DNA from: a virus | DNA length: 64,000 nucleotides | Virus record (IMG/VR): IMGVR_UViG_3300025519_000001 | Span: 64,001-128,000 of that record | Reading direction: 5' to 3' (one strand) | Shown here: positions 1 through 64,000 of the stretch, piece by piece | Layout: every line of letters starts with the position of its first letter | Position numbering within the stretch: position 1 is the first letter of the stretch | Notes under the pieces: model-generated | Database searches by the model: none | The model's input: the letters and a program-made list of their open reading frames with translations, nothing else | What the model was told of the DNA's origin: nothing | Position numbers and translations under genes: made by a program

Positions 1-195
1 GGAGTCTCAATAGTAAAATCACAGCGCAAAGCAATGCAAGATAAGCCTTTAACCAAAGAAGATTATGATATGCAATCCGAAATAAGATTCACCATGAATT
101 TAGTTGGAAAAGAAAAAATGGAAGTTACAACAGTTTACTTAGTAATGTTTCTATGGCCCATTTTCTTATTTGTGTATTTATTCAAAAAATTATAG
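1..195 (+). CDS. 3' end of hypothetical membrane protein (partial)
   Basis: Frame is open from base 1 to TAG at 193-195 and ends in a hydrophobic stretch (VLLVMFLWPIFLFVYLFKKL). Confidence 0.6.
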   Translation, partial: GVSIVKSQRKAMQDKPLTKEDYDMQSEIRFTMNLVGKEKMEVTTVYLVMFLWPIFLFVYLFKKL

Positions 196-271
196 TTTAA
201 TGATTTTGGGTGGGTTGGTGGGAATATTGAAAAAAGGAGGATAGAAAATAAAAAAATAAAAATAAAAGGGG

Positions 272-640
272 TTGATAGTAGTCTTAATAGTATATGATTC
301 AATGACCGGAAACGTAGAACGATTTGTTAAAAAGCTAAATATGGAGTCTTTAAAAATACATAAAGAGTTGCGGATTGCGGAACCATATGTACTTATAACT
401 TATACTACCCGTATGGGCGAAGTATCTAACAAAACAAGGGATTTTCTTTTTGATAATTACCCATTCCTAAAAGGCGTTGCTTCAAGTGGAAATCGAAATT
501 GGGGTACAAATTTTGCTAAAGCGGCAGATATAATTTCAGAACAATATAAGGTTCCTATTATTTTAAAATTTGAACTTTCTGGTACAGAACAGGATCTAAA
601 TACATTTAAAGAGAGGTTGCGAGAGCTTGAAGTACATTGA
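272..640 (+). CDS. nrdI: Class Ib ribonucleotide reductase flavodoxin NrdI
   Basis: YDSMTGNVERFV, ITYTT, GVASSGNRNWG and KFELSGT motifs; lies upstream of nrdE; exact start uncertain. Confidence 0.95.
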   Translation: MIVVLIVYDSMTGNVERFVKKLNMESLKIHKELRIAEPYVLITYTTRMGEVSNKTRDFLFDNYPFLKGVASSGNRNWGTNFAKAADIISEQYKVPIILKFELSGTEQDLNTFKERLRELEVH

Positions 641-2717
641 ACTAAACAACCAAATCATGCAAAAGAAAGATGGTTTTTTTGATCTTGAAAAAGATAAAGA
701 AGCCGTTAAAGAGTTTATGAAAGAAGTTAAAAAGAAATATGTTTATTTTGATTCAGTAGAACAACGCATTAAATATTTGATTGAAAATAACTTTTATTAT
801 AATGTACTTGAACAATATACAATTGAACAAATCGAAGAAATTGACAGAATCGTTAAGGGATATAATTTTGAATTTGCATCATACATGGCAGCTTCAAAAT
901 TCTATAGAGACTATGCCCTAAAAACAAATGATAAAGAAAAATACTTAGAACTGTATGAAGATAGAATTGTGATTTGTGCTCTTTATCTCGGTGGGGGAAA
1001 TTTTGAAAGAGCAAAAAGATTGGCTATTGCCATGATCGAACAACGTCTACAACCAGCAACACCCACGTTTTTAAATGCTGGAAAAGCCCGTCGCGGAGAA
1101 ATGGTTTCTTGTTTCTTGCTTGATATGGATGATTCGTTGAATTCTATTAACCATGTGTTAAACATGTGTATGCAGCTATCAAAAATCGGCGGCGGCGTGG
1201 CGGTCAATTTGTCCAAATTGCGCAGTAGAGGAGAACCAATCAAAGGTGTTGAGGGTGCCGCGAAGGGCATTATGCCAGTGTTGAAGCTAATGGAAGATGC
1301 ATTCTCTTACGCCGACCAGATGGGACAGAGAAAAGGTTCCGGGGCAGGATACTACAATATTTTTGGTTGGGATGTTATTGAATTCCTTGATAGTAAAAAG
1401 ATCAATGCTGACGAAAAGATTCGTCTAAAAACACTTTCGATTGGCCTAATTATTCCAAACAAATTTTACGAGTTGGCAGCACAAGATAAACCGCATGTTG
1501 TCTTTGCTCCATATTCGGTTTATAAAGCTTATGGTGTGCATTTGGATGACATGAATATGGATGAAATGTATGATAAGCTACTCGCTGATGATCGAGTTAA
1601 AAAACGCACAGTTATGAGTGCGCGTGATATGCTAGTTAAAATTGCTACGACACAATTAGAATCTGGTTATCCTTATATTATGAATAAGGATAATGCAAAT
1701 AAAGTTCATGCACTTAAAGATATTGGTACAATTAAAATGTCAAACTTATGTACCGAGATTTTCCAGTTACAGGAAACATCGGAAATTAATGACTTTGGTG
1801 AAGAACATGTAATTCGAAGAGATATTAGCTGTAATTTGGCAAGCTTAAATATTGTAAATGTATTTAATCCAAATGCTCCCGAAAAGTTCAGAGATTCAGT
1901 ACATATTGGAATGGATGCTTTAACTCAAGTTAGTGACATGACATCGATTAAAAATGCTCCATCTGTCAAAAAAGCTAATGAAGAACTACATTCAGTAGGG
2001 TTAGGATTGATGAATCTACATGGCTTCTTTGTGAAAAATCGTATTCCTTATGAAAGCGAAGAAGCAAAAGATTTCGTTCGTACATTTTGTATGATGATGA
2101 ATTATTACTCAATTGAGCGCTCAATGGAAATCGCAAAAGAGCGCGGTGTAACATTTAAGGACTTTGATAAGTCGGAATATGCAAAAGGCACTTATTTTGA
2201 AATGTACCTTAAGGAAGACTTTTCGCCACGTACGGAAAAAATAAGAAAGTTGTTTGAGAATTTCAAAATTCCAACTAAAAAAGATTGGGCAAAATTGGCC
2301 GAAGAAGTAAAACGATATGGTCTGTATCACGCATATCGGTTAGCAATTGCTCCTACACAAAGTATTTCTTACATTCAAAATTCTACTTCAAGCGTAATGC
2401 CAATTGTAGAGCAAATTGAGACAAGGACGTATGGTAATTCAACTACTTATTACCCTATGCCTTTCCTAGATCAATCAAATATTTTCTTCTATAAGTCGGC
2501 TTATAACATGGACATGATGAAAGTTATTGATTTGATTGCGGAAGCTCAACGTCATATCGATCAAGGGATCAGCACTATCCTATATGTAAATAGTGATGTA
2601 AGCACAAGAGACTTAGGTAGATATTATGTATATGCTGCTCACAAAGGACTTAAATCCTTATATTACACAAGAACACGTTTGATCAGCGTAGAAGAATGCA
2701 CTTCATGCGCTGTGTAA
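627..2717 (+). CDS. nrdE: Class Ib ribonucleotide reductase alpha subunit
   Basis: QPATPTFLNAG, VSCFLL, SNLCTEI, APTQSISY and C-terminal CTSC; no intein or intron. Confidence 0.97.
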   Translation: MKYIELNNQIMQKKDGFFDLEKDKEAVKEFMKEVKKKYVYFDSVEQRIKYLIENNFYYNVLEQYTIEQIEEIDRIVKGYNFEFASYMAASKFYRDYALKTNDKEKYLELYEDRIVICALYLGGGNFERAKRLAIAMIEQRLQPATPTFLNAGKARRGEMVSCFLLDMDDSLNSINHVLNMCMQLSKIGGGVAVNLSKLRSRGEPIKGVEGAAKGIMPVLKLMEDAFSYADQMGQRKGSGAGYYNIFGWDVIEFLDSKKINADEKIRLKTLSIGLIIPNKFYELAAQDKPHVVFAPYSVYKAYGVHLDDMNMDEMYDKLLADDRVKKRTVMSARDMLVKIATTQLESGYPYIMNKDNANKVHALKDIGTIKMSNLCTEIFQLQETSEINDFGEEHVIRRDISCNLASLNIVNVFNPNAPEKFRDSVHIGMDALTQVSDMTSIKNAPSVKKANEELHSVGLGLMNLHGFFVKNRIPYESEEAKDFVRTFCMMMNYYSIERSMEIAKERGVTFKDFDKSEYAKGTYFEMYLKEDFSPRTEKIRKLFENFKIPTKKDWAKLAEEVKRYGLYHAYRLAIAPTQSISYIQNSTSSVMPIVEQIETRTYGNSTTYYPMPFLDQSNIFFYKSAYNMDMMKVIDLIAEAQRHIDQGISTILYVNSDVSTRDLGRYYVYAAHKGLKSLYYTRTRLISVEECTSCAV

Positions 2718-2740
2718 ATAAATAGAAAGAGGGATATAGT

Positions 2741-3703
2741 TTGACAACATTTTCAGCAGTAAATTGGAATACACCAGATGATGATTTTACACAAATGTTT
2801 TGGCAACAAAATATTATGCAGTTTTGGACTGATGAAGAAATTCCACTATCTGATGACAAGATGACGTGGATCGATCTTACTAAAGCTGAACAAGAGGTAT
2901 ATAAGCGAGTATTGGGAGGACTTACGCTTCTTGATACAATTCAAGGCGGAGTGGGTATGCCCAAAATCCTTGAGCATATTGATGGCCTCCAGCGCAAAGC
3001 AGTTTTAGGCTTTATGGGGATGATGGAGCAGATTCACGCCAAATCATATAGTAGTATTTTCACTACATTGGCAACCAAAGAAGAGATCGACGAGATTTTT
3101 GATTGGGTTCATCAAAATAAATATTTGCAAAACAAAGCTAAAATTATTGCGGACTACTATACGAACATTCGCACAAAAAGAGATGTCTATATGGCATTAT
3201 GTGCGTCAGTTCTTTTGGAGAGTTACTTGTTTTATAGTGGATTTTTCTATCCTCTATATCTTTCTGGACAAGGTAAAATGACAAATAGTGGCGAAATAAT
3301 TGATCTAATCTTACGTGATGAAAGCATTCATGGTGTGTATGTTGGTTTACTAGCACAAGAAATTTTTCAATCATTCAACAAACGCACCCAAGAAAGATTA
3401 AAAGTAGAATTATTTGAATTAGTTGATGAATTATATAGCAACGAAATTTTATATACAGATGAATTATACGAGCCTATTGGACTTCAAGAAGAAGTAAAAA
3501 AATATGTAAGATATAATGCTAACAAGGCATTACAAAATCTTGGGTTTGAAAGTTACTTTCCAGAAGAAACAATTAATCCAATTGTTCTAAATGGAATCAA
3601 TACAAACACAAAAAACCATGACTTCTTCTCGAAGAAAGGGAATGGATATGTCCGTAGCACAAACGTAGAAAAAATGCGTGACGAGGATTTCATTTTTGAT
3701 TGA
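2741..3703 (+). CDS. nrdF: Class Ib ribonucleotide reductase beta subunit
   Basis: LTLLDT, MEQIHAKSY, RDESIHG metal ligands; HDFFS..GNGY tail. Confidence 0.97.
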   Translation: MTTFSAVNWNTPDDDFTQMFWQQNIMQFWTDEEIPLSDDKMTWIDLTKAEQEVYKRVLGGLTLLDTIQGGVGMPKILEHIDGLQRKAVLGFMGMMEQIHAKSYSSIFTTLATKEEIDEIFDWVHQNKYLQNKAKIIADYYTNIRTKRDVYMALCASVLLESYLFYSGFFYPLYLSGQGKMTNSGEIIDLILRDESIHGVYVGLLAQEIFQSFNKRTQERLKVELFELVDELYSNEILYTDELYEPIGLQEEVKKYVRYNANKALQNLGFESYFPEETINPIVLNGINTNTKNHDFFSKKGNGYVRSTNVEKMRDEDFIFD

Positions 3704-3774
3704 ACATCGAAAAAGATTAAAAATGTAATTGCCAAAACTTTTAACTAAAAAATAAAAAAGGGAGAATGTAGTAT

Positions 3775-4470
3775 ATGAAATTTAAAATCAATCAAAAAGT
3801 ATTCTATACATCTGTAAAAGTGCCAGCAGTAATTAAAGGATTCGAAAAGAACAAGGTATTTATTACATATTTCCCAAAAGGCGAAACAAAACGCACGAAT
3901 AAACTCGTGGAACCTTCGAAATTGAAACCATATCGTAAAATTAAAAATAATTCAAATCGTTATTATTATGCAGTACGTAAATTTCATACCGCATTTAAAC
4001 ATCCAAAATCAAACAAGCCGACGCCAATGGATGCTAATATGGCGATTAAACGAATGTCTTGGACACTTGAAGAAATTGTTGAATTTATCCACGCTTCTTC
4101 CGAATCTAAAGAACAATTTTCAACTTTATTTGAACAATTAATTGTTAATGGACAAAAAACTTATGAAAAATTGCTAAACACACCTTTGCCTGAAAGCGCA
4201 GAGGATAGGCTATTAGCACAAGTAGATGCAGTAGGAGATATTTTGTATTTCAATCAAGGTGACTTTAACATCCTTGGAGTAAAGCCAGATAGAATTTTTG
4301 AAGCGATTCAAGCGGCAAACATGAGAAAGCTTCATGAAGATGGTAAACCAAGATTCCGAGAAGGGGACGGAAAGATCATTAAGCCGGAAGAATGGTATGG
4401 CCCCGAAAAAGATATTCAAAAAGAAATTGAAAGACAAGCTAATGCAGTAAACAAAACTAAAAAGTCTTAA
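3775..4470 (+). CDS. MazG-like/all-alpha NTP pyrophosphatase with an extra N-terminal domain
   Basis: LEEIVE, QVDAVGDILYF, ANMRKL..DGKP.FREGDGKIIKP motifs. Confidence 0.75.
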   Translation: MKFKINQKVFYTSVKVPAVIKGFEKNKVFITYFPKGETKRTNKLVEPSKLKPYRKIKNNSNRYYYAVRKFHTAFKHPKSNKPTPMDANMAIKRMSWTLEEIVEFIHASSESKEQFSTLFEQLIVNGQKTYEKLLNTPLPESAEDRLLAQVDAVGDILYFNQGDFNILGVKPDRIFEAIQAANMRKLHEDGKPRFREGDGKIIKPEEWYGPEKDIQKEIERQANAVNKTKKS

Positions 4471-4480
4471 AAACAAAAAG

Positions 4481-4507
4481 AGGAGCGTAGTTTAATTCTA
4501 CGCTCCT
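4481..4507. terminator. Hairpin terminator between convergent genes
   Basis: aggagcgtag-tttaatt-ctacgctcct, a perfect 10-bp stem. Confidence 0.75.
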
Positions 4508-4512
4508 TGAAA

Positions 4513-4791
4513 TTACGATTCGGCAGTAGCAGCAGCTTCTTGTTGAACTTCAGATTTAGGCTTTCTACCGGGTTTCTTGGTATAATTTCTCTTTTGTGGT
4601 ATGTTAGTAAAGTGTTCTTCAAACATCTTAAGAACGTTTCGATAAACGGCTACGCTAATAGTACGAACGACTGGAGTGGATTCTGGGTTGATAGATTTCT
4701 CAAATTCAATACCTTGTTCTTCGTGCGCTATTAAAGCGTTAAGTTTATCTTGAAAGTCTTTGATTATTTTTTCATCAAAAATTTTTGCCAT
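4513..4791 (-). CDS. Small hypothetical protein with a basic KPGRKPK motif
   Basis: 92 aa ORF with RBS (aaggaagtg) and upstream TGnTATAAT on the - strand. Confidence 0.7.
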   Translation of the reverse strand: MAKIFDEKIIKDFQDKLNALIAHEEQGIEFEKSINPESTPVVRTISVAVYRNVLKMFEEHFTNIPQKRNYTKKPGRKPKSEVQQEAAATAES

Positions 4792-4856
4792 TTAATTCAC
4801 TTCCTTGTCTTTATAAGAATTTAAATTCATTATATCATAAAATTTAGGAGAAAAAA

Positions 4857-5642
4857 ATGAATCAAGCAGATAAACAATATTTAGATATTGTAAAAGATAT
4901 TCTTGAGAATGGATATTACGACAATAATCGCACAGGAATTCCGACAAAAAAATTGTTTGGAAAACTATTTCGTTTTGATTTACAAAAAGAATTTCCGATT
5001 CTAACTACGAAATTTGTACCATTTAAAACGCTCGTAAAAGAATTGTTCTGGATTTATGTAATGCAAAGCAATGATGTCCGTGAACTACAAAAAATGGGTG
5101 TTACAGTATGGGATGAATGGATGCAAAATGATGGAACAATCGGAAAAGCTTATGGTTATCAAATAGCAAAATATAAGCAAATAGACAAGTTGATTGAAGG
5201 TTTAAAAAATGATCCTCAATCACGAAGGCACATCATGACTCTTTGGAATTTAGATGACCTTGAAGATATGGCCTTACAACCATGTGCTTTTCAAACCATG
5301 TGGGATGTATCCAATGGTTATCTCAATTGCACTTTAATTCAAAGATCGGGTGATATGGGCTTGGGCGTGCCATTTAATACAGCACAGTATGCTGTACTTG
5401 TACATATGATTGCACAAGTAACCGGATTAAAAGTAGGAGTGTTCAATCACTATATTAATAACGCACATCTTTACGAAAATCATTGGGAGCAAATTAAAAA
5501 ACAATTAGAAAGAGAGCCATTTCCCTCTCCTAAATTGTGGATTAATCCTGAAATTAAAAACTTTTATGATTTTACTATTGATGACATTAAGCTTATCGAT
5601 TATCAGCACCATCCTAAAATTGAGATGGAGGTAGCTGTTTGA
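4857..5642 (+). CDS. thyA: Thymidylate synthase
   Basis: [40 protein letters not shown]. Confidence 0.97.
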
Positions 5643-6145
5643 TTTCTATTATTGTAGCGATGGATCGAAATAAATTAATTGGAAACAATGGGCAACTTCC
5701 ATGGCACATTCCAGCCGACTTAAAGTATTTTAAAGAGAAAACTAAAAATAAAATAATTGTTATGGGAAGAAAAACTTATGAGTCAATTAGAAGACCATTG
5801 CCTAATAGAGTCAATGTGGTTATCTCAAAAAATATCGAATTCATAATTAAAAATAAGGATAAGGGGTTATTCGTTTATGATTCAATTGACCAATTTCTAA
5901 AAAGCAATATACATAAAGATCGAGAAGTATATGTGATTGGTGGAGCAAGAATCTACGCTCAATTCTTACAAATAGCTGATAAGCTATTGATTACTCATAT
6001 TGATTACGAGTTTAAGGGGAATACTTACTTCCCTAATTATGATGAGAATGACTTCTCTATTACTTCGTCCATAAAAATAGGCGCAAGCGAAAATGATTCA
6101 AAATACAATCTTACTTTCGCGGAGTACAGCAGAATAAAAAAATAA
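5639..6145 (+). CDS. dfrA: Dihydrofolate reductase
   Basis: [40 protein letters not shown]; overlaps the thyA stop. Confidence 0.96.
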
Positions 6146-6159
6146 AATATAAAAAACAC

Positions 6160-6188
6160 TTGCACAAAAAATAGATTCATGCTAAAAT
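6160..6188 (+). promoter_or_regulatory. Sigma-A type promoter for the accessory gene patch
   Basis: TTGCAC-17 bp-TAAAAT with an extended TG. Confidence 0.65.
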
Positions 6189-6255
6189 CAATCCTGTCAA
6201 GAACGATACCAAATTGTTCCGACAGGATTTTCTTGTAGTAAGGAGGGAGAATAAT

Positions 6256-6801
6256 ATGTATCAAGCATATGTGGACGCTTCTTTCACACCTCGAAGTTCG
6301 GGATTTGGTTATGCGGTTTTTAAAGACGATATTCTTTTACATATACATAGAGAAAATAGAGTGTCAGTGGATTGCAATTCATTAGAGTACATAGCGGTTT
6401 TGGAACTCATGAAATATATTAATAGAATAAAAATAAATAATGTAACTGTGTTCACAGATAGTTTAAATTTAGTGAGCGAACTAAGAGCTAAAAGAAGAAT
6501 TAGAAATCCAATAATAAATGAAATTTTGTATGAACTCTCGCTTAATCCTACTGTTAAAGTTAAATGGATAGACCGGAGATTGAATGTATTTGCGCATAGT
6601 CTTAGTCAAAATGCTCGAACCATGAATTATAATTTTAGTGATAATATTAAAAAACAACGAAGGCTGCTGAAAACCTGTAAAATATGTAAAGAAAGAAAAC
6701 CAGTCACCCAATTTCCTTCAAATCAACGAAAATGCATTGATTGCTTATCCAAAGTAACTGCGATTAATAGCTCATACTTAAAAACAAAATTACATAAATG
6801 A
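6256..6801 (+). CDS. RNase HI-like protein with a C-terminal CxxC..CxxC zinc finger
   Basis: YVDAS, NSLEY, FTDS acidic residues; CKIC...CIDC; ATG at 6256 follows aggaggg. Confidence 0.75.
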   Translation: MYQAYVDASFTPRSSGFGYAVFKDDILLHIHRENRVSVDCNSLEYIAVLELMKYINRIKINNVTVFTDSLNLVSELRAKRRIRNPIINEILYELSLNPTVKVKWIDRRLNVFAHSLSQNARTMNYNFSDNIKKQRRLLKTCKICKERKPVTQFPSNQRKCIDCLSKVTAINSSYLKTKLHK

Positions 6802-6802
6802 G

Positions 6803-6994
6803 GTGAAAAATTTTATGAGAAAAAAAGATGAGCGGCTTAGTTATTTAGAAATTAATCATTTTTATTTCAATCGCGTCTTAGAGCCAAACGACAACTATTA
6901 CAATAAAAGAGTCGAGAAAGTATTGTTTCCCTATGACTTAGAAATGGCGCAACTTAAATGGGAATTAAAAAATAAAAAAAAGGAGATACACTAA
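6803..6994 (+). CDS. Hypothetical protein
   Basis: 63 aa ORF in the operon. Confidence 0.55.
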   Translation: MKNFMRKKDERLSYLEINHFYFNRVLEPNDNYYNKRVEKVLFPYDLEMAQLKWELKNKKKEIH

Positions 6995-7225
6995 ATGAAT
7001 TATTCTAAAGAAACACTTAAGCTAATAAGTCTTTGCTGGAGTGGTGACGAACCAAGGAACACTAATGTAATCATTGGAACAACGTATTTCGATTTAGAAG
7101 GCAATAAATATAAAATAACGGAAGATACATATAAAGAATTGGTTCGGTATCAAAGCGAATCTTCAAGAAAATTCAAGATTATTCGAAATGGAAACGTCTT
7201 GTGGCTTCAAGGAATGGGTGCATGA
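6995..7225 (+). CDS. Hypothetical protein
   Basis: 76 aa ORF with an aaggag RBS. Confidence 0.65.
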   Translation: MNYSKETLKLISLCWSGDEPRNTNVIIGTTYFDLEGNKYKITEDTYKELVRYQSESSRKFKIIRNGNVLWLQGMGA

Positions 7226-7239
7226 AACCATGATTTTGT
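7222..7239. repeat. ATGAAA-N6-TTTCAT dyad, degenerate copy
   Basis: (gtgc)atgaaa-ccatga-ttttgt, overlapping a stop codon. Confidence 0.5.
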
Positions 7240-7255
7240 GAGGTGTTAAAAACTA

Positions 7256-7918
7256 ATGGCAAAGAAAAAATATAGAATACAAAAGGCTCGAATTAAGGAA
7301 GCAGGGAAACTTCTTTCTATTATAACTGGAATTAATTTTGGAATCAGTGGTAGTAGTTATAAAAATGGCATATGGTATTGTAATTTTTATGCTGAACTAG
7401 ATGTTCCACATTGGTTTGATACAACTATTCGTGATACAGCAGAAGAAGAAATAAGGCCATATATTGAAAGGCAATACAAGAAAATTATTGATGCACTCAA
7501 AAGTAAATTTGGAGAAATCGAACATTCTCCATCAGAACATTGGTACAATTTCACTTATTATCTTCCTCCAGAAGGTGTTGCTCAACCTGAAATTTGGGAT
7601 CATGTTAATGGGGTTTTTCAAAAAATAAAAGATGCAAGACTACTAACAGAAAAAGAAATAGAAGAAAATTTGAAGCGATGGGAAGAAATTTGTCAAGATG
7701 AACCAAACAATAGATATTCTTTATTCCATTTAGAACATTTAAGATGGAGTAAAGATAACTGGAAAAAATATTTTAAGTTTGTTGGTGGTTCACCATTTAC
7801 AGATGAATTATTTGTTCAAATTCGTTATGGCGACATGATTAGAATGCGAGGAGAATTTTCGTTTAAAGCTTTTGGTGAATTTGATCTGTTGAAAGAAGAA
7901 TATATGTATTATATTTAA
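7256..7918 (+). CDS. Hypothetical protein
   Basis: 220 aa ORF with a gaggtg RBS. Confidence 0.75.
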   Translation: MAKKKYRIQKARIKEAGKLLSIITGINFGISGSSYKNGIWYCNFYAELDVPHWFDTTIRDTAEEEIRPYIERQYKKIIDALKSKFGEIEHSPSEHWYNFTYYLPPEGVAQPEIWDHVNGVFQKIKDARLLTEKEIEENLKRWEEICQDEPNNRYSLFHLEHLRWSKDNWKKYFKFVGGSPFTDELFVQIRYGDMIRMRGEFSFKAFGEFDLLKEEYMYYI

Positions 7919-7968
7919 AAATAAAAAAGGGGATTGTATTTCAATTAATAAAAGGAGTAATATTTAAG

Positions 7969-8310
7969 ATGTATTTCTACGAAAAGGAATTAGCGCGAAT
8001 TAAAAATGATTGGGAGAAAACACACCCTGAACGAGTAAAAATATTCTCTCAACAATATTTAGAAAATGGCTTTTCAGATGAAGACACGTGGAATTTAGAT
8101 ATTCATCTTGCAAAACTAATTTACCCTAGACTCGTTCGATTTAAAGAAATAGCTTGTGTTGTTATAGACTGGCCTTTGAATGAGATTATAGAAGCATTTA
8201 GATTAATTGTTGATGAAAATGTAGATTTCTTTAACGAACCCGAAAATTACGAAAAAATAAAGAAAGGACTTAAATTATTTGCAGAGTATTATTTTAAATT
8301 GTGGTGGTGA
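7969..8310 (+). CDS. Hypothetical phage protein
   Basis: 113 aa ORF with RBS; ends LFAEYYFKLWW. Confidence 0.75.
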   Translation: MYFYEKELARIKNDWEKTHPERVKIFSQQYLENGFSDEDTWNLDIHLAKLIYPRLVRFKEIACVVIDWPLNEIIEAFRLIVDENVDFFNEPENYEKIKKGLKLFAEYYFKLWW

Positions 8311-8360
8311 TATAAAAAAGTATAGCTAAAAAGGGATGTAATTTAAAATTAAAATTCACC

Positions 8361-8378
8361 ATAAAAGACACGTTTCAT
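8361..8378. repeat. ATGAAA-N6-TTTCAT dyad at the left border of the CRISPR cassette
   Basis: ataaaa-gacacg-tttcat. Confidence 0.6.
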
Positions 8379-8400
8379 ATGCTAATATTCAAACTTTAAA

Positions 8401-8443
8401 GTGCGAATCCCAAGCGAACATAAAAACTCTAGGAGATTCGCAC
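8401..8443 (+). promoter_or_regulatory. CRISPR leader inverted-repeat motif, type I-C-like (copy 1)
   Basis: gtgcgaatc-N25-gattcgcac; near-identical copy at 10500-10542. Confidence 0.7.
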
Positions 8444-8452
8444 CAAATTTAC

Positions 8453-8622
8453 AGGGCGACTCGGCGTCCAAAATCGAGAAAGCATGTGAATTTACATATG
8501 ATTTACCTATTTCACATGCACTCGATAACGTATCTATATTTTAAAATGTGCTTATAGATACGACCATTCTCGTTTTTATAGGAGAATGCACTTTGTGCGA
8601 ATAAATATGCACACTTTTTGCT
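8453..8622 (+). ncRNA. Cas12f tracrRNA (copy 1)
   Basis: gggcg-actcgg-cgtcc hairpin, atcgag..ctcgat stem, two more stems, anti-repeat cactttgtgcgaat (8589-8602); architecture matches my recollection of the As/OsCas12f1 tracrRNAs. Confidence 0.8.
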
Positions 8623-8835
8623 GTTGCAATTCGCACATGCACATAAAGTGTGAGAAGGGAGACTAAGGCTAAAGTCTTTGCTAGGCTAGTTGCAATTCGC
8701 ACATGCACATAAAGTGTGAGAATGGGAGAATGTAGATCGTGACTCTGCCTTATAGTTGCAATTCGCACATGCACATAAAGTGTGAGCTAGATCGACTATA
8801 TATGCGGAGCTTAAAAATTATTGCAATTCGCACAT
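8623..8835 (+). CRISPR. CRISPR mini-array: 3 identical 32-nt repeats, a degenerate 4th, and 3 spacers (34, 34, 33 nt)
   Basis: GTTGCAATTCGCACATGCACATAAAGTGTGAG at 8623-8654, 8689-8720 and 8755-8786; partial repeat at 8820-8835. Confidence 0.95.
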
Positions 8836-8850
8836 ATATAATGTTAAAAT
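8821..8850 (+). promoter_or_regulatory. Putative cas12f promoter overlapping the terminal repeat
   Basis: TTGCAA-18 bp-TAAAAT with an extended TG; RBS gagggg follows, then ATG at 8868. Confidence 0.5.
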
Positions 8851-8867
8851 AATGAGGGGTTTTATAT

Positions 8868-10478
8868 ATGCCTAAAAAAGAAAAAGATGATAATAAGATT
8901 GTGAAAATTGTAAAAGTAGAGATTGATAGGATTGTTGGAATAAAAGAAGATCATTTTAATGTTATAGCAAAAAAACTTCAAAGCGAATCTCTTGATATGC
9001 GAAATCAATTTATCGCAGAGTTATGGAAGTGGAATAATTTTGAAGATGACTATAAAACAAGATACTACTCTAATCCAGATACAAAGGAATATTTATTTAA
9101 TAAAAAGAAAGGGAGTCCATATGGATCAATAAGGGGGTATGCTGAGGACGTAGTGAAAGAAAATAAAATATCGTATTCTGGTATAATTAGTGCAAACACA
9201 AATAAAGCTCTTAGTAGATGGAATAAATTCTTAAAAGATCGCGAAAACTATAGAGAAGGAAAATATCCAGCAATACCATGTTTTACAAGACCAGAAATTC
9301 TATTTCGTGCTTCTGATACAGAGATAATTAAGAAAGATGCAAAATATGAATGCAAATTACCTTTACTTGGTAGAGATGGAGTTAAAATTGCTGATCTTCT
9401 AGTTAAAAAATATGAAGAAGAAAAACGCACTGAAAAACTAAGAAGAGAAGAATTAAAAAAAGAATATAAGAATCTTGAAGAAAAAGGCGTAGAAATAACC
9501 AAAGAAATTAAAGATAAACTGTGGATTAAAGTTAAAAATAAAATTAAAGAAAAGAGTGAAGAAGAACTTAAAAATGATGAACCGATTATCACCTCTAGTA
9601 GCTATCAAGCTATTTTGAAACTATCTGATACATATGATAATACAACAATCATAAACAGAATTATTAATGGCGAATATAAAATGGGTGAAAGCAGTTTACG
9701 AAAATTAAAAAACAAATGGATACTATTTATCACATACAGTTTTGAAAAGCAGTCAAAGGGGCTTGATCCAAATATAATTTTGGGTGTAGATATAGGAGTT
9801 AATGATCCAGCACATATGATAGTTTATGATTCCAATAATAAAAAATGGGGGAAAAAGAAATGGATTGATGGTAAAGAAATCGAAGCGTTTCGTAAGAAAC
9901 GTGATGTTATGAAGAGATCAATACAAAAACAAGCTGCTTATTGTGGAGAAGGAAGAAGAGGACATGGGAGGAAAACAAGAATGAATGCGGTTGAAAAGAT
10001 TGATGGAATGATTAAGAGATTTAAAAATACATGCAACCATAAATATTCTAGATTTATTGTTGATTTTGCTTTAAAAAACAATTGTGGAGTAATTCAGATG
10101 GAAAACTTATCAGGAATTGCTGATGGAGAAAAGAAAGCAACATTCTTGGGTGATTGGACTTTTTATGATTTGCAACAAAAAATAAAATATAAAGCTGATG
10201 AAGTTGGAATTAAAGTTATATTTATTAAACCAAATCACACGTCTGCAAGGTGTAGTAATTGTGGTTTCATTCATGATAATAAATTAAAAGATATTTGGAG
10301 ACCAGAAACAAAACAATTCAAATGTATGAAGTGTGACTATGGACATAGGCGATTTGTCCACGCAGATGATAATGCAGCTAGGAATATTTCGCTTCCAGAT
10401 ATCGAAAATATTATCGAAGAACAACTAGACCTCCAAAACAAAGAAGCAAAACATGCATTAAAGTATATTGCAGAATAA
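8868..10478 (+). CDS. cas12f: Type V-F Cas12f1 (AsCas12f1-like, TnpB-derived) RNA-guided nuclease, 536 aa
   Basis: RuvC-I GVDIG (D308), RuvC-II QMENL (E412), CSNC..CMKC zinc finger, RuvC-III HADDNAARNI (D500), GRRGHGR and WTFYDLQQKIKYKA blocks; adjacent to array and tracrRNA. Confidence 0.9.
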   Translation: MPKKEKDDNKIVKIVKVEIDRIVGIKEDHFNVIAKKLQSESLDMRNQFIAELWKWNNFEDDYKTRYYSNPDTKEYLFNKKKGSPYGSIRGYAEDVVKENKISYSGIISANTNKALSRWNKFLKDRENYREGKYPAIPCFTRPEILFRASDTEIIKKDAKYECKLPLLGRDGVKIADLLVKKYEEEKRTEKLRREELKKEYKNLEEKGVEITKEIKDKLWIKVKNKIKEKSEEELKNDEPIITSSSYQAILKLSDTYDNTTIINRIINGEYKMGESSLRKLKNKWILFITYSFEKQSKGLDPNIILGVDIGVNDPAHMIVYDSNNKKWGKKKWIDGKEIEAFRKKRDVMKRSIQKQAAYCGEGRRGHGRKTRMNAVEKIDGMIKRFKNTCNHKYSRFIVDFALKNNCGVIQMENLSGIADGEKKATFLGDWTFYDLQQKIKYKADEVGIKVIFIKPNHTSARCSNCGFIHDNKLKDIWRPETKQFKCMKCDYGHRRFVHADDNAARNISLPDIENIIEEQLDLQNKEAKHALKYIAE

Positions 10479-10499
10479 ACTTTTTATACATTCTCTCTG

Positions 10500-10542
10500 G
10501 TGCGAATCCCAAGTTCACATAAAATCCCTAGAAGATTCGCAC
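10500..10542 (+). promoter_or_regulatory. CRISPR leader inverted-repeat motif, type I-C-like (copy 2)
   Basis: gtgcgaatcccaagttcacataaaatccctagaagattcgcac. Confidence 0.7.
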
Positions 10543-10558
10543 TTCTAATAAACATTAA

Positions 10559-10811
10559 GGGGCGACTCGGTAGAATGGAACATCTTAGTCAGTCATCCGT
10601 CCTAAATCGAGATAGTGCGGTTATACATATTTAACTTAACCGTTCACACTCGATAAGGTATCCCGAAAGGGTGAAACCCTACTCACAAAATCCGAGTAGG
10701 CACTTCATACAGAATATTTATGTATATTTATTCACACTTTCCGCAGTTGCAATTTATATGTACGTATGAAGTGTGAGAAAATACTAGATTAAGTCTTGTT
10801 ATGAAATTAGC
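10559..10811 (+). ncRNA. Second tracrRNA fused to a single variant repeat (10746-10777) and flanking guide (natural sgRNA/omegaRNA-like)
   Basis: Same stems as copy 1; anti-repeat cacttcatac (10701-10710) is perfectly complementary to gtatgaagtg in the variant repeat GTTGCAATTTATATGTACGTATGAAGTGTGAG. Confidence 0.8.
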
Positions 10812-10953
10812 TAAAGATATTACTTCGGCTCTGATTGAGCGATTCCCCCTAGAGTATGAAAAAGAAAATATTAAAATAAAAAATATTAAAGATAAAGATT
10901 TGGTTAAACGAATTAAAAAGAAAGGGTTAAGCGTAGAGTTGATCACAAAATAA
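10777..10953 (+). pseudogene. 5'-truncated ORF remnant or small ORF (..MKLAKDITSALIERFPLEYEKE..ELITK*)
   Basis: Open frame starts at the repeat 3' end; the ATG at 10801 has no RBS. Confidence 0.45.
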
Positions 10954-10956
10954 AAC

Positions 10957-10974
10957 ATGAAAGATGCATTTCAT
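10957..10974. repeat. ATGAAA-N6-TTTCAT dyad at the right border of the CRISPR cassette
   Basis: atgaaa-gatgca-tttcat. Confidence 0.65.
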
Positions 10975-11070
10975 TAAATGATGTGATGAAGCTTGAGAAT
11001 AAAAGTTATTGTTACAATTGAACTATTAAAATAAAAAATATCAAGATAATTCGAGAGGAGTATAAACAAA

Positions 11071-11244
11071 ATGGATAAATACTCTCACTTAGACAAGGAA
11101 TATCTCGAATACTTAAAGGAGGGCTACTCTCAAAGATACATAGATCCAGACGATCCTTGGTTTACGGACTATGAACTTGAAGATAAGTACCTAGACGGAT
11201 ATGGCTTTGAAAATAAAAATAAAATAATACATAAAGGAGAGTAA
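11071..11244 (+). CDS. Small acidic hypothetical protein (57 aa, not in the ORF track)
   Basis: gaggag RBS; MDKYSHLDKEYLEYLKEGY...HKGE*. Confidence 0.6.
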   Translation: MDKYSHLDKEYLEYLKEGYSQRYIDPDDPWFTDYELEDKYLDGYGFENKNKIIHKGE

Positions 11245-11250
11245 AATAAA

Positions 11251-11645
11251 ATGGATTTGGGGTTAAAAAAGGCGGAAGACACGAACGCTGGATTTCGTTT
11301 GCCCTAAAAAAAGCAAAATACAGTAAAGTTCCACACTACAAACACTGTGCTGTTGTAATCAAGGGTGGAAGGCCAATTAGTATAGGAATTAATAAAACAA
11401 AAGCGGGATGTCTGGGAGATCCAATTTATTCTTTCCGCCAATGGCACAGTGAATTTGATGCCCTTTGTAACCTTGATGAGTCTCAAATTAAAAATGCTAT
11501 CTTGTATGTCGCAGGATGGACAAAGGGAGGTAATATTGCAAAATCCAAGCCATGCCCTCATTGTCAGGAGTATTTAAAAAAATTACCGTTAAAATCTATC
11601 GTATATTCAATGCCAGATGGAAGCTATGAAGAAATGGTTATATAA
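11251..11645 (+). CDS. Cytidine/dCMP deaminase-family zinc protein that needs a -1 frameshift (or a frameshifted pseudogene)
   Basis: Frame 11250-11645 encodes WHSEFDA and SKPCPHC (HxE/PCxxC) but has no start codon near its 5' end; ATG at 11251 with a strong RBS reaches it via A AAA AAG (11265-11271). Confidence 0.75.
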
Positions 11646-11664
11646 ATATTTTGGGGTGAAATTC

Positions 11665-11970
11665 ATGAACGACAAAAAAAGACTAGAGTCAATTATTAAA
11701 GCAATAGACGCAATTGGTAAAGATACACTTATTCCAAGACAACATGAACAATTATTTGGAATCCTATTAGCGCAACATATGATTTCCAATGGCTTTCCCG
11801 AAGAAGTTGTTGATCCTGACTTGCTAATGTTATCTATTCGTGATGCTTATCATGAATATAATTGGATAAAAGAAAAGATTAAAAACCCAACAATTGAGAA
11901 TGTATTTACTCCAAAATACATTGAAGAATTAAAGAAAAAAGGTTGGATTTATGAACCAAATAAAGATTGA
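11665..11970 (+). CDS. Hypothetical protein
   Basis: ORF 11617-11970; likely start ATG 11665 after ggggtg. Confidence 0.7.
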   Translation: MNDKKRLESIIKAIDAIGKDTLIPRQHEQLFGILLAQHMISNGFPEEVVDPDLLMLSIRDAYHEYNWIKEKIKNPTIENVFTPKYIEELKKKGWIYEPNKD

Positions 11971-12369
11971 GTGGATTATTCCTACGAAATTGCGATTTTA
12001 TTGGAGGTGTTTAAAGTGAATTTGTGGTTTACAGCAAATGATTATTATGGTCAAGAAGTCAATTTTACATTTGATGATATTAATTGTGTATATAAAAACG
12101 ACGGAATTATGTATGTTGGAAATCCAATTCCTATTCCAATTTTGATGAATACAATAAAATTAAAAAATTATGAAGCAAATAAATTAAATGAATTCACTTT
12201 TCGTTTTTATGATGGAGTCAACTATAAACAAGGAGTATGCAAAAATATAGTTGCAGTTGATTTACTACAGGCTAAAGACTTTGCATATCAAATTGTTGAA
12301 TTATTAGGTTCGTTGAATAGTAGTGATTGGGACAAAGATACAATTCGATATGAATATATAAGCCAATGA
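11971..12369 (+). CDS. Hypothetical protein
   Basis: 132 aa ORF; the true start may be the GTG after the internal ggaggtg. Confidence 0.65.
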   Translation: MDYSYEIAILLEVFKVNLWFTANDYYGQEVNFTFDDINCVYKNDGIMYVGNPIPIPILMNTIKLKNYEANKLNEFTFRFYDGVNYKQGVCKNIVAVDLLQAKDFAYQIVELLGSLNSSDWDKDTIRYEYISQ

Positions 12370-12383
12370 AATCATCATTTCAT
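12366..12383. repeat. ATGAAA-N6-TTTCAT dyad
   Basis: atgaaa-tcatca-tttcat, overlapping a stop codon. Confidence 0.65.
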
Positions 12384-12406
12384 AAGAAAGAGAGGAAGCA
12401 TTTTAT

Positions 12407-14593
12407 ATGAGGTTGCTTGTTGTAACAAGAGGGGCAATGGGAGCAGGAAAATCTACTTGGATTAAAAATGCTGGTCTTGAACAATATACAATATCTCCAG
12501 ACCAAATTAGACTAATGATTCAAACTCCCGTAATGAATGAGACTGGTGGATTTTCAATTAGTGTAAAAAATGAAAAACGTGTATGGAATCTCTTATTTGA
12601 AGTATTAGAAGATCGTATGAAACGTGGAGAGTTTACTGTTATCGATGCAACCCACTCAAAAACTGAAGACTTTAAGAAATATAAAAAATTACTTGAGAAA
12701 TATCGTTACAGAATGATATGCGTTGATTTTACTGATGTTCCAATTGAAAAAGCAAAAGAACAAAATAGAAATAGAGAAAGTTATAAATTTGTTCCCGAAG
12801 ATCGTATTGATAATTTGTATGAAAGATTTAAAACACAAGAAGTACCTAATTGGGTCAAAGTTATCAAACCAAGCGAGTATGAAGAAGCAGTAAAATATAC
12901 CCCAAGAGATTTATCTTCATATAAAAAAATACATCACATCGGAGATATTCATGGTTGCTACGAGCCACTTCTTGAATATTTTAAAAGTGGACTTAAAGAT
13001 GATGAATTTTACATTTTCACAGGAGATTACATTGATAGAGGCATCCAAAACGCAGAAGTATTGAATTGGTTATTCTCTATTAAAGATAGGGATAATGTAA
13101 TTCTACTTGAAGGCAATCATGAAAAATGGTTATGGTATTGGGCCAACGAAGAACAAGAAAATATTCGAAGCCGAGAATTTAAAAATATTACACAAAAAGA
13201 ACTTGAACAAAAAGGAGTTGATAAAAAAGAAACTAGACAACTATATAGAAAACTACATCAAATTGTTTACTATACATACGGAAATAAGCAAGTTATTGTA
13301 ACTCATGGTGGCATTACAACAATGCCTGAAAACTTACTTTATATTGCGACCAACCAATTTATTGATGGTGTAGGAAGTTATGAATTAGATGTTGACAGAG
13401 TTTTCTTTGACAATACAGGCGATAATATTTTTCAAATTCATGGTCATAGAAACATTCAAAGGTTTCCAGTTCAAGTTAATGAAAGATGTTTTAACCTTGA
13501 AGGACAGATTGAACATGGAGAATATCTTAGAATTGTTACCCTAGATGAAGATGGATTTAAAACAAATGAGATTAAAAACAATGTATTCTCTAATCGCTTT
13601 ACAGCCGTTAATGAAAGTAATTCAACAAACGAAGCTATTTTAAAATTAAAAAATGATAAAACAATTATCGAGAAAAATCTTGGAGATGGAATTGTTTCAT
13701 TTAATTTTTCTTCCAATACTTTCAAGAAAGGAAAATGGAACAAAAACAACTTACAAGCTCGTGGCTTATTCGTAAATCTTGATACAGAAGAAATCGTGGC
13801 AAGAAGTTATAATAAATTTTTTAATGTTAATGAACGATATGAAACTAAAATAGATACACTAGGAAGAAATCTAAAATACCCTGTTGACATTTATCTAAAA
13901 GAAAATGGTTTTCTTGGTTTGGTAGGATATAACTCAGTAAATGATGAAGTTGTATTTTGTTCTAAATCTACAACAAAAAGCGATTTTGCGGGCTGGTTAA
14001 AAGAAATCTTCATTGATTCAATCACATTCAACAATATTGATCTTGATACAATTAAAACATATTTAAAAGATAATAATTGTACTTTGGTTTTTGAAGTAAT
14101 TGACCCTCAAAACGATCCTCATATTATTGAGTATCAGAATAGAGAAATTGTTCTACTTGATATTGTGAAAAGGACATTTGATTTTCAAAAAGAACCATAT
14201 GAAACTGTTCAGAATATAGCACAACAATTTGGCTTTAAATGCAAAGAAAAAGTTACTTCTTTTACTAACTGGAATGAATTTTACAACTGGTACACAAATA
14301 TTAAAGAAAATAAAAAATTGAAAATTGAGGGGTATGTTCTAGAAGATGCTTCTGGATTTATGACAAAAATTAAACTCCCCTATTATGGTTTTTGGAAACA
14401 TATGAGAAAGATCAAAGAAATTCTATCAAAGAAAAATCCAGTGTTCGACAAAAAAATTCTTTTTAGTAAATCAATGAATGAAGTGTATAATTGGATGATT
14501 ACTAAAGATAAAGATTATCTTCAAAAATCAAGTATTATTCAATTAAGAAATGATTTTTACAAAGAAGTTAAAAATCCTGATTTTGAATATTGA
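12407..14593 (+). CDS. Polynucleotide kinase / metallophosphoesterase / T4 Rnl1-like RNA ligase fusion
   Basis: GAMGAGKST P-loop; GDIHG, GDYIDRG, GNHE phosphoesterase motifs; ARSYNKFFN, KENG and EGYV ligase motifs. Confidence 0.88.
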   Translation: MRLLVVTRGAMGAGKSTWIKNAGLEQYTISPDQIRLMIQTPVMNETGGFSISVKNEKRVWNLLFEVLEDRMKRGEFTVIDATHSKTEDFKKYKKLLEKYRYRMICVDFTDVPIEKAKEQNRNRESYKFVPEDRIDNLYERFKTQEVPNWVKVIKPSEYEEAVKYTPRDLSSYKKIHHIGDIHGCYEPLLEYFKSGLKDDEFYIFTGDYIDRGIQNAEVLNWLFSIKDRDNVILLEGNHEKWLWYWANEEQENIRSREFKNITQKELEQKGVDKKETRQLYRKLHQIVYYTYGNKQVIVTHGGITTMPENLLYIATNQFIDGVGSYELDVDRVFFDNTGDNIFQIHGHRNIQRFPVQVNERCFNLEGQIEHGEYLRIVTLDEDGFKTNEIKNNVFSNRFTAVNESNSTNEAILKLKNDKTIIEKNLGDGIVSFNFSSNTFKKGKWNKNNLQARGLFVNLDTEEIVARSYNKFFNVNERYETKIDTLGRNLKYPVDIYLKENGFLGLVGYNSVNDEVVFCSKSTTKSDFAGWLKEIFIDSITFNNIDLDTIKTYLKDNNCTLVFEVIDPQNDPHIIEYQNREIVLLDIVKRTFDFQKEPYETVQNIAQQFGFKCKEKVTSFTNWNEFYNWYTNIKENKKLKIEGYVLEDASGFMTKIKLPYYGFWKHMRKIKEILSKKNPVFDKKILFSKSMNEVYNWMITKDKDYLQKSSIIQLRNDFYKEVKNPDFEY

Positions 14594-14725
14594 TATCATA
14601 ATGAAGTTGAAAGGATAAAAAAATAAAATATATGGATATTATTATGGAATTATGTGCTTAAAAATATTGTTTACTGCGAAAAAGTAGATACAGGCAGACT
14701 TTTAATGGAGGTGTAAAGATCTACA

Positions 14726-15112
14726 TTGAATCACAAAACAAAGGGAACGCATATTATTGCGGATTTGTATGGTATTAAAAAAGAACTTCTCGACGATATA
14801 TCGCTTCTTTCGTTATTAGGGAGAACAGCAATTGCAATCTCAGGAGCAAAATTAGTTGATTGGACATTTAAAAAATTTCAGCCTAGCGGGGTTACGCTTC
14901 TCTTTCTTTTAGAAGAATCGCATTTATCATTTCATACATATCCAGATAGCGAACCAGAAAATTCTACAGGTTTTCTTGCCTTAGATATATATTGCTGTGG
15001 TGATGCCGATCCCAATGTTGCTGTTGATTTTATTATTGACAACCTTAAACCAGACCCAAGTAGAGTATATCGGCAGATGTTTATTAGGGGCGTTGAACAA
15101 GTAAGGAGGTAA
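14726..15112 (+). CDS. speD: S-adenosylmethionine decarboxylase proenzyme
   Basis: GTHIIADLYG, FQPSGVT, LLEESHLSFHTYP (E-S self-cleavage site), DIYCCG. Confidence 0.9.
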   Translation: MNHKTKGTHIIADLYGIKKELLDDISLLSLLGRTAIAISGAKLVDWTFKKFQPSGVTLLFLLEESHLSFHTYPDSEPENSTGFLALDIYCCGDADPNVAVDFIIDNLKPDPSRVYRQMFIRGVEQVRR

Positions 15113-15117
15113 TAAAA

Positions 15118-18100
15118 ATAGGACGCTTTTCAAGTTTGCATAATCACAGCTATTATTCACTTCTCGATGCCGTAATGTCACCAGAAGAATTAGTTAAACA
15201 AGCTTATGATCTAGGCTTTAATGCTATCGCCTTGACGGAACATGGAAACATGCATAGCTTCATCGAAGGCTATAAAGCAGCACAAAAATTAGGAATAAAA
15301 TTTATTCCCGGTTGCGAAGTATACGAAACAACCGATATGGACTACAAAGAGAAGGATGCTGACCGCTACCATCTTATTCTTCTTGCAAAATCAGAAAAAG
15401 GTTTAAAAAATCTTTTTCAAATTGTTACCGCAGGAGCAACAAGGGGATTCTATGGAAAACCACGAGTAGACTTAAATTTGATGAGTCAGTATTCAGAAGA
15501 TATTATTTGTATGACGGCCTGCCTCGGGAGCAGAATTGACCGTTTACTTTATGGTGGACGATGCTCATGTTGTAATGACAATCACGATAAAGAATGTAAG
15601 AATTTTGAGCCAAAATGGGACTTAGCAAAAGAGTGGGTAAAAAAATACAAAGATGTTTTTGGAGGCAACTTTTATATTGAACTTCAATCACATGATACCG
15701 AAGCATCATATATTGCCAACCAGCGATTATTAAAATTAGCACAAGAAACAAATACAAAATATACGATCACATTTGATACGCATTTACGAGATGGATCTGA
15801 ATTACAAAAAGATATTCATCGTAAATTCATCCAAATCTCGCAAGATAGAGAAGTTGGAGAAACATATGAAGGATGTTGGCAAACAGACATTGAAACAATA
15901 CATAAAGTAATGGATAAACAAATTGGATATGATGCAGTTGAGCTTGGAATCGAGTATACAGATGAAGTTGCTGCTCAATGTAATGTTGAAATTAAATTAA
16001 AACAAGACTTGATGCCAAAAATCAAAATTCCTAAAGGGTTTAAAACTGAACAAGATTATCTTAAACATCTAATTCTTCAAGGTTGGAAAAAACGTGGAAT
16101 TGATAAATTCCCTCCAGAAAAGAAAAAAATTTATAAAGAGCGTATAGAGCGAGAATTTGAAGTTCTTGATTATTTGGGATATTGTAGTTATTTTATTATG
16201 CTTTATCAACTTATTAATAAAATGCGTGAGCGAAAAATTCCACTAGGATATAGTCGTGGTAGTGGAGGTAACTGTTTAACCTTATATGTTTTAGGTGTAA
16301 CGGAAGTTGATAGTATTAGATGGGGACTCGACTTTTCTCGTTTTGCCAACAAAGGACGCCGCGGTTCACCAGCCGACTACGACATAGATATCAGTCAGCT
16401 TCGCAGACAAGAAGCGTTAGAAATTGCAGCAGAACTCTTTGAGCAAGAAAGTATTGCTCAAGTGGCTACATTTAACTCAATGTCACCAAAAGTTTGCATT
16501 CGTGATTTGGGTAAAATTTTTGACGAAGAGGGGATTTATAAAATTCCATATGAGTTAAGAGATAAGATTGCAAAATTAATTCCAGATGACGCACAAGAGA
16601 AAATGACCATCGAAAGAGCCTTGGAAAAATCTGAAGAACTGCAATCTTATCAAAAAAAATTTCCATTACTATTCGAATATACAAAATACCTACAGAACTT
16701 GCCTAAGTCAGTAGGATGCCATGCTTCAGCAGTAATTATTGCACCAAGCCCTATCATTGAATTTGCACCTTTAATGCTAAATAAAAATGGAAACTTAATG
16801 ATGCAAATTGAAATGCATAATGCAATGGATGACATTGGGCTTGTTAAAATGGACTTTCTAGGACTTGTAACGGTTGACGTTGTAGATCAGGCATTAAAAC
16901 TTGCTGGCCTTGACTGGGACGATATTAGCTTATCGAAAATTAATCTTGATGACAAAAATGTGTTTGCAGAAATATATGCAAAAGGGAATACGCTTGGTGT
17001 TTTCCAAATGGAAGCTTATGTGGCACAAGAAATGTTCAAAAAAATGAATGCAGATACGATAGAAGATGTATTTGCTGTTAATGCAATGAATCGTCCTGCT
17101 ATTCTTTCTGTAGGAATGGATAAAGTATATATTCACAACAAGAAAAACCCTCAAGATGCAAAGTATATCCACGAAGATTTAAGGAATATTTTTGAACCAA
17201 CAAATGGAATTATGCTTTATCAAGAACAAGCCTTAAAAGTTTTCGCATTGGCTGGCTTTGACGAGAGTGAACAGGATAATGCGAGACGTGCTATTGGTAA
17301 AAAAATAAAAGAAGTAATGTTATCACTTTATGATAAATTTGAAAATGGTTTACTGAAAAGAAACTGGACAAAAGAACAAATTAAAGAATTGTGGGATTTG
17401 GTTGAAGCGCAAAGTACCTATTCTTTTAATTCGGGGCATAGTACAGCTTATGGTCTTCTATCATATGTTACTGCTTGGCTTAAATACTATTATCCTGTTG
17501 AATTTATGACAGCACTTTTAACTTCCGAAATCGGTAATTATCAACAAACATCAAAATACATTGCTGAATGTAAAAGAATGGGCATTAATGTTGTTGCACC
17601 TGATATTAATAAATCTGGTCGTTTATACACCATTCACGATGGAAAAATTATATTTGGATTAGAGTCACTTAAAGGTGTTGGAGAAAAAGCAGTTGAAGAA
17701 ATTCTTACAGAGAGAGAAAAGGGTAAGTTTACTTCATTAGAAAATTTTCTAGATCGTTGTAAGCTAGATTCTTCGACAGTAATTGCACTTATTAAATCTG
17801 GCTGCTTTGGCCCAAATAAAGATGAATTATTATTAGAATATGCCAAGAAAAATTTTTCATCAAGTGTATATAAGCCAGTAAGTTCTTTGCCATCAAAGAA
17901 AGTTTTGTATGAATTGAAAATTATTTCTTCTGATGAAGAATTTAAAAACAAAGAAGAATGTCTATCTAAATATAATCAATATAGGCAAAACAAATTCTTA
18001 GAAGAACAAAAACAAAAAGAAGAAAGATATTTGAATGAATTTAAAGAAAAGTATATGGATGCTCCAGAAATGTACGAATATGAAACTTTGTCCATCTTTA

Positions 18101-18426
18101 TCAATGGAAATCCATTTGAAAACGTAAAACATTATTTTAAACCATTTGATGATTATGAAGACGGAAAAGACTGTTATCCTATTGGAACAATTACGTCAGT
18201 TAAAAGAAAGAAGCAAAAGAATGGATTAACAATGGCTTATATCGAACTATTAACTCCTGACAAAATGATCGAAGGAATGGTATTTGCCAAACAATACGCA
18301 GAATATCAAGACATTCTTAAAAAAGGCTCTAATATCGTCGTAAAAGCAAAAAAGAGTGGAGAACAATTTATTGTAGACAAAATTAAAACACTAGAATACT
18401 GGAAAAATGAAAGAGGGATTAAGTGA
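15118..18426 (+). CDS. dnaE: DNA polymerase III alpha subunit (DnaE type)
   Basis: PHP LHNHSYYSLLDA and ALTEHG; SRGSGG; ADYDIDIS; KMDFLGL; C-terminal OB fold; the ORF track start is 15136, but RBS spacing favours ATA at 15118. Confidence 0.95.
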   Translation: MGRFSSLHNHSYYSLLDAVMSPEELVKQAYDLGFNAIALTEHGNMHSFIEGYKAAQKLGIKFIPGCEVYETTDMDYKEKDADRYHLILLAKSEKGLKNLFQIVTAGATRGFYGKPRVDLNLMSQYSEDIICMTACLGSRIDRLLYGGRCSCCNDNHDKECKNFEPKWDLAKEWVKKYKDVFGGNFYIELQSHDTEASYIANQRLLKLAQETNTKYTITFDTHLRDGSELQKDIHRKFIQISQDREVGETYEGCWQTDIETIHKVMDKQIGYDAVELGIEYTDEVAAQCNVEIKLKQDLMPKIKIPKGFKTEQDYLKHLILQGWKKRGIDKFPPEKKKIYKERIEREFEVLDYLGYCSYFIMLYQLINKMRERKIPLGYSRGSGGNCLTLYVLGVTEVDSIRWGLDFSRFANKGRRGSPADYDIDISQLRRQEALEIAAELFEQESIAQVATFNSMSPKVCIRDLGKIFDEEGIYKIPYELRDKIAKLIPDDAQEKMTIERALEKSEELQSYQKKFPLLFEYTKYLQNLPKSVGCHASAVIIAPSPIIEFAPLMLNKNGNLMMQIEMHNAMDDIGLVKMDFLGLVTVDVVDQALKLAGLDWDDISLSKINLDDKNVFAEIYAKGNTLGVFQMEAYVAQEMFKKMNADTIEDVFAVNAMNRPAILSVGMDKVYIHNKKNPQDAKYIHEDLRNIFEPTNGIMLYQEQALKVFALAGFDESEQDNARRAIGKKIKEVMLSLYDKFENGLLKRNWTKEQIKELWDLVEAQSTYSFNSGHSTAYGLLSYVTAWLKYYYPVEFMTALLTSEIGNYQQTSKYIAECKRMGINVVAPDINKSGRLYTIHDGKIIFGLESLKGVGEKAVEEILTEREKGKFTSLENFLDRCKLDSSTVIALIKSGCFGPNKDELLLEYAKKNFSSSVYKPVSSLPSKKVLYELKIISSDEEFKNKEECLSKYNQYRQNKFLEEQKQKEERYLNEFKEKYMDAPEMYEYETLSIFINGNPFENVKHYFKPFDDYEDGKDCYPIGTITSVKRKKQKNGLTMAYIELLTPDKMIEGMVFAKQYAEYQDILKKGSNIVVKAKKSGEQFIVDKIKTLEYWKNERGIK

Positions 18427-18669
18427 ATGAACAAAAAACCATTGAAAAATAAGCGTATCTATCTCACCATCATGGACGAAAATGGCGATGAAATCACTCT
18501 TTCATTCAGATCAAAAAAATCCTTAAACGAGTATATCAATCAAAGTAATTATCCTGTAATAAAAATTGATAATAAACGCCCCAAACCTGATTTAGCACAT
18601 ATTTCAAAAAAGGAAATAGAAGGATTGGAAAAGTTAGTGGCTACTTTAAATCCTAATTATGATAAATAA
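18427..18669 (+). CDS. Hypothetical protein
   Basis: 80 aa ORF directly after the dnaE stop. Confidence 0.65.
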   Translation: MNKKPLKNKRIYLTIMDENGDEITLSFRSKKSLNEYINQSNYPVIKIDNKRPKPDLAHISKKEIEGLEKLVATLNPNYDK

Positions 18670-18685
18670 AAAAAGGAGGATATAC

Positions 18686-19225
18686 TTGGCGAGTAAAGAC
18701 GGAAAGATATTTCAAGAAGATTTTCAAAACAGTTGTATAAAAGATGGATTATTTGAAGATCGAATAAAAGATGTTTACATACCACCAGAATTTAGAACAA
18801 AGATTCCGGTGGTGAAAAACAAGTATGATTTTTATATTTACTTAAAACCTAATCTTTTTCCTCTTGAATTAAAATCCGTTCAAGAAAATAGAATTAGCTT
18901 TTCAGAAAGTATAATTAAAAAACATCAAATCGAAGCACTAGAAGAAGCATCAAAGTATGATGGAGTAATTGCGGGATTCATCTTTAACTTTAGGTCATTT
19001 AATAATAAGACATACTTTGTACACATTAAAGATTTTCTTGAATATAAGCATGTAGCTGAGAATCAAATAAAAGAACATAAATATAAATCAAAGGTCAATA
19101 AAAGCAGTATTCCAATTGGCATCTGTGAAGAAATAGGTCTTGAAATTAAAAATAAGATACTAAAAACAAGATATCGATACGAAGTTAAAAATTTTGTATT
19201 GGAGGCTGCTAAGAGATATGGATGA
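18686..19225 (+). CDS. RecU-like Holliday junction resolvase (PD-(D/E)XK)
   Basis: GKIFQEDF, YDF, LELKS, HQIEAL; TTG start after aggagg. Confidence 0.75.
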   Translation: MASKDGKIFQEDFQNSCIKDGLFEDRIKDVYIPPEFRTKIPVVKNKYDFYIYLKPNLFPLELKSVQENRISFSESIIKKHQIEALEEASKYDGVIAGFIFNFRSFNNKTYFVHIKDFLEYKHVAENQIKEHKYKSKVNKSSIPIGICEEIGLEIKNKILKTRYRYEVKNFVLEAAKRYG

Positions 19226-19358
19226 GAAAGATTCTTCTAAAAATTATAAAAAGATAAAAATACATAACATAGAATATTTAAGAGAAATCGATCTAAAGTC
19301 ATTTTTATTTACATACATAATGAATGAACTAGATAAAATTAAAAATAAAAATTATTGA
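19218..19358 (+). CDS. Small hypothetical protein (46 aa) upstream of the integrase
   Basis: ggagg RBS; start overlaps the end of the preceding gene. Confidence 0.4.
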   Translation: MDEKDSSKNYKKIKIHNIEYLREIDLKSFLFTYIMNELDKIKNKNY

Positions 19359-19372
19359 TGAAAATAAAAATT

Positions 19373-19410
19373 AGCTATGGTATAATTATCCATAGCTTTT
19401 CCTTTTATTT
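19373..19410 (+). promoter_or_regulatory. Inverted repeat enclosing a TGnTATAAT and followed by a T-tract (terminator and/or integrase promoter-operator)
   Basis: agctatgg-tataattat-ccatagct-tttcctttt. Confidence 0.5.
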
Positions 19411-19429
19411 CATGGAGGACTGATAAAAT

Positions 19430-21022
19430 TTGAAAACTTGTATTTATGCTAGAAAATCCACACATAAACTTGGTCAAAAAGAAACAATAGAGAACCAAAT
19501 AAAAATATGTCGTTCTAAAGGTAAAGAATTAGGATTAGAAATAGTTGACATAAAACAAGATGTTGGCACAGGAAGAGATGATTTAAATCGACCAGAAATA
19601 AAAGAATTGATTAGTGATGCACTTGAAGGAAAATATCAATGCGTAATAATGAAAGGAATAAGTCGTCTTTTTAGAGACACTGAAAAGGGACTTGGGCTAA
19701 TTAAACTTTTAGATCGGAATAATATTCGTGTAATTACTGTTGAAGAAATGTTTGACTCTGGGAATCCTGAGAGTAGAACAGGAACAGGCAAATTAGATTT
19801 ATCTAAAATTACAATGTACTTAATGTTTTCCGAAATGGAATCAAAAAAGCTAGGCGATAGGGTAAAATATACACAAATAGAAAAAGCAAAAAATGGAGAA
19901 TGGAATCAACCCAATAATACTCCTTTTGGATATTCTTATAATCCAGAGACAAAAAAATTAATTGTCAATCCAGAAGAAGCAAAAATAGTAAAATTGATTT
20001 TTGATCTTTATAGAAATGGACTTGGAATACGATCAATAATGAATTATCTTAATGGTGAAAATCAAGAAAAAATAAAATATCCTACTCCCAATAAAGGTAA
20101 ACTATGGAATCAGTATACTATTAACTTTATTTTAAAAAATGAAGCATATACAGGTGATGTTATTTACAATAAGAGAACCAAAAAAGAAAGAACTTATAAA
20201 AATCCTGAACTTTACGGAAAAGACAAAAGTGATATTTGGATAGGAGCAGATTATAATCCAGAAGAAGAATGGATTATTGCTAGAAATGCTCATGAACCTA
20301 TAATATCAAGAGATATGTTTGCTGATGTACAAAGAATTATGAATAATAAAGCAACCAGAAAAGGGATTAGGAGTAATGTTGGATTGTTAGCTGGAATAGC
20401 TAAATGCGGATTATGTGGAGCAAGTATGACTTTTAAGAGAGGAAATCGAGATAAAAATGGTAGAATTAAAACACGAAATAATTATTATTGCATGAATTAT
20501 ATAAAATATGGAAATAAAGTATGCACTTCACATCATGTTAAGGCTGAAGATTTAGAAAATACAATTATTGATGAAATTGAAGCATTGGCAAAGGACGAGA
20601 AAATGTTGAACGATTTAATAATTGAAATTTGTCAAATAAGAAAAAACGACAAAGAAATTCAAAGATTAAAAAATGAACAAAATTACTACGAGAATGAAAT
20701 CGAAAAAACATTGAATAAAATGAATAAACTACTTGAACGAAATATTGAAGGTATTATTTCGGACGTTCAGTTTAAAGAGATGAATAAACGATTTTCTGAA
20801 GAATTGCAGAAATATCAAGAGCAATTACTTGAAATTAAAGAAAAAATACCTAAACTTAAAGAAGAAGAATTTAGAATCGATGAATTTAAAAAATTAATAT
20901 CAAGATGTATAAATTTAAAAGAAAAGACAAAAGAAGAAATTCGACATTTGTTGTTAGGGCTAATAAATAAAGTGATAATCAATGAAAAAGGGGAGATCGA
21001 AAAATTGACATATAAATTTTAA
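19430..21022 (+). CDS. Large serine recombinase (integrase)
   Basis: YARKST catalytic Ser, SRLFR, recombinase domain, CGLC..YYC..C zinc ribbon, coiled coil. Confidence 0.93.
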   Translation: MKTCIYARKSTHKLGQKETIENQIKICRSKGKELGLEIVDIKQDVGTGRDDLNRPEIKELISDALEGKYQCVIMKGISRLFRDTEKGLGLIKLLDRNNIRVITVEEMFDSGNPESRTGTGKLDLSKITMYLMFSEMESKKLGDRVKYTQIEKAKNGEWNQPNNTPFGYSYNPETKKLIVNPEEAKIVKLIFDLYRNGLGIRSIMNYLNGENQEKIKYPTPNKGKLWNQYTINFILKNEAYTGDVIYNKRTKKERTYKNPELYGKDKSDIWIGADYNPEEEWIIARNAHEPIISRDMFADVQRIMNNKATRKGIRSNVGLLAGIAKCGLCGASMTFKRGNRDKNGRIKTRNNYYCMNYIKYGNKVCTSHHVKAEDLENTIIDEIEALAKDEKMLNDLIIEICQIRKNDKEIQRLKNEQNYYENEIEKTLNKMNKLLERNIEGIISDVQFKEMNKRFSEELQKYQEQLLEIKEKIPKLKEEEFRIDEFKKLISRCINLKEKTKEEIRHLLLGLINKVIINEKGEIEKLTYKF

Positions 21023-21029
21023 TTTTTTA

Positions 21030-21078
21030 GTGTCTACAGTGATAGGAAGGGCGTGCCGGTATAAACAGTGTAGAAAAT
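21030..21078. other. Probable attP site
   Basis: Imperfect inverted arms tctacagtg...cagtgtaga around a GC-rich core ggaagggcgtgccgg, directly after the integrase. Confidence 0.55.
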
Positions 21079-21269
21079 ACAGTACACACAACATGTAGAT
21101 CGCTTAACGAAAACATCAACTATATATTGGCCTGAAAAATTCGTGTTTAACCTTATTCTTTAAAGACATTGACATTCTTATGGTGCTTATTATTTTTTAT
21201 TCCACATTTGCCCATTTTGTGATAGAATGGTTCTTTGGTAAGGGTCACACAAGCAAAATTAGGAGGAAA

Positions 21270-21764
21270 ATGGTCGAAATGAAATGGTTTTTGCCAATTT
21301 GTGTTGCAGCTATTTGTTTGGTCGGTTGCGCAGAAACTAACGAAACCAGTTCTTCAATTGAAAGTTCGGTAAATGTTTCTGCTAGTACGAGCAGTAATTC
21401 TCCTAGTCCCCAGACTAGTTCAACACCTAAACCTGTCATTGAGTCAACACCTAAACCTTCAAAAGCGGAAACTGAAACGGCAAGTCAACGTAATGCAATT
21501 CGTAAAGCGAAGGACTATTTGAGCATTATGTCCTTTTCCAAAAAAGGATTAATTGAACAACTGGAATTTGATGGGTATCCTAGTGCTGATGCACAATATG
21601 CAGCAGATCACATTGACGTGAATTGGGACGAACAAGCCGAAAAAAAGGCAAAAGAATATCTTGAAGTTATGTCGTTCTCAAAACAGGAACTTAAAGAACA
21701 ATTAGAGTTTGATGGGTTCACAAGCGAGCAAGCCGCATATGGTGTTAACAAAGCATATCAATAA
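21270..21764 (+). CDS. Ltp-family surface lipoprotein (superinfection exclusion)
   Basis: Lipobox LVGC, S/T/P-rich linker, two Ltp repeats (AKDYL..MSFSK..L.EQLEFDG). Confidence 0.85.
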   Translation: MVEMKWFLPICVAAICLVGCAETNETSSSIESSVNVSASTSSNSPSPQTSSTPKPVIESTPKPSKAETETASQRNAIRKAKDYLSIMSFSKKGLIEQLEFDGYPSADAQYAADHIDVNWDEQAEKKAKEYLEVMSFSKQELKEQLEFDGFTSEQAAYGVNKAYQ

Positions 21765-21776
21765 ACCATAAAGCAG

Positions 21777-21805
21777 ACTCCCGTATAGCGGGAGTTTTCT
21801 TTTTT
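21777..21805 (+). terminator. Intrinsic terminator
   Basis: actcccg-tatag-cgggagt followed by a T-tract. Confidence 0.8.
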
Positions 21806-21884
21806 GAAAATGGCAAATATGATAAATTAGGTGGTGGAAATTCTGCGTAAACGCATTTAGCATATTTGCAAAAGGAGATTTGTC

Positions 21885-22271
21885 ATGCGTTATTTGTTTG
21901 CCAAGAAGATTAAGTGTACAAAATGCCAAGGAAACTTTCGCGGAATAACCGAAAGAGGAAAGCGTAAGTATTACTGTTCAACATATCATAATTATCGAAC
22001 TTGTATTCGCTACAAGATCAATGAAGATGATCTAATTTATTTTGTTTGCAATCACATGGAAATACAGCAATTGAAAAACGGATATGGATTAGGGGGAAGT
22101 CGGGGGAGAGGTAGACCTAAAAAGAATGTTGAAGAAAAGAAAGTTGTTAATCTAAAAACAATAGAAGAGTACGTTGAAAAAATAGAAGTTGACCCGGAAA
22201 ATCATAGAATAGAATTATTTTATACAGACGGATCGAACACTTTATTATCTCCGGCTCATGATTCATATTAA
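21885..22271 (+). CDS. Stand-alone recombinase zinc-ribbon-like protein
   Basis: KIKCTKC..YYC..C pattern and C-terminal VEKIEV, like an LSR C-terminus lacking its coiled coil. Confidence 0.7.
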   Translation: MRYLFAKKIKCTKCQGNFRGITERGKRKYYCSTYHNYRTCIRYKINEDDLIYFVCNHMEIQQLKNGYGLGGSRGRGRPKKNVEEKKVVNLKTIEEYVEKIEVDPENHRIELFYTDGSNTLLSPAHDSY

Positions 22272-22277
22272 AAAAAT

Positions 22278-22348
22278 AGCCTCCCTCAAATAAAATTTCA
22301 ATTTAGGACGACAGTCCATTTTTTGAAATAAAAGGGTTGAGGGAGGCT
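22278..22348 (-). terminator. Long hairpin terminator of the lysis operon
   Basis: agcctccctcaa...ttgagggaggct 12-bp stem with a T-tract on the - strand. Confidence 0.6.
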
Positions 22349-22449
22349 GAGGGCACATTGTTATCAAAAATGTTTATTTTTCAAAAAAAATTTTTAGGAT
22401 GACACAATGCGCGACTAAACTTAATTTCTAAAGTCTTTTGGTGGAGGCT

Positions 22450-22845
22450 TCACTTCTTTACGTTTTCCCAAAACTTCAAGCTTTCTTCAATTATAATTTT
22501 AATCAAATTCTTGTCATTGTCGGATGGGGTAATACCGAGTGTTTCAAGGATTTCATTTACAACGTCATTAGCCAATTTTTCTTTATCTTCAATAGTCGTA
22601 ACCTGACTTAAATAATATACGTAATCGGCAACTGCATCAGCAATATCGAGAACTTCTGTTGCTGTTTTTTCGATATTTTCTTTTAGTCCTAAATCACTAA
22701 TAATGTTTTTTGCAATATTAATGACATTAATAGCTATGCCCATATTATCACGAGATATAATATGTTTCTTTTCTAAATATTTAAAAACAATAGCAACAAT
22801 CAATATCCCAATGACTACAGATGCAACTGTCATCAAAGTTTCCAT
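22450..22845 (-). CDS. Putative holin-like membrane protein
   Basis: N-terminal TM helix; downstream of the endolysin. Confidence 0.55.
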   Translation of the reverse strand: METLMTVASVVIGILIVAIVFKYLEKKHIISRDNMGIAINVINIAKNIISDLGLKENIEKTATEVLDIADAVADYVYYLSQVTTIEDKEKLANDVVNEILETLGITPSDNDKNLIKIIIEESLKFWENVKK

Positions 22846-22858
22846 TGCATTTCACTCC

Positions 22859-23767
22859 TTATTTATAGTAAATATAGACTTTCTTGTTTACATTGTCCCA
22901 AGATACTTTGGCACTCAGCAAAGTTCCAACATCTGCAACTTGCACAAAAGTAATACCTTCAACAACTTGGAAATTTTTAATCTCTTTGCCGTTTATATAA
23001 GGAATCTTGCTTGTGTTATCCCAAGCAACTGTTTTATTTAGCGCTTCTCCTATTGTCCTCAAAGGCAAATAAATATGACCATCGATATTTCTGCCATATG
23101 CAACTAACTTGTCATTAACTACAACCTTTATGTTATCAAGAATATTCCCACAAATTTGATCGAAATAGGATTTTTCCATAACGTCAAGATCTACATTACC
23201 TTTAATGCCCGGTACTGAACCTGTGCTACTGTATTGGAAAATTGTCCATGTAGACCAAGTGTTATTGTCAAGTGGTTTAGTGACACCGTAATGAGCAATC
23301 CAAAGAGGATACTTGCCCAATGTTTTATTGAGTTCGTCACGAGCAAAATATGCGCCAGTATATATCATTACATCCCCTAGGGTGCCTCTTACCGTTTCAA
23401 GCCATAGCACCGCTAATTTTGACAAAGCATCTGTACTCAATGTTTTACACTTTGCATCTTCCAAGTCTAAAACATAAGGAAGATCAGACTTTAAACTTTT
23501 AACAATTTGAATAAAATGTTGTGCTTCTGCCTTTGCCTCAGATTCATTTGTAAAAGTACCATAATGATAAAAACCCAACTTAATATTGTTTGCTTTCGCA
23601 CCGTTGTAATTGTTTTGAAGTTCACTGTCAACCATCATCAAACCTTGGGTTGCTTTCAATAGAGCAAATTTATAACCTGCCCTCGCAACCTTATTCCAAT
23701 CAATTTTTCCCTGATGGTGAGATACGTCCAGTCCCGGAACATTCGTGTTACTGTTCATACTTTGCAT
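22859..23767 (-). CDS. GH25 muramidase endolysin with a C-terminal wall-binding domain
   Basis: GLDVSHHQG, LKATQG, VLDLE, LWIAHY, QYSSTG..GI.GNVDLD; likely start MQSM after ggagggg. Confidence 0.92.
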   Translation of the reverse strand: MQSMNSNTNVPGLDVSHHQGKIDWNKVARAGYKFALLKATQGLMMVDSELQNNYNGAKANNIKLGFYHYGTFTNESEAKAEAQHFIQIVKSLKSDLPYVLDLEDAKCKTLSTDALSKLAVLWLETVRGTLGDVMIYTGAYFARDELNKTLGKYPLWIAHYGVTKPLDNNTWSTWTIFQYSSTGSVPGIKGNVDLDVMEKSYFDQICGNILDNIKVVVNDKLVAYGRNIDGHIYLPLRTIGEALNKTVAWDNTSKIPYINGKEIKNFQVVEGITFVQVADVGTLLSAKVSWDNVNKKVYIYYK

Positions 23768-23853
23768 TATATCCCCTCCAAATTTCTTATTATATGCCCA
23801 ATTCCATGGTAAAATTTTATTGGACAACATTCCTTCACAATGCTCAAGCAAGG

Positions 23854-24312
23854 CTATTGGTTTATGTCGTCTTTGTTATTTTTGTCGTCCTCAGACTTTT
23901 CTTGGAGTATCGCTATAACCTTTCTAAAAATTGTAGGTGTCTTCAAACCACACCTTCCGTAGTTTTCGATAATTGAAATTAATTCATTTGCAAGCCAAAA
24001 GTAGATGACTCCATTCATTACGACATTAAAATCTAAAGCTAAATCAATTCGATGTCCCAAAAATACCATAAGAAGCATAAGTCCCTTTTTAAACAGACCC
24101 CAAAAACCAACTGCACTCCTAAGTCCTTTTCCTTCCTTTATGCTTGCAGCACAACCAGTTATATAATCAATAGCAAAAACCCAAAGTAGAAGTTCCAAAG
24201 TTCCAGACCATCCCCCAAAAGCATAAGTAAGACTTGAACCCAAAATTCCAGATATAAAATACATATGGGATAGGTCTTTATTTGCAAGTAATTTAAAAGT
24301 AATATTCTCCAA
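23854..24312 (-). CDS. Phage holin (holin_4/TcdE-like)
   Basis: FGGWS..L, DYITG, ANELISIIEN.G motifs. Confidence 0.88.
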   Translation of the reverse strand: MENITFKLLANKDLSHMYFISGILGSSLTYAFGGWSGTLELLLWVFAIDYITGCAASIKEGKGLRSAVGFWGLFKKGLMLLMVFLGHRIDLALDFNVVMNGVIYFWLANELISIIENYGRCGLKTPTIFRKVIAILQEKSEDDKNNKDDINQ

Positions 24313-24331
24313 AAATTTCACCCCAAAATAG

Positions 24332-24365
24332 AAAGGGACACCTTTAGCAGATGTCCCTTTTTTAT
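24332..24365. terminator. Hairpin terminator
   Basis: aaagggaca...tgtcccttt. Confidence 0.6.
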
Positions 24366-24367
24366 TG

Positions 24368-26086
24368 TTATAGAATATATACATAGCCACCAAGGATATT
24401 GTCACTGTCAATATAAATACGTCCACGAATTTCTTTAATATCTTTTACCCTTACTCTAATTTTACCGATCTTAACAGATTCCCCATGAGCAGGAACAACT
24501 ATTCTTGCCCTCAAATAACCAGAAAGTACTTGTATCCTAGCGGGCATATGTGAAGCATAAATTACGTTAATTCGACCTTTCAAATCTTTTCGATAAGGAA
24601 TGATAATCTTAGAACGTAATTGTTTATACTGTCTAACATTGATTCTACCGCTAATTTGCTTATAATAAGTTACTGTTATTCTACTCAAAAGATTCGGTTT
24701 ATTAATGATGACAGTTGAGGGTAATGATTTTTTATATCTAACACGAATATGCCCCTGCAAATCTTTAGAGCTATGTTGTTTTACTTTGATTTTAGCTTTT
24801 AAAATATGTTTATTAATTACAATTTTCCCCGATAAATCTCTTTTGTCTTGTTGGTATCTTCTTACTCGTATTGTGGCATTTAAATTTCTTGCATAAGGAA
24901 TTACTATACGTCCAATTTTATAAGCAGTATTTACTACTATCTTTCCGTTCAATTGTTCTTCTGGCAAATAGCCGCCTTTAACTCTAACCCTTAAAGTGCC
25001 AGCCAACTCTTTATAATCATGTCTTCGAACTCTAATCTTAGAAGGCATATTCGGTTTATTTACTGCAATAGTGCTCTCCATCCAGTAATTAAAGTTTCTT
25101 ACATGGATTCTGGAGCGCATATTTCTCGAATCATCATATTGTGGAATGTTAATTCTAGCTTTAACACTAGAATTTCCAACCGCCATAACGAACATTCGAG
25201 AATTTATTTCTGCTCTACCAAAGCTATAAATAATATTTAACTTATATTGAACTTCTAATACAGGCTTATTATTATAGCTTTCTCTTGTTGAAAATTGCTC
25301 CGTTTGAGAAAAGTTTTCGTTTATTGCCTTCAAAATGAATCCAAAATTTTCTTCTGTGCCATTATACCAAGAACGAACAATGTCTGTGACATCAATTCTT
25401 GAATATCCATATTCGCCTATATCAGAAATAGCGACTATACCCTTAACCGCCGGTTGGTTTGCCCAAGTGACTCCGTATTCATCCCATGTTGATGCAGAAG
25501 TATATACACCCATTTGACGGGTATTGTTGTTAATTCGGTTGTTGAATAATTTTAAATAAACCTTTTCTATTTTTGCATTTTCAGGTATTTGACTAACATC
25601 AAATTGTAACAATGATCTATATGCTTCATTTTTTGATCTATCATACCCAACGACCATTGATTGTTCTTTTCCATAATTTAATGTAGGAATACCACTTCTA
25701 ACAAAAGCATCTTTTATTGGATTCAACTCTAAGGTATAAATCGGTGGTTCAACAATTTCGACTTTACCAGTCATCTTATTTCTTGGTGTAATTATTATTT
25801 TACCGATTACGTTACTTCTTTCTGGTATAGTCAATTTTGCTTTTCTTTGATTTCCAACAAGCGGTGGATATGATGGTTTAATTATAACTTCTTCGTTAAA
25901 TATGTTAACTTTAGAGATTAAATTATTATATTTAGTTACTCTGATAGATGCAATTAAAGTATTACTACCATGTCCAATTACAGTTGTCTTTGTCTGCATC
26001 TGATTTCGTGCAGGTATTGATATTCGTCCATTTAAGCTACTTAAATCATCCAATAAATCACTTCCTATCTCATTGTATTGAGACAT
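24368..26086 (-). CDS. Tail-associated protein with a DNRLRE/CBM96-like domain and basic beta repeats
   Basis: DAFVRS..PTLNYG, RSLLQFDVSQIP, WDEYGVTWANQP; repeated GRIxV units. Confidence 0.75.
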   Translation of the reverse strand: MSQYNEIGSDLLDDLSSLNGRISIPARNQMQTKTTVIGHGSNTLIASIRVTKYNNLISKVNIFNEEVIIKPSYPPLVGNQRKAKLTIPERSNVIGKIIITPRNKMTGKVEIVEPPIYTLELNPIKDAFVRSGIPTLNYGKEQSMVVGYDRSKNEAYRSLLQFDVSQIPENAKIEKVYLKLFNNRINNNTRQMGVYTSASTWDEYGVTWANQPAVKGIVAISDIGEYGYSRIDVTDIVRSWYNGTEENFGFILKAINENFSQTEQFSTRESYNNKPVLEVQYKLNIIYSFGRAEINSRMFVMAVGNSSVKARINIPQYDDSRNMRSRIHVRNFNYWMESTIAVNKPNMPSKIRVRRHDYKELAGTLRVRVKGGYLPEEQLNGKIVVNTAYKIGRIVIPYARNLNATIRVRRYQQDKRDLSGKIVINKHILKAKIKVKQHSSKDLQGHIRVRYKKSLPSTVIINKPNLLSRITVTYYKQISGRINVRQYKQLRSKIIIPYRKDLKGRINVIYASHMPARIQVLSGYLRARIVVPAHGESVKIGKIRVRVKDIKEIRGRIYIDSDNILGGYVYIL

Positions 26087-26094
26087 TTGATTTT

Positions 26095-28821
26095 TTAAAC
26101 AGGAAATGCTTCTAAATTAATTGTATTTATAATATTTCCATAATCATTTGCTCCCGCTACAACTTTTACATAGAAATCTACATATTGACTATATTCTAAT
26201 TGTTCATCAAATAAAAGTTCTGTAGCTGCCTCAAATGGAGAATCGGTTTTACTTAATAATAAATAAGTGTTAGAAGCATTTGAATCCACAAATACTCTTA
26301 TATTGCCTAGTTTATTTGGATTTTTATTTACAATTCTTACTTTTTGAATATTTGACGTATCTCCACTATTAACGTTACCAAAACTCAAATAATTTAAAAC
26401 GTTCCCTCGATCATCAGAATAAGCTATGTTCGATGTAGGATCAACAAAAATTAAATTACTATAATCTCCGATAAAATTTATTGTTTGAGAACTACTTTCT
26501 CCAAATTCATCTTGAGCAATAATTAAAACTTGATTATTTTGACCAATGTTAATTTCATTGCTTTTAAATATTTTAAAGTATTCAACAGAACCAGTTTGCA
26601 ATTCTGTAAAATCCTGAACACCTTCAGGGAAAATCTTATTTCCATTTAAAACAATTTTATACTGGAATGCATCATCTTCGCTATCAGATATACTTGCAGT
26701 AAGTTTCATGCCCACCATTGACGAATTAATTAATGGAGGGTTGTTTATTTTATTTACTTGAAAATTATAATCAGAACTAATTCCATTCTCGTTTTCTATG
26801 GTAAGAGTAATAATATTTTGTCCAATAACTAATTTATTATTTAAAATTGTATATTCAACTGTTATAGGAGAAGGTTCCAAGTTAGTAAAACCTGAATCTG
26901 GATATTCTTGAATTCCGTTAACTATAATTTTATATCTAATATTTAAACCACTCGGTTCTGTAATAATCCCACTTAAAATAACATCTTCACGATTAACGCT
27001 TGAGTGGTCAAGTAAACCATCAAATATCGGAGATAGATATTCAATTATTAATACTGGACGAAAACCATACCCAGTTCCAACAGTGGAAGATACTACACTA
27101 TAAAATCCTGTAACAGAACTATTTCCTCTTATACTTCTATTTGCTGACGTTCCACTAACAGTAGAAGATGACCATGAAGCTATTCCACTCCAATTCCATA
27201 CATTATTATCTCCAGGGGTAATGATTCCGTTTAAATCAGAATTTACAATATACTGATTCCATTCGTTGTCCACATCGGAGCTATTAATACCACCAGTTAA
27301 CAAGCGTACAGTTACTTTGTCTGTAAACCTGAATGTGTAGACTCCCCAATCGAAAAATCCACCGTACACACCTATATCTGCAACAGTACCATCGGGGTCG
27401 CTACCATATCCTGCGTTCTGCCACGTTGCACCAATGATATTCCAATTGGAATCAAAGGTTACATTAAATAGACAACCTAGGTTTACGGATATATTTAAAC
27501 TACTGTACACCCCACCAAAGGCACAGTTTACGTACCTATAGTTAGTAGAACTTGGAGTGTTTTCAACCAAACCCGGAACAGATGCAAAGGAGCAGTTCTC
27601 AAACTTTACGTTAGGGTCATCAGGAGAGTTGTTAGTCCAATAAAACCACCTGTCTGTCGGGTACGTTCCATTAGGACTCTTGGCGAAAGCCACATTCCTG
27701 AACCACAACTTAAAGTTGGTGGCGGTAGAAAAGGAATTATACCAGATAACCCTACTATCTCCAGTAAAAGAATTTGAGGGTCTAATAACCATATTGAAGA
27801 AATTTGCACTACTTCCTGTAGGTTGACTGTAGGATATAGGGCAAGAACCTACTTCAAGTATAGTGCTTTCCCCTTCACCAACGAAGGTTATTCCTTTAGT
27901 GGTACATAATTCGTGTAGATACTTGTTTGCTGTGTTAATAGGGTAAACTCCTGCCAACAGCTTTATCGCCCAACCTGTACCTGCCAAAGATAAGGCTTTA
28001 GAAATAGTCCGAACGGGATAGCTCTCTGTACCTATGTTTGTGTCAAGACCATTGATTGCATCAACGTAAACAATCCCACTAAATAGACCTGCCCCTTCAA
28101 CACTGAGTAGTGGCAATCCGCTTCCAGATGCAACGCCGTTCCCATTCAACGTATCCCAACTAATCGAGTGTTGTACGTTTCTATCTGCAACAAGTACAGG
28201 TCTATCTAACCTATCCATGTCTACACAAATAGCGTAGAAGTCTCCGTCAGGGTTAGCTACGGAAAAAGAAGGAATGAAGTCAGATGTTTCATTACCTACC
28301 CCACTAAAAAAACCTACCTTGTTATTATATGTAAAGTAGTGCATCCTAATCCGCTTGCCTATAGTAAGGTATTTTAGATCTGTTACTTCATCTGGATGAA
28401 AGAGACGACCTGTATCATCTATGTCGATAGCATCTATACCAAAATAGGCTGTGCCAGAATTTCTTCTCATTGATACAGTATGTCGTCCCTGTGTTAATCC
28501 AGTAAGTTCAAACACAAGAGCCTGAGTCACATTTGAAGGACTATATTCACTAAAAGCATAGGAAATACCGTCAATAGTAATTACGCAGTCATTAGAGAAT
28601 GAACTCCAATAATAAGATATAATTCTTATTTTCGTGCCGATGAAATCAAATGAGATAGTATCTTCTGCAGCACTGGTATAACTATCTGTTGAGTTATACG
28701 CTGCTGGCGAAAATCCTGTTCTGTGCGTCCAAGTACCCACATACTTCAAGGATGGACTCGTATCATCATACCGCTTCCATCCCGATTCCGGTGCGATAAG
28801 TTGTTGTCCAATCGAGGCCAT
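26095..28821 (-). CDS. Multidomain tail fibre/receptor-binding protein
   Basis: 908 aa: N-terminal sugar-binding-like domain, ADR..ISWDTLN/GFRPV scaffold, beta-helix insert, Ig-like C-terminus. Confidence 0.7.
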   Translation of the reverse strand: MASIGQQLIAPESGWKRYDDTSPSLKYVGTWTHRTGFSPAAYNSTDSYTSAAEDTISFDFIGTKIRIISYYWSSFSNDCVITIDGISYAFSEYSPSNVTQALVFELTGLTQGRHTVSMRRNSGTAYFGIDAIDIDDTGRLFHPDEVTDLKYLTIGKRIRMHYFTYNNKVGFFSGVGNETSDFIPSFSVANPDGDFYAICVDMDRLDRPVLVADRNVQHSISWDTLNGNGVASGSGLPLLSVEGAGLFSGIVYVDAINGLDTNIGTESYPVRTISKALSLAGTGWAIKLLAGVYPINTANKYLHELCTTKGITFVGEGESTILEVGSCPISYSQPTGSSANFFNMVIRPSNSFTGDSRVIWYNSFSTATNFKLWFRNVAFAKSPNGTYPTDRWFYWTNNSPDDPNVKFENCSFASVPGLVENTPSSTNYRYVNCAFGGVYSSLNISVNLGCLFNVTFDSNWNIIGATWQNAGYGSDPDGTVADIGVYGGFFDWGVYTFRFTDKVTVRLLTGGINSSDVDNEWNQYIVNSDLNGIITPGDNNVWNWSGIASWSSSTVSGTSANRSIRGNSSVTGFYSVVSSTVGTGYGFRPVLIIEYLSPIFDGLLDHSSVNREDVILSGIITEPSGLNIRYKIIVNGIQEYPDSGFTNLEPSPITVEYTILNNKLVIGQNIITLTIENENGISSDYNFQVNKINNPPLINSSMVGMKLTASISDSEDDAFQYKIVLNGNKIFPEGVQDFTELQTGSVEYFKIFKSNEINIGQNNQVLIIAQDEFGESSSQTINFIGDYSNLIFVDPTSNIAYSDDRGNVLNYLSFGNVNSGDTSNIQKVRIVNKNPNKLGNIRVFVDSNASNTYLLLSKTDSPFEAATELLFDEQLEYSQYVDFYVKVVAGANDYGNIINTINLEAFPV

Positions 28822-28824
28822 TTA

Positions 28825-30183
28825 TCACGCCTCCTTATATTCAAAAACTGGACGAAATCCTTGTGAAACACCATTCCAAACCGTATTCCAATTTGATTGT
28901 GCCCAAGCTAGATCGGTGGTATTCGTTGTATTAGTTGGTCTTGCCATACCCCTGTGAATTCTTCCGGTATTTGACGATGGGTTTGGAGATCCGCCTAGCG
29001 GATGAGTCATTCCGTTTATTGGAGTATCTTGACACCACGTTACTACATTTTGATCATGGTGCCACACATTTGGATCATTGGGAATTGCTTTACCTCCAAG
29101 AGCACTTCTAACAATATATTTATCCCATTCGTTATTCGTAGGCCACCCTCCATATCCTTGATCTGTTGTTGAACTGTTTCCATTAGCATCTGCAAAAGCC
29201 ACTCCACCCGCAAGGGATCTGACTATGCCTATCGGGATATTATCTAAATCAACATCATAAGGAGCACTAGGCGGTTCAAAGTTGCTTTCCCACCTAGCAA
29301 TACCTTTTACAAAACAAAATTCATCAATATAACTATTGCTTTGCGCTTCAGGTGCATTTAATGCTATACCACCAATAAATAAAGTTTTATCAGAAACATT
29401 AATATCAACTGTATGCGTTATGCTGGCATCTAATTTTCCGTTTATATACAAAGATAATGTTGTTCCGCGTTTTACTACTGCTAAATGATACCAAGTATTA
29501 TCTTGAGCAATAGTTGTTCCAATTAATTGAGGTCCACCATAAGTTTGAACACTAAAAACAGATGGGTAAGAATTATGTCTATCTAATAAAGCCAGTACGC
29601 CCTGTTTCCAACCCGTTCCTACTTGCCAAACTCTCGGATATGGGTTTATTTTTGACTTGGAATAATACCAGCAATCAATAGTCCAATCAATACCATTTGG
29701 TAACGAATAATCATTAGAAACACCACAGTCTATCCAACTATTCGCACTACCATCGAAAGAAGCACTACCAATTCCAAATTTCTTATTATCCAAAGAGAAA
29801 TATACATTTGTTAAATGACTTATAGTATGCCCAAGCTCATCTTTGAATGTAGTATCATCCATGTGCATCAAAACTTTTTGAGGTTTTAATGCATTTCTCA
29901 TTCCTTCTACAAATTTTCCTGAATTCAAAGTATCCCATGAGATATTGTATTGGACTACTCTATCAGCAATCAACAATCCCCTATCAACTTTAACAAAATA
30001 GAAATAGCCATTTGGAGTTGCTGACCCGTTTACAGGAATTTCTGTTCCTGCTGTACCTCCAAGGTTACTAAATGTCCCCGCCGCCCCACTTGATGCTTGG
30101 TAATTACAAACAATATAATCTCCAATCTGCATATCTTCAATTCTTGTACGCAAAGACCCCGTTGTTGCAGGTACAGGACTCAT
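28825..30183 (-). CDS. Tail protein: C-type-lectin-like scaffold with a LamG insert
   Basis: WYHLAVVKRGTTLSLYING and YIDEF LamG motifs; GFRPVF C-terminus. Confidence 0.75.
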   Translation of the reverse strand: MSPVPATTGSLRTRIEDMQIGDYIVCNYQASSGAAGTFSNLGGTAGTEIPVNGSATPNGYFYFVKVDRGLLIADRVVQYNISWDTLNSGKFVEGMRNALKPQKVLMHMDDTTFKDELGHTISHLTNVYFSLDNKKFGIGSASFDGSANSWIDCGVSNDYSLPNGIDWTIDCWYYSKSKINPYPRVWQVGTGWKQGVLALLDRHNSYPSVFSVQTYGGPQLIGTTIAQDNTWYHLAVVKRGTTLSLYINGKLDASITHTVDINVSDKTLFIGGIALNAPEAQSNSYIDEFCFVKGIARWESNFEPPSAPYDVDLDNIPIGIVRSLAGGVAFADANGNSSTTDQGYGGWPTNNEWDKYIVRSALGGKAIPNDPNVWHHDQNVVTWCQDTPINGMTHPLGGSPNPSSNTGRIHRGMARPTNTTNTTDLAWAQSNWNTVWNGVSQGFRPVFEYKEA

Positions 30184-30197
30184 ATTAACTAGCCTCC

Positions 30198-30938
30198 TTA
30201 TTGTTTTTTTAGATATATCTCGACTTCTTTAATATATTTTCCAACAGTTTGTCTATTAAGTCCGTACATTTCTGCTATCTGAATTCGAGTTAATTTATCT
30301 TTCTTGTTTAACTCATACATTTTAAGTTTTTCATCGAAAGTGAAATACTTTCCAGGGAAGCGAGCTTTTATCATATTTTCCACATGCTCTTTACTTTGCT
30401 TTCTTCCAGTTAATGCTCTTCTCATATTCTCAATATGTTGCGGCGACAATCCACCATAATTTACATTATTTTTACCCTTGCGCAATTCACTTAATTTCTT
30501 TCTTGTCTCTTCACTATGTTTAAATCCTTTTAATTTTTTCCTGATTTTTTCACGATGTTCTAAAGTTATAACCTTACCTTTGTTTGACTCGCTAATTTTT
30601 CTTCTAACTTCTTCTGGCCATTCAAAATTATCATATCCACCGTGTCGATTATTGAAACCATGCTGCAATGAATCATAGTAGTCAATATAGTATTTTTCTT
30701 TTTCATCAAGTTCTTCTATTGAACAGTATTCTAACACTTCAAATTTAAAGTAATTTTCACCATGTTTATTATAAGAATTCTGAAGATGTTTATTTGGATG
30801 ACAATTGTATTTTAACCATCTTTTATGAGTTTCTAATCTCATGTTTACATTCTTACTTACACCGATATAACACTTTCCATTTGCTGTATTTGTTATCTTA
30901 TATACACCACTGACAATAAGAGTCGCCGGAACTGGCAT
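30198..30938 (-). mobile_element. Free-standing GIY-YIG homing endonuclease with NUMOD3-like repeats
   Basis: GVYKITN..YIGVS, HSEETRKKLSE repeats, C-terminal HTH. Confidence 0.9.
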
Positions 30939-30952
30939 TAAAACCACCTCAA

Positions 30953-32494
30953 TTAAACAGCATCAGCCTCTACTTTAATATCAAAAGTGCCACTACCAAC
31001 TGCCGTATCACTAGTGCTTAATCTTACATAAAATTCAATTGTTTCATCAAAATTTAATTGTTGATCATATATCAAATAACTTTCCGCAACAAATGGATTA
31101 TTAGATTTGCTCAATTCTATCGTTAATCCCTCAACATCTGTTTCTGTAGTTAGTCTAATATTTTTTACATTAAAAGGATATGTGTTTGTCAAAATAACCT
31201 TTACATCTAATGAGGTTTGACCAGAAATCATAGTATTAAAATCAAGATATTGAAGAATCTCTCCAAATGATGTTGAATAGTATTGTTGGGATGTATCCAT
31301 GAACATTAGACCTGAATATTTCTTATCAAGCTCGCTATAATTAATTGTTATTGATGATACAGTTGGTGTAATAGTAGTGATTTTAGAATTTGCAGATAAT
31401 GAGTTTACTTCTAAAACTTCATTTGAATTGTTTTGCTCTAAATAATAAGCAAAGCGAATGTTATTACTGTATAAACCAAGTTCTTCCCATTGAGATTGAG
31501 TTATTGCATTAAATTCTGCACTTGTCATCCCATTTTCTTTTATATCTAATAAATTAGTAACATCTACAAAAATCCAATTATTACTTTTAAAAGATTTCCA
31601 CGAGTTTCCATTATCATTACTAGTAATAATTTTAAAAATTGGCCCTGATTCTTCAATATCTTCTAATTGGATGTTTTGTAATTCTCCATTAAAACTAACA
31701 TCTTTAATCTGTTTAACAATCTGTGGCTTAGGTATGGCATTTATTGTAATTGCATTTAAATCATTACTAGCCTCATTCCAAATCAAAATTTCAAAATTAG
31801 AAAGTTCTAAGACTGTATTAGAAGCATATGATAATTCATATTCGCTCAATCCATAATTCACAAACAAATCTTTATTTAATGAATTGCTTGTGCTTATAAT
31901 TTCCCAAGAAGCATTAGAAGAATTATAAGTTAAAATATTATTTTCTTTTTCAACTAGTATAAGAGGATTGTTACCATATGGCAAAAAACCAACTGGAGGC
32001 GTATATGAAAAGCTTGTTTGTCCGAAATTAGCATAATATGTAATACTACCATTAGAGGTTCCACTCGTACAAACTGGATAAATTGTTCCTAATGTTTTAA
32101 TATCTGTATGTGAAATACCTTGACTAACACCATTTTTCCAAAACTCTAAAGTTCCATTATCCAAATCCACAAGAACACTTATTATGTCTCCATTTGTATA
32201 AGATGCTCCGTATGATTTTCCACCAGGAGATGTTGTTCCATTATAACCATAATATATCCTAACATTTGCATTTGAAGAAACTCCATTAGACATAGATACA
32301 GTTGAACTTGCTATTCCAATAAATTTGGCTGATGCACCACTTACATTTGTAACTTCCCAATACCATTTTCCATAACTTTTACCAACTGTTGTTCTGATTC
32401 CCTGACTTATCGCATTAATAGTGACTGTATAATTGTCACTACTTAATGTAACGTTACTTCCTTTATTATTTGGGTCCCATGTGACAATCGCCAT
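30953..32494 (-). CDS. SPRY-domain tail/structural protein
   Basis: GKWYWEV, GDIISVLVDLDNGTLEFWKNG, NFGQTSFSYTPP. Confidence 0.8.
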   Translation of the reverse strand: MAIVTWDPNNKGSNVTLSSDNYTVTINAISQGIRTTVGKSYGKWYWEVTNVSGASAKFIGIASSTVSMSNGVSSNANVRIYYGYNGTTSPGGKSYGASYTNGDIISVLVDLDNGTLEFWKNGVSQGISHTDIKTLGTIYPVCTSGTSNGSITYYANFGQTSFSYTPPVGFLPYGNNPLILVEKENNILTYNSSNASWEIISTSNSLNKDLFVNYGLSEYELSYASNTVLELSNFEILIWNEASNDLNAITINAIPKPQIVKQIKDVSFNGELQNIQLEDIEESGPIFKIITSNDNGNSWKSFKSNNWIFVDVTNLLDIKENGMTSAEFNAITQSQWEELGLYSNNIRFAYYLEQNNSNEVLEVNSLSANSKITTITPTVSSITINYSELDKKYSGLMFMDTSQQYYSTSFGEILQYLDFNTMISGQTSLDVKVILTNTYPFNVKNIRLTTETDVEGLTIELSKSNNPFVAESYLIYDQQLNFDETIEFYVRLSTSDTAVGSGTFDIKVEADAV

Positions 32495-33510
32495 TATATC
32501 ACCTTAAATTTTTCAATAGTCTTAAAATTAGATACATCTATACTCTTTCTAAACAAAGCGCCATCATATGTCCAAGATAAATCTTTTTCTAATTGCTCTT
32601 CATATGTTGTTTTTAATTTTAAACTACCATCAAAATCAACATATGGATTTTCTTCAAATTGAGTTTTCTCGGCTTCTGTAAAATCATTTACAATCATATT
32701 GTATATTTTATTATCACCAACCAACTCAACTTTTACTTTAATATATCTTCCCTGTGGAGATGTGATATTTCCATTATCATCAATCAATGACCATTCTGAA
32801 AAATTCACATAATCATTTGATGTAGATGTATAGATATTTATAGTGGTTCCCGTTGGAATTGTACTAACATTGGTGACTGAACCTATTTGTCTTACATATT
32901 GACTAAAATCGATAATGTTTGACTCAAAATATCCATTATTTTTATAGAAGGATGTTTTTTCAAACATTTCAATATAAGCTATATTAACATATATATCATT
33001 TTTATTTGTTATATAAATTCTATAATATAAAAAACTGTCATTGTTATTAAGTGTAAATGTTTTTTTGTTTACACTTGTGTCCCAAGAATGATTACTCTGC
33101 GTATCTAAAGTCGTCCAATTACTGTTATCATTTGATCCTTGAAATTCCCAGTCTCTTGGTGAATAATTAGGGTATGAAGGGTCTATGGTGATTGAATATC
33201 TTTTAATTATTTTAGGTAAAGTAAATTTGTACCCAATATAACTAGGATTAGTGTCTGTTTGCCAATAATTATTACTAGATTCAAAAGCGTAATAGCCCGG
33301 ATATCCATGCATAAAACTATTACGAATTACTTGCCCACTTGGTGTTCCATCAGAAGTCATTTCTGGAATTGATGTTTCGGATAAAATAATTTCTCCCACA
33401 AACGTTAATTGCAACTTTTCATCGACAACTTCAACATCAATTTTGTTGCCTCTATTCCAATCTAGGCTTTTATTACTATCAATAATAACCGCCATTAGCT
33501 TACCACCCAA
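32494..33510 (-). CDS. Discoidin (F5/8 type C) domain tail protein
   Basis: PRDWEFQGSNDNSNWTTLD, YYRIYIT. Confidence 0.8.
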   Translation of the reverse strand: MGGKLMAVIIDSNKSLDWNRGNKIDVEVVDEKLQLTFVGEIILSETSIPEMTSDGTPSGQVIRNSFMHGYPGYYAFESSNNYWQTDTNPSYIGYKFTLPKIIKRYSITIDPSYPNYSPRDWEFQGSNDNSNWTTLDTQSNHSWDTSVNKKTFTLNNNDSFLYYRIYITNKNDIYVNIAYIEMFEKTSFYKNNGYFESNIIDFSQYVRQIGSVTNVSTIPTGTTINIYTSTSNDYVNFSEWSLIDDNGNITSPQGRYIKVKVELVGDNKIYNMIVNDFTEAEKTQFEENPYVDFDGSLKLKTTYEEQLEKDLSWTYDGALFRKSIDVSNFKTIEKFKVI

Positions 33511-34109
33511 TTCATCTCATAAGCATGATTGGCTTGCATGGGTGCATCATATTCGAAAGTTTCAAGACTATTTTTCTTAACAATAAATACCCCTTTATCA
33601 AAATCTCTATCGGAAACAAGTCTAAAATTCAAATAAACGTTACCACCATAGGGAACACAACAAATGGCTTTAAAATTAAAATTAACATCATTTATTTTTA
33701 AATTTTGTTTATATCCAAAGTTATATTGCGAAATATTAGACCTAAGTGATCCATTTTCACCAGAAGGAGTGAAATCAGAAAAAGCATTTTTAAATTGAAT
33801 TATATCATTATATGAAATAAACGGTTGACCAGTCAAATAATATTCTGCGCTTGTTGTTTTATCTTTGTAGATAATTTCAATCATTCGGCCACAAATCTTA
33901 AAGTAACCACCATAAACCTCATAGTACATATTTAAACCCATTCCAACTAAACCAAAACGAATCAACGAAGAACGATCAATATCTTGAAAGTTATTTGGAG
34001 AACCATCTTCAAAAGAATATTCAGGGAAAAATGTGCCATTACTCATAGCCGCAACCCAGATAAAATCTTGATCTTGAACTGGGCTATTTAAATATAATTT
34101 ATCTCTCAT
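33495..34109 (-). CDS. Hypothetical tail-region protein
   Basis: 204 aa ORF in the operon. Confidence 0.7.
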   Translation of the reverse strand: MRDKLYLNSPVQDQDFIWVAAMSNGTFFPEYSFEDGSPNNFQDIDRSSLIRFGLVGMGLNMYYEVYGGYFKICGRMIEIIYKDKTTSAEYYLTGQPFISYNDIIQFKNAFSDFTPSGENGSLRSNISQYNFGYKQNLKINDVNFNFKAICCVPYGGNVYLNFRLVSDRDFDKGVFIVKKNSLETFEYDAPMQANHAYEMNWVVS

Positions 34110-34153
34110 ATATAATTAATCAACTCCCATTGTATTGTGAGCCAAAACAAAAA

Positions 34154-34176
34154 GGGCTAGATAAAAAATCTAGCCC
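34154..34176 (-). terminator. Intrinsic terminator
   Basis: gggctagat-aaaaa-atctagccc with a T-tract on the - strand. Confidence 0.7.
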
Positions 34177-34188
34177 CAAAAACGAAAC

Positions 34189-34662
34189 TTATTGATACGT
34201 ATAGAAAACACGTAACAAGAAATCAACAGTACCAGCAGTTGCCGTTACAGATGGCATTGCAAAAGCCGTAACTTGTGCAAAATTACTAGCTGAATTAGCT
34301 ACTGTACCATCATTTGCAGTACCTTTTATAACTCCAGCAGGTGCAGTACCGCCAGCTTTAATAGGTCTTGCAGTATCTCCACCAATCGGGGAAAAAGTTT
34401 GCTCATTCATTGTGTCACATTTTACTTGAACCCACTTTTCAGTAATGATGTCGCCATTATTACCGCCAGTAATGTCTTTTGTGGTGATCATACAACCTTC
34501 AGCGTCAGCAACATCCGTAGAGCCACCACGATTGTTCCAGATAAGGAATATTGCACTCTCAGAAGAAGTACCTGCGTCTACCGTTTTAAGATCCCATAAC
34601 GTCCATTGTTCTGTGTTTCCTTGTTTCCACCAACTAATTACAGGACTAGCCATAATTATCAT
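34189..34662 (-). CDS. Structural protein (beta-sandwich, G/T/A-rich)
   Basis: 157 aa ORF in the tail operon. Confidence 0.65.
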   Translation of the reverse strand: MIIMASPVISWWKQGNTEQWTLWDLKTVDAGTSSESAIFLIWNNRGGSTDVADAEGCMITTKDITGGNNGDIITEKWVQVKCDTMNEQTFSPIGGDTARPIKAGGTAPAGVIKGTANDGTVANSASNFAQVTAFAMPSVTATAGTVDFLLRVFYTYQ

Positions 34663-35843
34663 TCCTCCAAAGTATTAGAATTTGTTTTTATATCCAAATT
34701 AACTGTTATTCCCTTTATGTTTCCATCATATTGATAAACATTAATCCTAAAATAATCGCCTTTTGTTACATTTACATCTTCAACAACGCCACCTGTTGCA
34801 ATTATATTATTTGGTTCAAAAGATAAATTTTCCGAAAAAATATTATCCCATGTGCCACTTAAAAATTCACTTTCCGATATTTTTTCAATACCAATTTGGG
34901 TACTAACCGAAATACCACTTTCCACACAATCAGCTTTAATATTTACGATTTCGCCGTCAAATGGAATTTGACTAAAACCAACAACATATTGAACACCTTG
35001 ATCAATTATTTTGGGAATTTTAAATAAAACCCTTCTTAAAATAAAATTCTGATAATCTTCTTTGTGCAGAAGACCATCAGAATTTTCGGAGACATATGGA
35101 ATTGCTTCTCCGATGATATTTCCAACCAATTGCCATTGATATGATACAACACCATCATAACGATAAATATCGCCCGTTGTATTTATTAATACCTGCCATC
35201 CATTTTCGGGTTCAGGATAAACTGTTTCTAAATCATCATATGTGTCTACAGCAGGTTTTCTAATTACTACTGTTGTAGTTGCTGCATCGTAAGCAGCCTG
35301 CGCCGCTTGATTTGCATGATCTGCGGCCACATTAGCATTGTCAGTAGCAACATTGGCATTATTGGTAGCATCTCTAGCATCGGAGATTGCTTTATTTATC
35401 TCGATTATTTTTTCGTTTATTGTTTTCGTGTAATTTACAAGTTGATCTACATAGTCCTGCAAAGTAACCAACACATCTGGATTATTTCTTGCAATGGCGT
35501 AGATTCTGCTGGCTGGATAAAGAATCAAGCCTCTCCCTAGATAAGAGCAGACTAATGTATTACCTTCTTGTGAAGGGTGAAATTGAATAATCCCTACTGC
35601 ATAGTTGACAACAAATTCATTTTCTTTGAGTGCCTTTGTCTTTTTGTAAACTTCCTCTGGAACTTCCACGAACCCTGTTATTTGAACTTTATGAGTATAT
35701 GAGGGAACTTCTAAAAGAGTAATTTTATTGTTGATAACCGGAAGAGAATCGGAACGTGGAATATAAGGATCTTCTGGCGTTCCTTTTCGCCAAACAATAA
35801 CGCTTGAATCGATGTGTTCAAGATATGTTTTTAACTCAGGCAT
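34659..35843 (-). CDS. Baseplate/tail fibre protein
   Basis: Ala/Asn-rich coiled coil; DLETVYPEPENGW motif typical of tail fibres. Confidence 0.65.
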   Translation of the reverse strand: MPELKTYLEHIDSSVIVWRKGTPEDPYIPRSDSLPVINNKITLLEVPSYTHKVQITGFVEVPEEVYKKTKALKENEFVVNYAVGIIQFHPSQEGNTLVCSYLGRGLILYPASRIYAIARNNPDVLVTLQDYVDQLVNYTKTINEKIIEINKAISDARDATNNANVATDNANVAADHANQAAQAAYDAATTTVVIRKPAVDTYDDLETVYPEPENGWQVLINTTGDIYRYDGVVSYQWQLVGNIIGEAIPYVSENSDGLLHKEDYQNFILRRVLFKIPKIIDQGVQYVVGFSQIPFDGEIVNIKADCVESGISVSTQIGIEKISESEFLSGTWDNIFSENLSFEPNNIIATGGVVEDVNVTKGDYFRINVYQYDGNIKGITVNLDIKTNSNTLEE

Positions 35844-35860
35844 CTATGCACCTCCTTTCA

Positions 35861-36355
35861 TTAGTTGGGGATATTTAATTTTGTATTTCCATTTGCAATT
35901 GTTGTTGTTGTCCCAAGACATGTGGTTACTTGAGAGCCAATCAAAGCTATAGGCTGTCCACCTAACTTTGCTTTTGAACTTCCCGATATAATTCTTCCAT
36001 TCCCAGAACCAGACGTAGGAGAAGTTGGAATATACCTAGTTGTTGATGTATTCGAAGGAATGGGGGGATCGGCAACCCAAGTTTCAACTGTCTGATCACC
36101 AACTTTTGCAACATTAGTTCCGCCAATTTTCATTTTTGAAGAAGGGACAGATACATAGCCAGTAATTTTAGCTCCTGTGCTACCCGATCCTGACGGAACC
36201 CATCCATAATCATCTTGCCAAGCAATACAGTTTCCTTCTTCGTCCGTTTCCACACAATGGCTACCAATTACTTGCCAAGTTTCAATGTTGTATGTGACAT
36301 ATCCGGGTTTTGTTGAAGGTGCTATTGTTGAACCATTTACTGCAACTCCAGACAT
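35861..36355 (-). CDS. PAAR-like spike tip protein
   Basis: GVAVNGS, NVAKVGD and PIALIGS repeats; GRIISGSSK. Confidence 0.6.
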   Translation of the reverse strand: MSGVAVNGSTIAPSTKPGYVTYNIETWQVIGSHCVETDEEGNCIAWQDDYGWVPSGSGSTGAKITGYVSVPSSKMKIGGTNVAKVGDQTVETWVADPPIPSNTSTTRYIPTSPTSGSGNGRIISGSSKAKLGGQPIALIGSQVTTCLGTTTTIANGNTKLNIPN

Positions 36356-36387
36356 ACTGAATCACCTAATCTAATAAAATGACAAAA

Positions 36388-36417
36388 TAAAAAAGCCTTG
36401 ATTTTTAAGGCTTTTTT
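36388..36417. terminator. Bidirectional terminator
   Basis: aaaaaagcctt-gattttt-aaggctttttt. Confidence 0.7.
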
Positions 36418-36427
36418 AAAATTAAAA

Positions 36428-36455
36428 AGTGCATGAAATTACACTTTCATGCACT
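36428..36455. repeat. Perfect 11-6-11 dyad (best copy of ATGAAA-N6-TTTCAT)
   Basis: agtgcatgaaa-ttacac-tttcatgcact. Confidence 0.75.
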
Positions 36456-36491
36456 AAAAATAAAAACCACCTATAAAAGAATAAATAGTTA

Positions 36492-36914
36492 TTAATTAAT
36501 AAAAGCTATTTTATGATTAATACTTGCTACCTCAATTGGATCTAAATCTTCACACATAAAATCTTCATGTTGAATTTTCTGCATAATATCTGTAAACAAT
36601 TCAACACATATATCTTTTCTGTTTGTTGTTAATAATTCTCTACTTATTACTACATTATTAACTCTAAATTTCTTATCACAATCGATTATTGAAGTATGAT
36701 TAAATGGATTTCGATTAATATCCGCCGATTCAATAATAAATACATATGGAGGCTCACCAGAAAGGTGTTTTAACGGCTTGTAAGTTTGACATTTAATAAA
36801 TTCTTTTTCTAAACCTTCTTTTATACATATATACATATGAGAATATACAGCCAATGACGAATTTATGTCGGGAAAAGGAATTCTCATCCTAACCACATCT
36901 TTTTGTTCAATCAA
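36492..36914 (-). CDS. Putative toxin (MazF/PemK-like) paired with a Panacea antitoxin
   Basis: DVVRMRIPFPD N-terminus, SIIDCDK; overlaps the antitoxin stop. Confidence 0.55.
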   Translation of the reverse strand: MIEQKDVVRMRIPFPDINSSLAVYSHMYICIKEGLEKEFIKCQTYKPLKHLSGEPPYVFIIESADINRNPFNHTSIIDCDKKFRVNNVVISRELLTTNRKDICVELFTDIMQKIQHEDFMCEDLDPIEVASINHKIAFIN

Positions 36915-37578
36915 CCAAAATCACTCCGTCTTCATCTATTGATAAATAAACCGGATTGGTTAATTCTTTATTATACGAAAGCTTTTCAATAACTTCTATG
37001 TGTTCTGATGTTAATCTATTTAAATCTTTTTTAGGAATGAGAAAATTTTTTGAATCTACGTTTAAAACTTCAGTTGAATTAATAAAATCTGGCGTATAAA
37101 TTTCTTTAAAAAATAGAAGTTTTTGAATATCGTTTTCACTTAAAAACTCTTCATATAAAGGTACTTGTAATTTACCTCTATTTATTTCATCTTCTTTTGA
37201 ATTCCATATATTAAATCCATGGGTTAATTTTGATAATTCCATTTCCGTATGAACTCTAACTAAAAAACAACTAAGTTCTGCTCTATCCTCATTTACGTCT
37301 GAAGAATACATTCTAAATTGATCCAAAGCATTTGCTGCAAAATCTAAATATTCATATGTGTAATCCCCATAAACATCACTAAAAACAGGGCCATGAATAT
37401 ATCCCTTTAAAGATCTTAACTCATAAATATCATTTTCAATCTTCGAATACAATTCGTAGAAAAATAAAAATTTTTGTAATTTAAGTGGTGAATTAAATTC
37501 TCTTTCATGGTTATTTCTTAGCCAACCACATAAAATACGCTTTCTGGAACTAGAATTTAGGCCCGGATACCTATACAA
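36907..37578 (-). CDS. Panacea-domain (DUF4065/SocA-like) antitoxin
   Basis: PLKLQKFLFF, HGPVFSDVY, LSKLTH..W motifs. Confidence 0.8.
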   Translation of the reverse strand: MYRYPGLNSSSRKRILCGWLRNNHEREFNSPLKLQKFLFFYELYSKIENDIYELRSLKGYIHGPVFSDVYGDYTYEYLDFAANALDQFRMYSSDVNEDRAELSCFLVRVHTEMELSKLTHGFNIWNSKEDEINRGKLQVPLYEEFLSENDIQKLLFFKEIYTPDFINSTEVLNVDSKNFLIPKKDLNRLTSEHIEVIEKLSYNKELTNPVYLSIDEDGVILVD

Positions 37579-37624
37579 ATTTTCACCCCCAAATTAAAGA
37601 TAACGCAATACGAACACCTGAACT

Positions 37625-37653
37625 ATTATAGCATTGCGCTTTTAAAAAGTAAA
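37625..37653 (-). promoter_or_regulatory. Sigma-A promoter of the TA operon
   Basis: TTTACT-17 bp-TATAAT with an extended TG on the - strand. Confidence 0.7.
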
Positions 37654-37683
37654 CATTTGGAAGCTAAATTTTTATTAAGACTT

Positions 37684-37718
37684 AAATAGAGGCCGATCAC
37701 CATGACCAGCCTCTATTT
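37684..37718. terminator. Hairpin terminator
   Basis: aaatagaggc...gcctctattt. Confidence 0.65.
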
Positions 37719-37731
37719 TGGTTACACGGTT

Positions 37732-38433
37732 TTAGAACATGCCTTTTGTATCGATATAAAACGAGTACCCCTTACCATTAATAATCAAGTGGAATAGTAG
37801 ATTCTCTGTACCAGCATCTACCTTGCTTTTCCTGATCGTCCCAGTCACAGTGGTTCCAGCTTTTACGGGGGAAGAGAATTCGTTCTTTTCTCCTATTGTT
37901 CCATAGGTTTTATATTCTTTACCCGGAATATTATAATTAGCACCAAGAACGTTTGATCCATAGTTAACCTGAAGATCCTTATCAGAATTATTCACAATCG
38001 TAACATTAAAGTCAGTCGAATACTCCCCAAGAGAAACCGAATTAACTGTTACCGAAACATCATCATGAGTAACTGTAATAGGAAGTTTTTTGAATTCAAA
38101 TCTTGGTTTATCTGTTGATGAATCTGTTGATGATGTAGAAGAATTATCTTGATTAACCGTACTTGAACTCGTAGCTGAATTTACACTATCCAATGAAACA
38201 ACACCGCCTTTGTAATCAACCCTATATCCCGTAATAGTTCCAATATCACGCACAGGCAAATATGTCTTGTTGTTAATGACAACTGGTTTTTCTGACAATG
38301 TTTTTTCTTGTCCATTTACTACGATTTTTAGGCTAGTTACTGTTACTGTTAGATTGCTTGCAGCATAAGATACACCACTGAAAAATAAGGCCCCACATAG
38401 AAACGCAGTAAGTAGTTTAAGTTTTTGGTTCAT
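37732..38433 (-). CDS. Secreted protein with a copper-amine-oxidase-N-like domain (moron)
   Basis: Signal peptide ending SYA; PVVINNKTYLPVRDIG; Ser/Thr linker; Ig-like C-terminal domain. Confidence 0.75.
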   Translation of the reverse strand: MNQKLKLLTAFLCGALFFSGVSYAASNLTVTVTSLKIVVNGQEKTLSEKPVVINNKTYLPVRDIGTITGYRVDYKGGVVSLDSVNSATSSSTVNQDNSSTSSTDSSTDKPRFEFKKLPITVTHDDVSVTVNSVSLGEYSTDFNVTIVNNSDKDLQVNYGSNVLGANYNIPGKEYKTYGTIGEKNEFSSPVKAGTTVTGTIRKSKVDAGTENLLFHLIINGKGYSFYIDTKGMF

Positions 38434-38509
38434 TATGATTCCTCCATTTTATATATTTTGTTTTATTCATAATTAATTATATTAAAAATCGGAGGAAATG
38501 TCTACCTTT

Positions 38510-41500
38510 TTAAGAGAAATTATATTGAGTTCCTGATATATTAACTGTTCCTGTTGCAGTCAAATTAATATTTCCAGTTATATTTGCCGTCATTCCGCTA
38601 GTATTAATTGTAATAGAACCTGATGTTTTATGGGTCATTGTAATATCATTTCCGTTTTGAGTAATTATAAAATTTGTTCCACTATCATGTTCTAACTTAA
38701 TAATTCCATTACTACAATGTAAAGTAATCCCCAAATCTTTTAGTAATAGTGAACGCTCAAGTCCGGTTGACCGTGCATATGATTTAACTTCCAATCCGTC
38801 TGCTGGTTTAGTGATAATAGCTTTACCAGAAAATTGAGAAAACCCATCACCAATACCCATATAAATAGAAGGATAAGCATCAAATCCACTACCTTCAAAA
38901 GTAATTATCATTTTTTCCTTTTCATTCATTGAGTATTGCATTACAGGCCAAGCAGTAACTTCAGTAGTCATTAAACCTGTTTGAGAAGAATTAACCCAAT
39001 ACAAAGGTCTTCCATCAGGCAAAGTTACTTGCGTACCGGAACCTTGAACTGTACCAGTTATCCATCTTGCAACATTCTCTTGAATGACAATATAGTTAGA
39101 CCAATCAGAAAGAGCGGCATTTGTGAGGGTAGATAATCTTCCAGCCGTCAAATCACTAATAAAACCAACATCAGCAGTTACAAACTTTGCGCTTATCAGT
39201 TGAGCATCAACTGCCCCTGCACCAACAATGTCAAAATTATTCATATACATTTTCTTATTCTCCGAATCAATTATGACATTGTTATCTCCATCTTTAACTA
39301 TCAATTTCTTAAATATAGCAGTACCATCAGGCTTTATCCATGTTGGTGCATTCGTAGCATCTTCAGCACCAGCCCAAAATCCCTGCGAAGGATAGATTTT
39401 AACGACTCCACCTTGACCATCGCGAAGGATGATGTAACTTCCCTCGATTCCTCCGTCTACAAAGAAACTGTTCGCAATCTGTATATCTTGCGCGTGAACC
39501 ACACCATCCAAATCAGCCCAAAAAACATCTTTCCAGTTTGGATTTTCAGCAGTTCCAATATTCTTTTGTATTACGAACCCTCTAGTTCCACTCATATTTG
39601 AGCGGTACATATTATCACTTCTTGTAGCTGTGATCCCAGATGTATAATCTATAATGACATCATTAAAGTAGGCACCAAATTGTACTGACGAATATTTGAT
39701 TGAGTCATTAATAGCATTGACGATGTTTACAACTTCATCGTAATAATTCTTGAATTTTGATATAAATTCATCTCGATCTATAATTGAAGTCTCGTCCATA
39801 TTAACTAACAAAGGATTAAGATAATTCATAAGATCATTGTAGGCATTCGTAAAATTAGTTGGATTAATACGAATCGAGTTATCTCTTGTGGTGGTGGCAT
39901 ATGCCTGTGCTTGTGCTAGGAGTTTTTGATATTCTGATTTAATCCGTTCTCTTTCTCCAAGTATCTGAAGTTTTTCAATGGCTGTTAATTTCCCATCTGT
40001 GATGATATTGTCGAACTTCCCAATATCCATAAATTTTGTATAACTATCAAGCAGAAGTTCGTCAGTATCACTAACTATCTTAAGTCGTTTTGTTGTCATG
40101 TCTTCTGAATAAAGCAGACCTTCATTATCAACATAAAATTTGTCTTTATATTCGACGCCATTCCATTGTTGAATTTTAAAGCCTACTTCAGAATTTATGA
40201 TGATTTTATTGATGATCCTCGCATTAGGATCATCTGAAGCATAACGATTAACGAGAATGCCATATTGGTCAGGATTTTCTTCATATAGACCAATCTTCAT
40301 GGCTTCGCGGCCAAAACGATCTGTAATAGTAGTCTTTGGGCCTTCGGTCAACCAGATGCCGTCACTGTCTCCGATGGTGACACGCTGGCCTAGGATCAGT
40401 TTCCCTAAAACCATTTCAGCAATGAGTCCATCGGCTGTGATGGCTGTCTCGTACCGCAACCCTCCAGATCTGGTCAAACCAAGTGCGCCGTTGGTCAAAC
40501 GAAGAAATCTTAAAGGATCATTTGGATCAGTAATCGTGATACCCTTACCATCAATAGTTACAGTCTGGTTAACGGCCATATTAATTTGATTAGTAACCTT
40601 ATCCCAAAAATTCTCAAACAACTGAGAAAACTCGCTAGTATCAACAACGGCCTGACCCCATCTGGATTTATTTAAATCAACGACAGATGTAGTGTTTTTA
40701 GCATCGTGCATAAATTTTTCAAGCTGCAAAGCACCAGTTTTTAAATCCTTAAATTGAGCGATAGTTAATTTAACTGTCCCTTGTTCGTAATCAAATTCCA
40801 TTTCTATTATTTTAGCTTCTACAAGAAGATCAAACATTTCATATTTAATAATTACTTTATCTCCTAAAAACAATTGATTCCAATTTCTTTGCTCCTCTAG
40901 AACCTCTAAGAAATTAACAATATCAATATCTAATGTAAGCTTAGGGACTTTTAATTCATCAAATCTCTTTTTAGCTTCTTCATATAAATCTGTGTCTTCA
41001 ATAAATGTATCATCTTGCCAATCATATTCAATAATAAACCGATCTAATTCCATCCATTGTTCCGGCGTAAAATTATTTTCAACAGACAATAAATCTCGTA
41101 TAGCATCAATATTTTGATCGACAGAATTTATTTGAGAATTTACGCTATCTATCTCCGCTTGTTTGGCATTAATCTGTATTTGCTTATTATCAAAATTATA
41201 TTTTTCAACAATTTGCTCTTCGTTTCCGCTAGTATTAAATTCATCTTCACTAATATTTGCAACCTGAATAAAAACACCCGTATTACCTGAACCGGAGATG
41301 GTTACAGTTAATGTTGTTGTTTGTGGTACATCGGAACCAGTCGAAACTTTTTTTGAGACAACCCAATATCCACTCATCATATACGATGATTGTCCATTGA
41401 TAGTTAAAGTTTTTCCGACCACATCATCTACTTTAACCAAAACAGCATATTTATATGGATTTCTTAAATTAAATGTTTTAGTAACAGTTGTTCCAGTAAA

Positions 41501-42538
41501 ATTAAACTGTTCAAAAAACATTACACCATCAAATTGTTGTGCTAATTGGATTTGCGTTATAGCGGCTAATTCATTTTTAAAGTCATTTAATTCTGTTGTT
41601 TTTTGTGATAAACTTTCCGTTAAAGTATCTCTTTGACTTGCTAAATCTCCAAATTGTCCTTCGTTTGCTTCTAATAATTCTTTATAATCAAGCAAAGCAT
41701 TACATAAACTATCACTCATATGATAACTATGACTAATAATATTTTTGTTTTCATCTCGTTCAAAAGGAAAGAGGAAATATGAAAAATCCTCCAAATACCC
41801 CTGACCCGTTGGATTAAGTCTCTGAATACCCAATCCATCTTTCCCTGTTGGTTTAAATCTAGTTGCAATAATTTCAGCATTCGACTCTCTATTTAATGAT
41901 TTTAGATATTTTTTATAAGAAATAGTCCCAAGACGATTTAAGCCATGTAGTTCAGGTTTAACCAATCTGAATGTGCGATTTACCGTATCCCATTCGATTA
42001 TTGCATTGTACGTATCAACCACAGTAAAGATAGCTTCTAATAAAGTGTTATCATTGAATTCAAATGAACGATAAGTTAATTCAAAGTCTGCATCTAAATA
42101 TTCGATTGACCAATTTGCTGTAAGTGACAGTATATCATTTAAAACTTCTCTTGCGTTTTTAGCATCTTCTTTATAACCACTTATTTTTTTATCATTTAGT
42201 TCTTGTGGGAGATAAACACATTCAATTTCTTTTGCATCTCCATCTTCACTCGCCACATCAGTAATTTTGCTAATAATATACCATTCTGTTTTATTGCCAA
42301 TGTCTACTTTTACATGATACCGCTCTCTGATTATGTCCGCGTTTCTATTCCTAACTAATGTGCTATTTTCTTCGACATAATAGGGGATTTTAAAGGAAAA
42401 AGAAAAAATCTCTAATAGCGAAGTTTTTCTTGTAATATCATATGCTTCGCTAACCTTAGCGATAATTTCTCTATTTGCTTTAGCGATATGAATTTTTGGC
42501 CTAATTGGCTTTAAATTAAAATCTAAATCTCCTAACAA
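38510..42538 (-). CDS. Tail hub/spike (Tal-like) protein
   Basis: Follows Dit; LGDKVII and TAITADG motifs, coiled coils, C-terminal beta-helix repeats. Confidence 0.8.
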   Translation of the reverse strand: MLGDLDFNLKPIRPKIHIAKANREIIAKVSEAYDITRKTSLLEIFSFSFKIPYYVEENSTLVRNRNADIIRERYHVKVDIGNKTEWYIISKITDVASEDGDAKEIECVYLPQELNDKKISGYKEDAKNAREVLNDILSLTANWSIEYLDADFELTYRSFEFNDNTLLEAIFTVVDTYNAIIEWDTVNRTFRLVKPELHGLNRLGTISYKKYLKSLNRESNAEIIATRFKPTGKDGLGIQRLNPTGQGYLEDFSYFLFPFERDENKNIISHSYHMSDSLCNALLDYKELLEANEGQFGDLASQRDTLTESLSQKTTELNDFKNELAAITQIQLAQQFDGVMFFEQFNFTGTTVTKTFNLRNPYKYAVLVKVDDVVGKTLTINGQSSYMMSGYWVVSKKVSTGSDVPQTTTLTVTISGSGNTGVFIQVANISEDEFNTSGNEEQIVEKYNFDNKQIQINAKQAEIDSVNSQINSVDQNIDAIRDLLSVENNFTPEQWMELDRFIIEYDWQDDTFIEDTDLYEEAKKRFDELKVPKLTLDIDIVNFLEVLEEQRNWNQLFLGDKVIIKYEMFDLLVEAKIIEMEFDYEQGTVKLTIAQFKDLKTGALQLEKFMHDAKNTTSVVDLNKSRWGQAVVDTSEFSQLFENFWDKVTNQINMAVNQTVTIDGKGITITDPNDPLRFLRLTNGALGLTRSGGLRYETAITADGLIAEMVLGKLILGQRVTIGDSDGIWLTEGPKTTITDRFGREAMKIGLYEENPDQYGILVNRYASDDPNARIINKIIINSEVGFKIQQWNGVEYKDKFYVDNEGLLYSEDMTTKRLKIVSDTDELLLDSYTKFMDIGKFDNIITDGKLTAIEKLQILGERERIKSEYQKLLAQAQAYATTTRDNSIRINPTNFTNAYNDLMNYLNPLLVNMDETSIIDRDEFISKFKNYYDEVVNIVNAINDSIKYSSVQFGAYFNDVIIDYTSGITATRSDNMYRSNMSGTRGFVIQKNIGTAENPNWKDVFWADLDGVVHAQDIQIANSFFVDGGIEGSYIILRDGQGGVVKIYPSQGFWAGAEDATNAPTWIKPDGTAIFKKLIVKDGDNNVIIDSENKKMYMNNFDIVGAGAVDAQLISAKFVTADVGFISDLTAGRLSTLTNAALSDWSNYIVIQENVARWITGTVQGSGTQVTLPDGRPLYWVNSSQTGLMTTEVTAWPVMQYSMNEKEKMIITFEGSGFDAYPSIYMGIGDGFSQFSGKAIITKPADGLEVKSYARSTGLERSLLLKDLGITLHCSNGIIKLEHDSGTNFIITQNGNDITMTHKTSGSITINTSGMTANITGNINLTATGTVNISGTQYNFS

Positions 42539-42566
42539 CGTTTAACCCCCTTCCCTTCGTATTAAA

Positions 42567-43205
42567 TTAAATTAATTTAAATTGATAACGAAATTGAATT
42601 CTTGCACTTCCGTTCACCCGAAACACATTTTCTCCTACTGGTAAATTCAAATAATTATCATTGAAATTCAAATAACGATAAGTTGCCGCTAAATCTGTTT
42701 CAATATATTCCCGCTCATTATTTACATAAACCGTCTCATTATTGTTTAATCCAGTGAATTTGAATTCTTCATTGTTGTTTGAGATATTAATTAATGAGAA
42801 ATCTCCTGCTCCCTTTTTGGTTATCCATATCTCAGGTTGACAGAATGTATCTCCTTTATTGTCAAACACGATTACTGGTTCAAATTCAAAAGTAATACTC
42901 GCCAATATAGGTTTATCATTTATATTTTTTGTTTTTAAAAACGCTCTAAATTTTAAAACAGCATTTTTTAATGGAGAACTAGGCAAAACATCAGGTATTG
43001 TTCCGCCTTGAGTACACTGTTTCCAATCCGTCCAATCATAACCACCATCATAAGAAACGCTCGTATAAATCTTTAAGGACGTATTCTCAGTACCCGTTTC
43101 CGTCCACGTAACTTTACTAATCGCACCATCGCCCTCTAAAGAAAAGGGAATAGGCGAGGATTCGTAATAACCCCCTAAACCCGATACATCCACCCACGTT
43201 GTCAT
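42567..43205 (-). CDS. Distal tail protein, C-terminal part
   Basis: DNKGD..CQPEIWI, FNDNYLNLPVGEN. Confidence 0.7.
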   Translation of the reverse strand: MTTWVDVSGLGGYYESSPIPFSLEGDGAISKVTWTETGTENTSLKIYTSVSYDGGYDWTDWKQCTQGGTIPDVLPSSPLKNAVLKFRAFLKTKNINDKPILASITFEFEPVIVFDNKGDTFCQPEIWITKKGAGDFSLINISNNNEEFKFTGLNNNETVYVNNEREYIETDLAATYRYLNFNDNYLNLPVGENVFRVNGSARIQFRYQFKLI

Positions 43206-43214
43206 TTAACCACC

Positions 43215-43850
43215 TTATTCGATTTTCCCAAAGTTTTTAAAATAAGCTGCTGTACCTGATTCCTGCCATTTCACAATTTTGTAAGTTACCCAAACCACCT
43301 GATTATCAGATGTTGCAACACCGTCCGTTGTAGCCCATGTAGGCTCAGAAACACTTGAAGTCCCAGGAACCGTACAAAGATAAAAACGATTATTAGAAAC
43401 TGTTGGGAAAACTATGTCATTAATGTTGTAGTACTTTGAAGGTTGCCATACTGATCCGTTCTTCGTATCATCTGTAATTGTTTGTGTAGCAACTTTAAAA
43501 TCAGGCTGAAGAAAACCGCTTTTACCAGATTGAACACAAGTGTAATAATGACCATTATCGTTAACTGGAACAACTACATCTCCAACATTATAATTTTTCA
43601 ACGACTCCCATTTTGGGGCAGCTTTCCCTGCGCGAACATTTACAGCCCCAATATAACCACCAGAAACGGGAGTTTTGTATAATACCTGCCTATGTAAAGG
43701 CCAATCCCCACTTGTTGGAATAGCATCTACATAAACGGGAATATTGTCGGCAATCTTTTGGAAATTGGATGCTAGATCCATAATCGTTTGATAAATGTTA
43801 TCATCAATATCAGGCTTAACTAGTTCAAGGTTAGAAGTTATCTCGGACAT
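43215..43850 (-). CDS. Carbohydrate-binding-repeat tail protein
   Basis: Two W....Y..(G/N)D.V.P....YxC..G.S repeats. Confidence 0.65.
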   Translation of the reverse strand: MSEITSNLELVKPDIDDNIYQTIMDLASNFQKIADNIPVYVDAIPTSGDWPLHRQVLYKTPVSGGYIGAVNVRAGKAAPKWESLKNYNVGDVVVPVNDNGHYYTCVQSGKSGFLQPDFKVATQTITDDTKNGSVWQPSKYYNINDIVFPTVSNNRFYLCTVPGTSSVSEPTWATTDGVATSDNQVVWVTYKIVKWQESGTAAYFKNFGKIE

Positions 43851-43866
43851 TTATATCCTCCTTTCA

Positions 43867-44484
43867 TTAAGGGTTTACGTATAAATCACGCCAAGTCCAA
43901 TTTGGAGGTATATCACTCCACTTTTTTAATCCTGAACTTAAAGTGATCTGATTGTTACTATTCAAAACTACACCACCATTCAAATCTCCACCTGAAAAAT
44001 TGAATTTCCCAATCGTAAGCGGACTTTCATCCCAGTCATAAATTTCTGAAGTGGTTAGAGGAGAATAAGCATACGCGTCATTACATCTAAAATTTAATTC
44101 TATATATCCTTGTTTAAGTGAATTATGAATTAAAGATGAATCATCAACACAAAGAGCATAATAAATCTTCTCTGGTTCATTTGAAAAAATCAAAGGCTTA
44201 TAGTAATCAACTTCTGTTAGCCAACGCCGAACTTGTCTAATCAAATCATCGTCCCATGTATTTTCAAAAGCAAAACTAACAGTTAATTTTAATGGTTGTT
44301 TTTTTAAATTAAAAAAATATGGCTTGCTTCTCCATCTAGTTTCTTGTTCTTCAATTGATCTGTTATAAGCAAAATATTCTTCTTGCATACCGGAATTAAT
44401 ATTAATGTTCACAATCCCAAAATTTTTACTTGGTATATCGTTATATATAAAATAAAGCGAATCTCTGATTGTCAAAAAAATCAC
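43867..44484 (-). CDS. Distal tail protein, N-terminal part
   Basis: Directly after the tape measure gene; YFIYNDIPS..FGI, RRWL, YKPLIF, FRCNDAYAYS. Confidence 0.75.
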   Translation of the reverse strand: MIFLTIRDSLYFIYNDIPSKNFGIVNININSGMQEEYFAYNRSIEEQETRWRSKPYFFNLKKQPLKLTVSFAFENTWDDDLIRQVRRWLTEVDYYKPLIFSNEPEKIYYALCVDDSSLIHNSLKQGYIELNFRCNDAYAYSPLTTSEIYDWDESPLTIGKFNFSGGDLNGGVVLNSNNQITLSSGLKKWSDIPPNWTWRDLYVNP

Positions 44485-44507
44485 CTCAATTAAAAAGGGG
44501 AGAGGTT

Positions 44508-47500
44508 TTAGCCTCTCCCAATACGAACGCCTTTCTTGTTTAGACTACTGATAAAGTCATTGGCAAAAGAGGAGCCATTTTTAGGTGTAGAAGGGAAGTT
44601 CATTGTTATATTTTCAATATTTGTGGTTACTGTAGAAGAAGCACTTGCCTGTTTTGGAGTAATAGCGCTCATTCCAACAGCAACACGATTTACAAGACTA
44701 TTTATAAAACTTACTGGATTATCAAGGACAACTTCACCCTTTTTTAAAATGGCAGGTATTTCATTAGATTTGAGAATTCTATCTAGCCACTTCTGAGTGG
44801 TAGTTCCTTCAACGCCCACTTCCCCGCCTTGATGATACACTTGAAGATTTTTTAATTGATCATAACTTCCATCGGGGAAAGAAAACTTATCTCTATATTC
44901 CTGATTTATAGAGCGTAATTGCTCCATTTGATTTCTTATAGTGGCTATTTGAGATTGTGATAAACCACCCGATTGAATTTCCTTTGCCAAAGAATCATAT
45001 TTTTGTTTGTTGCTTAAATATTCTTTCCAAGCATTTTCTCTAATTGCATTTTGAGCGGTACTCGTAACTACGCTACCAATAGAGCCATTAGAAATGCTAG
45101 AATTACTTGAACCACTTGAATTGCTTGAATTTCCTGTGGGTATTGGAAAATCATTTAATTTTTCATAATCCATTTGGAAGTTACTATTTATCGTCGAAAA
45201 CATATCTCCAAGTAAACTTGCATTATTTTTTAAATCGGCAAAAAACTCATCATACTGCCCACGAATAAGGTTTAAGGTGCTTTCGACTTTTGTCGCATCT
45301 TGACTCATCAAGTCTTGCTTTAGCTGATAAAAATAACGCTCATCCTCTAATATCGAATCATAATAGTCTTCTCTTTCTTGCTTTTCGTCTTCTAGCTGTT
45401 TTGAAACTGAATCATGATAATTGTCTTCAAGTTCCTTTTGCTCGTCAATATAATCTTTTCGATCATCTAACTGATCTTGAAGGGCATTTTTGGTCAATTC
45501 TCTTTCGCGATCTCGCTGTTTTTCAGCGATTTGCTCATCAATATCACTTAATTGTTGTTGCAAATCGGCTCTTCTTGCTTTCGCCTCAAAGGAATCGTCT
45601 TTAAGCAGAGTGTTATACTGTGCTTGTATTTTTGCACGCTCGTCGAGCAACTTTTGTAAATCTTGTTGGTAATCTTCTGTGCTATTTGCTCTATCCAATG
45701 CTTCCATTTGGGCATTTATATATTCCTCGAATTTATTATACTCGTCATCGAGATTTTTCATTTTTTGGTCATGGCGTTCATTCTCGGCATCAATTTGTGC
45801 ATCAATTGCTTTGAGCGCTAAATCCTTTTGTTGCTCAAGCATTTTTTTGTAAGCATCAATGTAATCGTCTACTTGGCTTTCAAGATCAGATTCAATTTGG
45901 TCATCTAATTGAACCATCTGAGTTTGATAATCTCTAACATAACTCTTTAATTCCTCAAGTTTTGCCTGAGCACGATGACGTTCTTCTTCAGTTAATGTGG
46001 TAGTTAACTTTCTTTCGAGTTCAACAATCTGAGAATTATAAGACTTAATTCCTGCTAACAAAGTATCTCGTATTTGACTGTTAATTTGTTGTGCTTGCTT
46101 TTTCTCTTCATCTGTATCAATATTTCCAAGAAGTGTCTTTTGAAAATCTAAATCACTTAACGTTTCATTAAATCCTTCTGCCAAAGCTTCTGCTTGTTGT
46201 TTACCTACAGTCTCAGCCTGTGAAATAAGATCAGCACTTACAGAATCAAGAGCGGACATGAGCGATTGTAAATAAATCTTATTTGCTTCTTTAATTGCGC
46301 TTGTCGCATTGCTGTTAATAATCGTTTTTGCCTTTGCAATTTCAGACAGAATTTTATTTTTTTCAGTTACTAAGGCACTCAATATTTCATTTGAATCATT
46401 TGCCAATGCAGCTTTTTCTTCTTTAGTATTGATCTCGCCCAACAAGGATATTTTATTGTTTGCCAAAGATTTAGATCTTTCTGCAACGCTCTGGATTTTG
46501 TCCAATCCCATTTGGAGAGTGTCTGCAATATCTGTTGTTGCCTGTTCTAGCTGAGATTTTGTATCGCCAAGTTTATTATCGAGTTCAAGAAAGCGCTCAA
46601 CCATACTTTCAAGCTGACTGGCCGTATAACCCAGACGAGCAGAAGCTTTAGATTTTGAAAGAGCAACAAGTTTATCTTCTACATTATCTACAACCTCACC
46701 ATTTTGAACCAATCCGACTCTTGTAAGTTTTGATTGAAGTGAACTTTTCTCTGAAAGCTGTTCTTTATTAAGATTATTTAAGGCGACTGTCAGTTTCGAA
46801 TAGAGTGTTAGACGATCAGATAATAGTTTATCGTAAGATTCATTTTTAGCTTTTGCTTCATCAATCTTTTTTGAATTGTCATCTAGTAGACGATTATATT
46901 TATCAACTTCAAGTTGTGCTTTGCTTATATTCAGATTAGGTTCGTATTGATTTGTTGACGATGATTTGGATGACGATACTCCATAATTAGGATTTGAAAA
47001 TATATCTTGAAATTTCTTTTTATAATTATCTTGAAGATCAACTAATTCGTGAATAAGATTAATGGTATTTTGCGCATCTTGATTTAATGCTTTTACATGC
47101 ACATTTCCCATTGTAATTTCTTCGCCAGTTTGAGAAATAGGATTATTATAAATATTTGCAATAGCTTGTTGTGCTGTCGCAAGGTCAGTGATCGAATCAA
47201 TTTCAAGACCATAATATTTTAAACGATTTTGTAACTGCTTATATACTTCACTGGTCTTTGCGGCTTCCGCTGCTTTCGTTTGGGCTAACAGGTCAGCTTG
47301 CGATACTCTCAACGCATCTAGGGCGCTTTTTTCTAACGTCCATCCATCTTTTGTTTGCCTGATATATTGAATTAATTCTGGATACGATGAAATTAATTCA
47401 CCAATTGATTTAGCATCTAACGATTTCCCTTTTGAAGAATCATACAATGCTTGATTTAATGCTTTAAGTTCAGATTCGGCAGACGAAGCTTCCTTAGACA

Positions 47501-50500
47501 AATCATCCAATAAAGGTGATGTATCATCAAGAGTATTTAGAAATTCTTGTAATGATTGAGTTGTTTGAGAAGAACCTTTCTTTAACCCATCAATAAATGA
47601 TTTTGTTTTTGAATCTGCGATGCCAATTGAATTACCATATTTTACTAAATCTTCTGATAAAATTTTAAATTGATTTTGATCTTTTATATTTTTTAGTGAA
47701 TTTAATTTATCAAAAAACGCCGCCAGAGCATTTGCCTTATCATATAATTGATCACTTGATAAATTTACATCCAAGTTACGAGAGATGTCCTCTAATTCTT
47801 TACTTAAATTATCATCAAGTTTAACGTGATTTTGTTCTAAAATGGTTTGAGTTAATCCATTTAAGCTATCACGAATATTATTTGTTGAGGTTGCAACTTT
47901 ATATTGAGCTTGAATTAATTTAGTTTGTAGTTCATTTAATTCTGAATCGGTGTATTTAATAAATGTACCGAATCCTCCATCAGCAACAATATATCCACCC
48001 ATTGCTATTTTGGCTTGAATATCTGCTACTTCTTTTTGGTCTTTTTTTAGTTGCTCTAATTGATCTTTAAAGTTATCTTTTGCGTCGAGGATATTTTGTT
48101 TTGCTTCTTGATCAGCAAGTTGTTGAGCGTATTCAAGCTCTTGTTTTATAGCATCAGCATTTTTTAAGTGTGCTTGCCCTTTATCGTCAATAGACTGAAC
48201 AAGATTAGGCATTAAGTCGGCTAATTGTTGAACGGTGTCTTTATATTTGGTTTCTTGATCAATATCAGAAAATACTTTTCCACCGTTAGTTGCTTTATCT
48301 AATTCATTATATGTATTAAGTAAATCATTAATATGATCCTTTTGATTCGCATAATTATCAGCAATTTGTTTTTGTTGTTGCTGAAACTCTTTTTCTTGCT
48401 GAATATTTTTCTGATGTTGAGTGTAAAGGGCTGATAGACCAGCTACCACACCCGTAATAGCAAGAGATAATCCCAATGTTAATGTCGCTTCTAAAGCGGC
48501 AGCAGCAACTTGTGTACCAATTAATGCAAGTCTTAAAGCACCTAGACTTACACCAGCCGCTTGTGCTGTTCTAGGAAATCTTGTTAATGCAGTAGAGATT
48601 ACATTTATTCTATCCTTAAGAGAATCAATTGTTGTATTTAATTTTAATGCTCCAGGAACTATCATTGTTAATGATTTAGAAAGGGAGTTTCCAACACTAG
48701 TGAATTTTAAAAACGACGCTGTTGTAGCAAACACAACTATGTTTAATCCACCGAATGTGTCAGTTAGACTTTTTAGAACATTAATTGCGCTTGTACCAAT
48801 ATCTACAATATCTTTTAGAGCATCAGAAGTAATATTAGAACTCCAAAAATCATTAATAGCATTTCTAAATTTAGCAATATGACCCTGCAAACTATCAAGA
48901 TATTTTGCATTTTCTCTAGCCGCAGAACCAAAACTATCCAATCCTGCTTGTAATGCACCTTCTGCATCTTTCCAGTTTTCAATCAAAGATGCTGCAACGT
49001 TTGCTTGTTCTTTACCTGCGATAAGTTCAAGAATATCTGATTTTTGAAAATCAGAAAGTTTATTCCAAACTCCCGCTAATTCTTGAAAAATTTCATATGT
49101 ACTTTTGAAAGAATTATTATCATTCTTTAAACTCAAACCAATAGAATTAAATTTTTCTTCTAAAGTTGGAACTAGATTAGCAACTTCTTCTCCATCTTCA
49201 GAAATACCGCGAAGACGAAGTGAAAGCGTTTTCAAGGCATTTCCTACACGTTCTGGGTCTTGTATTGAAGCATTAGCAGCGGTTATAAGCGCAATGCTCT
49301 GCTCCATACTGTTTCCGGCTTCTGTTAATGCTGAAGCAGAGCGTTTGGCCGCTTCACCAATACCAGCAGAGCTAATAGCAAATTTGTTACCAACTTCATT
49401 ATAAACATCTACTAGATGCTGAATATTTTTTCCCTGATTATCTACTTCAATTCCAAAACCCTTAATAGCGGCAATAAGATCGGTTGAGGCTTCTTCAGCA
49501 CTTGAAATATCACCAACATTCTGATAAATAACAGTTTCTTTTGCTAATTGTTGCGCTTGTTGAAGGCTATATCCAAGTCTCGTCCATTCTGTTGTTGACT
49601 TTATGACATCAAGAGTAAGCGCTCCAACAGAATTTGCGGTTTGCGTGGCTTGTTTAGCAAAAGAAGCAAAGTTCTCTTTTGTTAAATCAGATGTCTTAGT
49701 TAAGTCAGTTAACGCAGTATCAAGATCGTATACATATTTAATTCCGCCTTCTAAAGCATGAAGGGAACCGTAAACCGCAGTTGTAGCAATACCCCACTGA
49801 GTTATACGAGTTAGGGCGATTCTTAATGCTTCTCCAAATGATAAAACATTAGAACCGGCAGTTTTAGCAGAAGCAGTAATATTTTTTAATTGAATATCTA
49901 TATCTTTCAATGCAGTTTTATAACTTCCACTAATTCCAGTTAACCCATTATTACCACTAAAAGTAATACCAGAGAGTTGCTTATTAACTTCTTTTAATTG
50001 TTGGGCTACATTTTGATCAGCCCCAAACCTCCTCATCAAATCATCGATTTTTGCTCTTCTAGAGGCGATTGATTGTTCAAAATCTAAATTTTTTTTTATG
50101 TTTTCTTGATGAGCTAGATAATATAATTTTTCTTCTTCTAGTGCAGATTTATAATTTTTTAGATATTCTTCAATTTGGGAATAATTAGTTATAAAACCTT
50201 GTTTGTCTGTTTTAACCACAAGTTTATTATTATTTATTTCATCTTGAAGTGTATGAATAGCACCAATTACTTCTCCAAATTGATTATAATTTAATTTTGT
50301 TCTTACATTTTTGCTAAATTGGCTGTATTCAATTAATAACATTTCAAGCGTTTTTCGTTGATCATCTAATGCTTTGGTTTCTTGCTGAACCGATCTTTTA
50401 TTTTCATCGTGAACAACACGGACATTTTTTACAACTTCGCCCATTTTATTTGTTTTTTCCGTTATGGTTACTACTGTTCCATCAAGCTTTTTATAGATAT

Positions 50501-50723
50501 GTTGATTTTCTTCAACAACTTGGTTGGCGTTATCAATAACACTTTTGATTTTATCAAATGAATTTATAGATTTGTTTAATGTTTCTGTGTCAATACCAAT
50601 CTTTAAATCTAATGCTGATACCTTTTTAGATAATTCGGCAATTTGCTTATTTAAGTCAGTAATTGCTTGTGTAGATGTATCAATCTTTGTTTTTATCAAA
50701 ATCGAAAGATCATTTTCGTTCAC
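44508..50723 (-). CDS. Tape measure protein (TP901-family core)
   Basis: 2071 aa helical protein; NEVGNKFAISS and VGNALKTLSLRL motifs. Confidence 0.93.
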   Translation of the reverse strand: MNENDLSILIKTKIDTSTQAITDLNKQIAELSKKVSALDLKIGIDTETLNKSINSFDKIKSVIDNANQVVEENQHIYKKLDGTVVTITEKTNKMGEVVKNVRVVHDENKRSVQQETKALDDQRKTLEMLLIEYSQFSKNVRTKLNYNQFGEVIGAIHTLQDEINNNKLVVKTDKQGFITNYSQIEEYLKNYKSALEEEKLYYLAHQENIKKNLDFEQSIASRRAKIDDLMRRFGADQNVAQQLKEVNKQLSGITFSGNNGLTGISGSYKTALKDIDIQLKNITASAKTAGSNVLSFGEALRIALTRITQWGIATTAVYGSLHALEGGIKYVYDLDTALTDLTKTSDLTKENFASFAKQATQTANSVGALTLDVIKSTTEWTRLGYSLQQAQQLAKETVIYQNVGDISSAEEASTDLIAAIKGFGIEVDNQGKNIQHLVDVYNEVGNKFAISSAGIGEAAKRSASALTEAGNSMEQSIALITAANASIQDPERVGNALKTLSLRLRGISEDGEEVANLVPTLEEKFNSIGLSLKNDNNSFKSTYEIFQELAGVWNKLSDFQKSDILELIAGKEQANVAASLIENWKDAEGALQAGLDSFGSAARENAKYLDSLQGHIAKFRNAINDFWSSNITSDALKDIVDIGTSAINVLKSLTDTFGGLNIVVFATTASFLKFTSVGNSLSKSLTMIVPGALKLNTTIDSLKDRINVISTALTRFPRTAQAAGVSLGALRLALIGTQVAAAALEATLTLGLSLAITGVVAGLSALYTQHQKNIQQEKEFQQQQKQIADNYANQKDHINDLLNTYNELDKATNGGKVFSDIDQETKYKDTVQQLADLMPNLVQSIDDKGQAHLKNADAIKQELEYAQQLADQEAKQNILDAKDNFKDQLEQLKKDQKEVADIQAKIAMGGYIVADGGFGTFIKYTDSELNELQTKLIQAQYKVATSTNNIRDSLNGLTQTILEQNHVKLDDNLSKELEDISRNLDVNLSSDQLYDKANALAAFFDKLNSLKNIKDQNQFKILSEDLVKYGNSIGIADSKTKSFIDGLKKGSSQTTQSLQEFLNTLDDTSPLLDDLSKEASSAESELKALNQALYDSSKGKSLDAKSIGELISSYPELIQYIRQTKDGWTLEKSALDALRVSQADLLAQTKAAEAAKTSEVYKQLQNRLKYYGLEIDSITDLATAQQAIANIYNNPISQTGEEITMGNVHVKALNQDAQNTINLIHELVDLQDNYKKKFQDIFSNPNYGVSSSKSSSTNQYEPNLNISKAQLEVDKYNRLLDDNSKKIDEAKAKNESYDKLLSDRLTLYSKLTVALNNLNKEQLSEKSSLQSKLTRVGLVQNGEVVDNVEDKLVALSKSKASARLGYTASQLESMVERFLELDNKLGDTKSQLEQATTDIADTLQMGLDKIQSVAERSKSLANNKISLLGEINTKEEKAALANDSNEILSALVTEKNKILSEIAKAKTIINSNATSAIKEANKIYLQSLMSALDSVSADLISQAETVGKQQAEALAEGFNETLSDLDFQKTLLGNIDTDEEKKQAQQINSQIRDTLLAGIKSYNSQIVELERKLTTTLTEEERHRAQAKLEELKSYVRDYQTQMVQLDDQIESDLESQVDDYIDAYKKMLEQQKDLALKAIDAQIDAENERHDQKMKNLDDEYNKFEEYINAQMEALDRANSTEDYQQDLQKLLDERAKIQAQYNTLLKDDSFEAKARRADLQQQLSDIDEQIAEKQRDRERELTKNALQDQLDDRKDYIDEQKELEDNYHDSVSKQLEDEKQEREDYYDSILEDERYFYQLKQDLMSQDATKVESTLNLIRGQYDEFFADLKNNASLLGDMFSTINSNFQMDYEKLNDFPIPTGNSSNSSGSSNSSISNGSIGSVVTSTAQNAIRENAWKEYLSNKQKYDSLAKEIQSGGLSQSQIATIRNQMEQLRSINQEYRDKFSFPDGSYDQLKNLQVYHQGGEVGVEGTTTQKWLDRILKSNEIPAILKKGEVVLDNPVSFINSLVNRVAVGMSAITPKQASASSTVTTNIENITMNFPSTPKNGSSFANDFISSLNKKGVRIGRG

Positions 50724-50759
50724 CTTTATTCACTTCCTTTTTCAAAAAATTTATAGAGT

Positions 50760-51260
50760 GTGCAGGAATTATTATTTCACCGTCGAATCTTGTTAATGGT
50801 GATAATAGTGCGTTTCATAATATTTGCGATTGTATTAATAATCTGTATAGCACGTCCAATTTTACTTATTTTTCCGTTAACATTTATCTCCATTTATTTA
50901 CTTTTAAAATATCATGATAAATTTAACAAAGGATATTTGTACACTATACATGGATTTGTTGAAGGAAATTCTTGTATAGTCTATTTATACAAAGACAAAA
51001 TCGTATTAGATAATAAGAAAATAATTCCATTAGATAGAGTTATATTTTCTGAAACAACTGAAAGACATAATGACATTTATGGTGGTATGGGATACCATGT
51101 TGATCATGCTACATATTTTTTAGATATTCATTGTTTAAACAAAAACAACCAAAAAGAACTTCTGATAATTAGTTCTAAAATCAATGGTCATCGACAATAT
51201 AAGACTTACAAAAAATTTAGTAGGGAATTAAATAGATTGACAAAACATAAAAACAGTTAA
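50760..51260 (+). CDS. Membrane protein in inverted orientation (moron)
   Basis: Two N-terminal hydrophobic helices; opposite strand to the operon. Confidence 0.55.
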   Translation: MQELLFHRRILLMVIIVRFIIFAIVLIICIARPILLIFPLTFISIYLLLKYHDKFNKGYLYTIHGFVEGNSCIVYLYKDKIVLDNKKIIPLDRVIFSETTERHNDIYGGMGYHVDHATYFLDIHCLNKNNQKELLIISSKINGHRQYKTYKKFSRELNRLTKHKNS

Positions 51261-51368
51261 TTGCCGTTGACACTCCCCACACAGATTACGGCAATGGATT
51301 ATAAATCATCTAATACATAAATTTTATCCAAAAGAAAAGAGCCAATATCTTTGGCTCCTTTGTTTTGA

Positions 51369-51386
51369 ATGAAATTTATATTTCAT
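51369..51386. repeat. ATGAAA-N6-TTTCAT dyad
   Basis: atgaaa-tttata-tttcat(gc). Confidence 0.65.
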
Positions 51387-51430
51387 GCCAAAAATCCGAT
51401 AATATCCGACTTTTGTGTTAGGCGACAGGG

Positions 51431-51856
51431 TTAATAAATATCATCAAACAGTCTACAAACAGCTTCATACTTTAATGCGTCTTCGCCTTGCCACTCAATA
51501 GGGCATTCTTCTACGCATTTCTTCAAGATCAACAGCATTTCTTTGTTTGTTTCATTTTCTTCAACAACAAACTCTTCCAAATTTAATTCCATTAACTCCT
51601 TAAAAAATTTTTCTTTATCGATAATATCTGCTTCTCCAGCACCGTTTTTATCCACATTTAAAATAACGATATTTCCATTTTCATCTAATCTAGAATTTTC
51701 TTTTATTAGCTGATAACGATGCTTCTCATATTCTTGTTTGTTGTTTTGTAGGATTTCTAAAAACTTCATCCTCATTCGATTGTTTTTTCCTGATAATTTT
51801 AGATTATTTAAAAGCCAATCATAATAAAAGTCAATTTCTCCGTATTTGATTTTCAT
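51431..51856 (-). CDS. Hypothetical phage protein
   Basis: 141 aa ORF with RBS. Confidence 0.7.
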   Translation of the reverse strand: MKIKYGEIDFYYDWLLNNLKLSGKNNRMRMKFLEILQNNKQEYEKHRYQLIKENSRLDENGNIVILNVDKNGAGEADIIDKEKFFKELMELNLEEFVVEENETNKEMLLILKKCVEECPIEWQGEDALKYEAVCRLFDDIY

Positions 51857-51868
51857 ATCATCTCTCCC

Positions 51869-52891
51869 TTAATCATCCTTCTTTAGATATTCTTTTAATT
51901 TATCTAAACCCTTCCATTGTCGTTCTTTGGCTGTTAAATCGTTGTAGATCTTATACATGTCCGATGATGTCCATCCCATAATTTCAATAATAAAATCAGA
52001 ATCAAGTCCCAATCTCGTTAAATGAGTAACAATATAATGGCGCAAAGAGTGAAAATAAAAAGGAACGCCCAAAAACTTTTCCCATTTCTCACTCCAACTA
52101 CGAATGGTACTTAAAACGGCAGGATCTCCATTTGGTTTAATAAAAATATAATCATGAGCCTTATTGTTTTCTTTCATAATTTTTTCACGTTCAATTAGCC
52201 ACTCTTTATAATAGGGAAGAAAATAATCTTTTAAAATATATTTATAAAGCAACTTCCCTTGCTTTCCATGGCCTTTAGTCTTTATTTTTTTTGTTGTTTC
52301 AATAAACATGCCATCAAAAGCCGTATTATTTTCATCAATTAATGAAGTTGTAAATCTAAGTAATTCTGAAGCTCTAGCTCCACAGCTAATAGCAAGCGCG
52401 AGTAAACAAGCTTCTTGTGGACGCTTTAGATCATCCTTAAGATATTTTAAAAGACCATCTACTTGATCTTCTGTTAAAATTGTTTTTTCTCTTACTGGAT
52501 TCTTTTTCAAATTCTCAATTGATTTTAAAATTACATTTTTAAAATTTGGATATTCTTCATCAAAAAAATTTTCAATAAAATTTGAAAAACTACTCAAACA
52601 TGCTTTCATCCTACTAAAGCGATTAGGACTCCATTTTAAATCTTCAACTCCATAACTAAAAAACTCTGAGAATTCTATTTTTTTTATATCAACAAAAAAT
52701 TTATTGTCGTTATATAAAAGATTCCAAGTAAAAAATATATTTAAGTCACTTCTATAAGCATTTACTGTTTCATCTGAACATTTCATATTTTTATCTTTTA
52801 GGAAGCGTTCCATCATTTTAATGTTTTTAGGATTTATTTTATTTAAAAGTTCATCATCTGTTATTTTCTTTTTAAAAGTTTTCCTTGCCAT
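51869..52891 (-). CDS. Tyrosine recombinase (XerC/D-like)
   Basis: CGARASE, KTKG, HSLRH, MGW, YKIY: complete catalytic set. Confidence 0.9.
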   Translation of the reverse strand: MARKTFKKKITDDELLNKINPKNIKMMERFLKDKNMKCSDETVNAYRSDLNIFFTWNLLYNDNKFFVDIKKIEFSEFFSYGVEDLKWSPNRFSRMKACLSSFSNFIENFFDEEYPNFKNVILKSIENLKKNPVREKTILTEDQVDGLLKYLKDDLKRPQEACLLALAISCGARASELLRFTTSLIDENNTAFDGMFIETTKKIKTKGHGKQGKLLYKYILKDYFLPYYKEWLIEREKIMKENNKAHDYIFIKPNGDPAVLSTIRSWSEKWEKFLGVPFYFHSLRHYIVTHLTRLGLDSDFIIEIMGWTSSDMYKIYNDLTAKERQWKGLDKLKEYLKKDD

Positions 52892-52899
52892 TAACTCAC

Positions 52900-53403
52900 C
52901 TACTTCACGATAATTCCACGTTTCATCATACCTTCCTTAAAAGCTTCAATATGTACTCCAGACCTCTTTAAGGCAGCTATTGTTTCAGCGGTAAAGGGTC
53001 TGCTTTGAAGGTATCTCCATGATGACCTATCTCTATTATATTTGTATTGATATTCTCCGTACTGTCCATGATTAACATTACTCATAGAAGGATCGCCATA
53101 CTCAATAAGTGGTGCAATATATAAATCTTCCTGATCTTGTCCCTTAGCCATATTGACTACCGATAAAATAACTTCGTTGCCCCTTTGTTCAACAACAGCA
53201 ACCATCATATCAACATCTTGCAAACCATCATCAGAATATCTTCTGCGCTTATATGCATTTGGTTGATAAGGCTCATAAACTACCTTTTCAATTTGTTTCT
53301 GTTCTTCAAAACGAACTGAATCTGCAACTTCATCATTTAAGGTTTCTTTTATATTTTTATTTATATATTTAAATAATTCATTCAGATTCTTGAATGTCGG
53401 CAT
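52900..53403 (-). CDS. Tail completion/neck protein (HK97 gp10-like)
   Basis: VVY..Y.P..YKRR and SRPFT motifs. Confidence 0.6.
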   Translation of the reverse strand: MPTFKNLNELFKYINKNIKETLNDEVADSVRFEEQKQIEKVVYEPYQPNAYKRRRYSDDGLQDVDMMVAVVEQRGNEVILSVVNMAKGQDQEDLYIAPLIEYGDPSMSNVNHGQYGEYQYKYNRDRSSWRYLQSRPFTAETIAALKRSGVHIEAFKEGMMKRGIIVK

Positions 53404-53884
53404 CAGAGTCACCTTTTTCATTGATTACAGCATTTACAAATGCTTCACCTAATGCATTGCCAATAAAATTACTATTTTTGCCAACTTGCTCAATCATATC
53501 TTGAACCCTCTTCAATTCTTCTGGATCAAATTGATTTAGAATTTCTTCAAGCAAATCTAAGTCGATAAGCTTCTCGCAAATAACCACCATTTTTTCAATA
53601 TCAAGTGGAATAGAGTTGCCCAAACTTGTAAAATGCTTTAATAGGAGCATATAATAAATAAAAGTTGCATCTTTAAATACTTCCCATGATACATTTTTAT
53701 TTTTTAATTGTTCTAGAATATCCGAATAATCCAAAAGTAATCTCTGAATTGAAGTTTTTTTAAACTTCAATTGAATATCAATATAGTCACCATTTTTCAG
53801 TGTAACGCGCTTCATCTGATTAAATTCTGCTGCGTGTTGCTTATTAATTGAAGCAAGCGACAAATGCTTTTGTTTTGTTGCCAT
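53378..53884 (-). CDS. Putative tail assembly chaperone
   Basis: Helical ORF between tail tube and tape measure genes; likely start MATK. Confidence 0.5.
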   Translation of the reverse strand: MATKQKHLSLASINKQHAAEFNQMKRVTLKNGDYIDIQLKFKKTSIQRLLLDYSDILEQLKNKNVSWEVFKDATFIYYMLLLKHFTSLGNSIPLDIEKMVVICEKLIDLDLLEEILNQFDPEELKRVQDMIEQVGKNSNFIGNALGEAFVNAVINEKGDSDADIQESE

Positions 53885-53910
53885 ATTTTTTTTCACTCTC
53901 CCTGAAAGAT

Positions 53911-54525
53911 TTAAAACCAACAAAAAGGATGATTTACTTTTCTCTCGAAAATCACAAGTAATTGTTTATTAGACCAGCAACCCGGACATTGATGAATAAC
54001 TTTTGTGTATATTTTTGAAAAATTATTTATACGATTTGGAAAACTCTCTTCTAAAAATTTAAACTTATGTTCCGAATCTTCATTTTCGCAACTTGAATCA
54101 TTGTAAGGAACAAGAATAATAAGGAATTCGCGCGTATATTCCATCATCTCATTAATCCAAAAATAAGGATTTTTAAAAAGCTGCAAACAATTGCTTGTTA
54201 TAATGACATCATAATTAATCCTATAATCTTTTAAAAAACCATTATAAAAAAATAATTCTGGATGTACTTGACGACATTCAAAAATTGCCTGATCTGAAAT
54301 ATCTAAACCACAAACAAAGGAAGTAGGAAAGTGTCGCATTAAAACTTCAACACCCTGTCCTAATGCACACCCCCAATCTAATATTTTTTTTCCATTTAAA
54401 TCTACAAAATTAGGTAAATTCTGAACGATCAACTCCATAAAGTTTTTTGTTTGCTCTTTACCATTAAATTCAATCCAGTTTGTTCTAAAACGATTATCCC
54501 AATATTCTTTACTATTTATCTCCAC
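53911..54525 (-). CDS. Class I SAM-dependent methyltransferase
   Basis: ILDWGCALGQG, GLDIS, YDVIIT. Confidence 0.85.
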   Translation of the reverse strand: MEINSKEYWDNRFRTNWIEFNGKEQTKNFMELIVQNLPNFVDLNGKKILDWGCALGQGVEVLMRHFPTSFVCGLDISDQAIFECRQVHPELFFYNGFLKDYRINYDVIITSNCLQLFKNPYFWINEMMEYTREFLIILVPYNDSSCENEDSEHKFKFLEESFPNRINNFSKIYTKVIHQCPGCWSNKQLLVIFERKVNHPFCWF

Positions 54526-54528
54526 ATA

Positions 54529-55500
54529 TCATACCTCCAAAATTGCTTGACGATACATCGCAAGCACTTGTTTTGCTCTTAGGGTATAATTATGATGCTT
54601 GTACACAAATTCTTGCGCCTGTTTAGCTTTTTCTTTTCGCTGTTCATCTGTCATTGAGAGAATTTCATTTACCATATCAAATAGTTCGTCGGTATTTTTG
54701 GGTAAGTATATATAATCATGAAAAAGAAACTCCTGAGCTTTTGTATAGCAAGAAACTAATAAAGCTCCTCCACTTCCAAGAACTTCATACATTCTCATTG
54801 ATGTTTGTGTATAAGAGCAATCATCCAGATTAAACCCCAAAGCAATTTTAGAGGATGAATAAACTAAAGGTAGTTTTTCATATGATAAAAGCCCATGATA
54901 GCAATCACAGTATTCTCTTATATCGATTTTTCTACTTCCATCTATCCACCAATTATTCCCGTAAACCCTTACATTGTAGTTATTCTGCAAAAGCGGAATT
55001 AGGAAATCAGAAACTTGCTTAGATCTTCTATCATAGTTATTTGCAACCAAAACTATATCATTGTCTATATTTACATCTATCTTTTTATGAAAGTTTGGAT
55101 TGCATCCAAACAACAGCAATTCTGCATTCTTTCCTTTTTTCCAATAGTTAGGTAAGCATTCTGCTGTTGTTGTAAAAATATAATCTGTATAATCAGACCA
55201 ATAATCACCAATCCAATGATCGTTTGGTGTATCTTCAATGGCCCAATAAAAATGAGGAATTCCCATCTTATTAGTGTATTCAAAAATTAATTCCGAAAAT
55301 TCGGCAAAACATTCACTAAAAACCAAATCTGGACGAAATATTTCAATCACTTCTTTAAATATTTTAAATTGGAGTTCTTTATTTTTATCCCAAAGTTGAT
55401 ATTCTTTATCCATAATAAAAACATCATGACCCAAGTTACGAAAACCAGAAGAAAGACCAAACTTAATAAGGGGGGCATTATTTGTAAATAATATTCTCAT
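54529..55500 (-). CDS. CgeB-like glycosyltransferase
   Basis: YWAIEDTP, IFTT, YSSSKIALG, SMRMYEVLGSGG, HNYTLRA. Confidence 0.85.
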   Translation of the reverse strand: MRILFTNNAPLIKFGLSSGFRNLGHDVFIMDKEYQLWDKNKELQFKIFKEVIEIFRPDLVFSECFAEFSELIFEYTNKMGIPHFYWAIEDTPNDHWIGDYWSDYTDYIFTTTAECLPNYWKKGKNAELLLFGCNPNFHKKIDVNIDNDIVLVANNYDRRSKQVSDFLIPLLQNNYNVRVYGNNWWIDGSRKIDIREYCDCYHGLLSYEKLPLVYSSSKIALGFNLDDCSYTQTSMRMYEVLGSGGALLVSCYTKAQEFLFHDYIYLPKNTDELFDMVNEILSMTDEQRKEKAKQAQEFVYKHHNYTLRAKQVLAMYRQAILEV

Positions 55501-56492
55501 AAATGTTTACCACTTCTTTTTGAATACTCATAAATTGCATTTTCAATTTTTGAATATCTTTGTTCCCAAGTATTATTTTTAGCAAATTCAATTGCTTGTC
55601 TTTTAATTTCCGGTTTTTTGGATAATTCAATAGCACGATCTACATTCAATAGAAATTCTTCATCTGTTTGACTTGGTAATACTACATTAGGATACAATCG
55701 AACTTCAGGCCAATCAGTAGAAACTGTTACTTTTCCGCAAGACATATGTTCATAAAGCTTTATAGGGTCTGCCGCTTGAGTTATTTCTAATTTCGTATTA
55801 AAAGGCAGTAAACAAACGTCCAAAGTTTGATAATAATTAATCAAATCCGAATGAGACTTTACTCCTAAATTTTTTACATTAGATGGACAAACATTTCCAA
55901 ATTCTCTTCCAATAAAAACTGTTGTATATTTGTCAGCTACTTTTTTAATTAATGAAGTTTTTACCCAAGAGCCAATTGCGCCCACAAATCCAACAATCGG
56001 CCCATTAAATCCAATTAAATCATTTGGTTTTTTAAAGGGCGCATTGATAAAAGACGAATCACAGGCATTACGAACTAAATAAACATTATTATGCATTTTC
56101 TTTCTCAAATCAAATAAATACTGTGAACTTGTTAATACAATATCTGCTTTTTTACAAGCTTCGAACTCAAAAGGATGCCATTCTGGAAAAGAGTCAACGC
56201 TATCGTATATATTGATTTTTGCTTTAATAATTGGATAATAAACATGAGATTTTGCCCAAGTCGCATAAGCTACATCAATTTTCAATTTATTTTTTTGAAT
56301 TTGTTCCACAACATCATGAAAGTTATAATGAACAAATAAATTCTTCTCTACTTCTTCTGGTTTCCTATTCAATTGTGTTTGATTGCAATAAATCACTCTC
56401 CATCCGTTTTTAGCAAATTGAGAAAGAATATGTTGAGGACGTTGTTTTAAAAAATTCCAATCAATTGTAGGCATATAAAGAATTGTTCTCAT
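55497..56492 (-). CDS. GT-B (GT4/TuaH-like) glycosyltransferase
   Basis: QRPQHI, VGFVGAI, DVCLLPF, DPIKLYEHMSCGK, NTWEQR. Confidence 0.88.
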   Translation of the reverse strand: MRTILYMPTIDWNFLKQRPQHILSQFAKNGWRVIYCNQTQLNRKPEEVEKNLFVHYNFHDVVEQIQKNKLKIDVAYATWAKSHVYYPIIKAKINIYDSVDSFPEWHPFEFEACKKADIVLTSSQYLFDLRKKMHNNVYLVRNACDSSFINAPFKKPNDLIGFNGPIVGFVGAIGSWVKTSLIKKVADKYTTVFIGREFGNVCPSNVKNLGVKSHSDLINYYQTLDVCLLPFNTKLEITQAADPIKLYEHMSCGKVTVSTDWPEVRLYPNVVLPSQTDEEFLLNVDRAIELSKKPEIKRQAIEFAKNNTWEQRYSKIENAIYEYSKRSGKHL

Positions 56493-57258
56493 TGTTTTCT
56501 CCCTTTAAAAATTTTTTTAACATATCCTTCGACATGATATGATGACAATACGCACTTATATCGCACCACAATTCAAAACCCTTATTTTTACAATCCAAAC
56601 TCCAGCTTATATCTTCACCTTGAAAATGATAAGAATAAGAGGTTTTTTCACAAACAGACTTAGACATTAAACAAATTGCACCTGTAGCATCTACTTTTAG
56701 TAATTTGCTTTGTTTTAAGGTTGGCGCATTTTTTACATACCAATTACGAACATGAGTAAATCCGCCTTGTTCATTTAAATTGAGAATGTTAGGATACTGC
56801 CAATATGTATCAGGATAAGAGATATAACCGTTATAAATTAATGCTGAACATATATCTTTTTGATGAGATAGCAATTTGTTTAATGTATCTGGTTGCACTA
56901 AAATGTCCGAGTCAACAGAAAATAAATAATCTGATTGCACAGAAGATAAGATTTTATTTCTTAAATTAGAAAGATGTTTATATGTATAATTTTGTCTTAC
57001 TTTTGGAGTACGCAAATCTTCAAACATATATTTAGAATCAAATTTTTCAATAATAAAAGATTTATATTCGTGGCCATATTTTCTTTTAAATTCTTCAAGA
57101 ATTTTTTGTGATTTATCATTTGAATTATTTAATAAAAAATAAAAAGAAATAAGGTTTTTAGGATAATTTAAATTACGCAGATGTTCAAGATAAAAAGGAA
57201 GAATCCAATCTCTTGAATTAATTGGAGCGCTTATTTGAATTGTTGGCTGTATATTCAT
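56461..57258 (-). CDS. GT-A (GT2-like) glycosyltransferase
   Basis: LSNLRN, YLFSVDSD (DxD), TGAICL, GED. Confidence 0.85.
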   Translation of the reverse strand: MNIQPTIQISAPINSRDWILPFYLEHLRNLNYPKNLISFYFLLNNSNDKSQKILEEFKRKYGHEYKSFIIEKFDSKYMFEDLRTPKVRQNYTYKHLSNLRNKILSSVQSDYLFSVDSDILVQPDTLNKLLSHQKDICSALIYNGYISYPDTYWQYPNILNLNEQGGFTHVRNWYVKNAPTLKQSKLLKVDATGAICLMSKSVCEKTSYSYHFQGEDISWSLDCKNKGFELWCDISAYCHHIMSKDMLKKFLKGENNENNSLYAYN

Positions 57259-57304
57259 TAATTTTCAAACATCCTCTCAAATGTTCTTTATCTCTCAAAA
57301 AATA

Positions 57305-57371
57305 AACAAGGGAAGGTGATGAGAGAGTCACCTTATCATATAGAACCGCGTATTCTATACTATCCCTTGTT
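57305..57371 (-). ncRNA. Putative structured cis-RNA (three-way junction) upstream of the glycosyltransferase cluster
   Basis: Outer stem aacaaggga/tcccttgtt enclosing aaggtga/tcacctt and tatagaa/ttctata hairpins. Confidence 0.5.
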
Positions 57372-57389
57372 AAATTAAAATTTTATTTT

Positions 57390-58154
57390 TTAATTGTCAT
57401 AAATCGTTAAATCATACATAGCCTGACGACCATCTGGTAATTGAGTTGATAGAATATCAAATACCATTTCAATAGTCGTAGGATCTCCTGAATTAGCTCC
57501 ACTTAAGGTAAATGTCGGTTGCGCCTTAGCTTTAAAGATATTGAATTGTCCATCCACAACCTTATTAGCAAAACGGTCTGTAAAGAACGCTTCAACGACA
57601 AGTTTTGTGTAGGGAGGGAATTTACCTGCATCAACCTGAATTGTATAAGTGTCGTTTGTGGTTTGCCACTGATAGAAAACTTGAACTTCTTCTCCAGCAG
57701 AAACAGTCAAAGGATCAAGTTCAATTTCGTTGCCATTTACCCCTAAAACTCCAACAGGGGTTGTAATAACACCATTCACAAATTTAAATACTGCCGGTAA
57801 AACATCTGATGGTGTTTTACCAAGAGTTATAATCAAATCACCAGCGACATTTTTAACCTGACCATTTTCTACTTCATAAATATCCGTTTGACCTTTAATA
57901 ATTTCGGAGCCAGTCATAACAGCAATTGAAGATAGCGTAAAAATTTGACTAGAAATAGTGAGCGTAGCTGTTTTAGCCCCATTAAATGTCAAAACACGGG
58001 GACCGCCGCGTCCGCCAGTGGCATACACAGTATCGGCACCATTTTGAAGTGACACACTGTTTACAAAATCGAGATAAATAAGAGGAGTGCTATTCTCAAG
58101 ATTAATAACTTGAGTATACATCACTTCTCTCAAACCATATTGACCTAATTCCAT
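57390..58154 (-). CDS. Major tail (tube) protein
   Basis: VYATGGRG, GDPTTIEMVFDIL; position in the operon. Confidence 0.8.
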   Translation of the reverse strand: MELGQYGLREVMYTQVINLENSTPLIYLDFVNSVSLQNGADTVYATGGRGGPRVLTFNGAKTATLTISSQIFTLSSIAVMTGSEIIKGQTDIYEVENGQVKNVAGDLIITLGKTPSDVLPAVFKFVNGVITTPVGVLGVNGNEIELDPLTVSAGEEVQVFYQWQTTNDTYTIQVDAGKFPPYTKLVVEAFFTDRFANKVVDGQFNIFKAKAQPTFTLSGANSGDPTTIEMVFDILSTQLPDGRQAMYDLTIYDN

Positions 58155-58203
58155 TTATAAATCCTCCTTATTTTGAGAAAAATAAAAACCTCTCAAAGAG
58201 AGG

Positions 58204-58935
58204 TTAAAAATTAGTTCTAACAATCCAATCTTCCAATTTAGTTCCTTCTTTTAACGAAAATGTATTAGCCCACAAAGCCAACATTCGCTTATGATTTTCC
58301 ATAATATTTACTCTTTCAAAATGCTCATAAACTTGATAAACAGTAAGCTTTCCCACATTAAAGATATTAATACCATTTCCTTCTGCGTTACACAAAACAG
58401 ACAGCATATCTTTAAGTTCAAATTCTTTTTTCTTCATCATAGCCTTTTTTCGATTCATGTGTTGTTCATATTTTTTCTTTACTCTATCATTTTTAAACTG
58501 TAATTTTTCTTTTTCTTGGTTTATACCGTTTATTTTTTTTATTACATTTATAATCTGCTTATAATTTTCTTTTTGAATTAAAACGTGTTTATTTGAAATA
58601 AATATTTTTGATATATTATCAAATTTTACTTCTTCTTTTGTAAAAAACGAATAGGCACTTGCAATATATCCAGCAATCATATCATTTAATGTCAAAACAT
58701 CATAATCGTCTAATTGCTCAATTTGCTTATATTCTTCATCTGATACCTGATATAATTGTTTGAAAATATTTTCCTTATCGAACATTGCAAAATTTAAATG
58801 CACATGATACATTATTTCGCCAATTTCGCTAATCTCATCAATAGTAGGGGAATAAAACAAAACTCCATTAAATTCAACTGGCTTACCTAAAAATAAAGTT
58901 AGGCGATCAATAACCATAGACAAATCACCTAACAT
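58204..58935 (-). CDS. Conserved tail-region hypothetical protein
   Basis: 243 aa; YSPTIDEI and LTVYQ motifs. Confidence 0.7.
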   Translation of the reverse strand: MLGDLSMVIDRLTLFLGKPVEFNGVLFYSPTIDEISEIGEIMYHVHLNFAMFDKENIFKQLYQVSDEEYKQIEQLDDYDVLTLNDMIAGYIASAYSFFTKEEVKFDNISKIFISNKHVLIQKENYKQIINVIKKINGINQEKEKLQFKNDRVKKKYEQHMNRKKAMMKKKEFELKDMLSVLCNAEGNGINIFNVGKLTVYQVYEHFERVNIMENHKRMLALWANTFSLKEGTKLEDWIVRTNF

Positions 58936-59404
58936 TAAATTCTTTCGGTAAATAGCAAATTGTTGAACCTTGAAACATATCGTTTACAACAATGTCATCT
59001 AAATAACCAAATTCTAATTGTCCTAAACCTAACAAGCTTCGTTTCCGATTCATCAATTGATCTATTTTATTTATTATAAAATCAACTCTAGTTGCATTAT
59101 AATCTGTTCTAAATAAATCACGATGTGTAAAAACATTTAAACAGAATCTTTCAGATTTAATGGTCGAAGATGATGCAGTAATCCTTCCAAACGTCAAAGT
59201 AATAAAGGTTTTTTGAGTTTGGGCGGCATCAGGAATAAACCTAAAAGGAAAAATATTATTATAAATTAATAATGAAGTGTCAAAATCATCTTGATCTAAA
59301 AAATTTTGATTATTGTAATAAACTGCCTTGCATAAATCCATGTCACTAATTAATATTTCTACAACTTTCTCTTTATATTTAGACAATTCTTCCAAAAAGG
59401 CCAT
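58925..59404 (-). CDS. Putative tail terminator protein
   Basis: 159 aa; IFPFRFIP, RVDFI; gene order. Confidence 0.6.
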   Translation of the reverse strand: MAFLEELSKYKEKVVEILISDMDLCKAVYYNNQNFLDQDDFDTSLLIYNNIFPFRFIPDAAQTQKTFITLTFGRITASSSTIKSERFCLNVFTHRDLFRTDYNATRVDFIINKIDQLMNRKRSLLGLGQLEFGYLDDIVVNDMFQGSTICYLPKEFNVR

Positions 59405-59420
59405 TCCTAATCACCTCCCA

Positions 59421-60677
59421 TCAAAATAAGCCCTTTATCTGAATTCGTTTGAATGAAATGACAGTTTCATCATCTATTAATCTTGCTTGCAATTGAACAT
59501 ACCCATACTGTTGATTATTATTTGCTTTTATGGTACAGCTTGTACCCGTTTGTAGCGTAATTAAAGCTAATGCTGTAGAACTTGATTTATCATCAGCCAA
59601 TAATGACCATTCTACTGATTTACTATTATCAACAACACCATTGTTTCTTACTTCTGCTGTGTATGTTTGAGTTTGATTGGATTTACACACATCAGAACCG
59701 GAAATAGTAATAACATAATTATCTTCAGCAACAGCATTGACTTGGATATTGATTTTACTAAATACCTTATTATCATCTGTCAAAGAAGCAGTAATCACCA
59801 CATTACCTTCGGACAAACAAACAATAAGTCCGTTTTCATCAACAGTAGCAATAGATTCATCAGAACTTTCAAATTCAATAGGTTTATCTACAACAATTCC
59901 ATTATCAATAACTTGAACATTTAATTGAGTAATATCGCCAACAGACAGTTGAATAAAATCCCCATTTAAAATTTTAATAATCTTCTCGTGAACGCTATTA
60001 TAGTAATCGGCAATCCTAAGTTCCACATTATCTCTAGCAGGATCAATCTGATGCTCTTCAAGTGTTAAGGTTATGATGCCGTCAACAAGACGGTCAATAT
60101 TCAATGTTCTCCAAGCACGACCATCAAAAATGAATCGCTGCTCTTTCTTAATCAATTCAGTAAATTGATTATTCTGAATCGTAATTTGCCGTCTTTCGCT
60201 AGGCATAATTAGAACTTGCCCATCATTTAACCCGAGAACAGATGAATTTGTGCTTAGTTGACAGAATTGTGCTTCTCGAATATCTCCATTCTCATCAAGC
60301 CACTTAATAGATGAAAAGCAACGCATTGCAGTTCCACGGCTATAAATATCACCTAAATTTTTATCTGCGATATAAGTTAGATAGTATTGATCCATATCAG
60401 GCCAATAAAATAAATATCCACTATCTAATTCTTGCGATGGGTGAGATATAAATTGCTTTTGAAACTTTGAATCACTATCATCAAGTATCCACACTTCTAG
60501 CGGAGTAGACGAAAGTGGAGTAGAAGGGAGATATGCATCTACCCGATAATATGATGGACTAGCGAAAAAATCAGATTCAATAGACCTTTTCGTTAATGCA
60601 ATACGAGAATCCCTTGGAGTTGATTTTTGAACGGATAATATGGCATTATAAGCATCATAATATCCCATAATTCTCAA
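59421..60677 (-). CDS. Head closure protein with Ig-like (Big_2) domains
   Basis: FESSDESIATVDENGLI..LSEGNVVITAS. Confidence 0.7.
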   Translation of the reverse strand: MRIMGYYDAYNAILSVQKSTPRDSRIALTKRSIESDFFASPSYYRVDAYLPSTPLSSTPLEVWILDDSDSKFQKQFISHPSQELDSGYLFYWPDMDQYYLTYIADKNLGDIYSRGTAMRCFSSIKWLDENGDIREAQFCQLSTNSSVLGLNDGQVLIMPSERRQITIQNNQFTELIKKEQRFIFDGRAWRTLNIDRLVDGIITLTLEEHQIDPARDNVELRIADYYNSVHEKIIKILNGDFIQLSVGDITQLNVQVIDNGIVVDKPIEFESSDESIATVDENGLIVCLSEGNVVITASLTDDNKVFSKINIQVNAVAEDNYVITISGSDVCKSNQTQTYTAEVRNNGVVDNSKSVEWSLLADDKSSSTALALITLQTGTSCTIKANNNQQYGYVQLQARLIDDETVISFKRIQIKGLF

Positions 60678-61129
60678 CTCCCTTCGGGATTATAGTTTTT
60701 ATAACTGTACTGAATCATCAGTCCATTGGCACGTTCCATAATGCTATCGCGTTCATCCATTTTTGCTTTTAAATTTTGCGATTCAGCATAACGTTTAAAA
60801 TCTGAATTTGACAAAGCCAATCTCATTTGCTCAATATTATTTACTTCTCTGTCCATCCAATGATATTGCATAAGAGTTGCAAGAATCTCTTGCTCTATAC
60901 CATTTAAATCAACATTGAAAATTTGTGCATCATCATCTCGATCTTCTAAGTCTTTTTGACAATACACAAAAAATGGAATTGCGCTAATCAAAAAACCCTT
61001 TAAAAAAGATTCATAAGAATCAACAGATTTTTGATATAAAGCATCAAGATTGTAATCTTGAACTTTTGTTGAGAAACGAGAATAAATTGTCTGATAGGGT
61101 GTCATAAATAGCCCCCTATAATCATACAC
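60674..61129 (-). CDS. Putative head-tail adaptor
   Basis: TPYQTIYSRF, EQEILA; gene order. Confidence 0.6.
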   Translation of the reverse strand: MYDYRGLFMTPYQTIYSRFSTKVQDYNLDALYQKSVDSYESFLKGFLISAIPFFVYCQKDLEDRDDDAQIFNVDLNGIEQEILATLMQYHWMDREVNNIEQMRLALSNSDFKRYAESQNLKAKMDERDSIMERANGLMIQYSYKNYNPEGS

Positions 61130-61784
61130 TTAATTCCATTGCTAATTGATAAATATCTGTGCCAACATGATCACTTAATACAGCTAATTTGTTACGATCA
61201 AGATATTTAGGATTACCCTTTGCAATCTCAGTGATAAATTGATGTACAATTGCTTGCAGTTGAACCTTAGTAACTTTTTTAAGTAATTCTTCCAAATAAA
61301 TTGCGCTTGTATTTACAATTTGCTCAATATCGCTTCTGTTTAACAAATTTTTATAATCATTTTCAAGATATAATGCCTTAACTGCCTTTTCGTTCAAAAT
61401 AATAAAGGCTCCATCCCTTGCGAGATCTGGATGGTTGTTAACTATATAACGCAAATCTTCAAAAGAAACTGTAATACTATTGCCAAAATCAGGGATTCTC
61501 ACAATATGATGAAGAGCACGAAGATTTAGTCCGCCGACTGTTAAACTTACAAGTCTAATTCGAGCAGTAGGAGAGATGTCTATTTCTTCTTCAATATCTG
61601 AATAGATACTCTTTTTATAATTATCTTTTTGTTCTTCTTGATTATTATTTGATTTATTAGCTTCTATAAGCGATTGAACAAGTTGTTTTAATTGTTCAAT
61701 TTCATTTTTCATACTTTCCTTTTCAGGATCAACTTGAACAGTATCTTGTACTTGATTTTCAATTTTTGTTTTTTGTGTAGCCAT
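61122..61784 (-). CDS. Hypothetical protein downstream of the capsid gene
   Basis: 220 aa ORF with RBS. Confidence 0.7.
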   Translation of the reverse strand: MATQKTKIENQVQDTVQVDPEKESMKNEIEQLKQLVQSLIEANKSNNNQEEQKDNYKKSIYSDIEEEIDISPTARIRLVSLTVGGLNLRALHHIVRIPDFGNSITVSFEDLRYIVNNHPDLARDGAFIILNEKAVKALYLENDYKNLLNRSDIEQIVNTSAIYLEELLKKVTKVQLQAIVHQFITEIAKGNPKYLDRNKLAVLSDHVGTDIYQLAMELSV

Positions 61785-61812
61785 CGTTTGATTCTCCCTT
61801 TTGATAAAATAA

Positions 61813-61833
61813 AGAGGAGGATTGCTCCTCCTC
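61813..61833 (-). terminator. Terminator after the major capsid gene
   Basis: agaggagg-gattgct-cctcctct-like stem with a T-tract on the - strand. Confidence 0.6.
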
Positions 61834-61856
61834 TAACTTTTATTTTTTACAAATTA

Positions 61857-62972
61857 TTAAGAAATGTTTTGCCATAGAGCATAACGGCCAGAAGTGACGA
61901 TCTTCATATCCCACTTCTTATAAATAGTGTAATCCATGCTATTATCAGCGTTTTGATTGATGTCACTTTGAGTGATAACTGTTTCTCCTTCAAAGCCAAT
62001 TTTAACAAGTTGCTTAGAAGGAGCAGACACAATTACAACCGTTTGATTATCAATTGCAAACTCATCGGTATTAGGAATGAGACGTTGTTCGAGAGCGAAC
62101 AGATCCGTACCTTGGAAGTTAGTTAGATAACCAGTACGGTTGTACTCTTCTCCAAGTCCAAAACGGAAATACTGATCTGCAGGAACAATTTTCGATAACG
62201 CATATCGAGTGCCAAATGCAGAAGCCTTAGAACCAAGATTGAACGCAGTTACACGGTCAACAAGATTGATAAATTTACCTTGGTCGAATGCGCCAGTTTC
62301 CTTATATTTGGCTCCAAGAGAAGAATAACTACCGAAAATAGCGTCTGCAATTTCAACAGTAATTTCAGTTTCAATACTGCCAACGATACGCATAGCGAAG
62401 TCGCCCCAGTTAACCTTACCAGCAAGAATACGGTACATGTCTTCACCAGCAGTAATCCGATGGCCTACAGGATTTAGAACTACGTCCGTGCCAAGAATAC
62501 GTTGACGAACACCAGTCTTAATACCGTCAGCAGCCTTAGAAACAACGAATAAATCATTGGAAGGAACATTGAATACAAGATTATCTCCCCAACCAACATT
62601 TTTTACTTCAGAGAATTGATAAAAATCTTCAAGTACAGTTTCAGGAATAATAATATCAATCATTTGGCTAATAACTGCAAAAGTAGCCATTTTTACAGTT
62701 GGGTGCATAGCTGCATAGGTTTCGCCAATAGGAGAATCCACACCTAGTCCAGCCATCTTATTTGCAAATGCACGAAGGCTCTTATTGAAAATTGCTTCCT
62801 TTTCTTGATACTTGCCTTGAGCATATTGAGAATATTTACTTTTGATTTCAGGATTTTGAACCGTATCATGACGATAGTGATAGAAAAGTTCTACTCCAGC
62901 TTGAACAATTTCCTTAAAGTCATTAGGCATAGAATAGTATGCTTTGTTAAAACGTTGTACTTTGTTTAGCAT
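61857..62972 (-). CDS. Major capsid protein
   Basis: 371 aa; codon bias of a highly expressed gene; FSEVKNVGWGDNLVF and LVKIGFEG; followed by a terminator. Confidence 0.8.
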   Translation of the reverse strand: MLNKVQRFNKAYYSMPNDFKEIVQAGVELFYHYRHDTVQNPEIKSKYSQYAQGKYQEKEAIFNKSLRAFANKMAGLGVDSPIGETYAAMHPTVKMATFAVISQMIDIIIPETVLEDFYQFSEVKNVGWGDNLVFNVPSNDLFVVSKAADGIKTGVRQRILGTDVVLNPVGHRITAGEDMYRILAGKVNWGDFAMRIVGSIETEITVEIADAIFGSYSSLGAKYKETGAFDQGKFINLVDRVTAFNLGSKASAFGTRYALSKIVPADQYFRFGLGEEYNRTGYLTNFQGTDLFALEQRLIPNTDEFAIDNQTVVIVSAPSKQLVKIGFEGETVITQSDINQNADNSMDYTIYKKWDMKIVTSGRYALWQNIS

Positions 62973-63008
62973 TTTGTATATTCCTCCAATATGTATAATT
63001 TACTTTAA

Positions 63009-63521
63009 TTAAAGTGAGCGAACACAAAGTAGACGATAAGCTGTTTTACGATTTTGACCGACAGTAATAGTTGTCTGTGCAATAACTTCAAAAGCAATTA
63101 ACGTATTGCCTGAAAGATCGTCAGCAGGAGCAAAAGTCAATTGACCATTCGCAGGAACCGCATATTTACCAACAGTTGGAGTGCTAGAAAATCCTTCGGT
63201 AGTAAGAGTAATATCGTCGCCAACTTTAAGATGGATTGCACGAGTGGGACGATTAGCCGGATTAACGAAATTAGATACATCAGTTAGTGGTACACGAAGA
63301 CCATTAACCTCGATAATTTCAGGACCATGTACAAGAAGAACCTCTTGTTTAGTAACGTCAGCTACAGGAGTAGCTGCATAAACATCATTCTGACCACTTA
63401 CTAGACCAGCGAGAGCAACAAGGCTACCATTAGGCATATCAAAAGGTGCCTGAACATCCTTGTTGTAAGATTCAACATTTTTAGCAGCATATTTGCCAAC
63501 ATTAAGTACCGTATAAGCCAT
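63009..63521 (-). CDS. Capsid decoration/cement protein
   Basis: 170 aa beta-rich ORF between scaffold and capsid genes. Confidence 0.6.
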   Translation of the reverse strand: MAYTVLNVGKYAAKNVESYNKDVQAPFDMPNGSLVALAGLVSGQNDVYAATPVADVTKQEVLLVHGPEIIEVNGLRVPLTDVSNFVNPANRPTRAIHLKVGDDITLTTEGFSSTPTVGKYAVPANGQLTFAPADDLSGNTLIAFEVIAQTTITVGQNRKTAYRLLCVRSL

Positions 63522-63540
63522 TTTTTACATTTCTCCTTTA

Positions 63541-64000
63541 TTATTCTTTTTCAAATTTATTTTTTAGTCTTGAGAAAACATCAGATTCATCTTGTGACTT
63601 ATCCTCTGTTTTCTCAATAAATGCAAAGCGTTTTTCAGATTTATCATTACCAATAAATTCTTTAATCTTTGAGAAAGCAGCAAGTTTAAATTCTTTTTCA
63701 AATGACTCATAAGAATCACATTCTTTACCTTTGTTGCGCCATTCATCAATTTCTTCAACAGAGAAAAACTTAGAATTTTCTTCAATTAACGAATCAACTT
63801 TTTCATTTTTCTCTTGTTCAAGTTTAAACGCTTTAAACTCAGAAAGTTCTGCTAATTGTGCTTTAAGTTGTTCAATTTCAGCATTTGCAGATTCTAGTTT
63901 AGATATAGCTACAAATGCAGTATCTTGATGTTCTTGTAATTTTGCTTCGCATTCTTGTTTTAGAGAAGCAATTTGTGCTTCATATTCTTGTTTTGTAGAT
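63541..64000 (-). CDS. C-terminus of prohead scaffold/protease (partial)
   Basis: Open acidic coiled-coil frame ending ..DVFSRLKNKFEKE* at 63541. Confidence 0.7.
   Translation of the reverse strand, partial: STKQEYEAQIASLKQECEAKLQEHQDTAFVAISKLESANAEIEQLKAQLAELSEFKAFKLEQEKNEKVDSLIEENSKFFSVEEIDEWRNKGKECDSYESFEKEFKLAAFSKIKEFIGNDKSEKRFAFIEKTEDKSQDESDVFSRLKNKFEKE

Follow-up and report, generated by a model that had tools for sequence, protein, structure and literature searches.

The 64,000-nucleotide stretch of viral DNA analysed here (the window) belongs to a large SPbeta-like phage and carries, mainly at gene junctions, a short dyad in which the inverted arms ATGAAA and TTTCAT enclose a six-base-pair centre. 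At the left, a degenerate dyad, ATGAAA CCATGA TTTTGT (7222–7239), supplies with its left arm the TGA stop codon of the ORF at 6995–7225, the next ORF running from 7256. A copy with one mismatch, ATAAAA GACACG TTTCAT (8361–8378), lies just 5′ of the first scaffold-RNA copy of a Cas12f-like module, and the exact copy ATGAAA GATGCA TTTCAT (10957–10974) follows the module. The cargo between these two dyads (8386–10800, plus strand) comprises a first scaffold RNA copy (8386–8600), a mini CRISPR array with repeats at ~8622–8835 and a period of 66, a Cas12f/TnpB-like gene (8868–10478, plus strand, 536 aa) and a second scaffold copy with a degenerate repeat (10485–10779). A preliminary description had identified the cassette at 8361–10957 as the CRISPR-Cas12f module; this is borne out, and the interval also contains one 49-aa ORF. 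A variant without 8575–10752 was seen in four runs. The ends of this presence/absence variant coincide with the two scaffold copies (8574/10753) and with no dyad, and it arose by recombination between internal repeats rather than between dyads.

Further along, the one-mismatch junction dyad ACGAAA TTGCGA TTTTAT (11984–12001) stands after a stop at 11970 and before GGAGG and a GTG start, and ATGAAA TCATCA TTTCAT (12366–12383) overlaps the TGA of the ORF at 11971–12369, 23 nt upstream of a Pnkp/RNA-ligase gene. The dyad ATGAAA TCACTC TTTCAT (18488–18505) is located 62 nt past the stop codon of a YorL-like DNA polymerase gene, inside an 80-aa ORF that begins at that stop codon. In the tail-gene region, a dyad with 11-bp arms, AGTGC ATGAAA TTACAC TTTCAT GCACT (36428–36455, its 6-bp arms beginning at 36433), adjoins a terminator-like hairpin. 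The copy ATGAAA TTTATA TTTCAT (51369–51386) lies downstream of the operon of a YomM-like recombinase; its counterpart in SPbeta is a dyad at the yomL/yomM position, 39885. Finally, ATGAAA TGACAG TTTCAT (59453–59470) belongs to the structural region; it precedes the start of the ORF at 58925–59404 (minus strand) by 48 nt and falls within the final 16 codons of a tail-region ORF.

Most dyads fall in the gap from a stop codon to the next ribosome-binding site, with offsets of −6 to +12 from the upstream stop and +8 to +35 from the next start, and they are present in both gene orientations. No promoter- or terminator-like matches were found at dyads 8361, 10957, 12366 and 18488, nor were −35/−10 elements found in the dyad flanks. 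The preliminary description had listed six copies, all intergenic or overlapping a stop codon. Its entries at 10957, 12366 and 51369 stand as given, while 36428 marks the start of the extended arms, 8361 has one mismatch and 7222 is weaker; the exact copies at 18488 and 59453 and the junction copy at 11984 had been missed. The placement holds for most sites, the exceptions being 18488 (in the 80-aa ORF) and 59453 (in the tail-region ORF).

Abundance and architecture of the dyad

Exact copies of ATGAAA-N6-TTTCAT occur six times in the window (10957, 12366, 18488, 36433, 51369 and 59453), against 0.03 expected from shuffles. The 46 ATGAAA and 57 TTTCAT hexamers in the window give ~0.04 expected pairings per spacing, and a search for exact arms at any spacing from 0 to 40 other than 6 returned zero matches there. 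The complete phage sequence of 154,759 bp has 16 exact copies versus 0.19 expected; the other spacings from 0 to 29 give 0–1 matches each, so that enrichment is seen at a spacing of 6 only. Moreover, one-mismatch copies number 28 at N6 versus 1–6 at other spacings, and the looser pattern ATRAAA-N6-TTTYAT is present in 40 copies. The dyad is real and lies far above chance.

An 11-6-11 architecture, previously proposed for these sites, applies to a single site, 36428–36455, the only copy with 11-bp arms. The others conserve symmetric arms of 6 bp, and across sites no sequence conservation was detected beyond these arms, where information content is at background. Half-site variants among the 40 copies (G/C 16, A/C 8, G/T 12, A/T 4) fit independence, and the hairpin that the arms could form has a mean energy of −1.4 kcal/mol (range, −3.4 to +0.4 kcal/mol). 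Independent half-site degeneracy together with a weak hairpin suggests that a pair of protein subunits reads the element as duplex DNA and that it does not act through folding. Palindromic centres are absent (0 of 283 versus 5–6 expected, P ~0.0025), as would be expected if the centre sets orientation.

Exchange points and centres among relatives

SPbeta contains 14 matches to ATRAAA-N6-TTTYAT, 13 of which read ATAAAA-N6-TTTTAT, and these 13 copies are 41-fold enriched. Relatives with 35–50% GC carry 7–16 dyad copies each, versus 0–1 in each of the unrelated loci (~600 kb) that contain the same ligase gene. Within the window, dyads 10957, 12366 and 18488 mark the exact points at which contigs from other samples part from the phage sequence. 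Contigs of two other samples (X2 and X4) match through base 10974, beyond which they have another ribosome-binding site and ATG, and contig starts near dyad 12366 fall at 12364 (X2, the L107 contig) and 12368 (X4). The L107 contig, 98% identical, covers exactly 12364–18506. At dyad 18488, L105, an 84% relative, has the same centre, TCACTC, and homology past the dyad stops 13 nt after it in L105 and 8 nt after it in L106.

The same coincidence is seen in the family at large. Of 217 block ends in five SPbeta-group phages, 40 come to within 12 nt of a dyad edge, where 3.5 would be expected, and a homology breakpoint is found at 39 of 54 dyad junctions (72%) versus 61 of 229 other junctions (27%; odds ratio, 7.2); because a junction enters these statistics once for each of several related genomes, their P-values are inflated. 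Many mosaic breakpoints also lie inside genes or at dyad-less junctions. Orthologous dyads have an identical centre despite one or both flanks being unrelated, and their arm variants follow the adjacent flank. Between two relatives, G002 and G003, 22 centres are common versus 0.9 expected and 0 in a reverse-complement control, and 21 of them are collinear; a single collinear pair has a 5/6 centre match. The arms of these orthologous dyads are 84.5% identical and differ even at the bases adjoining the centre, the 100-nt flanks are at background identity, and 13 of the 20 slots between dyads are without tblastx homology.

Judged from these alignments, centres vary within one genome and are strictly conserved between orthologous sites; the earlier statement that the cores vary overlooks the latter, which is the more telling feature. 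Exchange appears to be allelic, slot by slot. For the phage's own lineage, no excess of centres common to it and its 70–77% relatives was found, and the evidence there that centres serve as addresses consists of one common centre and the contig ends only. The concentration of breakpoints at dyads, the ordered centres kept around unrelated genes and the divergence of contigs at three dyads support the preliminary reading of the dyads as recombination joints dividing accessory genes.

Relation to known repeat systems

In dif and pdif sites the palindromic inner arms are conserved and the 6-bp centre varies (PMC6449649), and the dyads share with core sites of this type the inverted arms and a central region of fixed length, 6–8 bp in that class and 6 bp here. 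The identical collinear centres of G002 and G003, with their less similar arms and unrelated flanks, would also fit the need of such sites for matching central regions in both partners. Like pdif sites in Acinetobacter plasmids, which are used by XerC/XerD (PMC6449649, PMC13141974), dyads have many copies per replicon, and like dif modules, their cargo forms separate gene modules that the sites delimit and that recur in varying combinations. However, pdif sites are 28 bp long, with distinct XerC and XerD arms and host Xer proteins, whereas the dyads have symmetric arms of which 6 bp each are conserved. In addition, dif modules move between plasmids and change orientation, whereas dyad joints show a fixed order, slot-specific centres and an exchange that looks allelic; the replicon is a plasmid in the one case and a phage with phage-encoded candidate enzymes in the other. 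Arms of ~11 bp with recognisable outer parts and distinct XerC/XerD sides, as in dif-type sites, are not found in the dyads, which are also unlike the Bacillus dif sequence.

In T4-type phages, promoter-early stem-loops (PeSLs) are short repeats between non-essential genes, at which recombination shuffles modules (Arbiol et al. 2010, PMC2839356). The dyads are similarly short repeats in plastic genome regions with gene-module exchange between them. PeSLs, however, are units of promoter and terminator that recombine by homology and can form mini-circles, whereas the dyads contain neither element, span 18 bp and have position-specific centres. No sigma-70 early promoter or terminator stem-loop was found within the dyad, the arm hairpin being marginal.

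The dyads had also been called integron-like. Both systems present arrays of small accessory genes separated by recombination sites, and the enzyme of integrons is a tyrosine recombinase. The attC sites are imperfect palindromes of 57–141 bp with R''-L''/L'-R' boxes, recombined as folded single strands and present once per cassette, and cassettes enter one attI site beside intI and the Pc promoter. The dyads measure 18 bp, lack conserved flanks and show no attC-type structure, and their centres belong to positions, not to cargo. Nor is there an attI/Pc platform: the tyrosine-recombinase-like genes are not at array heads, and no promoter was found at the dyads. Cassettes also have no private site, and the system is not an integron.

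SPBRE, a 15-bp motif bound by MrpR at ~10 SPbeta promoters (PMC10516654), resembles the dyad in being intergenic, repeated and found in this phage family, and the MrpR/SroF proteins have a tyrosine-recombinase fold. SroF of phi3T acts as a monomer on an asymmetric 26-bp box (bioRxiv 10.1101/2025.11.27.690993). The SPBRE core AATATGTATA was recovered from 9 of 10 published target regions, and the SPbeta dyads lie at other positions and have a sequence other than AATATGTATA. The dyad is accordingly not the SPBRE/MrpR operator, and a repressor operator, the alternative offered in the preliminary description, is disfavoured, as it leaves the conserved centres unexplained.

Candidate enzymes and a model of exchange

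Tyrosine recombinases use binding arms and a 6-bp overlap that must match between partners; an arm is usually 9–13 bp, and the 6 bp conserved per dyad arm are short by comparison. The window encodes a YomM homologue (51869–52891, minus strand, 340 aa) in which the R...HxxR...W...Y motifs of tyrosine recombinases are present in an apparently complete set. This protein, the recombinase named in the preliminary description, is a candidate enzyme for the joints. The phage has three tyrosine-recombinase-like genes, in the tail module, in the lysogeny module and near the YonO polymerase gene; its YomM-like and YopP-like proteins, the latter encoded outside the window, both retain R, HxxR, W and Y. 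Every relative with dyads has genes for tyrosine-recombinase-like proteins. In the alignment, HxxR is replaced by HxxK in the YomM and YopP of SPbeta itself, which may for this reason be poor catalysts. The SprA-like large serine recombinase (19430–21022, plus strand), the prophage integrase, is not expected to act on the dyads.

Based on these data, we favour, with a probability of roughly 0.55, the view that the dyads serve as joints for crossovers, their arms binding protein and their centre being a 6-bp overlap specific to the slot, and that the enzyme is probably a phage tyrosine recombinase. The motif and where it sits, the exchange points at it and the conservation of its centres are observed; for the protein, the chemistry and the timing of exchange, we infer the following scheme. 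The inverted 6-bp arms (ATRAAA/TTTYAT) would dock two copies of one phage protein, and the centre, specific to its genome position, would work as an address. Strand exchange would proceed across the centre between partners that need the same centre, joint n recombining only with joint n of a co-resident relative. Any segment enclosed by two joints, with its ribosome-binding site, a single gene or a few, and a stop codon, would be replaceable with gene order undisturbed, and the differing centres in one genome would prevent deletions. The enzyme would be a phage tyrosine recombinase, either the YomM-like protein or the product of the YopP-like gene. The same logic underlies engineered cassette exchange with heterospecific lox or FRT sites, in which arms are identical and spacers differ, and recombination between same-spacer sites only yields an in-register swap. 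The engineered system uses two sites with 13-bp arms, whereas the dyads would be a natural array of at least 40 sites. We give roughly even odds to this fuller picture of natural recombinase-mediated cassette exchange, in which a phage tyrosine recombinase acts on an ordered array of at least 40 heterospecific sites and relatives trade accessory genes in register. No paper describing such dyad joints was found in the literature. Counting against the joint reading, ordinary homologous recombination over identical stretches kilobases in length accounts for laboratory phi3Ts–SPbeta hybrids.

Those hybrids speak for an account that we consider less likely: the dyads might primarily bind a dimeric phage protein that regulates genes or organises DNA, such as the ParB-like YopQ or another conserved DNA binder, with exchange arising as a side effect via Sak4/YorG or RecA. 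As the only sequence common to unrelated neighbours, dyads would be where annealing or homologous recombination crosses, in the manner of PeSLs, an example of gene modules being shuffled through regulatory repeats (PMC2839356). Genes for YopQ and Sak4-like homologues are present in the phage, dyads are always upstream of a ribosome-binding site, independent half-site degeneracy suits any dimeric DNA binder, and 18-bp identity would favour same-slot pairing and thereby also preserve centres. However, homology-driven exchange should keep arms as well as it keeps centres, whereas centres are all-or-none and arms 84.5% identical; 18 bases with arm mismatches are a very poor substrate for homologous recombination, and the lack of palindromic centres is not predicted. 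No promoter or terminator was found at the dyads, and published ChAP-seq places the SPbeta master repressor on a different motif (PMC10516654).

A cut-and-rejoin process, in which a homodimeric phage endonuclease reads the arms and cuts in N6 and the slot-specific overhangs rejoin only matching ends from another genome, predicts the same signature as the recombinase model: conserved arms, slot-specific centres, no palindromic centres and sharp exchange points. Restriction enzymes that recognise interrupted palindromes cut within the spacer, and SPbeta-like phages encode several nucleases and ligases. We nonetheless think it improbable, as no candidate endonuclease was identified and a phage that repeatedly broke both strands of its own genome at ~40 sites would put itself at risk; we know of no precedent for such an exchange system. 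Quite improbable, too, is that the dyads are purely operators or 'stoperators' of a repressor silencing the early arrays, with breakpoints coinciding only via gene junctions. The scatter of numerous sites over short gaps between genes in a temperate phage would suit this idea, mycobacteriophage L5 stoperators being comparable, and an MrpR/SroF homologue is encoded here (E 3e-34). Yet breakpoints are 2.7 times as frequent at dyad junctions as at other junctions, centres conserved while flanks are replaced strain the explanation, and neither the MrpR target, SPBRE, nor the asymmetric box of the monomeric SroF is the dyad. Lastly, the position of the dyad immediately 5′ of Shine-Dalgarno sequences would agree with an RNA hairpin in early polycistronic transcripts that signals their processing or controls translation near the ribosome-binding site. 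This is very improbable and largely refuted: the variable arm position shows no covariation, with an A-C mismatch in 8 of 40 copies, a base pair is broken in 7 of the 8 other single-mismatch copies, the energy reaches at best −3.4 kcal/mol, and both gene orientations carry dyads.

If the recombinase model is true, the accessory genes traded in register would include those of defence and counter-defence and even a Cas12f module, and SPbeta-like phages would possess a molecular mechanism dedicated to the modular way in which phage genomes evolve.

The dyad and its genomic setting

The hexamers ATGAAA and TTTCAT face each other across a 6-bp centre at six places in the window (10957, 12366, 18488, 36433, 51369 and 59453), against 0.03 expected from dinucleotide-preserving shuffles. 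With 46 ATGAAA and 57 TTTCAT hexamers present, ~0.04 pairs are expected per spacing; all six pairs fall at spacing 6 and none at any other spacing from 0 to 40. The whole 154,759-bp record (the window being bases 64001-128000) contains 16 exact copies against 0.19 expected, far more than an AT-rich background yields, and copies with one mismatch total 28 at spacing 6 compared with 1-6 at spacings 4, 5, 7 and 8. A working consensus, ATRAAA-N6-TTTYAT, has 40 copies in the whole phage. The dyad reported in the preliminary description is real, with corrected coordinates: 10957, 12366 and 51369 are exact copies, while 36428 marks the start of the single copy whose arms reach 11 bp, a length confined to that copy. 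At 8361 and 7222 the dyad is present but inexact (ATAAAA...TTTCAT) or weaker (ATGAAA...TTTTGT), respectively, and the original list lacked 18488, 59453 and a junction copy at 11984.

The gene content and gene order of the phage are those of SPbeta. The SPbeta-type set comprises NrdIEF (window 272-3703), a YorL-like polymerase (15136-18426), an SprA-like serine integrase (19430-21022), a YomM-like tyrosine recombinase (51869-52891), replication genes, YotM, and tape measure and tail genes; the terminase, the YonO RNA polymerase and a YopP-like tyrosine recombinase (genome 142729-143775) lie outside the window. A homologue of the recombinase-fold repressor MrpR/YopR/SroF, preceded by a YopQ homologue, is encoded at genome 34464-35453 (L007:1135-2124), 29.5 kb before the window start, and matches PDB 8a0a over its full length (E 3e-34). 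At window 12407-14593 lies a 728-aa RNA repair enzyme fusing polynucleotide kinase, calcineurin-type phosphatase and T4-type RNA ligase, with 49% identity to its SPbeta-type phage counterpart; it recurs at 40-49% identity in SPbeta-type, Twort-like and other Firmicute phages and in many gut Lachnospiraceae genomes. DNA of the phage is present in bioreactor metagenomes, and the source names of relatives hint at Paenibacillus and Brevibacillus as hosts. Megablast against GenBank phages returned no close relative, a search with the Cas12f-like protein returned no viral relative, and a ligase-gene search of IMG/VR and GTDB genomes gave relatives at ≤55% identity only; the polymerase gene recovered relatives at 71-98%.

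Of the 40 copies, 36 belong to long runs of small plus-strand genes and stand immediately 5′ of a ribosome-binding site. In these runs the preceding gene stops −6 to +12 from the beginning of the motif, and the following one starts at +8 to +35. The stop is a TGA or TAA within the dyad's left arm in only about a fifth of copies, which argues against the dyad as a by-product of stop and start codons, and a start distance ranging from −2 to +35 argues against a translation signal. The relative L019 is the exception to the latter: seven dyads there (G004:C1:29206-32250; 47% GC) read ATGAAA-[purine-rich centre]-TTTTATG; the TGA stop comes from the left arm and the ribosome-binding site from the centre, and the ATG overlaps the right arm. 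Directly downstream of this cluster is a 272-aa tyrosine-recombinase-like ORF (32542-33081).

An RNA hairpin is disfavoured, its covariation being absent and its stability marginal. The variable arm positions of the 40 copies combine as G/C 16, A/C 8, G/T 12 and A/T 4, where independence predicts 16.8, 7.2, 11.2 and 4.8; in seven of the eight remaining copies with a single mismatch a potential pair is lost, and the 6-bp hairpin folded as RNA has a free energy of −3.4 to +0.4 kcal/mol. These data collectively suggest that the dyad is best taken as a pair of half-sites in duplex DNA rather than as a fold. Conservation did not extend beyond the 6-bp arms, −35/−10 elements were not found in the flanks, and a promoter and terminator scan of window 6-20 kb gave no match at dyads, so a sigma-70 promoter, operator or terminator was rejected for the four early-region dyads; pure operators are likewise disfavoured. 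YonO initiates a single late operon, upstream of yonK (PMC5467207), and a YonO promoter was rejected on that ground.

Conserved centres and exchange points across the SPbeta family

The dyad is a family trait. SPbeta carries 13 copies of ATAAAA-N6-TTTTAT, a 41-fold enrichment confined to spacing 6; many stand at stop/ribosome-binding-site junctions, including one at the yomL/yomM position that matches window 51369. Relatives with 35-50% GC have 7-16 strict copies each (0-1 for a reversed-pattern control), whereas 35 unrelated genomic loci with the same ligase gene, ~600 kb in total, have 0-1 each. The dyad is distinct from SPBRE, the operator described for the master repressor of SPbeta (PMC10516654): the SPBRE core AATATGTATA, which we recovered from nine of the ten target regions published for it, is a different motif, and its copies lie away from dyads. 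SroF, the phi3T repressor, binds as a monomer to an asymmetric 26-bp box (bioRxiv 10.1101/2025.11.27.690993). Within ~6-12 nt downstream of the SPbeta (NC_001884) dyads at 113663, 132746 and 111028 there is a AAAAATAAAAT tract closely similar to this published box (reverse complement GAATAAAAATAAAATTA), and a link between dyad and repressor box is possible in some lineages on the basis of this resemblance.

We compared breakpoints across a 25-kb early region of SPbeta, phi3T, Goe11, Goe12 and Goe13. Many megablast blocks begin 0-10 nt ahead of a dyad or stop 0-6 nt past one, and phi3T 8355-8836 equals Goe13 7026-7507 with both edges exactly at dyads. Counted per genome, 40 of 217 block ends lie ≤12 nt from a dyad edge, against 3.5 at random and a maximum of 12 over 2000 trials. 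A fairer null is that breakpoints merely favour gene junctions. Against this null, 39 of 54 junctions with a dyad carry a breakpoint compared with 61 of 229 without (odds ratio 7.2; nominal P 9e-10, an overstatement, as one junction enters the count from more than one genome), bearing out the expectation of the preliminary description that breakpoints in related phages fall at dyads. In aligned copies, an identical dyad and centre is joined to two or three different left and right flanks, and arm variants follow the flank beside them, locating the crossover within the 18 bp. A 94% block common to the IMG/VR relatives L019 and L037 stops at the final base of a dyad. In the laboratory phi3Ts-SPbeta hybrid Hyb2, each of the two parental switch intervals in the 25-kb region examined falls in a tract (1.4 kb and 4.9 kb) over which the parents do not differ, and so carries no information on use of the dyads; joint-specific crossovers in published hybrids are not borne out in this region.

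The centres themselves are conserved by position, as an address would be. The relatives G002 and G003, each with 71-72% polymerase protein identity to the phage and with 77% DNA identity to one another across the replication block, have 22 same-orientation centres in common against 0.9 expected and 0 in a reverse-complement control; 21 of these are collinear. The arms around shared centres are 84.5% identical, with differences even at the centre-adjacent bases, and the 100-nt flanks show background identity except for one left flank (0.81) beside the polymerase gene. Dyads are differently spaced in the two genomes, and the genes in 13 of 20 slots, the positions between successive dyads, are without tblastx similarity. 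Since these pairs were chosen by identical centres, near-matches were then sought in the collinear intervals, yielding one 5/6 and three 4/6 centres. Neutral drift at ~80% per-site identity predicts more 5/6 than 6/6 pairs; the scarcity of near-matches suggests that centres are either kept exactly or absent. Self-reverse-complementary centres are missing from all 283 in five genomes (5-6 expected, P about 0.0025), which fits an asymmetric centre that would set orientation. The phage shared 2, 0 and 0 centres with its 70-77% relatives G001, G002 and G003, respectively, against ~1 expected, showing no excess.

Divergence in the window and the Cas12f module

The nearest relative found (98% in the polymerase) is a 6143-bp Logan contig aligning to window 12364-18506, and therefore spans dyad 12366 to dyad 18488, within two bases at either end. 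Behind the polymerase gene, the centre TCACTC is unchanged in an 84% relative and reads TTACTC in an 85% relative; their homology to the window stops 13 and 8 nt past dyad 18488. Contigs of four other bioreactor runs were aligned on window 1-20000. In two of these runs, which come from separate studies, the match reaches 10974, where dyad 10957 ends, and beyond it stand a different ribosome-binding site and ATG; contig starts lie at 12364 and 12368. Further loose contig ends lie at the dyad-less junctions 3765, 6999, 11074 and 14632 or within genes, indicating that dyads are not the sole exchange points.

A Cas12f/TnpB-like gene (window 8868-10478) is accompanied by a mini CRISPR array and flanked by two ~250-nt non-coding scaffold copies (8386-8600 and 10485-10779). 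Three to four repeat-spacer units (period 66) come after the first copy, and one degenerate repeat after the second, a layout that looks intermediate between TnpB omega-RNA and CRISPR arrangements. A form joining 8574 to 10753, which lacks the nuclease gene, the mini array and one scaffold copy, occurred in all four other bioreactor runs, and the module is thus polymorphic in the population. By its endpoints, this deletion is assigned to recombination between the ~78%-identical scaffold copies and not between dyads. At 10778-10779, precisely where the degenerate repeat closing the second scaffold copy ends, divergence in both directions is seen in contigs from three runs; a guide or spacer would begin here, and the divergence may be guide polymorphism.

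Dyads as candidate recombination joints

Comparative sequence data support the reading of the dyads as recombination joints. We propose site-specific recombination, in which two protein subunits would bind the arms and strands would be exchanged across a 6-bp overlap identical in both partners, because this explains the symmetric arms, the strict 6-bp gap, the flank-linked arm variants, the fixed slot-specific centres and the avoidance of palindromes. The overlap-matching rule is established for tyrosine recombinases and is the basis of heterospecific lox/FRT cassette exchange. The main rival holds that dyads are regulator-binding sites exploited by homology-driven recombination, in the manner of the promoter-early stem-loops (PeSLs) of T4-type phages (PMC2839356); it accounts for exchange at dyads but leaves unexplained why centres are kept so much more strictly than arms. 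A nuclease that cuts and rejoins at dyads would leave the same signature as site-specific recombination. Candidate enzymes for the latter are the two tyrosine recombinases of the family, YomM-like and YopP-like; the initial assignment of the dyads to the gene at 51869-52891 is not supported beyond this candidacy. In alignments, both proteins of the phage keep R, HxxR, W and Y, whereas SPbeta YomM and YopP have HxxK in place of the canonical HxxR, and the model phage may thus carry weakened enzymes. Tyrosine recombinases occur in all five dyad-bearing relatives; to our knowledge almost any temperate phage has one, so this co-occurrence is non-discriminating.

Judged on membership criteria, the dyads are neither integron elements, as they had been labelled at the outset, nor PeSLs, and our literature search found no description of them. 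Their layout resembles that of pdif sites, in which the palindromic inner part of the arms is conserved and the 6-bp centre varies (PMC6449649). Dyads would work most like dif/pdif modules and engineered cassette exchange, from which they differ in their short symmetric arms, the fixed order of slot-specific centres, the phage replicon and, probably, phage-encoded enzymes.

The modular theory of phage evolution posited 'linker' sequences between modules, and the retention of gene order amid free exchange has been debated since. The family that includes SPbeta offers a concrete linker candidate, in which ordered six-base centres are kept from phage to phage as the genes between them are replaced. 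The model is open to direct test in Bacillus subtilis with existing phages. If an enzyme acts on these joints, they would furnish ready-made orthogonal recombination sites for engineering, and they would constitute a programmed system of in-register gene exchange and would account for how accessory genes, among them the Cas12f module carried by the phage, spread.

Follow-up and report, generated by a model that had tools for sequence, protein, structure and literature searches.

A phage-borne type V-F1 Cas12f1 locus with two leader motif-tracrRNA-array cassettes and a second array that ends in yyaC

Organization of the locus

The window, a stretch of 64,000 nucleotides (positions 64,001 to 128,000 of IMG/VR record IMGVR_UViG_3300025519_000001), belongs to a 154,759-bp phage genome with a 127-nt terminal overlap, which also encodes a tape measure protein, serine and tyrosine integrases and DNA polymerase III alpha. 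In the window, the Cas12f1 ORF sits between two tracrRNA-repeat units (Table 1), and the second leader hairpin is identical to the first at 37 of 44 positions. No Cas1 match was found in the whole 154,759-bp genome, so the locus has no adaptation module, as in type V-F1 systems. A single cas12f copy is present in the genome and no transposase ORF was seen adjoining it. An earlier note on this DNA, made from the sequence, had described a phage-borne, tracrRNA-type Cas12f that has two RNA units and lacks adaptation genes, a description that the ORF, the tracrRNA model matches and the missing cas1 bear out. The module is likely to be a type V-F1 (V-U3) Cas12f1 system carried by a temperate SPbeta-like Bacillota phage, with two duplicated cassettes, each made of a leader motif, a tracrRNA and an array.

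Table 1. Features of the Cas12f1 locus, with positions in the window
Feature	Position	Strand	Remark
Leader hairpin 1	8401..8443	+	222 bp 5' of repeat 1
tracrRNA 1, diverged	8454..8620	+	anti-repeat ~8586-8615
CRISPR array 1	8623..8850	+	three 32-bp repeats, three spacers, truncated terminal repeat
Cas12f1 gene (V-U3, AsCas12f1 clade)	8868..10478	+	536 aa
Leader hairpin 2 (distal motif of type I-C leaders)	10500..10542	+	246 bp 5' of repeat 2
tracrRNA 2, AsCas12f-type canonical architecture	10560..10742	+	anti-repeat ~10700-10730
Array 2, first repeat (only one kept in the window genome)	10746..10777	+	
3' remnant of phage yyaC (spore protease, PF06866)	10778..10953	+	begins at codon 182, base 2

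Two features flank the module. A short dyad at 10957-10975, directly 3' of the yyaC stop, marks the point at which a sibling contig (L151, 968-985) diverges into different genes, and a similar dyad lies at ~8361-8378, 5' of leader 1. Sites within one mismatch of it number ten in the genome, compared with 0-3 in shuffles, and the dyad is a possible cassette-exchange site. Further downstream, at 11245-11610, there is a deaminase-like reading frame with an apparently disturbed start, where no + strand ORF of >=50 aa was called.

The Cas12f1 protein and its relatives

The protein matches PF07282 in a profile search, and its closest solved relatives in a phmmer search against the PDB are AsCas12f1 and OsCas12f (E 1e-66 to 1e-63). 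Foldseek likewise retrieved AsCas12f with an E-value of 1e-34, against 4e-12 or weaker for TnpB. In an alignment with 25 homologues, the RuvC residues D308/E412/D500 and the zinc finger cysteines C462/C465/C486/C489 are invariant or near-invariant, in agreement with the intact RuvC acidic residues and zinc finger reported earlier, and from the residues present the enzyme appears to be catalytically intact. It has the traits of a type V-F1 effector: a length within 400-600 aa, a tri-split RuvC, a TNB zinc finger and Cas12f1 as nearest relative. By analogy with known Cas12f1 biology, a Cas12f dimer would load the tracr:crRNA and cut DNA beside a T-rich, probably TTC, PAM.

A Lys/Glu-rich insertion of ~70 aa, modelled confidently as three helices, lies between WED strands (residues ~175-243, window 9390-9596); according to the alignment it is common to P0002 and P0003, partly shared by P0004 and missing from AsCas12f1. 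With 536 aa the enzyme exceeds AsCas12f1 in size and is therefore of modest value as a compact editor.

Just 5' of cas12f, a sigma-70-like promoter with an extended -10 overlaps the truncated repeat that closes array 1 (window 8821-8850); promoter sites of that kind are not enriched over shuffles. An autoregulatory guide against the cas12f promoter was considered and ruled out, the best match being no higher than 16/20.

In a tree whose outgroups included two TnpB-like ORFs from the window phage genome itself, the protein was nested deep among array-bearing Cas12f1, away from the TnpB outgroups, with long outgroup branches and an uncertain root. These two other ORFs (G000:C1:31000-32286 and 59896-60960) were judged TnpB-like from their sequence. 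The earlier note had proposed the locus as an intermediate between TnpB and CRISPR systems and named a Cas12f/TnpB phylogeny and profile comparison as a check; the tree places the protein deep within Cas12f1 and not near TnpB.

Viral contigs that carry Cas12f1, a tracrRNA and an array with no recognised cas neighbours are frequent, and Cas12f without adaptation genes is established (PMC7229846; PMC10691335). Multiple tracr copies are present in 12 of the 44 phage loci, dispersed across the tree; in eight of these 12 the copies form two tracr-repeat units, as in the isolate Alicyclobacillus phage MMB025. On the 44-locus tree, the extra-tracr label changes at least 10 times on well-supported branches, which means that duplication or loss occurred repeatedly. 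In three loci of related phages (L065:5362-5510, L067:5266-5410 and L056:6397-6660), additional tracr copies are attached to a single or partial repeat, in one case after a tRNA, and these look more like the fixed-guide unit described in the earlier note. An SPbeta-like contig (L008:1950-2900) carries about five tandem tracr-like copies 5' of one cas12f, and in L068-L070 a Cas12f-like gene adjoins an array whose 28-bp repeats are type I-E-like and recur with a 61-bp period.

Two tracrRNAs with diverged repeats

A covariance model was built on 12 related units, with those of the window left out. It found exactly two matches in the window, at 10560-10707 (75 bits, full model) and 8454-8571 (38 bits). 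Three stems of the tracr family covary, with 15 of 16 pairs changed on both sides, far above slid controls, and both units fold more stably than shuffled sequences (z -5.8 for unit 1 and -2.8 for unit 2). The tracr architecture in the window is like that of the AsCas12f tracrRNA, and it was compared with that of relatives by model. An Rfam search gave no match. Both units have the long tracrRNA with conserved stems and an anti-repeat that is typical of type V-F1. The tracr2 sequence is identical in siblings L001 and L012 and in the stretch present in L151.

Repeat 2 is identical to repeat 1 at 23 of 32 positions. The anti-repeat of tracr1 is predicted to form duplexes of -20.6 kcal/mol with repeat 1 and -19.9 kcal/mol with repeat 2, whereas that of tracr2 reaches -18.6 kcal/mol with repeat 2 and only -11.7 kcal/mol with repeat 1. 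Strict orthogonality of the two RNA pairs is therefore not supported: tracr1 pairs with both repeats, and a tracr pairs best with its own repeat in only six of 21 units. Because tracr1 pairs with repeat 2 and tracr2 poorly with repeat 1, the two sets would be at most one-way orthogonal. Two tracr:repeat sets for one nuclease amount to a natural experiment on scaffold tolerance, of use in sgRNA engineering.

It could be that only unit 2 works, unit 1 being a duplicate that is frozen or in decay, or a set of guides with a regulatory or non-cutting role. Consistent with this, tracr1 scores about half as many bits as tracr2; its first two stems are canonical, but it lacks the conserved A-rich loop of the family, the loop of its last stem being changed. 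In addition, two strains with wholly different arrays 2 share the same array 1. Yet tracr1 retains four well-paired stems of different sequence, as its folding z-score reflects, the three repeats of array 1 are identical to each other, its anti-repeat duplex differs from that of unit 2 at two positions on both sides, and equally low-scoring tracr copies adjoin arrays in other relatives. We consider this reading of unit 1 rather unlikely.

Array 2 varies between sibling phages

Array 1 consists of identical 32-bp repeats at 8623, 8689 and 8755, with spacers of 34, 34 and 33 nt, and a truncated fourth repeat at 8820. In L012, whose Cas12f is 98% identical to that of the window, array 1 is the same base for base, and array 2 contains repeat 2 five times with four 34-nt spacers. 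In L151, array 2 contains repeat 2 twice and has two spacers that differ from those of L012, the latter of the two running into a degenerate repeat end. Six different unit 2 spacers are therefore found across these two sibling contigs (~98% identical), and a third sibling contig (L001) stops precisely at the end of repeat 2. As in type V-F1, the effector adjoins an array with unique spacers. Array 2 is variable between strains and array 1 is unchanged.

The earlier note had read unit 2 as an omegaRNA-like fixed guide. Since L012 and L151 carry differing spacers at the same site, unit 2 is a CRISPR array and not a fixed guide, and these arrays refute the TnpB intermediate as an account of its origin. 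Taken by itself, the window does lend itself to that reading: a single repeat with none downstream, a tracr and repeat that adjoin each other and might be transcribed as a single sgRNA-like RNA, and a protein for which guided_TnpB is the best NCBIfam family above cutoff. Apart from the sibling arrays, the reading is contradicted by the protein, whose nearest relative is AsCas12f and which branches within array-bearing Cas12f1, by the lack of a transposase, by the full 32-bp repeat and CRISPR leader motif and by the guide itself, which is a fragment of yyaC (see below). The guide is not taken from DNA flanking a transposon end next to an arrayless locus, as in TnpB-omegaRNA (OMEGA) systems, and the locus has neither an IS200/IS605/IS607 transposase nor multicopy mobility. 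An intermediate between TnpB and CRISPR is thus barely credible here; with Cas12f deep inside an array-associated Cas12f1 radiation and a single repeat left by a deletion into yyaC, the locus is a variant of a known V-F1 system and no evolutionary missing link. It is a real type V-F1 system whose guide cassettes have been duplicated, and it is probably active. A single repeat with a 'fixed guide' in one assembly may be a collapsed array, and such cases call for caution.

The junction between repeat 2 and yyaC

An exact search with the first 24 nt of the supposed guide led to bacterial yyaC genes. The open frame 3' of repeat 2 matches phage-type YyaC proteins (PF06866), among them P0132 (239 aa), and window positions 10780-10950 encode 57 of 57 aa identical to P0132 residues 183-239. 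What had been taken for a guide is the first 34 nt of this yyaC remnant, which occupies the place where the siblings hold a multi-spacer array. The start of P0132 is the ORF directly after array 2 in L012, and in L151 the order is intact: tracr2, array 2, a ribosome-binding site and an intact 239-aa yyaC. YyaC homologues are present in other Bacillota phages as well. An attP site within a host yyaC was rejected as the source, the fragment being the phage's own 239-aa yyaC. As read from the aligned siblings, a deletion has left this genome with a lone repeat 2 joined to yyaC. The lost DNA, which ran from the 3' end of the first repeat 2 to yyaC codon 182, amounts to 661 nt relative to L151 and 827 nt relative to an array of the L012 type.

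The junction falls exactly at the 3' end of repeat 2, with zero homology to the yyaC flank on the left side. The yyaC bases just 5' of it, removed in the window genome, are TTC, a triplet found at 1.7% of yyaC positions. The 34 nt of the guide match the intact yyaC of L151 at 34 of 34 positions, with TTC in front, and the yyaC of sibling L149 has one synonymous base difference from the guide, at position 5. The precise junction at the repeat end, together with the TTC in yyaC, points to a yyaC-derived spacer followed by a deletion between spacer and protospacer, and we lean towards this origin of the junction. The leader end of array 2 would have gained a yyaC spacer, from the phage's own gene or an identical one of a sibling, and would have become self-targeting. 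Recombination between the spacer and its protospacer, 0.7-0.8 kb downstream, would then have deleted the PAM along with most of yyaC and what remained of the array. Loss of the PAM in cis would end the self-targeting, and the residual guide would still match siblings with an intact yyaC.

Three other explanations of the junction were weighed against this one. The junction could be an assembly chimera, in which a strain with a yyaC-matching spacer was misjoined to yyaC and the real genome keeps both array 2 and yyaC. The population is heterogeneous, L001 ends exactly at repeat 2, and a 34-nt identity between spacer and protospacer is a classic site for such a misjoin. However, the 127-nt terminal overlap suggests a final k-mer of 127, far exceeding the repeat length, and a 50-aa remnant ORF is recorded on two contigs (JGI and ENA, possibly sharing reads). 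A chimera also requires a yyaC-derived spacer, and we hold it to be improbable. A one-step aberrant half-site integration, in which host Cas1-Cas2 linked an uncut yyaC end, trimmed of its PAM, to the first repeat on its spacer side, would give an equally precise junction with the PAM removed. Full acquisition and subsequent recombination make the more parsimonious route, nothing speaks directly for half-site integration, and it seems distinctly improbable. Finally, in a random deletion the TTC would be a coincidence. The lost first spacer might have given short homology on the right side, but the break would have to fall precisely where the repeat ends and, on the other side, next to a triplet of ~2% frequency, and we hold this to be distinctly improbable too.

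Spacer targets and PAM

Array 1 contributes three ordinary spacers and the sibling arrays 2 six; all nine were without a target in the collections searched, namely the phage's own genome, GenBank phages, plasmids, 40 related viral records and all fetched loci. Exact scans of IMG/VR with two spacers gave no target, and a scan of metagenomes with the repeat pattern yielded chance matches and, beyond these, just the L002 locus, which was already known. Targeting of a host chromosome was also rejected: 26-28 nt matches to the yyaC genes of Scopulibacillus and Aquibacillus reflect a conserved protein motif and lack TTC, and they do not identify the host. A putative TTC PAM is deduced from one inferred protospacer, at the yyaC junction, the sole junction supporting it. 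TTC is also the PAM of type I-C systems. SpCas12f1 combines a TTC PAM with a 32-nt repeat (PMC12255294). The suggestion that the system serves competition between phages is plausible by analogy and with one match on its side, that of the residual guide to the sibling yyaC with its TTC; the other spacers had no target in the collections searched.

A type I-C leader motif upstream of both cassettes

Searching 301 Bacilli genomes with the 43-bp hairpin motif gave 12 matches, against 0 for a reversed control. Nine of the 12 sit 156-202 bp 5' of arrays with 32-bp type I-C repeats, and one of these nine directly follows cas1c-cas2. Subtype-specific motifs 100-200 bp upstream are a known feature of type I-C leaders, and integration in type I-F is steered by leader motifs to diverse repeats with 5'-GT (10.1101/2023.05.26.542337). 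In the phage Cas12f loci, the motif lies 168-246 bp 5' of the first repeat, and nearly all of them have the tracrRNA within this interval. A period of 11.05 bp and its phase were fitted on host leaders alone and then applied to the phage distances; 11 phage motif-to-repeat distances fit this period (p 0.0008, from few, partly related loci). Both units of the window have the traits of a type I-C leader, a distal inverted-repeat motif upstream in helical phase.

Because a type I-C leader motif precedes both units, with the tracrRNA inside at a phase of ~11 bp, we suggest that host Cas4-Cas1-Cas2 may write spacers into both. A putative host type I-C Cas4-Cas1-Cas2 would add them by way of the borrowed leader motif, the 5'-GT and the 32-bp repeat length. 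Leader-directed integration into diverse repeats starting with GT would let the 3' half of the repeat drift together with the anti-repeat. We tentatively propose, as a plausible reading that falls somewhat short of probable, that the Cas12f1 cassettes are hijacked type I-C leaders into which a tracrRNA has been fitted in whole helical turns, programmed by the host at two sites, and that the window captures a self-amputation by a spacer from the phage's own yyaC, leaving a residual guide against intact siblings. In four loci (L011, L039, L047 and L052), the whole hairpin or half of it lies downstream of the array, between the truncated last repeat and the cas12f start, which the leader model leaves unexplained.

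In a partial literature search, no paper was found on a tracrRNA embedded in a leader or on a type I-C adaptation donor for V-F1. Spacer gain by cas1-less type V systems has so far been a question with indirect support, and with an in-phase type I-C leader motif ahead of both tracrRNA-array cassettes the idea of host adaptation becomes directly testable, on two natural substrates and with one host Cas4-Cas1-Cas2.

Comparison with known systems

The window system shares its RuvC and zinc-finger fold with Cas12f1 systems (AsCas12f1 7WJU, 8J12 and 8DZJ; OsCas12f 9NZQ; SpCas12f1 9I8Y), and neither it nor they include cas1/2/4 (PMC7229846; PMC10691335). With SpCas12f1 it has in common a 32-nt repeat and, putatively, a TTC PAM (PMC12255294). 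Unlike these references, it is phage-borne, has the ~70-aa helical insertion and two tracr-array cassettes with diverged repeats, and carries its tracr inside a type I-C leader and a second array amputated into yyaC. The ancestral RuvC fold, and possibly a contiguous scaffold-guide transcript, are shared with TnpB-omegaRNA systems (ISDra2, ISFba1). In contrast to them, the window has no transposase or transposon end, its guide is not the flank of a mobile element, it has true repeats, a leader and spacer turnover, and its structural match to TnpB is much weaker than that to Cas12f.

Adaptation borrowed from a host has been proposed before, from type I-B for V-F1 (PAMPHLET, 10.1101/2024.04.09.587696) and from type I-E for the Thermus phage Cas12r (10.64898/2026.04.20.719267). 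The window system resembles both in lacking its own cas1/2, in spacer turnover and in a putative PAM and a repeat length that fit a host type I system; it differs in that the donor here would be type I-C and in that the evidence includes a leader motif and its phasing. Viral CRISPR mini-arrays involved in competition between viruses (PMC11656645) are, like these arrays, short and virus-borne, and the sole target found here lies in a close sibling. Unlike in such mini-arrays, both the effector and the tracrRNAs here are encoded by the phage itself, and its repeats are not those of the host.

Follow-up and report, generated by a model that had tools for sequence, protein, structure and literature searches.

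Type V-F1 Cas12f nucleases are widely used as miniature genome editors and have no adaptation genes of their own, and among the type I-C systems the complex of B. halodurans is well studied. Leader motifs lying upstream of I-C, I-E and I-F arrays have reportedly been treated by Santiago-Frangos and coauthors in 2021 and 2023, and mini-arrays carried by viruses are said to have been described by Medvedeva in 2019. Leaders of type I-C possess subtype-specific motifs located up to 100-200 bp upstream, and integration in type I-F is guided by leader motifs, the 5′-GT and repeat length more than by the sequence of the repeat (10.1101/2023.05.26.542337); in vitro studies of I-C integration used a leader of 10 bp only (PMC6519985). 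The PAM of type I-C is TTC, and in types I and V it is placed 5′ of the protospacer (PMC8482600). Several systems gain spacers by means of adaptation modules encoded elsewhere: according to PMC11656645, which refers to Benz et al. (2024), plasmid-borne type IV-A3 acquires them in trans via host I-E, while VI-B does so via II-C (PMC8092290) and type III exploits the adaptation modules of type I (PMC8482600). Here, we consider a phage locus for which a first-pass annotation had proposed that arrays served by a Cas12f effector gain spacers through the I-C adaptation machinery of the host.

The window, i.e. the whole stretch of DNA analysed (64,000 nt), covers bases 64001-128000 of the virus record IMGVR_UViG_3300025519_000001. 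The record comprises 154,759 bp, is 96% complete and has kin among SPbeta-like Bacillus phages and one Alicyclobacillus phage (~49% identity in the kinase-phosphatase-RNA-ligase protein). At 12407-14593 the window encodes a 728-aa protein in which P-loop kinase, metallophosphatase and RNA ligase of T4 Rnl1 type are fused (Pfam), a Pnkp/RNA-repair enzyme also present in SPbeta-like phages. Features of the CRISPR locus are collected in Table 1. Its 536-aa open reading frame matches Pfam PF07282 (5.6e-17) and the AsCas12f chains 8j3r, 8j12 and 7wju from PDB (E from 1e-63 to 4e-66), and by these matches is classified as an AsCas12f1-like effector with the RuvC/TNB zinc-ribbon in its C-terminal half. 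The two tracrRNA-like units align with each other, their predicted stems being preserved through compensating changes, and both fold in silico far more stably than shuffled sequences (z of -7.1 and -3.5). Judged by effector and putative tracrRNA, the locus is a phage-borne type V-F1 CRISPR system. Families of Cas1, Cas2 and Cas4 gave no match anywhere in the 96%-complete phage genome, and a cas1 gene of the phage's own is thereby not in evidence.

Table 1. Features of the phage CRISPR locus, in coordinates of the window.
Feature	Position	Strand	Basis or remark
Candidate extended -10 (TGcTAATAT)	8380..8388	+	Read from sequence, just 5′ of element 1
Element copy 1 (43 bp, distal I-C-type leader element)	8401..8443	+	50.5 bits, E 1.2e-14, profile R1
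tracrRNA-like gene 1, nested between element 1 and array 1	8453..8622	+	Fold z-score -7.1; homologous to unit 2
Anti-repeat hairpin and T-run ending tracrRNA-like gene 1	8594-8622	+	Terminator-like site; also forms leader end TTTGCT
CRISPR array 1	8623..8851	+	32-nt repeats and spacers; spacers vary in sister phages
Array 1 repeats, 32 nt	starts 8623, 8689, 8755; degenerate fourth at 8820	+	
Array 1 spacers	8655-8688, 8721-8754, 8787-8819	+	34, 34, 33 nt
cas12f, 536 aa, AsCas12f1-like type V-F1 effector	8868..10478	+	Pfam and PDB chain matches
Element copy 2 (43 bp)	10500..10542	+	46.1 bits, E 2.6e-13, profile R1
tracrRNA-like gene 2, paralogue of gene 1	10560..10745	+	Alignment of units and fold
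Unit 2: one diverged 32-nt repeat (10746-10777) and guide-like stretch	10746..10811	+	

Both units are preceded by the 43-nt inverted-repeat motif that had been noticed at first reading, its second copy starting 21 nt past the stop codon of cas12f. Element 1 consists of the inverted arms GTGCGAATC/GATTCGCAC, with the arm words GTGCGAA/TTCGCAC, and of the core AAG..CATAAAA..GG.G; elements 1 and 2 are identical at 37 of 43 bases. The 14-mer opening the element occurs in the window exactly twice, and the number of its near-matches there was reached by none of 100 shuffles. Over the phage genome as a whole, one further near-match (G000, 129214) was rejected as a chance occurrence, because the second arm is absent and the site falls inside coding sequence. 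For comparison with type I-C, profile R1 was built solely from 51 distinct bacterial I-C leader elements, the window standing outside the training set. Applied to the 64-kb window, it matched both copies over the full length on the plus strand, the next best score being 8 bits. By profile, the window leader is thus classed as an I-C leader, and the likeness to Bacillota I-C leaders proposed at first reading is borne out by the profile at E ~1e-14.

The distribution of the element among I-C leaders was traced with two patterns. A loose one, demanding the arms only, produced over viral contigs a noisy list, on which ~35 sequences have the asymmetric core of the window (AAG, ACATAAAA, C.GGGAG); most of these precede canonical I-C-type repeats with the leader end TTTGCT/GTCGC (here and below the slash marks the border between leader and repeat). 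The strict pattern, combining the arms with CRTAAAA and scanned over one genome per prokaryote species, revealed at least 120 loci versus ~2 expected by chance according to our own estimate. Among the matches listed, all belong to Bacillota, the hosts being Lachnospiraceae, Oscillospiraceae, Paenibacillus, Bacillus, Alkalihalobacillus, Virgibacillus, Enterococcus, lactobacilli, Megasphaera and Erysipelotrichaceae, and in ~110 of the 120 listed the element lies 5′ of a GTCGC...GTGGATTGAAAT array in a single orientation. Of the 120 8-kb stretches listed, 52 contain a cas1 gene of I-C type; in Bacillus caseinilyticus (L137) the Pfam-confirmed cas4-cas1-cas2 genes are situated immediately upstream. 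The element starts from -1 to +30 nt relative to the cas2 stop codon in 49 of the 55 listed I-C loci having cas2. For a boundary between gene and leader this junction is unusually tight and conserved, the last base of the stop codon being the first G of the element in 23 of the 55 I-C loci (among L122-L241). The same element also stands at the head of secondary arrays remote from any cas gene, and of arrays in viral contigs that have no cas genes, from which it follows that it belongs to the array and not to cas2. In Bacillota the element is a true part of I-C leaders, with a fixed orientation, and travels with the array. Its description was not encountered in the literature searched by sequence and keyword, a search outside which the work of Santiago-Frangos et al. 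from 2021 lay.

The distance from the element to the first repeat in I-C leaders is mostly 104-138 bp, rarely 160-175 bp, and forms clusters at ~105, 115-120, 123-130 and 133-138 bp, which at a period of 10.5 bp gives a Rayleigh value (n multiplied by squared R) of 13.3 for 59 leaders, the statistic ignoring their relatedness. The leader end in the same number of leaders follows the consensus T-T-Y-G-C-W, after which the repeat begins with GT, so that the ending GCT/GTCGC given by the annotation takes the form TTYGCW/GTCGC, and I-C repeats are ~32 nt long, as it had also stated. Near-invariant positions of the element comprise the outer seven bases of both arms, C9, A12-A13-G14, C19-A25 and G31-G33/G35, part of them being fixed by the search pattern itself, and the sequence changes little across Bacilli, Clostridia, Negativicutes and Erysipelotrichia. 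The half-sites are ~36 bp apart from centre to centre, a spacing that may approximate the span measured by the Cas1-Cas2 complex. Several viral contigs (L099, L108, L111, L047, L017, L119, L069/L070) bear a single I-C-type array or two in tandem, each behind a complete I-C leader that contains the element, and no cas1, cas2 or cas4 was found in their fetched stretches. Related contigs of this kind have older spacers in common and extra spacers at the leader end (e.g., L108 compared to L111/L047); they look like cas-less phage I-C arrays fed by the host.

How closely the window follows this layout depends on the part considered. Leader 1 ends with ...TTTTTGCT at 8622, and the junction TTTGCT/GTTGCA, read in this way from the beginning, fits the I-C consensus at six of six positions; the end of leader 2, TCCGCA/GTTGCA, fits it at five of six. 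The geometry of 32-nt repeats and 33-34-nt spacers was likewise reproduced. The gap between element and repeat amounts to 179 bp in unit 1 and 203 bp in unit 2, the first being on the helical phase of I-C leaders (126.6 bp plus five turns) and the second ~3 bp off it. The window repeats agree with the I-C family in the length of 32 nt and in the first bases, with 12-14 matches over 30 positions (z 1.6-2.2), and are devoid of the I-C end GGATTGAAAT; the exact 32-nt repeat was absent among the viral and metagenome contigs searched. The locus is not a type I-C array, from which it departs in repeat family, in linked cas genes and in spacing.

The same design was found beside homologues of Cas12f with 35-47% protein identity, where the element heads tracrRNA and array both in viral sequences (contigs L015/L076, L028 and L065, human-gut phage record L253) and in bacterial ones (L199 from Oscillibacter, L213, L221). 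Typically for V-F loci, the cas12f stop codon abuts the element, tracrRNA begins 3-20 nt further and the array comes 137-140 bp later; cas1, cas2 and cas4 were not found in the fetched stretches of these relatives. A pattern joining the 3′ arm of the element with the start of tracrRNA revealed 20 metagenome loci of this same design and had no match in viral contigs, and the search for related loci with a single Cas12f protein as query returned no viral relatives. By profile R1 the window copies score highest among all V-F loci, L199, L221, L253, L015 and L028 reaching 33-46 bits. In most rumen Cas12f loci the element is decayed (<19 bits), yet tracrRNAs are intact and 4-6 repeats are present, which implies that the element is not required for the existence of the array, for Cas12f or for tracrRNA. 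Thus, the element is retained in some V-F lineages and lost from others. Repeats of L199, L213 and L065 are clearly I-C-like (z ~5), and in genome G004 the element of an array with repeats of GTTGCAAC type differs by 1 nt from the element of the resident I-C array. Two of the five bacterial genomes with related loci have cas8c or I-C cas1, and no I-C genes were seen in the other three, the genomes being MAGs, which as such do not demonstrate absence; this Cas12f clade was present in two of 301 sampled Oscillospiraceae genomes, too few for co-occurrence statistics.

Three relatives of the locus deserve separate mention. In L221 (MAG of Bacillota bacterium OH_SBlB_51) the element is 125 bp away from the array and a tracrRNA-like sequence ACTCTCGATAAGGTAT... 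lies upstream of it; apparently the tracrRNA gene encloses the element, with I-C-like spacing kept. Two cultured phages, Alicyclobacillus phage MMB025 (L252, PV686781.1) and Bacillus phage Mgbh1 (L251, KU665491.1), encode Cas12f homologues annotated as 'transposase' and carry tracrRNA-like RNA together with mini-arrays. The element of MMB025, whose arms have changed in step (GCGCGAA..TTCGCGC), follows a truncated repeat and precedes the ribosome-binding site of cas12f, while Mgbh1 has kept only the 5′ half of the element, flanked by the array and the ribosome-binding site of cas12f. Both phages are usable as laboratory models.

The association with tracrRNA raises the question of whether the element merely forms part of the mature tracrRNA scaffold needed by Cas12f. 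It always adjoins the tracrRNA gene in V-F loci, and in unit 1 the 5′ arm of the element equals the anti-repeat word GTGCGAAT and the 3′ arm the repeat word ATTCGCAC, the unit-1 places of these words being 8595-8602, 8629-8636 and the repeats. The window contains 11 copies of the 8-mer GTGCGAAT versus 1.1 expected; the two elements account for four of them and the repeats of unit 1 for another four (as ATTCGCAC), and one more belongs to the anti-repeat of unit 1. Since the words are shared by element, anti-repeat and repeats, the repeat:anti-repeat duplex of unit 1 copies the stem of the leader element. In unit 2, repeat and anti-repeat have neither word though element 2 is intact; furthermore, the linker that separates the conserved tracrRNA stem from the element may be as short as 3 nt or as long as 20 nt, many Cas12f-tracrRNA-array loci are intact despite a decayed element, and over 100 copies in I-C leaders occur with neither tracrRNA nor Cas12f. 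Inclusion of the motif in mature tracrRNA, considered already at first reading, is contradicted by its position outside the predicted fold and by its occurrence in more than 100 genomes lacking tracrRNA. A scaffold function of the element therefore appears extremely improbable, and on the folding prediction the element stands apart from the tracrRNA fold as a module of its own.

Whether the element works as DNA or as RNA may be judged from the mode of its conservation. In 101 I-C leaders the variable stem-side positions show no co-variation, and position 8:36 is C.A in 42 of them, both arms reading GTGCGAAY. A site in DNA that is recognized by a protein accounts better than a hairpin in RNA for the combination of helical phasing, a core conserved though unpaired and stem positions that do not co-vary, phasing being expected for a protein bridge at the DNA level and not for a hairpin. 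The alternative implies a transcribed stem-loop, either at the 5′ end of the tracrRNA/pre-crRNA precursor or at the 3′ end of the upstream mRNA, which stabilizes the transcript or marks it for processing. In its favour, the arms form an independent hairpin of 7-9 bp in the minimum-free-energy structure of unit 1, the arms of MMB025 are changed on both sides and some metagenome copies have G.U-compatible arms. Candidate -10 boxes are located just 5′ of the element in the window, L028, L082 and L040; the site in the window was not called by the consensus promoter scan, which needs a -35 box, and its usage would place element 1 within the transcript. On the other hand, the core is conserved as a sequence and not as pairs, C.A is frequent at 8:36 and the variable stem positions do not co-vary, phasing relative to the repeat is left unexplained, the strong promoter TTGTAA-17-TATAAT of L184 is situated downstream of the element, and the region has no match in Rfam. 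We regard an RNA-level function as rather improbable, though less so than the role in the scaffold.

A different possibility is that I-C leader and array were captured long ago by the Cas12f clade and that the element has been kept for binding of a regulator or as a boundary (insulator) separating the upstream gene from the guide-RNA unit rather than for integration, the arrays being changed by phage recombination. Such a transcriptional role is consistent with the position of the element right after the stop codon of cas2 (in the 49 of 55 I-C loci mentioned above) and of cas12f (in many V-F loci), with the start of tracrRNA 3-20 nt past it in all V-F loci and with its placement directly 5′ of the cas12f ribosome-binding site in MMB025 and Mgbh1; helical phasing could equally reflect the position of an activator site relative to a promoter. 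However, no sigma-A-like promoter is readable by eye within the element, and promoter-like sites of I-C leaders are sparse and scattered, mostly 50-120 nt 3′ of it. The modules of type I-C include no regulator, and nevertheless the element is near-invariant across four classes of Bacillota, as would follow from its recognition by a protein that the mobile I-C module supplies; it also stays with cas-distant secondary arrays and with cas-less arrays of viral contigs. A regulatory or boundary function is accordingly considered unlikely, while remaining the strongest competitor of a site read by the integrase.

The state of the arrays in natural populations was assessed from contigs of four metagenome runs (three labelled as bioreactor and one unlabelled) mapped to 8300-10900, which represent sister phages ~98% identical in cas12f. 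In run X3 a different spacer stands between the unit-1 repeats and the last spacer is replaced. Unit 2 in sister phages has the form repeat-spacer-repeat with different spacers of 34 nt (X2) and 33 nt (X4), and further differing sequences follow the unit-2 repeat. Both phage arrays change their spacers in nature, the contigs leaving the order of spacers open. Some metagenome contigs join 8574 (middle of tracrRNA 1) to 10753 (repeat of unit-2 type) with 2178 bases skipped, at a depth of 74 in run X3 and 2 in X2; this junction may be a recombinant of the paralogous units or may come from a sister phage whose unit 1 is organized in another way. Protospacers for array 1 were not found in INPHARED phages or PLSDB plasmids, and none for the spacers were found in the phage's own genome or in any fetched locus; a match of 26 nt between L211 and the phage was discarded as promoter-like sequence and not a spacer.

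We consider acquisition of spacers in trans by the host I-C Cas4-Cas1-Cas2 to be the best explanation of the locus, with our confidence in it about evenly balanced. The phage arrays appear to sit behind leaders of I-C design, comprising the distal element, the TTTGCT end, the 32-nt repeat starting with GT and 33-34-nt spacers. Acting as DNA, the element would be the place where the I-C integrase docks or is positioned, by analogy with leader motifs found 100-200 bp 5′ of the repeat in I-E, I-F and I-C. Upon infection or lysogeny of an I-C-bearing host, the phage arrays would receive new spacers from the integrase of that host. Type I-C picks 5′-TTC protospacers and places the PAM-side end of the spacer beside the upstream repeat, and given this selection and the type V-like geometry, spacers obtained in such a way would be directly usable by a Cas12f with T-rich PAM. 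The tracrRNA-like gene occupies the stretch that is plain leader DNA in I-C loci.

The proposal made at first reading, i.e. loading by host I-C in trans, thus stands in part. It is favoured by the absence of adaptation genes from a phage whose arrays vary among sister phages nonetheless, by the match to the I-C profile, the leader end and the same architecture in other Cas12f loci, and by the array of G004, in which repeats of GTTGCAAC type go with an element 1 nt away from the resident I-C one. It is weakened by gaps beyond the I-C range, unit 2 being also off phase, and by a repeat that is barely I-C-like; by I-C markers in only two of the five bacterial genomes (MAGs) with related loci; by rumen loci holding arrays despite the decayed element; by MMB025 and Mgbh1, whose element or its half is not in leader position; and by the contact of the element with the upstream stop codon in both I-C and V-F loci, which fits a role at the transcript level. 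Differences in spacers between sister phages could also come from recombination between arrays. A wider scheme is offered more tentatively and is, as a whole, somewhat less probable than acquisition in trans itself: the element would be the integrase docking site of Bacillota I-C, an IHF-free counterpart of those in I-E and I-F, the clade of AsCas12f/OsCas12f, in bacteria as well as phages, would have arisen through capture of an I-C leader with its array and nesting of the tracrRNA gene inside that leader, and the host would continually re-arm the nuclease of the phage against rival phages.

Compared to Bacillota I-C leaders, such as those of Bacillus caseinilyticus, Alkalihalobacillus, Paenibacillus and Lachnospiraceae, the window has the same element in the same orientation, the TTYGCW/GT end, the 32-nt repeat, spacers close to the 33-35 nt of type I-C and, in unit 1, the helical phase. 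It differs in the effector (Cas12f instead of Cascade-Cas3), in the missing set of linked cas3-cas5-cas8c-cas7-cas4-cas1-cas2 genes, cas4-cas1-cas2 included, in the tracrRNA gene filling the leader, in the gap of 179 or 203 bp versus 104-138 bp, and in a repeat lacking the I-C signature at the 3′ end. With the V-F1 systems of AsCas12f1 and OsCas12f1 (formerly V-U3) it shares a miniature effector, tracrRNA 5′ of a short array and the absence of a module for adaptation, while a single gene flanked by two tracrRNA/array units, in the genome of a 155-kb phage, sets it apart; V-F1 arrays carrying the I-C leader element were not described in the papers searched. Like CRISPR systems of mobile elements that gain their spacers in trans, the locus has no cas1 or cas2 of its own, its leader mimics that of a putatively co-resident system and its spacers turn over; unlike them, it mimics the leader clearly and the repeat not, and acquisition here is proposed from sequence. 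Trans acquisition by mobile-element CRISPR is in itself of an already known kind, the pairing of V-F with I-C not being among the cases cited above, and a class 2 V-F/class 1 I-C combination with a leader-nested tracrRNA gene was not met in the papers searched. Because the shared and highly conserved leader element points to I-C Cas4-Cas1-Cas2 as the donor, the origin of V-F1 spacers becomes directly testable with known proteins. Apart from the phage, a sharply conserved leader element of Bacillota I-C systems is hereby defined, 43 bp long, phased to the repeat and abutting cas2. If acquisition in trans is true, the class 2/class 1 pairing would join the few known cases of this kind, with a phage exploiting the adaptive immunity of its host.

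Follow-up and report, generated by a model that had tools for sequence, protein, structure and literature searches.

A probable second guide-RNA module with a diverged tracrRNA–repeat pair in a phage-borne Cas12f cassette

The region 10500–10777 of the window, by which we mean the whole 64,000-nucleotide stretch of viral DNA analysed here, is probably a guide-RNA module, complete and the second of its kind in a phage type V-F1 Cas12f cassette. Such a module would combine a type I-C-style leader, made up of a hairpin called H0 and the leader end TTTxGCx, with a tracrRNA that sits within this leader and with at least one 32-nt repeat, and its tracrRNA would run through H1 with a CUC loop, a two-tier H2, H3, H4, the anti-repeat and a weak terminator. 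Taken as a whole, the segment of about 8379–10777 is identified from its sequence as a phage-borne type V-F1 (AsCas12f-like, formerly V-U3) CRISPR-Cas12f cassette, in which a single cas12f gene has a tracrRNA-plus-repeat module on each side, the two being diverged but structurally matching. We call the upstream module unit 1 and the downstream one unit 2. The original prediction had described unit 2 as a second tracrRNA–repeat pair; the present analysis adds that it appears to be a whole second CRISPR locus with a leader of its own, conserved and live, and not a dead copy.

The cassette, its nuclease and its leaders

The window belongs to a 154,759-bp virus genome that is estimated to be 96% complete, and it is AT-rich, with a G+C content of 33.6%. 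Replication genes, namely a polynucleotide kinase/RNA ligase and PolIII alpha, lie near the cassette. The nearest isolate, an Alicyclobacillus phage, is distant, with 60% identity on PolIII alpha. The coordinates of the features are collected in Table 1. The extent of the cassette, 8379–10777, was set on the basis of the left branch point between two variants at 8378. This branch point coincides with the end of an imperfect dyad at 8361–8378. A scan of 7500–12000 against Rfam returned nothing relevant, and a comparison with the related locus L004 showed no synteny of the left neighbours.

The C-terminal half of the Cas12f protein matches the solved Cas12f-type chains 8j3r, 8j12, 7wju, 8dzj and 9nzq with E values of 1e-63 to 1e-66; of these, 7wju and 8dzj are taken here to be AsCas12f. 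In an alignment with Cas12f relatives, the RuvC D-E-D triad (D308, E412 and D500) and the zinc-finger cysteines (C462, C465, C486 and C489) are invariant. A small size, a split RuvC with the D-E-D residues and a zinc-ribbon TNB domain, by which a V-F1 effector is recognized, are thus all found in the 536-aa protein. As in other V-F1 loci, an array adjoins the gene (array 1), and the anti-repeat of unit 2 can form an 11-bp duplex in cis with the 3' part of its repeat. A single-protein scan of IMG/VR gave no relatives of this Cas12f; the relatives used here were collected via the protein, with an alignment query, and via a DNA motif.

Two more TnpB-like genes of 354 and 428 aa are present in the phage outside the window (C1:59896-60960 and C1:31000-32286), each with a structured 3' region of its own, and their identity to Cas12f is 24–32% over parts only. 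We considered whether unit 2 could serve either of them, and this option was rejected on account of that low and partial identity and of their own, unrelated 3' regions. It can also be mentioned that 8574–8580 is connected to 10753–10759 via a 6-nt microhomology, TTTATA, in contigs of two sequencing runs, with a depth of 74 in X3 and of 2 in X2. This 8580-to-10759 join would delete the unit-1 anti-repeat, array 1, cas12f and most of unit 2.

Table 1. Positions of the cassette features in the window
Feature	Positions	Strand	Remarks
Left edge of cassette	8379..8400	+	X3 contigs shared with a cassette-less variant branch after 8378
Candidate promoter element, extended -10-like TGcTAATAT	8380-8388	+	inferred by eye; promoter scan made no call
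H0-1, type I-C leader motif (43-nt inverted repeat)	8401..8443	+
tracrRNA 1	8454..8602	+	H1 8454-8469, H2 8473-8526, H3 8529-8562, H4 8565-8588, anti-repeat 8589-8602; fold z = -7.2
Terminator-like hairpin and T run, then leader end	8594..8622	+	leader end TTTTTGCT directly before repeat 1
Array 1	8623..8851	+	three 32-nt repeats (8623, 8689, 8755), spacers of 33-34 nt, degenerate terminal repeat from 8820
cas12f, 536 aa	8868..10478	+	PF07282 (Cas12f1-like TNB domain), E 5.6e-17
H0-2, second copy of the leader motif	10500..10542	+	37/43 identical to H0-1
tracrRNA 2	10560..10717	+	H2 10606-10654, H3 10662-10671, H4 10678-10700, anti-repeat 10701-10717
H1 of tracrRNA 2 (arms)	10560-10564 / 10598-10602	+	loop ACTCGG 10565-10570, 27-nt insert 10571-10597
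Weak hairpin and T-rich tract, then leader end	10718..10745	+	leader end TTTCCGCA
Repeat 2 (variant repeat)	10746..10777	+	one copy in the window genome
3' stump (58 codons) of a DUF1256/YyaC-like gene	10777..10953	+	aligns to P0098 residues 70-125 and P0100 residues 159-217
Sequence in spacer position, predicted guide	10778..10811	+	within the truncated DUF1256 gene

Both units begin with the H0 motif, a 43-nt hairpin of the form GTGCGAA-N29-TTCGCAC. We assign it to type I-C leaders because it stands before I-C-type arrays in Lachnospiraceae and in many IMG/VR contigs. A pattern scan of IMG/VR gave 71 copies, only 11 of them near a Cas12f/TnpB relative, and 39 of the 50 distinct copies are followed by an array some 110–135 nt further on, mostly with repeats of 32–33 nt ending GTGGATTGAAAT/C, which is a type I-C signature (PMC8406640). 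In a scan of genomes, H0-1 was found to be 40/43 identical to a motif in Enterocloster citroniae that lies 116 nt upstream of an I-C-type array, with no cas genes within the 6 kb upstream of that leader; the motif is 37/43 identical in Blautia schinkii, and a longer variant occurs in Herbinix. Some jumbo-phage contigs carry 4–6 copies of H0, each before a mini-array (L248, oriented position 5881, and L249:6549 are among the motif sites).

The I-C leaders end with TTTTGCT before the repeat, and in the window the tracrRNA appears to be embedded between H0 and the leader–repeat junction. Counted from the last nucleotide of H0, the repeat lies 179 nt away in unit 1 and 203 nt away in unit 2, compared to ca 110–135 nt in I-C arrays; the fixed I-C spacing is not kept, and the tracrRNA fills the extra length of 40–80 nt. 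The longer spacing may impair the use of the leader by a host integrase. Another option considered was that H0 is a 5' stem of the tracrRNA, and this was rejected since the motif is found mostly before I-C arrays without Cas12f and is absent from the AsCas12f1 scaffold.

There is no cas1 or cas2 in the phage genome, and we therefore propose that new spacers would be inserted by the Cas1-Cas2-Cas4 proteins of a host I-C system, recruited via the mimicked leader. It may reasonably be inferred that the I-C adaptation proteins of a Lachnospiraceae host would be used on the phage arrays. Indirectly, this would agree with the spacer polymorphism seen at both arrays.

Two paralogous tracrRNAs and their repeats

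The ca 200 nt before each repeat can be aligned between the two units and fold into the same set of helices, in the order H1 (GGGCG/CGTCC), two-tier H2, H3, H4, anti-repeat, weak hairpin, and a T-rich tract ending TTTxGCx. The leader end TTTCCGCA of unit 2 also precedes the repeat of the related locus L002. The compensatory changes described in the original prediction are all found. The repeat and anti-repeat remain paired in both units, CATAAAGTG with CACTTTGTG (including one G-U) in unit 1 and TATGAAGTG with CACTTCATA in unit 2, and between the units this duplex differs by two double compensatory changes and one change from G-U to A-U. The H2 stems still pair, as GCATGTGAA/TTCACATGC (8482–8490/8511–8519) in unit 1 and as GCGGTTA/TAACCGT (10617–10623/10637–10643) in unit 2, and so do the H4 stems, CATTCTC/GAGAATG (8565–8571/8582–8588) and CCTACTC/GAGTAGG (10678–10684/10694–10700), in which two base pairs have changed on both sides. 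The ACTCGG loop is retained at 8459–8464 and 10565–10570, and the 27-nt insert of the second copy is indeed present in its H1. No significant fold of its own was found for this insert, which directly follows the loop that is a candidate for pseudoknot formation.

The same architecture is present beside Cas12f genes that are 35–52% identical (L002, L003, L004, L032, L043, L061, L077 and L016), with stem sequences that are quite different. Since alignments of the whole units with MAFFT misplace H1 and H3, the covariation was counted on sub-alignments. For H4, a sub-alignment of nine sequences shows double changes in 7/7 pairs, with 95% of the cells paired; not one out of 500 shuffles scores as high as the real alignment, and when the partners are slid only 22–41% are paired. 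For H1, double changes are seen in four of the six pairs in the sub-alignment of relatives. The two tracrRNAs are thus paralogues that keep one architecture through compensatory changes.

A pairing of the H1 loop with the last 4–5 nt of the repeat, of at least 4 bp, is possible in every unit compared. In the window, the pseudoknot between the loop and the terminal TGAG would have 4 bp, one of them G-U. The candidate partners differ together between lineages, L043, L061, L077 and L016 among them: CUCG/CUCA-UGAG, UUCC-GGAA, UUUCA-UGAAA, CUUA-UAAG and UUCG-CGAA. When G-U pairs are allowed, the cross-matrix of loops and repeat ends is not clean. These data are consistent with the pseudoknot, and the covariation is suggestive.

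The repeats of the two units match at 23/32 positions. As had been seen before, positions 1–9 and 24–32 are identical and 9/9 differences are transitions. Divergence by transitions only is a feature of the whole family, the repeats of L002 and L032 differing by 12/12 transitions. The pattern appears to reflect a conserved purine/pyrimidine order in this family of repeats and not anything peculiar to the window pair, about which in particular it therefore carries little information. The centre of the repeat (8632–8644 and 10755–10767) consists of alternating pyrimidines and purines; the R/Y pattern of this tract is kept across the family while the bases vary by transitions only. No further copies of either repeat or tracrRNA are present in the 154.8-kb genome, and a local all-against-all search of the array units gave only repeat–repeat matches. 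In a search of metagenomes with the degenerate repeat pattern, only the L002 contig is real among the matches listed, the others being chance. A 13-nt part of repeat 2 (GTATGAAGTGTGA) recurs in the zinc-finger codons of cas12f at 10324–10336, probably by chance, with E 0.04 within the genome.

The original prediction drew two things from the pairing, namely that both scaffolds are under selection and that the two pairs may be orthogonal. The former is supported, as discussed below, while the latter is not supported by the predicted duplex energies. Anti-repeat 1 is predicted to bind repeat 1 with −20.0 kcal/mol and repeat 2 with −19.9 kcal/mol. For anti-repeat 2, the predicted energies are −18.6 kcal/mol with repeat 2 and −12.7 kcal/mol with repeat 1, and for the core duplex −16.5 and −7.0 kcal/mol, respectively. 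Every change in the repeat is a transition, and because of this anti-repeat 1 can pair with repeat 2 via G-U wobbles. As anti-repeat 1 would bind both repeats equally and only anti-repeat 2 discriminates, any discrimination is predicted to be one-way, and mutual orthogonality of the two pairs is not predicted.

That both scaffolds are under selection is indicated by the family-wide covariation, by a deficit of substitutions in unit 2, by a polymorphism in unit 1 that preserves a pair, and by the turnover of spacers behind repeat 2. The deficit was found by comparison with L001, a contig from another sample whose Cas12f is 98% identical to that of the window. Between the two there are 28 changes in the 1611 nt of cas12f, of which 19 are synonymous (dS 0.063) and which extend as far as 10431, compared to one change in 299 nt of unit 2, at 10545 in an unpaired linker. 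At the rate given by dS, 18.7 changes would be expected in unit 2 (P = 1.4e-7); measured against all sites in the last 600 nt of cas12f, the deficit has only P = 0.07. The low divergence could in principle mark a recent recombination tract rather than constraint. We read these numbers as purifying selection on unit 2. In unit 1, the polymorphism 8483 C>T converts a C-G pair to U-G, with the pairing kept.

The population evidence comes from short Logan contigs of other bioreactor metagenomes, partly of low depth (X2 and X4 at 2–3.5). In run X3 the spacers of array 1 are different. An X2 contig has the order cas12f 3' end, tracrRNA 2, repeat 2, a 34-nt spacer and repeat 2 again, and an X4 contig has tracrRNA 2, repeat 2, a different spacer of 33–34 nt and repeat 2. 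In four runs and in L001, contigs break at 10777/10778. Since repeat 2 carries different spacers in other populations, unit 2 is a live array that has one repeat in the window genome. No protospacers were found for any true spacer, and spacers 1 and 2 are without an IMG/VR match.

Double modules at one cas12f gene are found also in other phage loci, including some where Cas12f is only ca 45% identical. In L016 (IMGVR_UViG_3300033753_000334), a tracrRNA and an array lie on both sides of a gene for a 422-aa Cas12f (L016:960-1470 and L016:2790-3140); H1, H2, H4 and the anti-repeats of these modules covary, and the repeats end with GTGCGAAG on one side and with ATGCGAAG on the other. In L003 the upstream module is complete, and a downstream one begins where the contig ends. 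In this downstream unit (L003:4695-4772), the leader hairpin leads almost straight to a GCCGAG stem, apparently without an H1 hairpin as far as the contig reaches, which is 35 nt further. A different arrangement is seen at L014:300-800, where two short tracr-like units lie in tandem upstream of one cas12f, each with its own array and with different repeats. The leader hairpin of L014 directly precedes the start codon.

The junction behind repeat 2 and the rival explanations

Repeat 2 is followed directly by the stump of a DUF1256/YyaC-like gene. The stump aligns from its first codon with P0098, a 128-aa fragment, and with P0100, a full-length protein of 221 aa, and the break lies inside the domain. 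To the right of the junction, from 10778 on, an X3 contig has the sequence of the window, and to the left of that position it reads ...GGTTCTTC. Its in-frame translation is ...GFLEYMVLQ, which is the family consensus, followed across the junction by NTRLSLVM. It follows from this read-through that a co-occurring variant has an intact DUF1256 gene, known from 30 letters of one X3 contig, and that TTC immediately precedes the site at which the repeat junction lies in the window. TTC is the type I-C PAM, and it occurs at 2% of the sites in the window. It also fits the PAMs of Cas12f, which are T-rich and located 5' (PMC7229846). As the predicted guide matches the intact sibling allele next to TTC, a crRNA made from repeat 2 and its flank would target cassette-free siblings.

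Neither another DUF1256 nor another match to the guide was found in the phage's own genome. The pattern of TTC plus guide has no match in IMG/VR, the guide flank has none in JGI metagenomes, and there are no relatives of P0098 in IMG/VR. In one low-depth contig of X4, a 35-nt piece, 10778–10812, is inverted and lies 37 nt away from 10833–10974. The junction between repeat 2 and the DUF1256 gene could have arisen from spacer–protospacer recombination or from true homing. An assembly that walked through a spacer is less likely, since the X3 unitig is unbroken.

In the explanation that we prefer, one Cas12f dimer would load either tracr:crRNA pair. Read-through of tracrRNA 2 into repeat 2 and the adjoining DNA would yield a crRNA, whose guide (10778 onward) would match the intact DUF1256 allele beside 5'-TTC and act in phage–phage conflict. 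The sequence divergence of the two modules may limit recombination that deletes cas12f.

A different possibility, which we consider unlikely, is that unit 2 mainly makes one fixed guide from the flank of the cassette, in the manner of a TnpB omega RNA. Cas12f would then cut sibling genomes that have an intact DUF1256 gene, i.e. an empty site, and repair would copy the cassette in. This would fit with the start of unit 2 being 22 nt after the cas12f stop, which is the position of an omega RNA, with the repeat ending exactly at the truncation point of the gene, inside the domain, and with the X3 contig that spans the intact gene and has the infrequent TTC directly 5' of the junction, as well as with the left branch point at 8378 and with the absence of any other target in the phage's own genome. 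However, ordinary spacer–repeat units or different gene starts are found behind repeat 2 in other samples, and the locus therefore behaves as an array with variable trailers. Passive spacer–protospacer recombination would moreover give the same junction, the phage genome has no Y1 transposase, no transposon ends are seen, and the intact allele is represented by only 30 letters of one contig. It is a tentative idea, of low probability, that the whole cassette is a self-propagating homing element among sibling phages, whose outermost repeat is joined to what is left of the gene displaced by the cassette. The transcript of tracrRNA 2 and repeat 2 would in that case be a built-in guide against the intact, cassette-free allele with its 5'-TTC, cutting at co-infection would let recombination copy the cassette into the rival genome, and spacer–protospacer recombination would be the route to new junctions. 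If true, this would mean that a bona fide CRISPR system retains or re-invents the homing logic of TnpB.

The junction itself might be an assembly chimera, in which 10778–10811 is the real spacer of a mini-array and the assembly has walked from it into the gene of a sibling phage. The segment has the length of a spacer, X4 contains the 35 nt 10778–10812 as a separate piece in the opposite orientation, none of the listed X2–X4 contigs bridges 10777/10778 into a flank of the window type, and L001 stops at 10777. We nevertheless find this doubtful, as the X3 unitig 10778–10934 is unbroken, with no branch near 10812, and its depth of 103 is close to the 95 of the left flank, as expected if both variants share the sequence from 10778 onward; also, no joint from ca 10812 back to 10746 is reported. 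Even in the case of a chimera, unit 2 would be a real module, and the sequence would be a guide directed at the allele of the sibling. We give very little weight to the notion that unit 2 is a decaying, functionless relic, left by duplication of the module or by recombination with a relative whose module lies downstream. It has a single repeat in the window genome and a 27-nt insert in its H1 loop, a variant that deletes 8581–10758 exists, and since the module is upstream in some relatives and downstream in others, recombinants with both would be expected. On the other hand, all helices are intact and carry compensatory changes, one substitution is seen where ca 19 would be expected at dS, spacers are gained and lost behind repeat 2 in other samples, and the double architecture recurs with a Cas12f that is only ca 45% identical. 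Least probable of all is that unit 2 makes a regulatory cr-like RNA, similar to tracr-L or scaRNA, which by partial complementarity would repress a phage gene, either cas12f or a different one. Stand-alone repeats reportedly have such roles in other CRISPR types, according to a preprint, but at other genomic sites the guide matches 11 nt at best, and none of these best matches lies near the locus or its promoters or is anchored at the PAM-proximal end. The second guide-RNA module thus stays our preferred reading of 10500–10777.

As a kind of system, the cassette is already known, both as a V-F1 Cas12f and in its likeness to viral mini-arrays. What is newer is the pairing of diverged modules, the position of the tracrRNA in a leader of I-C type, and the fusion of the repeat to a displaced gene. 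In the literature searched, there is no mention of a Cas12f with two tracrRNAs. Among the CRISPR nucleases in use, those of the Cas12f group are the smallest, and efforts to engineer them are directed mainly at their long tracrRNAs. The window appears to offer a natural pair of diverged scaffolds for one enzyme, L016 being a second such pair, and together these pairs may serve as a ready-made map of the scaffold positions that may vary. It is also conceivable that a phage without adaptation genes updates its arrays by means of a tracrRNA placed inside a copy of the host I-C leader. Should the junction indeed act as a guide directed at siblings that lack the cassette, it would connect CRISPR arrays with recombination mediated by spacers and with the homing behaviour of the TnpB ancestors.

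Comparison with known systems

The scaffold of AsCas12f1 from Acidibacillus sulfuroxidans (V-F1/V-U3) was compared with the window by eye, motif by motif, as printed in bioRxiv 10.1101/2022.10.20.513037. The C-terminal half of the window Cas12f matches Cas12f-type chains with E of ca 1e-64, and the scaffolds share the order of the elements and the junction motifs TAA-xCGAGA-AGTGC, CTCGrTAAGGTA, TGAAAC, an ACAAAnnCC loop and an anti-repeat that starts with C(A/G)CTTCA. In both, the final nucleotides of the repeat have their complement in the H1 loop. Over the 3' part of H2, H3, H4 and the anti-repeat, the identity with the AsCas12f1 scaffold is ca 69%, and the differences in H4 are compensatory. 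From these motifs, unit 2 (AAGGTA ... TGAAAC) appears to be the more canonical scaffold and unit 1 (AACGTA ... ACGACC) the derived one. As in the phage, adaptation genes are lacking in V-U3 loci (PMC7229846). In contrast to AsCas12f1, the window Cas12f has 536 aa, with an N-terminal half that is longer and poorly alignable, the system is phage-borne with two tracrRNA–repeat modules per gene, a leader of type I-C style surrounds the tracrRNA, and unit 2 has the 27-nt insert in H1.

Mini-CRISPR arrays carried by viruses serve in virus–virus conflict (Medvedeva et al. 2019, PMC6858448; reviewed in PMC11656645). With these the window shares one or few spacers, a leader and repeats modelled on those of the host, the lack of adaptation genes, and spacers aimed at close relatives. 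The mini-arrays use the effector of the host, whereas the phage studied here supplies Cas12f and the tracrRNAs itself and seems to have taken no more than the logic of the leader from the host I-C system.

The omega RNA of TnpB (IS200/IS605) resembles unit 2 in that the scaffold is located directly 3' of the nuclease gene, H0-2 beginning 22 nt after the stop, and in that the guide comes from DNA abutting the element at its end; furthermore, the TnpB family is ancestral to Cas12f. The window system differs in having neither TnpA nor transposon ends (LE/RE), in that its scaffold is split into tracrRNA and repeat with a leader of its own instead of being a single fused RNA, and in that repeat 2 takes ordinary spacers in other populations.

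Finally, in CRISPR-associated transposons (V-K and I-F3), an atypical repeat outside the main array is followed by a fixed guide for the homing site (reviewed in PMC11656645). As in these delocalized crRNAs, the variant repeat of the window matches the array repeat in part and lies outside the main array. The transposons work with a transposase and with either a single tracrRNA (V-K) or no tracrRNA at all, while the variant repeat of the window has a matching tracrRNA paralogue and its effector is a nuclease with an intact active site.

Follow-up and report, generated by a model that had tools for sequence, protein, structure and literature searches.

A phage-borne Cas12f array joined base-exactly to the remnant of its putative target gene yyaC

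Introduction

Downstream of a cas12f gene in a phage genome stands a single CRISPR-type repeat, and directly at its end a short open frame begins. This raises the question of what the frame is and how it came to lie in the position of a spacer. The window analysed here is a stretch of 64,000 nucleotides, bases 64001–128000 of a 154,759-bp IMG/VR virus record that is estimated to be 96% complete; positions are those of the window and all features of the locus lie on the plus strand. A preliminary description of this DNA had seen a homing-like configuration, with the repeat as the end of a TnpB-like module and the frame as the stump of an interrupted gene serving as guide. TnpB and the omegaRNA of IS200/IS605 elements have been described (PMC8612924), as has selfish spread by cleavage and recombination (10.1101/2023.11.30.569447). 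We show below that the frame is the remnant of a yyaC gene and that the junction arose by deletion, and we discuss how this deletion might have been formed.

Results

The cas12f gene (8868–10478, 536 aa, catalytic residues kept) is accompanied by a scaffold and an array on each side. Upstream, the tracrRNA-like scaffold A (8399–8621) with stem 1, stems 2–3, an anti-repeat and a hairpin plus T-run is followed by array A (8623–8835), which contains three full 32-nt repeats (starting at 8623, 8689 and 8755), three 34-nt spacers and a fourth repeat (8821–8835) that is truncated and lacks the 3´ handle. Downstream, the tracrRNA-like scaffold B (10498–10745), recognised by alignment with scaffold A and with the loci L003, L004 and L005, precedes its cognate repeat B (10746–10777), one full repeat that constitutes array B without a separate spacer. 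The adjoining spacer-length flank, which would act as guide (10778–10811, first 20 nt 10778–10797), is identical to the yyaC protospacer of the sister phage L047 and differs from that of L045 at a single base. It forms the beginning of a pseudogene remnant (10778–10953), the 3´ stump of a yyaC/DUF1256 spore-protease gene with codons 182–239 of the 239-aa gene.

Pfam and structure matches identify the nuclease: it matches the Pfam family Cas12f1-like_TNB (E 5.6e-17), and its closest solved relatives are the AsCas12f entries 8j3r, 8j12 and 7wju (E about 1e-65). The RuvC motifs GVDIG, IQMENL and ADDNAARN and the zinc ribbon CxxC...CxxC align with AsCas12f, and both the RuvC D-E-D triad and the zinc ribbon characteristic of the Cas12f/TnpB fold are intact; the protein also matches the NCBIfam entry guided_TnpB. 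To judge from these matches, the phage carries a type V-F (Cas12f) CRISPR system, for which RNA-guided, PAM-dependent cleavage of dsDNA is predicted. Neither cas1 nor cas2 is present in the phage genome, and the ORF list contains no transposase-like gene adjoining the Cas12f locus. A single-sequence query of IMG/VR returned no near Cas12f relative. The Cas12f of L003 is 52% identical, and a 44%-identical relative has its Cas12f locus close to DHFR, suggesting long residence. A Lys/Glu-rich segment (window 9240–9640, residues about 125–258) has no counterpart in the AsCas12f alignment and makes up most of the additional length of the 536-aa protein.

Scaffold B is 78% identical to scaffold A, with one insertion. 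In the five modules compared, stem 1, stem 2 and stem 3 are kept through compensatory changes. The anti-repeat of module A, CACTTTGTG, pairs with CATAAAGTG; that of module B, CACTTCATAC (10701–10710), is perfectly complementary to GTATGAAGTG of repeat B; and corresponding pairs of anti-repeat and repeat are present in L003–L005. The complementarity between anti-repeat and repeat that is expected of a tracrRNA is therefore found in silico for modules A and B as well as for L003–L005. When every scaffold was matched with every repeat by RNAduplex, cognate and non-cognate pairs could not be told apart, since the repeats have their 3´ ends in common; the argument for pairing rests on the specific compensatory positions. 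Both scaffolds look functional. Repeat B shares 23 of its 32 positions with the three repeats of array A, is identical to them at both ends and, unlike the truncated last repeat of array A, retains the full 3´ handle.

A terminator-like hairpin is located in scaffold A at 8594–8613; together with CTTTTTGCT it forms the end of this scaffold (8594–8622) and scores as a terminator. At the corresponding end of scaffold B (10720–10745), the T-run is broken (CTTTCCGCA). Read-through from scaffold B into repeat B may generate a natural single-guide transcript. The 3´ part of scaffold B is 100% identical in L047, one of the sister phages described below.

No additional copy of repeat B was found in the whole 154,759-bp genome at up to 9 mismatches, in agreement with the preliminary description, according to which no second repeat follows. 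In the sister strain represented by the ENA contig L040, repeat B is followed by a 33-nt spacer, a second repeat B and then the same flank as in the window, and in L047 two copies of repeat B surround a different spacer of 33–34 nt. Three near relatives thus have no spacer (window), one spacer (L040) and one different spacer (L047) in array B, next to the three spacers of array A in the window. In L003, scaffold, repeat, a 34-nt spacer and a degenerate terminal repeat are all located downstream of cas12f, and in L004 scaffolds flank cas12f on both sides. We regard the downstream unit as an old, conserved CRISPR module and not as a transposon end. The fact that L040 has the same junction and one additional spacer suggests that the seemingly orphan repeat is a live minimal array; it is the only repeat remaining in array B, and this minimal array is predicted to be still active.

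The search for targets of the other spacers was negative. No target was found for the spacers of array A; GenBank phages contain no protospacer for array A or for the L040 spacer, and the spacers match neither the phage's own genome nor any fetched locus. Exact scans of IMG/VR with four spacers and the repeat family and scans of JGI metagenomes for repeat B gave no match, and GTDB genomes yielded four single chance matches to the repeat pattern only and no host array. Spacers 1 and 2 of array A (window 8655–8820) both start with an RBS-like sequence (AAGGGAGA and AATGGGAGA), and TAGATCG, with related bases after it, is common to spacers 2 and 3; spacers with such common starts may be directed against homologous sites in variant genomes. 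One metagenomic contig (L008, 98.5% identical) corresponds to window 8821–10777 and breaks exactly at both positions. Since it starts at the truncated last repeat of array A and stops at the end of repeat B, it suggests that the spacer content of both arrays is polymorphic within the sample from which it comes.

The frame behind repeat B opens at 10777, just past a TGA (10774–10776) within the repeat, has an ATG at 10801 and stops at 10951–10953, shortly before a dyad of the form ATGAAA-N6-TTTCAT (10957–10974). No Shine-Dalgarno sequence precedes ATG 10801, and strong ones are found at neighbouring genes. The junction between repeat and flank is present in an independent Logan contig (L041, 100% identical over 8,388 bp) and in identical form in L040, which rules out an assembly artefact. 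The 58 translated codons of the stump, compared with 1.8 billion representatives in a full HMMER search, matched P0097 (a 128-aa fragment, 61% identity, E 1.3e-10) and P0099 (221 aa), both of which align through the seven codons NTRLSLV upstream of ATG 10801. When the search was limited to longer proteins, P0100 (187 aa) matched with 98% identity over the whole query (E 4.7e-25), and P0102 (239 aa), a member of the same cluster, agrees with the stump at every residue. The family is DUF1256/spore protease YyaC (P0099: PF06866, E 1.4e-51; P0102: TIGR02841, 169 bits).

By these matches we identify the frame as the C-terminal 57 codons or so of YyaC and not as a chance ORF. ATG 10801 is then an internal methionine of YyaC, which explains why an RBS is absent. 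The preliminary description had placed the start of the frame at the repeat end, without RBS, and its stop just before the dyad at 10957, and had taken the flank for the stump of a longer gene. The coordinates confirm the former, and the YyaC matches, which include the codons before the ATG, establish the latter: the ORF of 50 aa is not complete in itself, being the C-terminus of the 239-aa YyaC. Other pieces of yyaC were not found in the phage genome; the first 544 nt of the gene are absent, not displaced. An apparent tblastn extension of P0097 upstream of the junction runs across a stop codon with only about 4 of 22 residues identical, and was dismissed as a chance alignment.

Neither the locus nor the stump had a DNA or protein match among GenBank phages, and a scan of JGI metagenomes for yyaC relatives gave no match. 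Two related, complete phages with terminal repeats (L043 and L044, 164 and 167 kb) encode an intact 221-aa yyaC, located in a region of partial synteny, and no Cas12f homologue. The presence of yyaC without Cas12f in these phages indicates that yyaC is an old gene of the phage group, independent of the CRISPR module. Phages found via a 728-aa kinase/phosphatase/ligase gene were too distant for a comparison of synteny.

Intact yyaC alleles of sister phages are known from short metagenomic contigs (L047, 1,360 bp; L045, 766 bp, about 2x coverage). L047:1–127 is 100% identical to window 10652–10778, comprising the end of scaffold B and repeat B. After this first repeat B, the order in L047 is spacer, second repeat B, a 51-nt trailer and the complete yyaC (244–963); the trailer includes an RBS and the 3´ end of a repeat in degenerate form. 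L047:788–1020 matches window 10778–11010 at 97%, and L045 matches window 10778–11128 at 99.4%. In the yyaC genes of both contigs, homology to the window starts at 10778, the first base past the repeat, and GGTTCTTC (i.e. TTC) is located directly 5´ of the guide-matching AAAATACTAG. The junction is exact on both sides, the last repeat base being G10777 where the gene has C, and the intact alleles reading GGTTCTTC followed by AAAAT. The first 20 nt of the guide match at 20/20 positions in L047 and at 19/20 in L045. The dyad also follows the intact yyaC in L045 and L047 and is present in L040; it is thus native to the 3´ end of the intact gene.

The single guide mismatch in L045 is at guide position 5 (window 10782). 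It is a synonymous T/C change, and at all other positions of the 176-nt stump L045 and the window agree. This change could be an escape mutation; however, with two differences between L045 and the window in 351 nt, the chance that one falls within the 20-nt guide is about 11%, which makes this reading statistically indistinguishable from chance.

Since L047 has scaffold B and repeat B upstream of a whole yyaC, the arrangement in the window is a deletion of 595 bp and not an insertion. It reaches from the last base of the repeat to nt 544 (codon 182) of yyaC and is found in the window genome and in L040. This comparison makes yyaC the native right-hand neighbour of array B. The homing-like interpretation of the preliminary description can therefore be kept in part: the gene stump, the intact alleles and a T-rich motif directly 5´ of the junction in these alleles (TTC in L047 and L045) were all found as expected, but an inserted module was not, as the module in L047 stands beside the intact gene. 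The proposed spread of the module was not borne out either, since the target phages already carry the Cas12f module.

A chance origin of both endpoints is unlikely. TTC precedes 12 of the 720 positions in yyaC and TTN 65 of the 720, and the repeat ends are two of about 150 possible left breakpoints; by our own estimate the joint chance of both endpoints is about 2e-4 (TTC) to 1e-3 (any TTN). No microhomology is present at the junction.

The region downstream of yyaC is a mosaic between strains. Past window 11010, about 55 bp beyond the yyaC stop, L040 (from 353) and L047 (from 1020) diverge fully from the window and carry a different small gene on the opposite strand in place of the 57-aa gene at 11071.

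The phage group also contains a genuine TnpB element. A second TnpB gene (354 aa) is located about 3 kb before the window start (L002:1081–2274, genome 59896–61089), and its presumed omegaRNA/right end of about 130 nt finishes with GAGTGTCAA(C). An exact look-up of its protein gave no match. L045 has this TnpB right end, with 95% identity over 82 nt, directly against yyaC at about codon 71, and in the uninterrupted yyaC of L047 the sequence GTTTAC lies directly before the TnpB flank site. From its sequence context, we interpret the 354-aa TnpB as a mobile IS in the classical arrangement of TAM and guide, located at different sites in sister phages. An insertion of 13.7 kb between the TnpB right end and the stump, considered because L045:1–82 matches 13.7 kb upstream, was rejected, as L047 points to a mobile IS.

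Discussion

In the phage analysed here, the last repeat of a Cas12f array is followed, exactly to the base, by a sequence that is adjacent to a PAM-like motif in the intact gene. That this sequence was once a spacer is the simplest process that would generate such a junction. We consider it probable that array B took up a yyaC spacer and that recombination between spacer and protospacer deleted the interval. The ancestor would have been organised like L047, with repeat, spacer, repeat and the 51-nt trailer directly upstream of an intact yyaC. Array B would then have gained a yyaC spacer of roughly 34 nt from beside TTC, the source being the phage's own copy or a near-identical sibling. Spacer and protospacer would have formed 34-bp direct repeats a few hundred bases apart on one molecule, and self-targeting by Cas12f and/or homologous recombination (single-strand annealing) would have removed the interval. 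In the expected product, a repeat passes without any intervening base into the protospacer and the yyaC sequence behind it. As the repeat replaces TTC in this product and the PAM is lost, the phage would be protected from its own guide. The predicted intermediate, in which a yyaC spacer stands between two repeats, was not found, nor was a protospacer for any other spacer of this Cas12f system.

Since cas1 and cas2 are absent, spacers would have to be acquired by host machinery that samples phage DNA, and self-derived spacers are then likely. Cas12f enzymes use T-rich or C-rich 5´ PAMs (10.1101/2025.08.14.670346), and type I-C adaptation modules have TTC as their canonical PAM for spacer acquisition (PMC5602111). 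TTC is thus plausible as PAM of the present Cas12f by analogy, and a link to type I-C adaptation modules is a lead rather than a result.

Several other explanations have to be weighed against this proposal. A chance illegitimate deletion from the last base of the repeat to just 3´ of TTC would leave a guide without spacer history or function. Deletions are common in phage accessory regions, the downstream region is a mosaic between strains and the L047 trailer already resembles the scar of an earlier internal array deletion; on the other hand, the joint endpoint probability (about 2e-4 to 1e-3), the lack of microhomology and the sharing of the junction by strains that otherwise differ by about 2% make this course unlikely. 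The exact junction at the repeat end and the TTC would likewise be explained by an aberrant adaptation event, in which a long phage DNA end, trimmed at TTC by host Cas1-Cas2(-Cas4), was joined as a half-site to repeat B, while homologous recombination with the 3´ part of the resident yyaC resolved the other end, without a 34-nt intermediate. A phage without adaptation genes of its own fits this scenario, but it requires an unusual reaction and the sister arrays show ordinary spacer-sized units, so that we give it little probability.

The model of the preliminary description, an IS605/TnpB-like module that inserted in yyaC with the repeat as right end and homes by its flank guide, correctly places the guide in the flank and a T-rich motif directly 5´ in the empty allele, and in L045 a true TnpB element of the same phage group sits inside yyaC in exactly this arrangement. 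We nevertheless consider it very improbable for the Cas12f module: this module adjoins an intact gene in L047 and hence is no insertion, the first 544 nt of yyaC are lost from the genome and not displaced, the arrays of L040 and L047 contain spacers between repeats, L003 ends in a degenerate terminal repeat and not in a transposon end, and the position near DHFR in the 44%-identical relative suggests long residence. Just as little can be said for a regulatory role, in which the terminal crRNA would be partly complementary to a phage or host promoter, like tracr-L or CRISPR-derived regulatory RNAs. The arrangement next to cas12f, one repeat that has a scaffold of its own, does resemble known autoregulatory mini-arrays, but elsewhere in the genome the guide matches nothing better than 16-mers with 2–3 mismatches in unrelated places, and the deletion fully explains why the guide derives from yyaC; such a role is highly unlikely.

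Transcription through repeat B would generate a crRNA with the stump as guide, and this crRNA together with Cas12f and tracrRNA B would cut the intact yyaC of co-infecting siblings. Siblings of the L047 type occur together with deletion-type strains in samples of one kind. We infer that the terminal crRNA targets siblings with intact yyaC, which would result in their exclusion or in a drive-like conversion. In L047, the full terminal repeat is likewise followed by a trailer that is not a spacer; a crRNA that reads the flank would therefore be a general by-product and need not be selected.

It is possible, though in our view doubtful, that the deletion allele is a natural, self-made CRISPR drive, in which a cut sibling is repaired from the deletion allele and the same guide is created anew. 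The siblings would share both flanks needed for this, the Cas12f module on the left and the yyaC 3´ end on the right. If so, every self-derived spacer with such a resolution would turn into an allele that spreads, and the synonymous change at guide position 5 in L045 would be an escape mutation. In synthetic CRISPR homing gene drives, nuclease, guide and disrupted target are found at one locus and the wild-type allele is cleavable. The locus described here is similar in that both flanks are shared and repair would copy the disrupted allele, but its origin would be natural and accidental, and the item predicted to be copied is a guide-creating deletion of 595 bp instead of a cassette.

Spacer-protospacer recombination as proposed here has reportedly been observed between staphylococcal phages and host CRISPR loci by Varble et al. 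(2019, in Nat Microbiol), where the host array is said to recombine with the infecting phage, leading to transduction of CRISPR loci. In both cases a spacer of roughly 30 nt would provide the homology and target-flanking DNA is placed directly after a repeat; here, however, the event would have occurred in cis or between sibling phages, in a phage-borne array, and resulted in a short deletion.

The locus is also similar to the virus-borne mini-arrays described by Medvedeva et al. in 2019 (PMC6858448), whose targets in siblings are located close to the array, with the carrier's own locus mutated or deleted; the proximity of spacer and target was left unexplained. As in these mini-arrays, 0–2 spacers are present, spacers turn over between sisters, the targets are in near relatives and close to the array, and self-targeting is avoided because the orthologous site of the carrier is deleted or mutated: the guide matches L047 (20/20, with TTC) and L045 (19/20), and the carrier's copy lacks the motif. 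Unlike mini-arrays that borrow host Cas proteins, the virus supplies its own Cas12f effector and two tracrRNAs, and the would-be spacer runs on without a break into what is left of its target gene. This continuity offers a mechanism for the proximity of spacer and target in the earlier study.

With TnpB/omegaRNA systems the locus shares a TnpB-related protein, a scaffold RNA followed by a guide from adjoining DNA and an unoccupied allele that consists of motif and target; it differs in having no transposon ends or insertion, a scaffold split into tracrRNA and repeat, an uptake of spacers and an origin by deletion. Its effector belongs with the AsCas12f clade (8j12, 8j3r, 7wju), to which the C-terminal RuvC/zinc-ribbon half aligns over 262 residues (E about 1e-60), and like AsCas12f (10.1101/2025.08.14.670346) it would be tracrRNA-dependent with a long structured scaffold. 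Unlike AsCas12f, it has 536 aa with a long Lys/Glu-rich insertion, is phage-encoded, is flanked by two scaffold-plus-array units and comes without adaptation genes. It thus represents a compact Cas12f with two orthogonal-looking pairs of tracrRNA and repeat and a likely TTC PAM.

Together with the ancestral allele, the locus provides a base-exact natural case that is best read as a phage-borne array having recombined with its own target. It points to a cost for phage arrays that rely on host adaptation enzymes, namely that self-derived spacers are acquired. The resulting allele is a candidate case of sibling phages that compete by CRISPR or convert each other's alleles in a drive-like manner.
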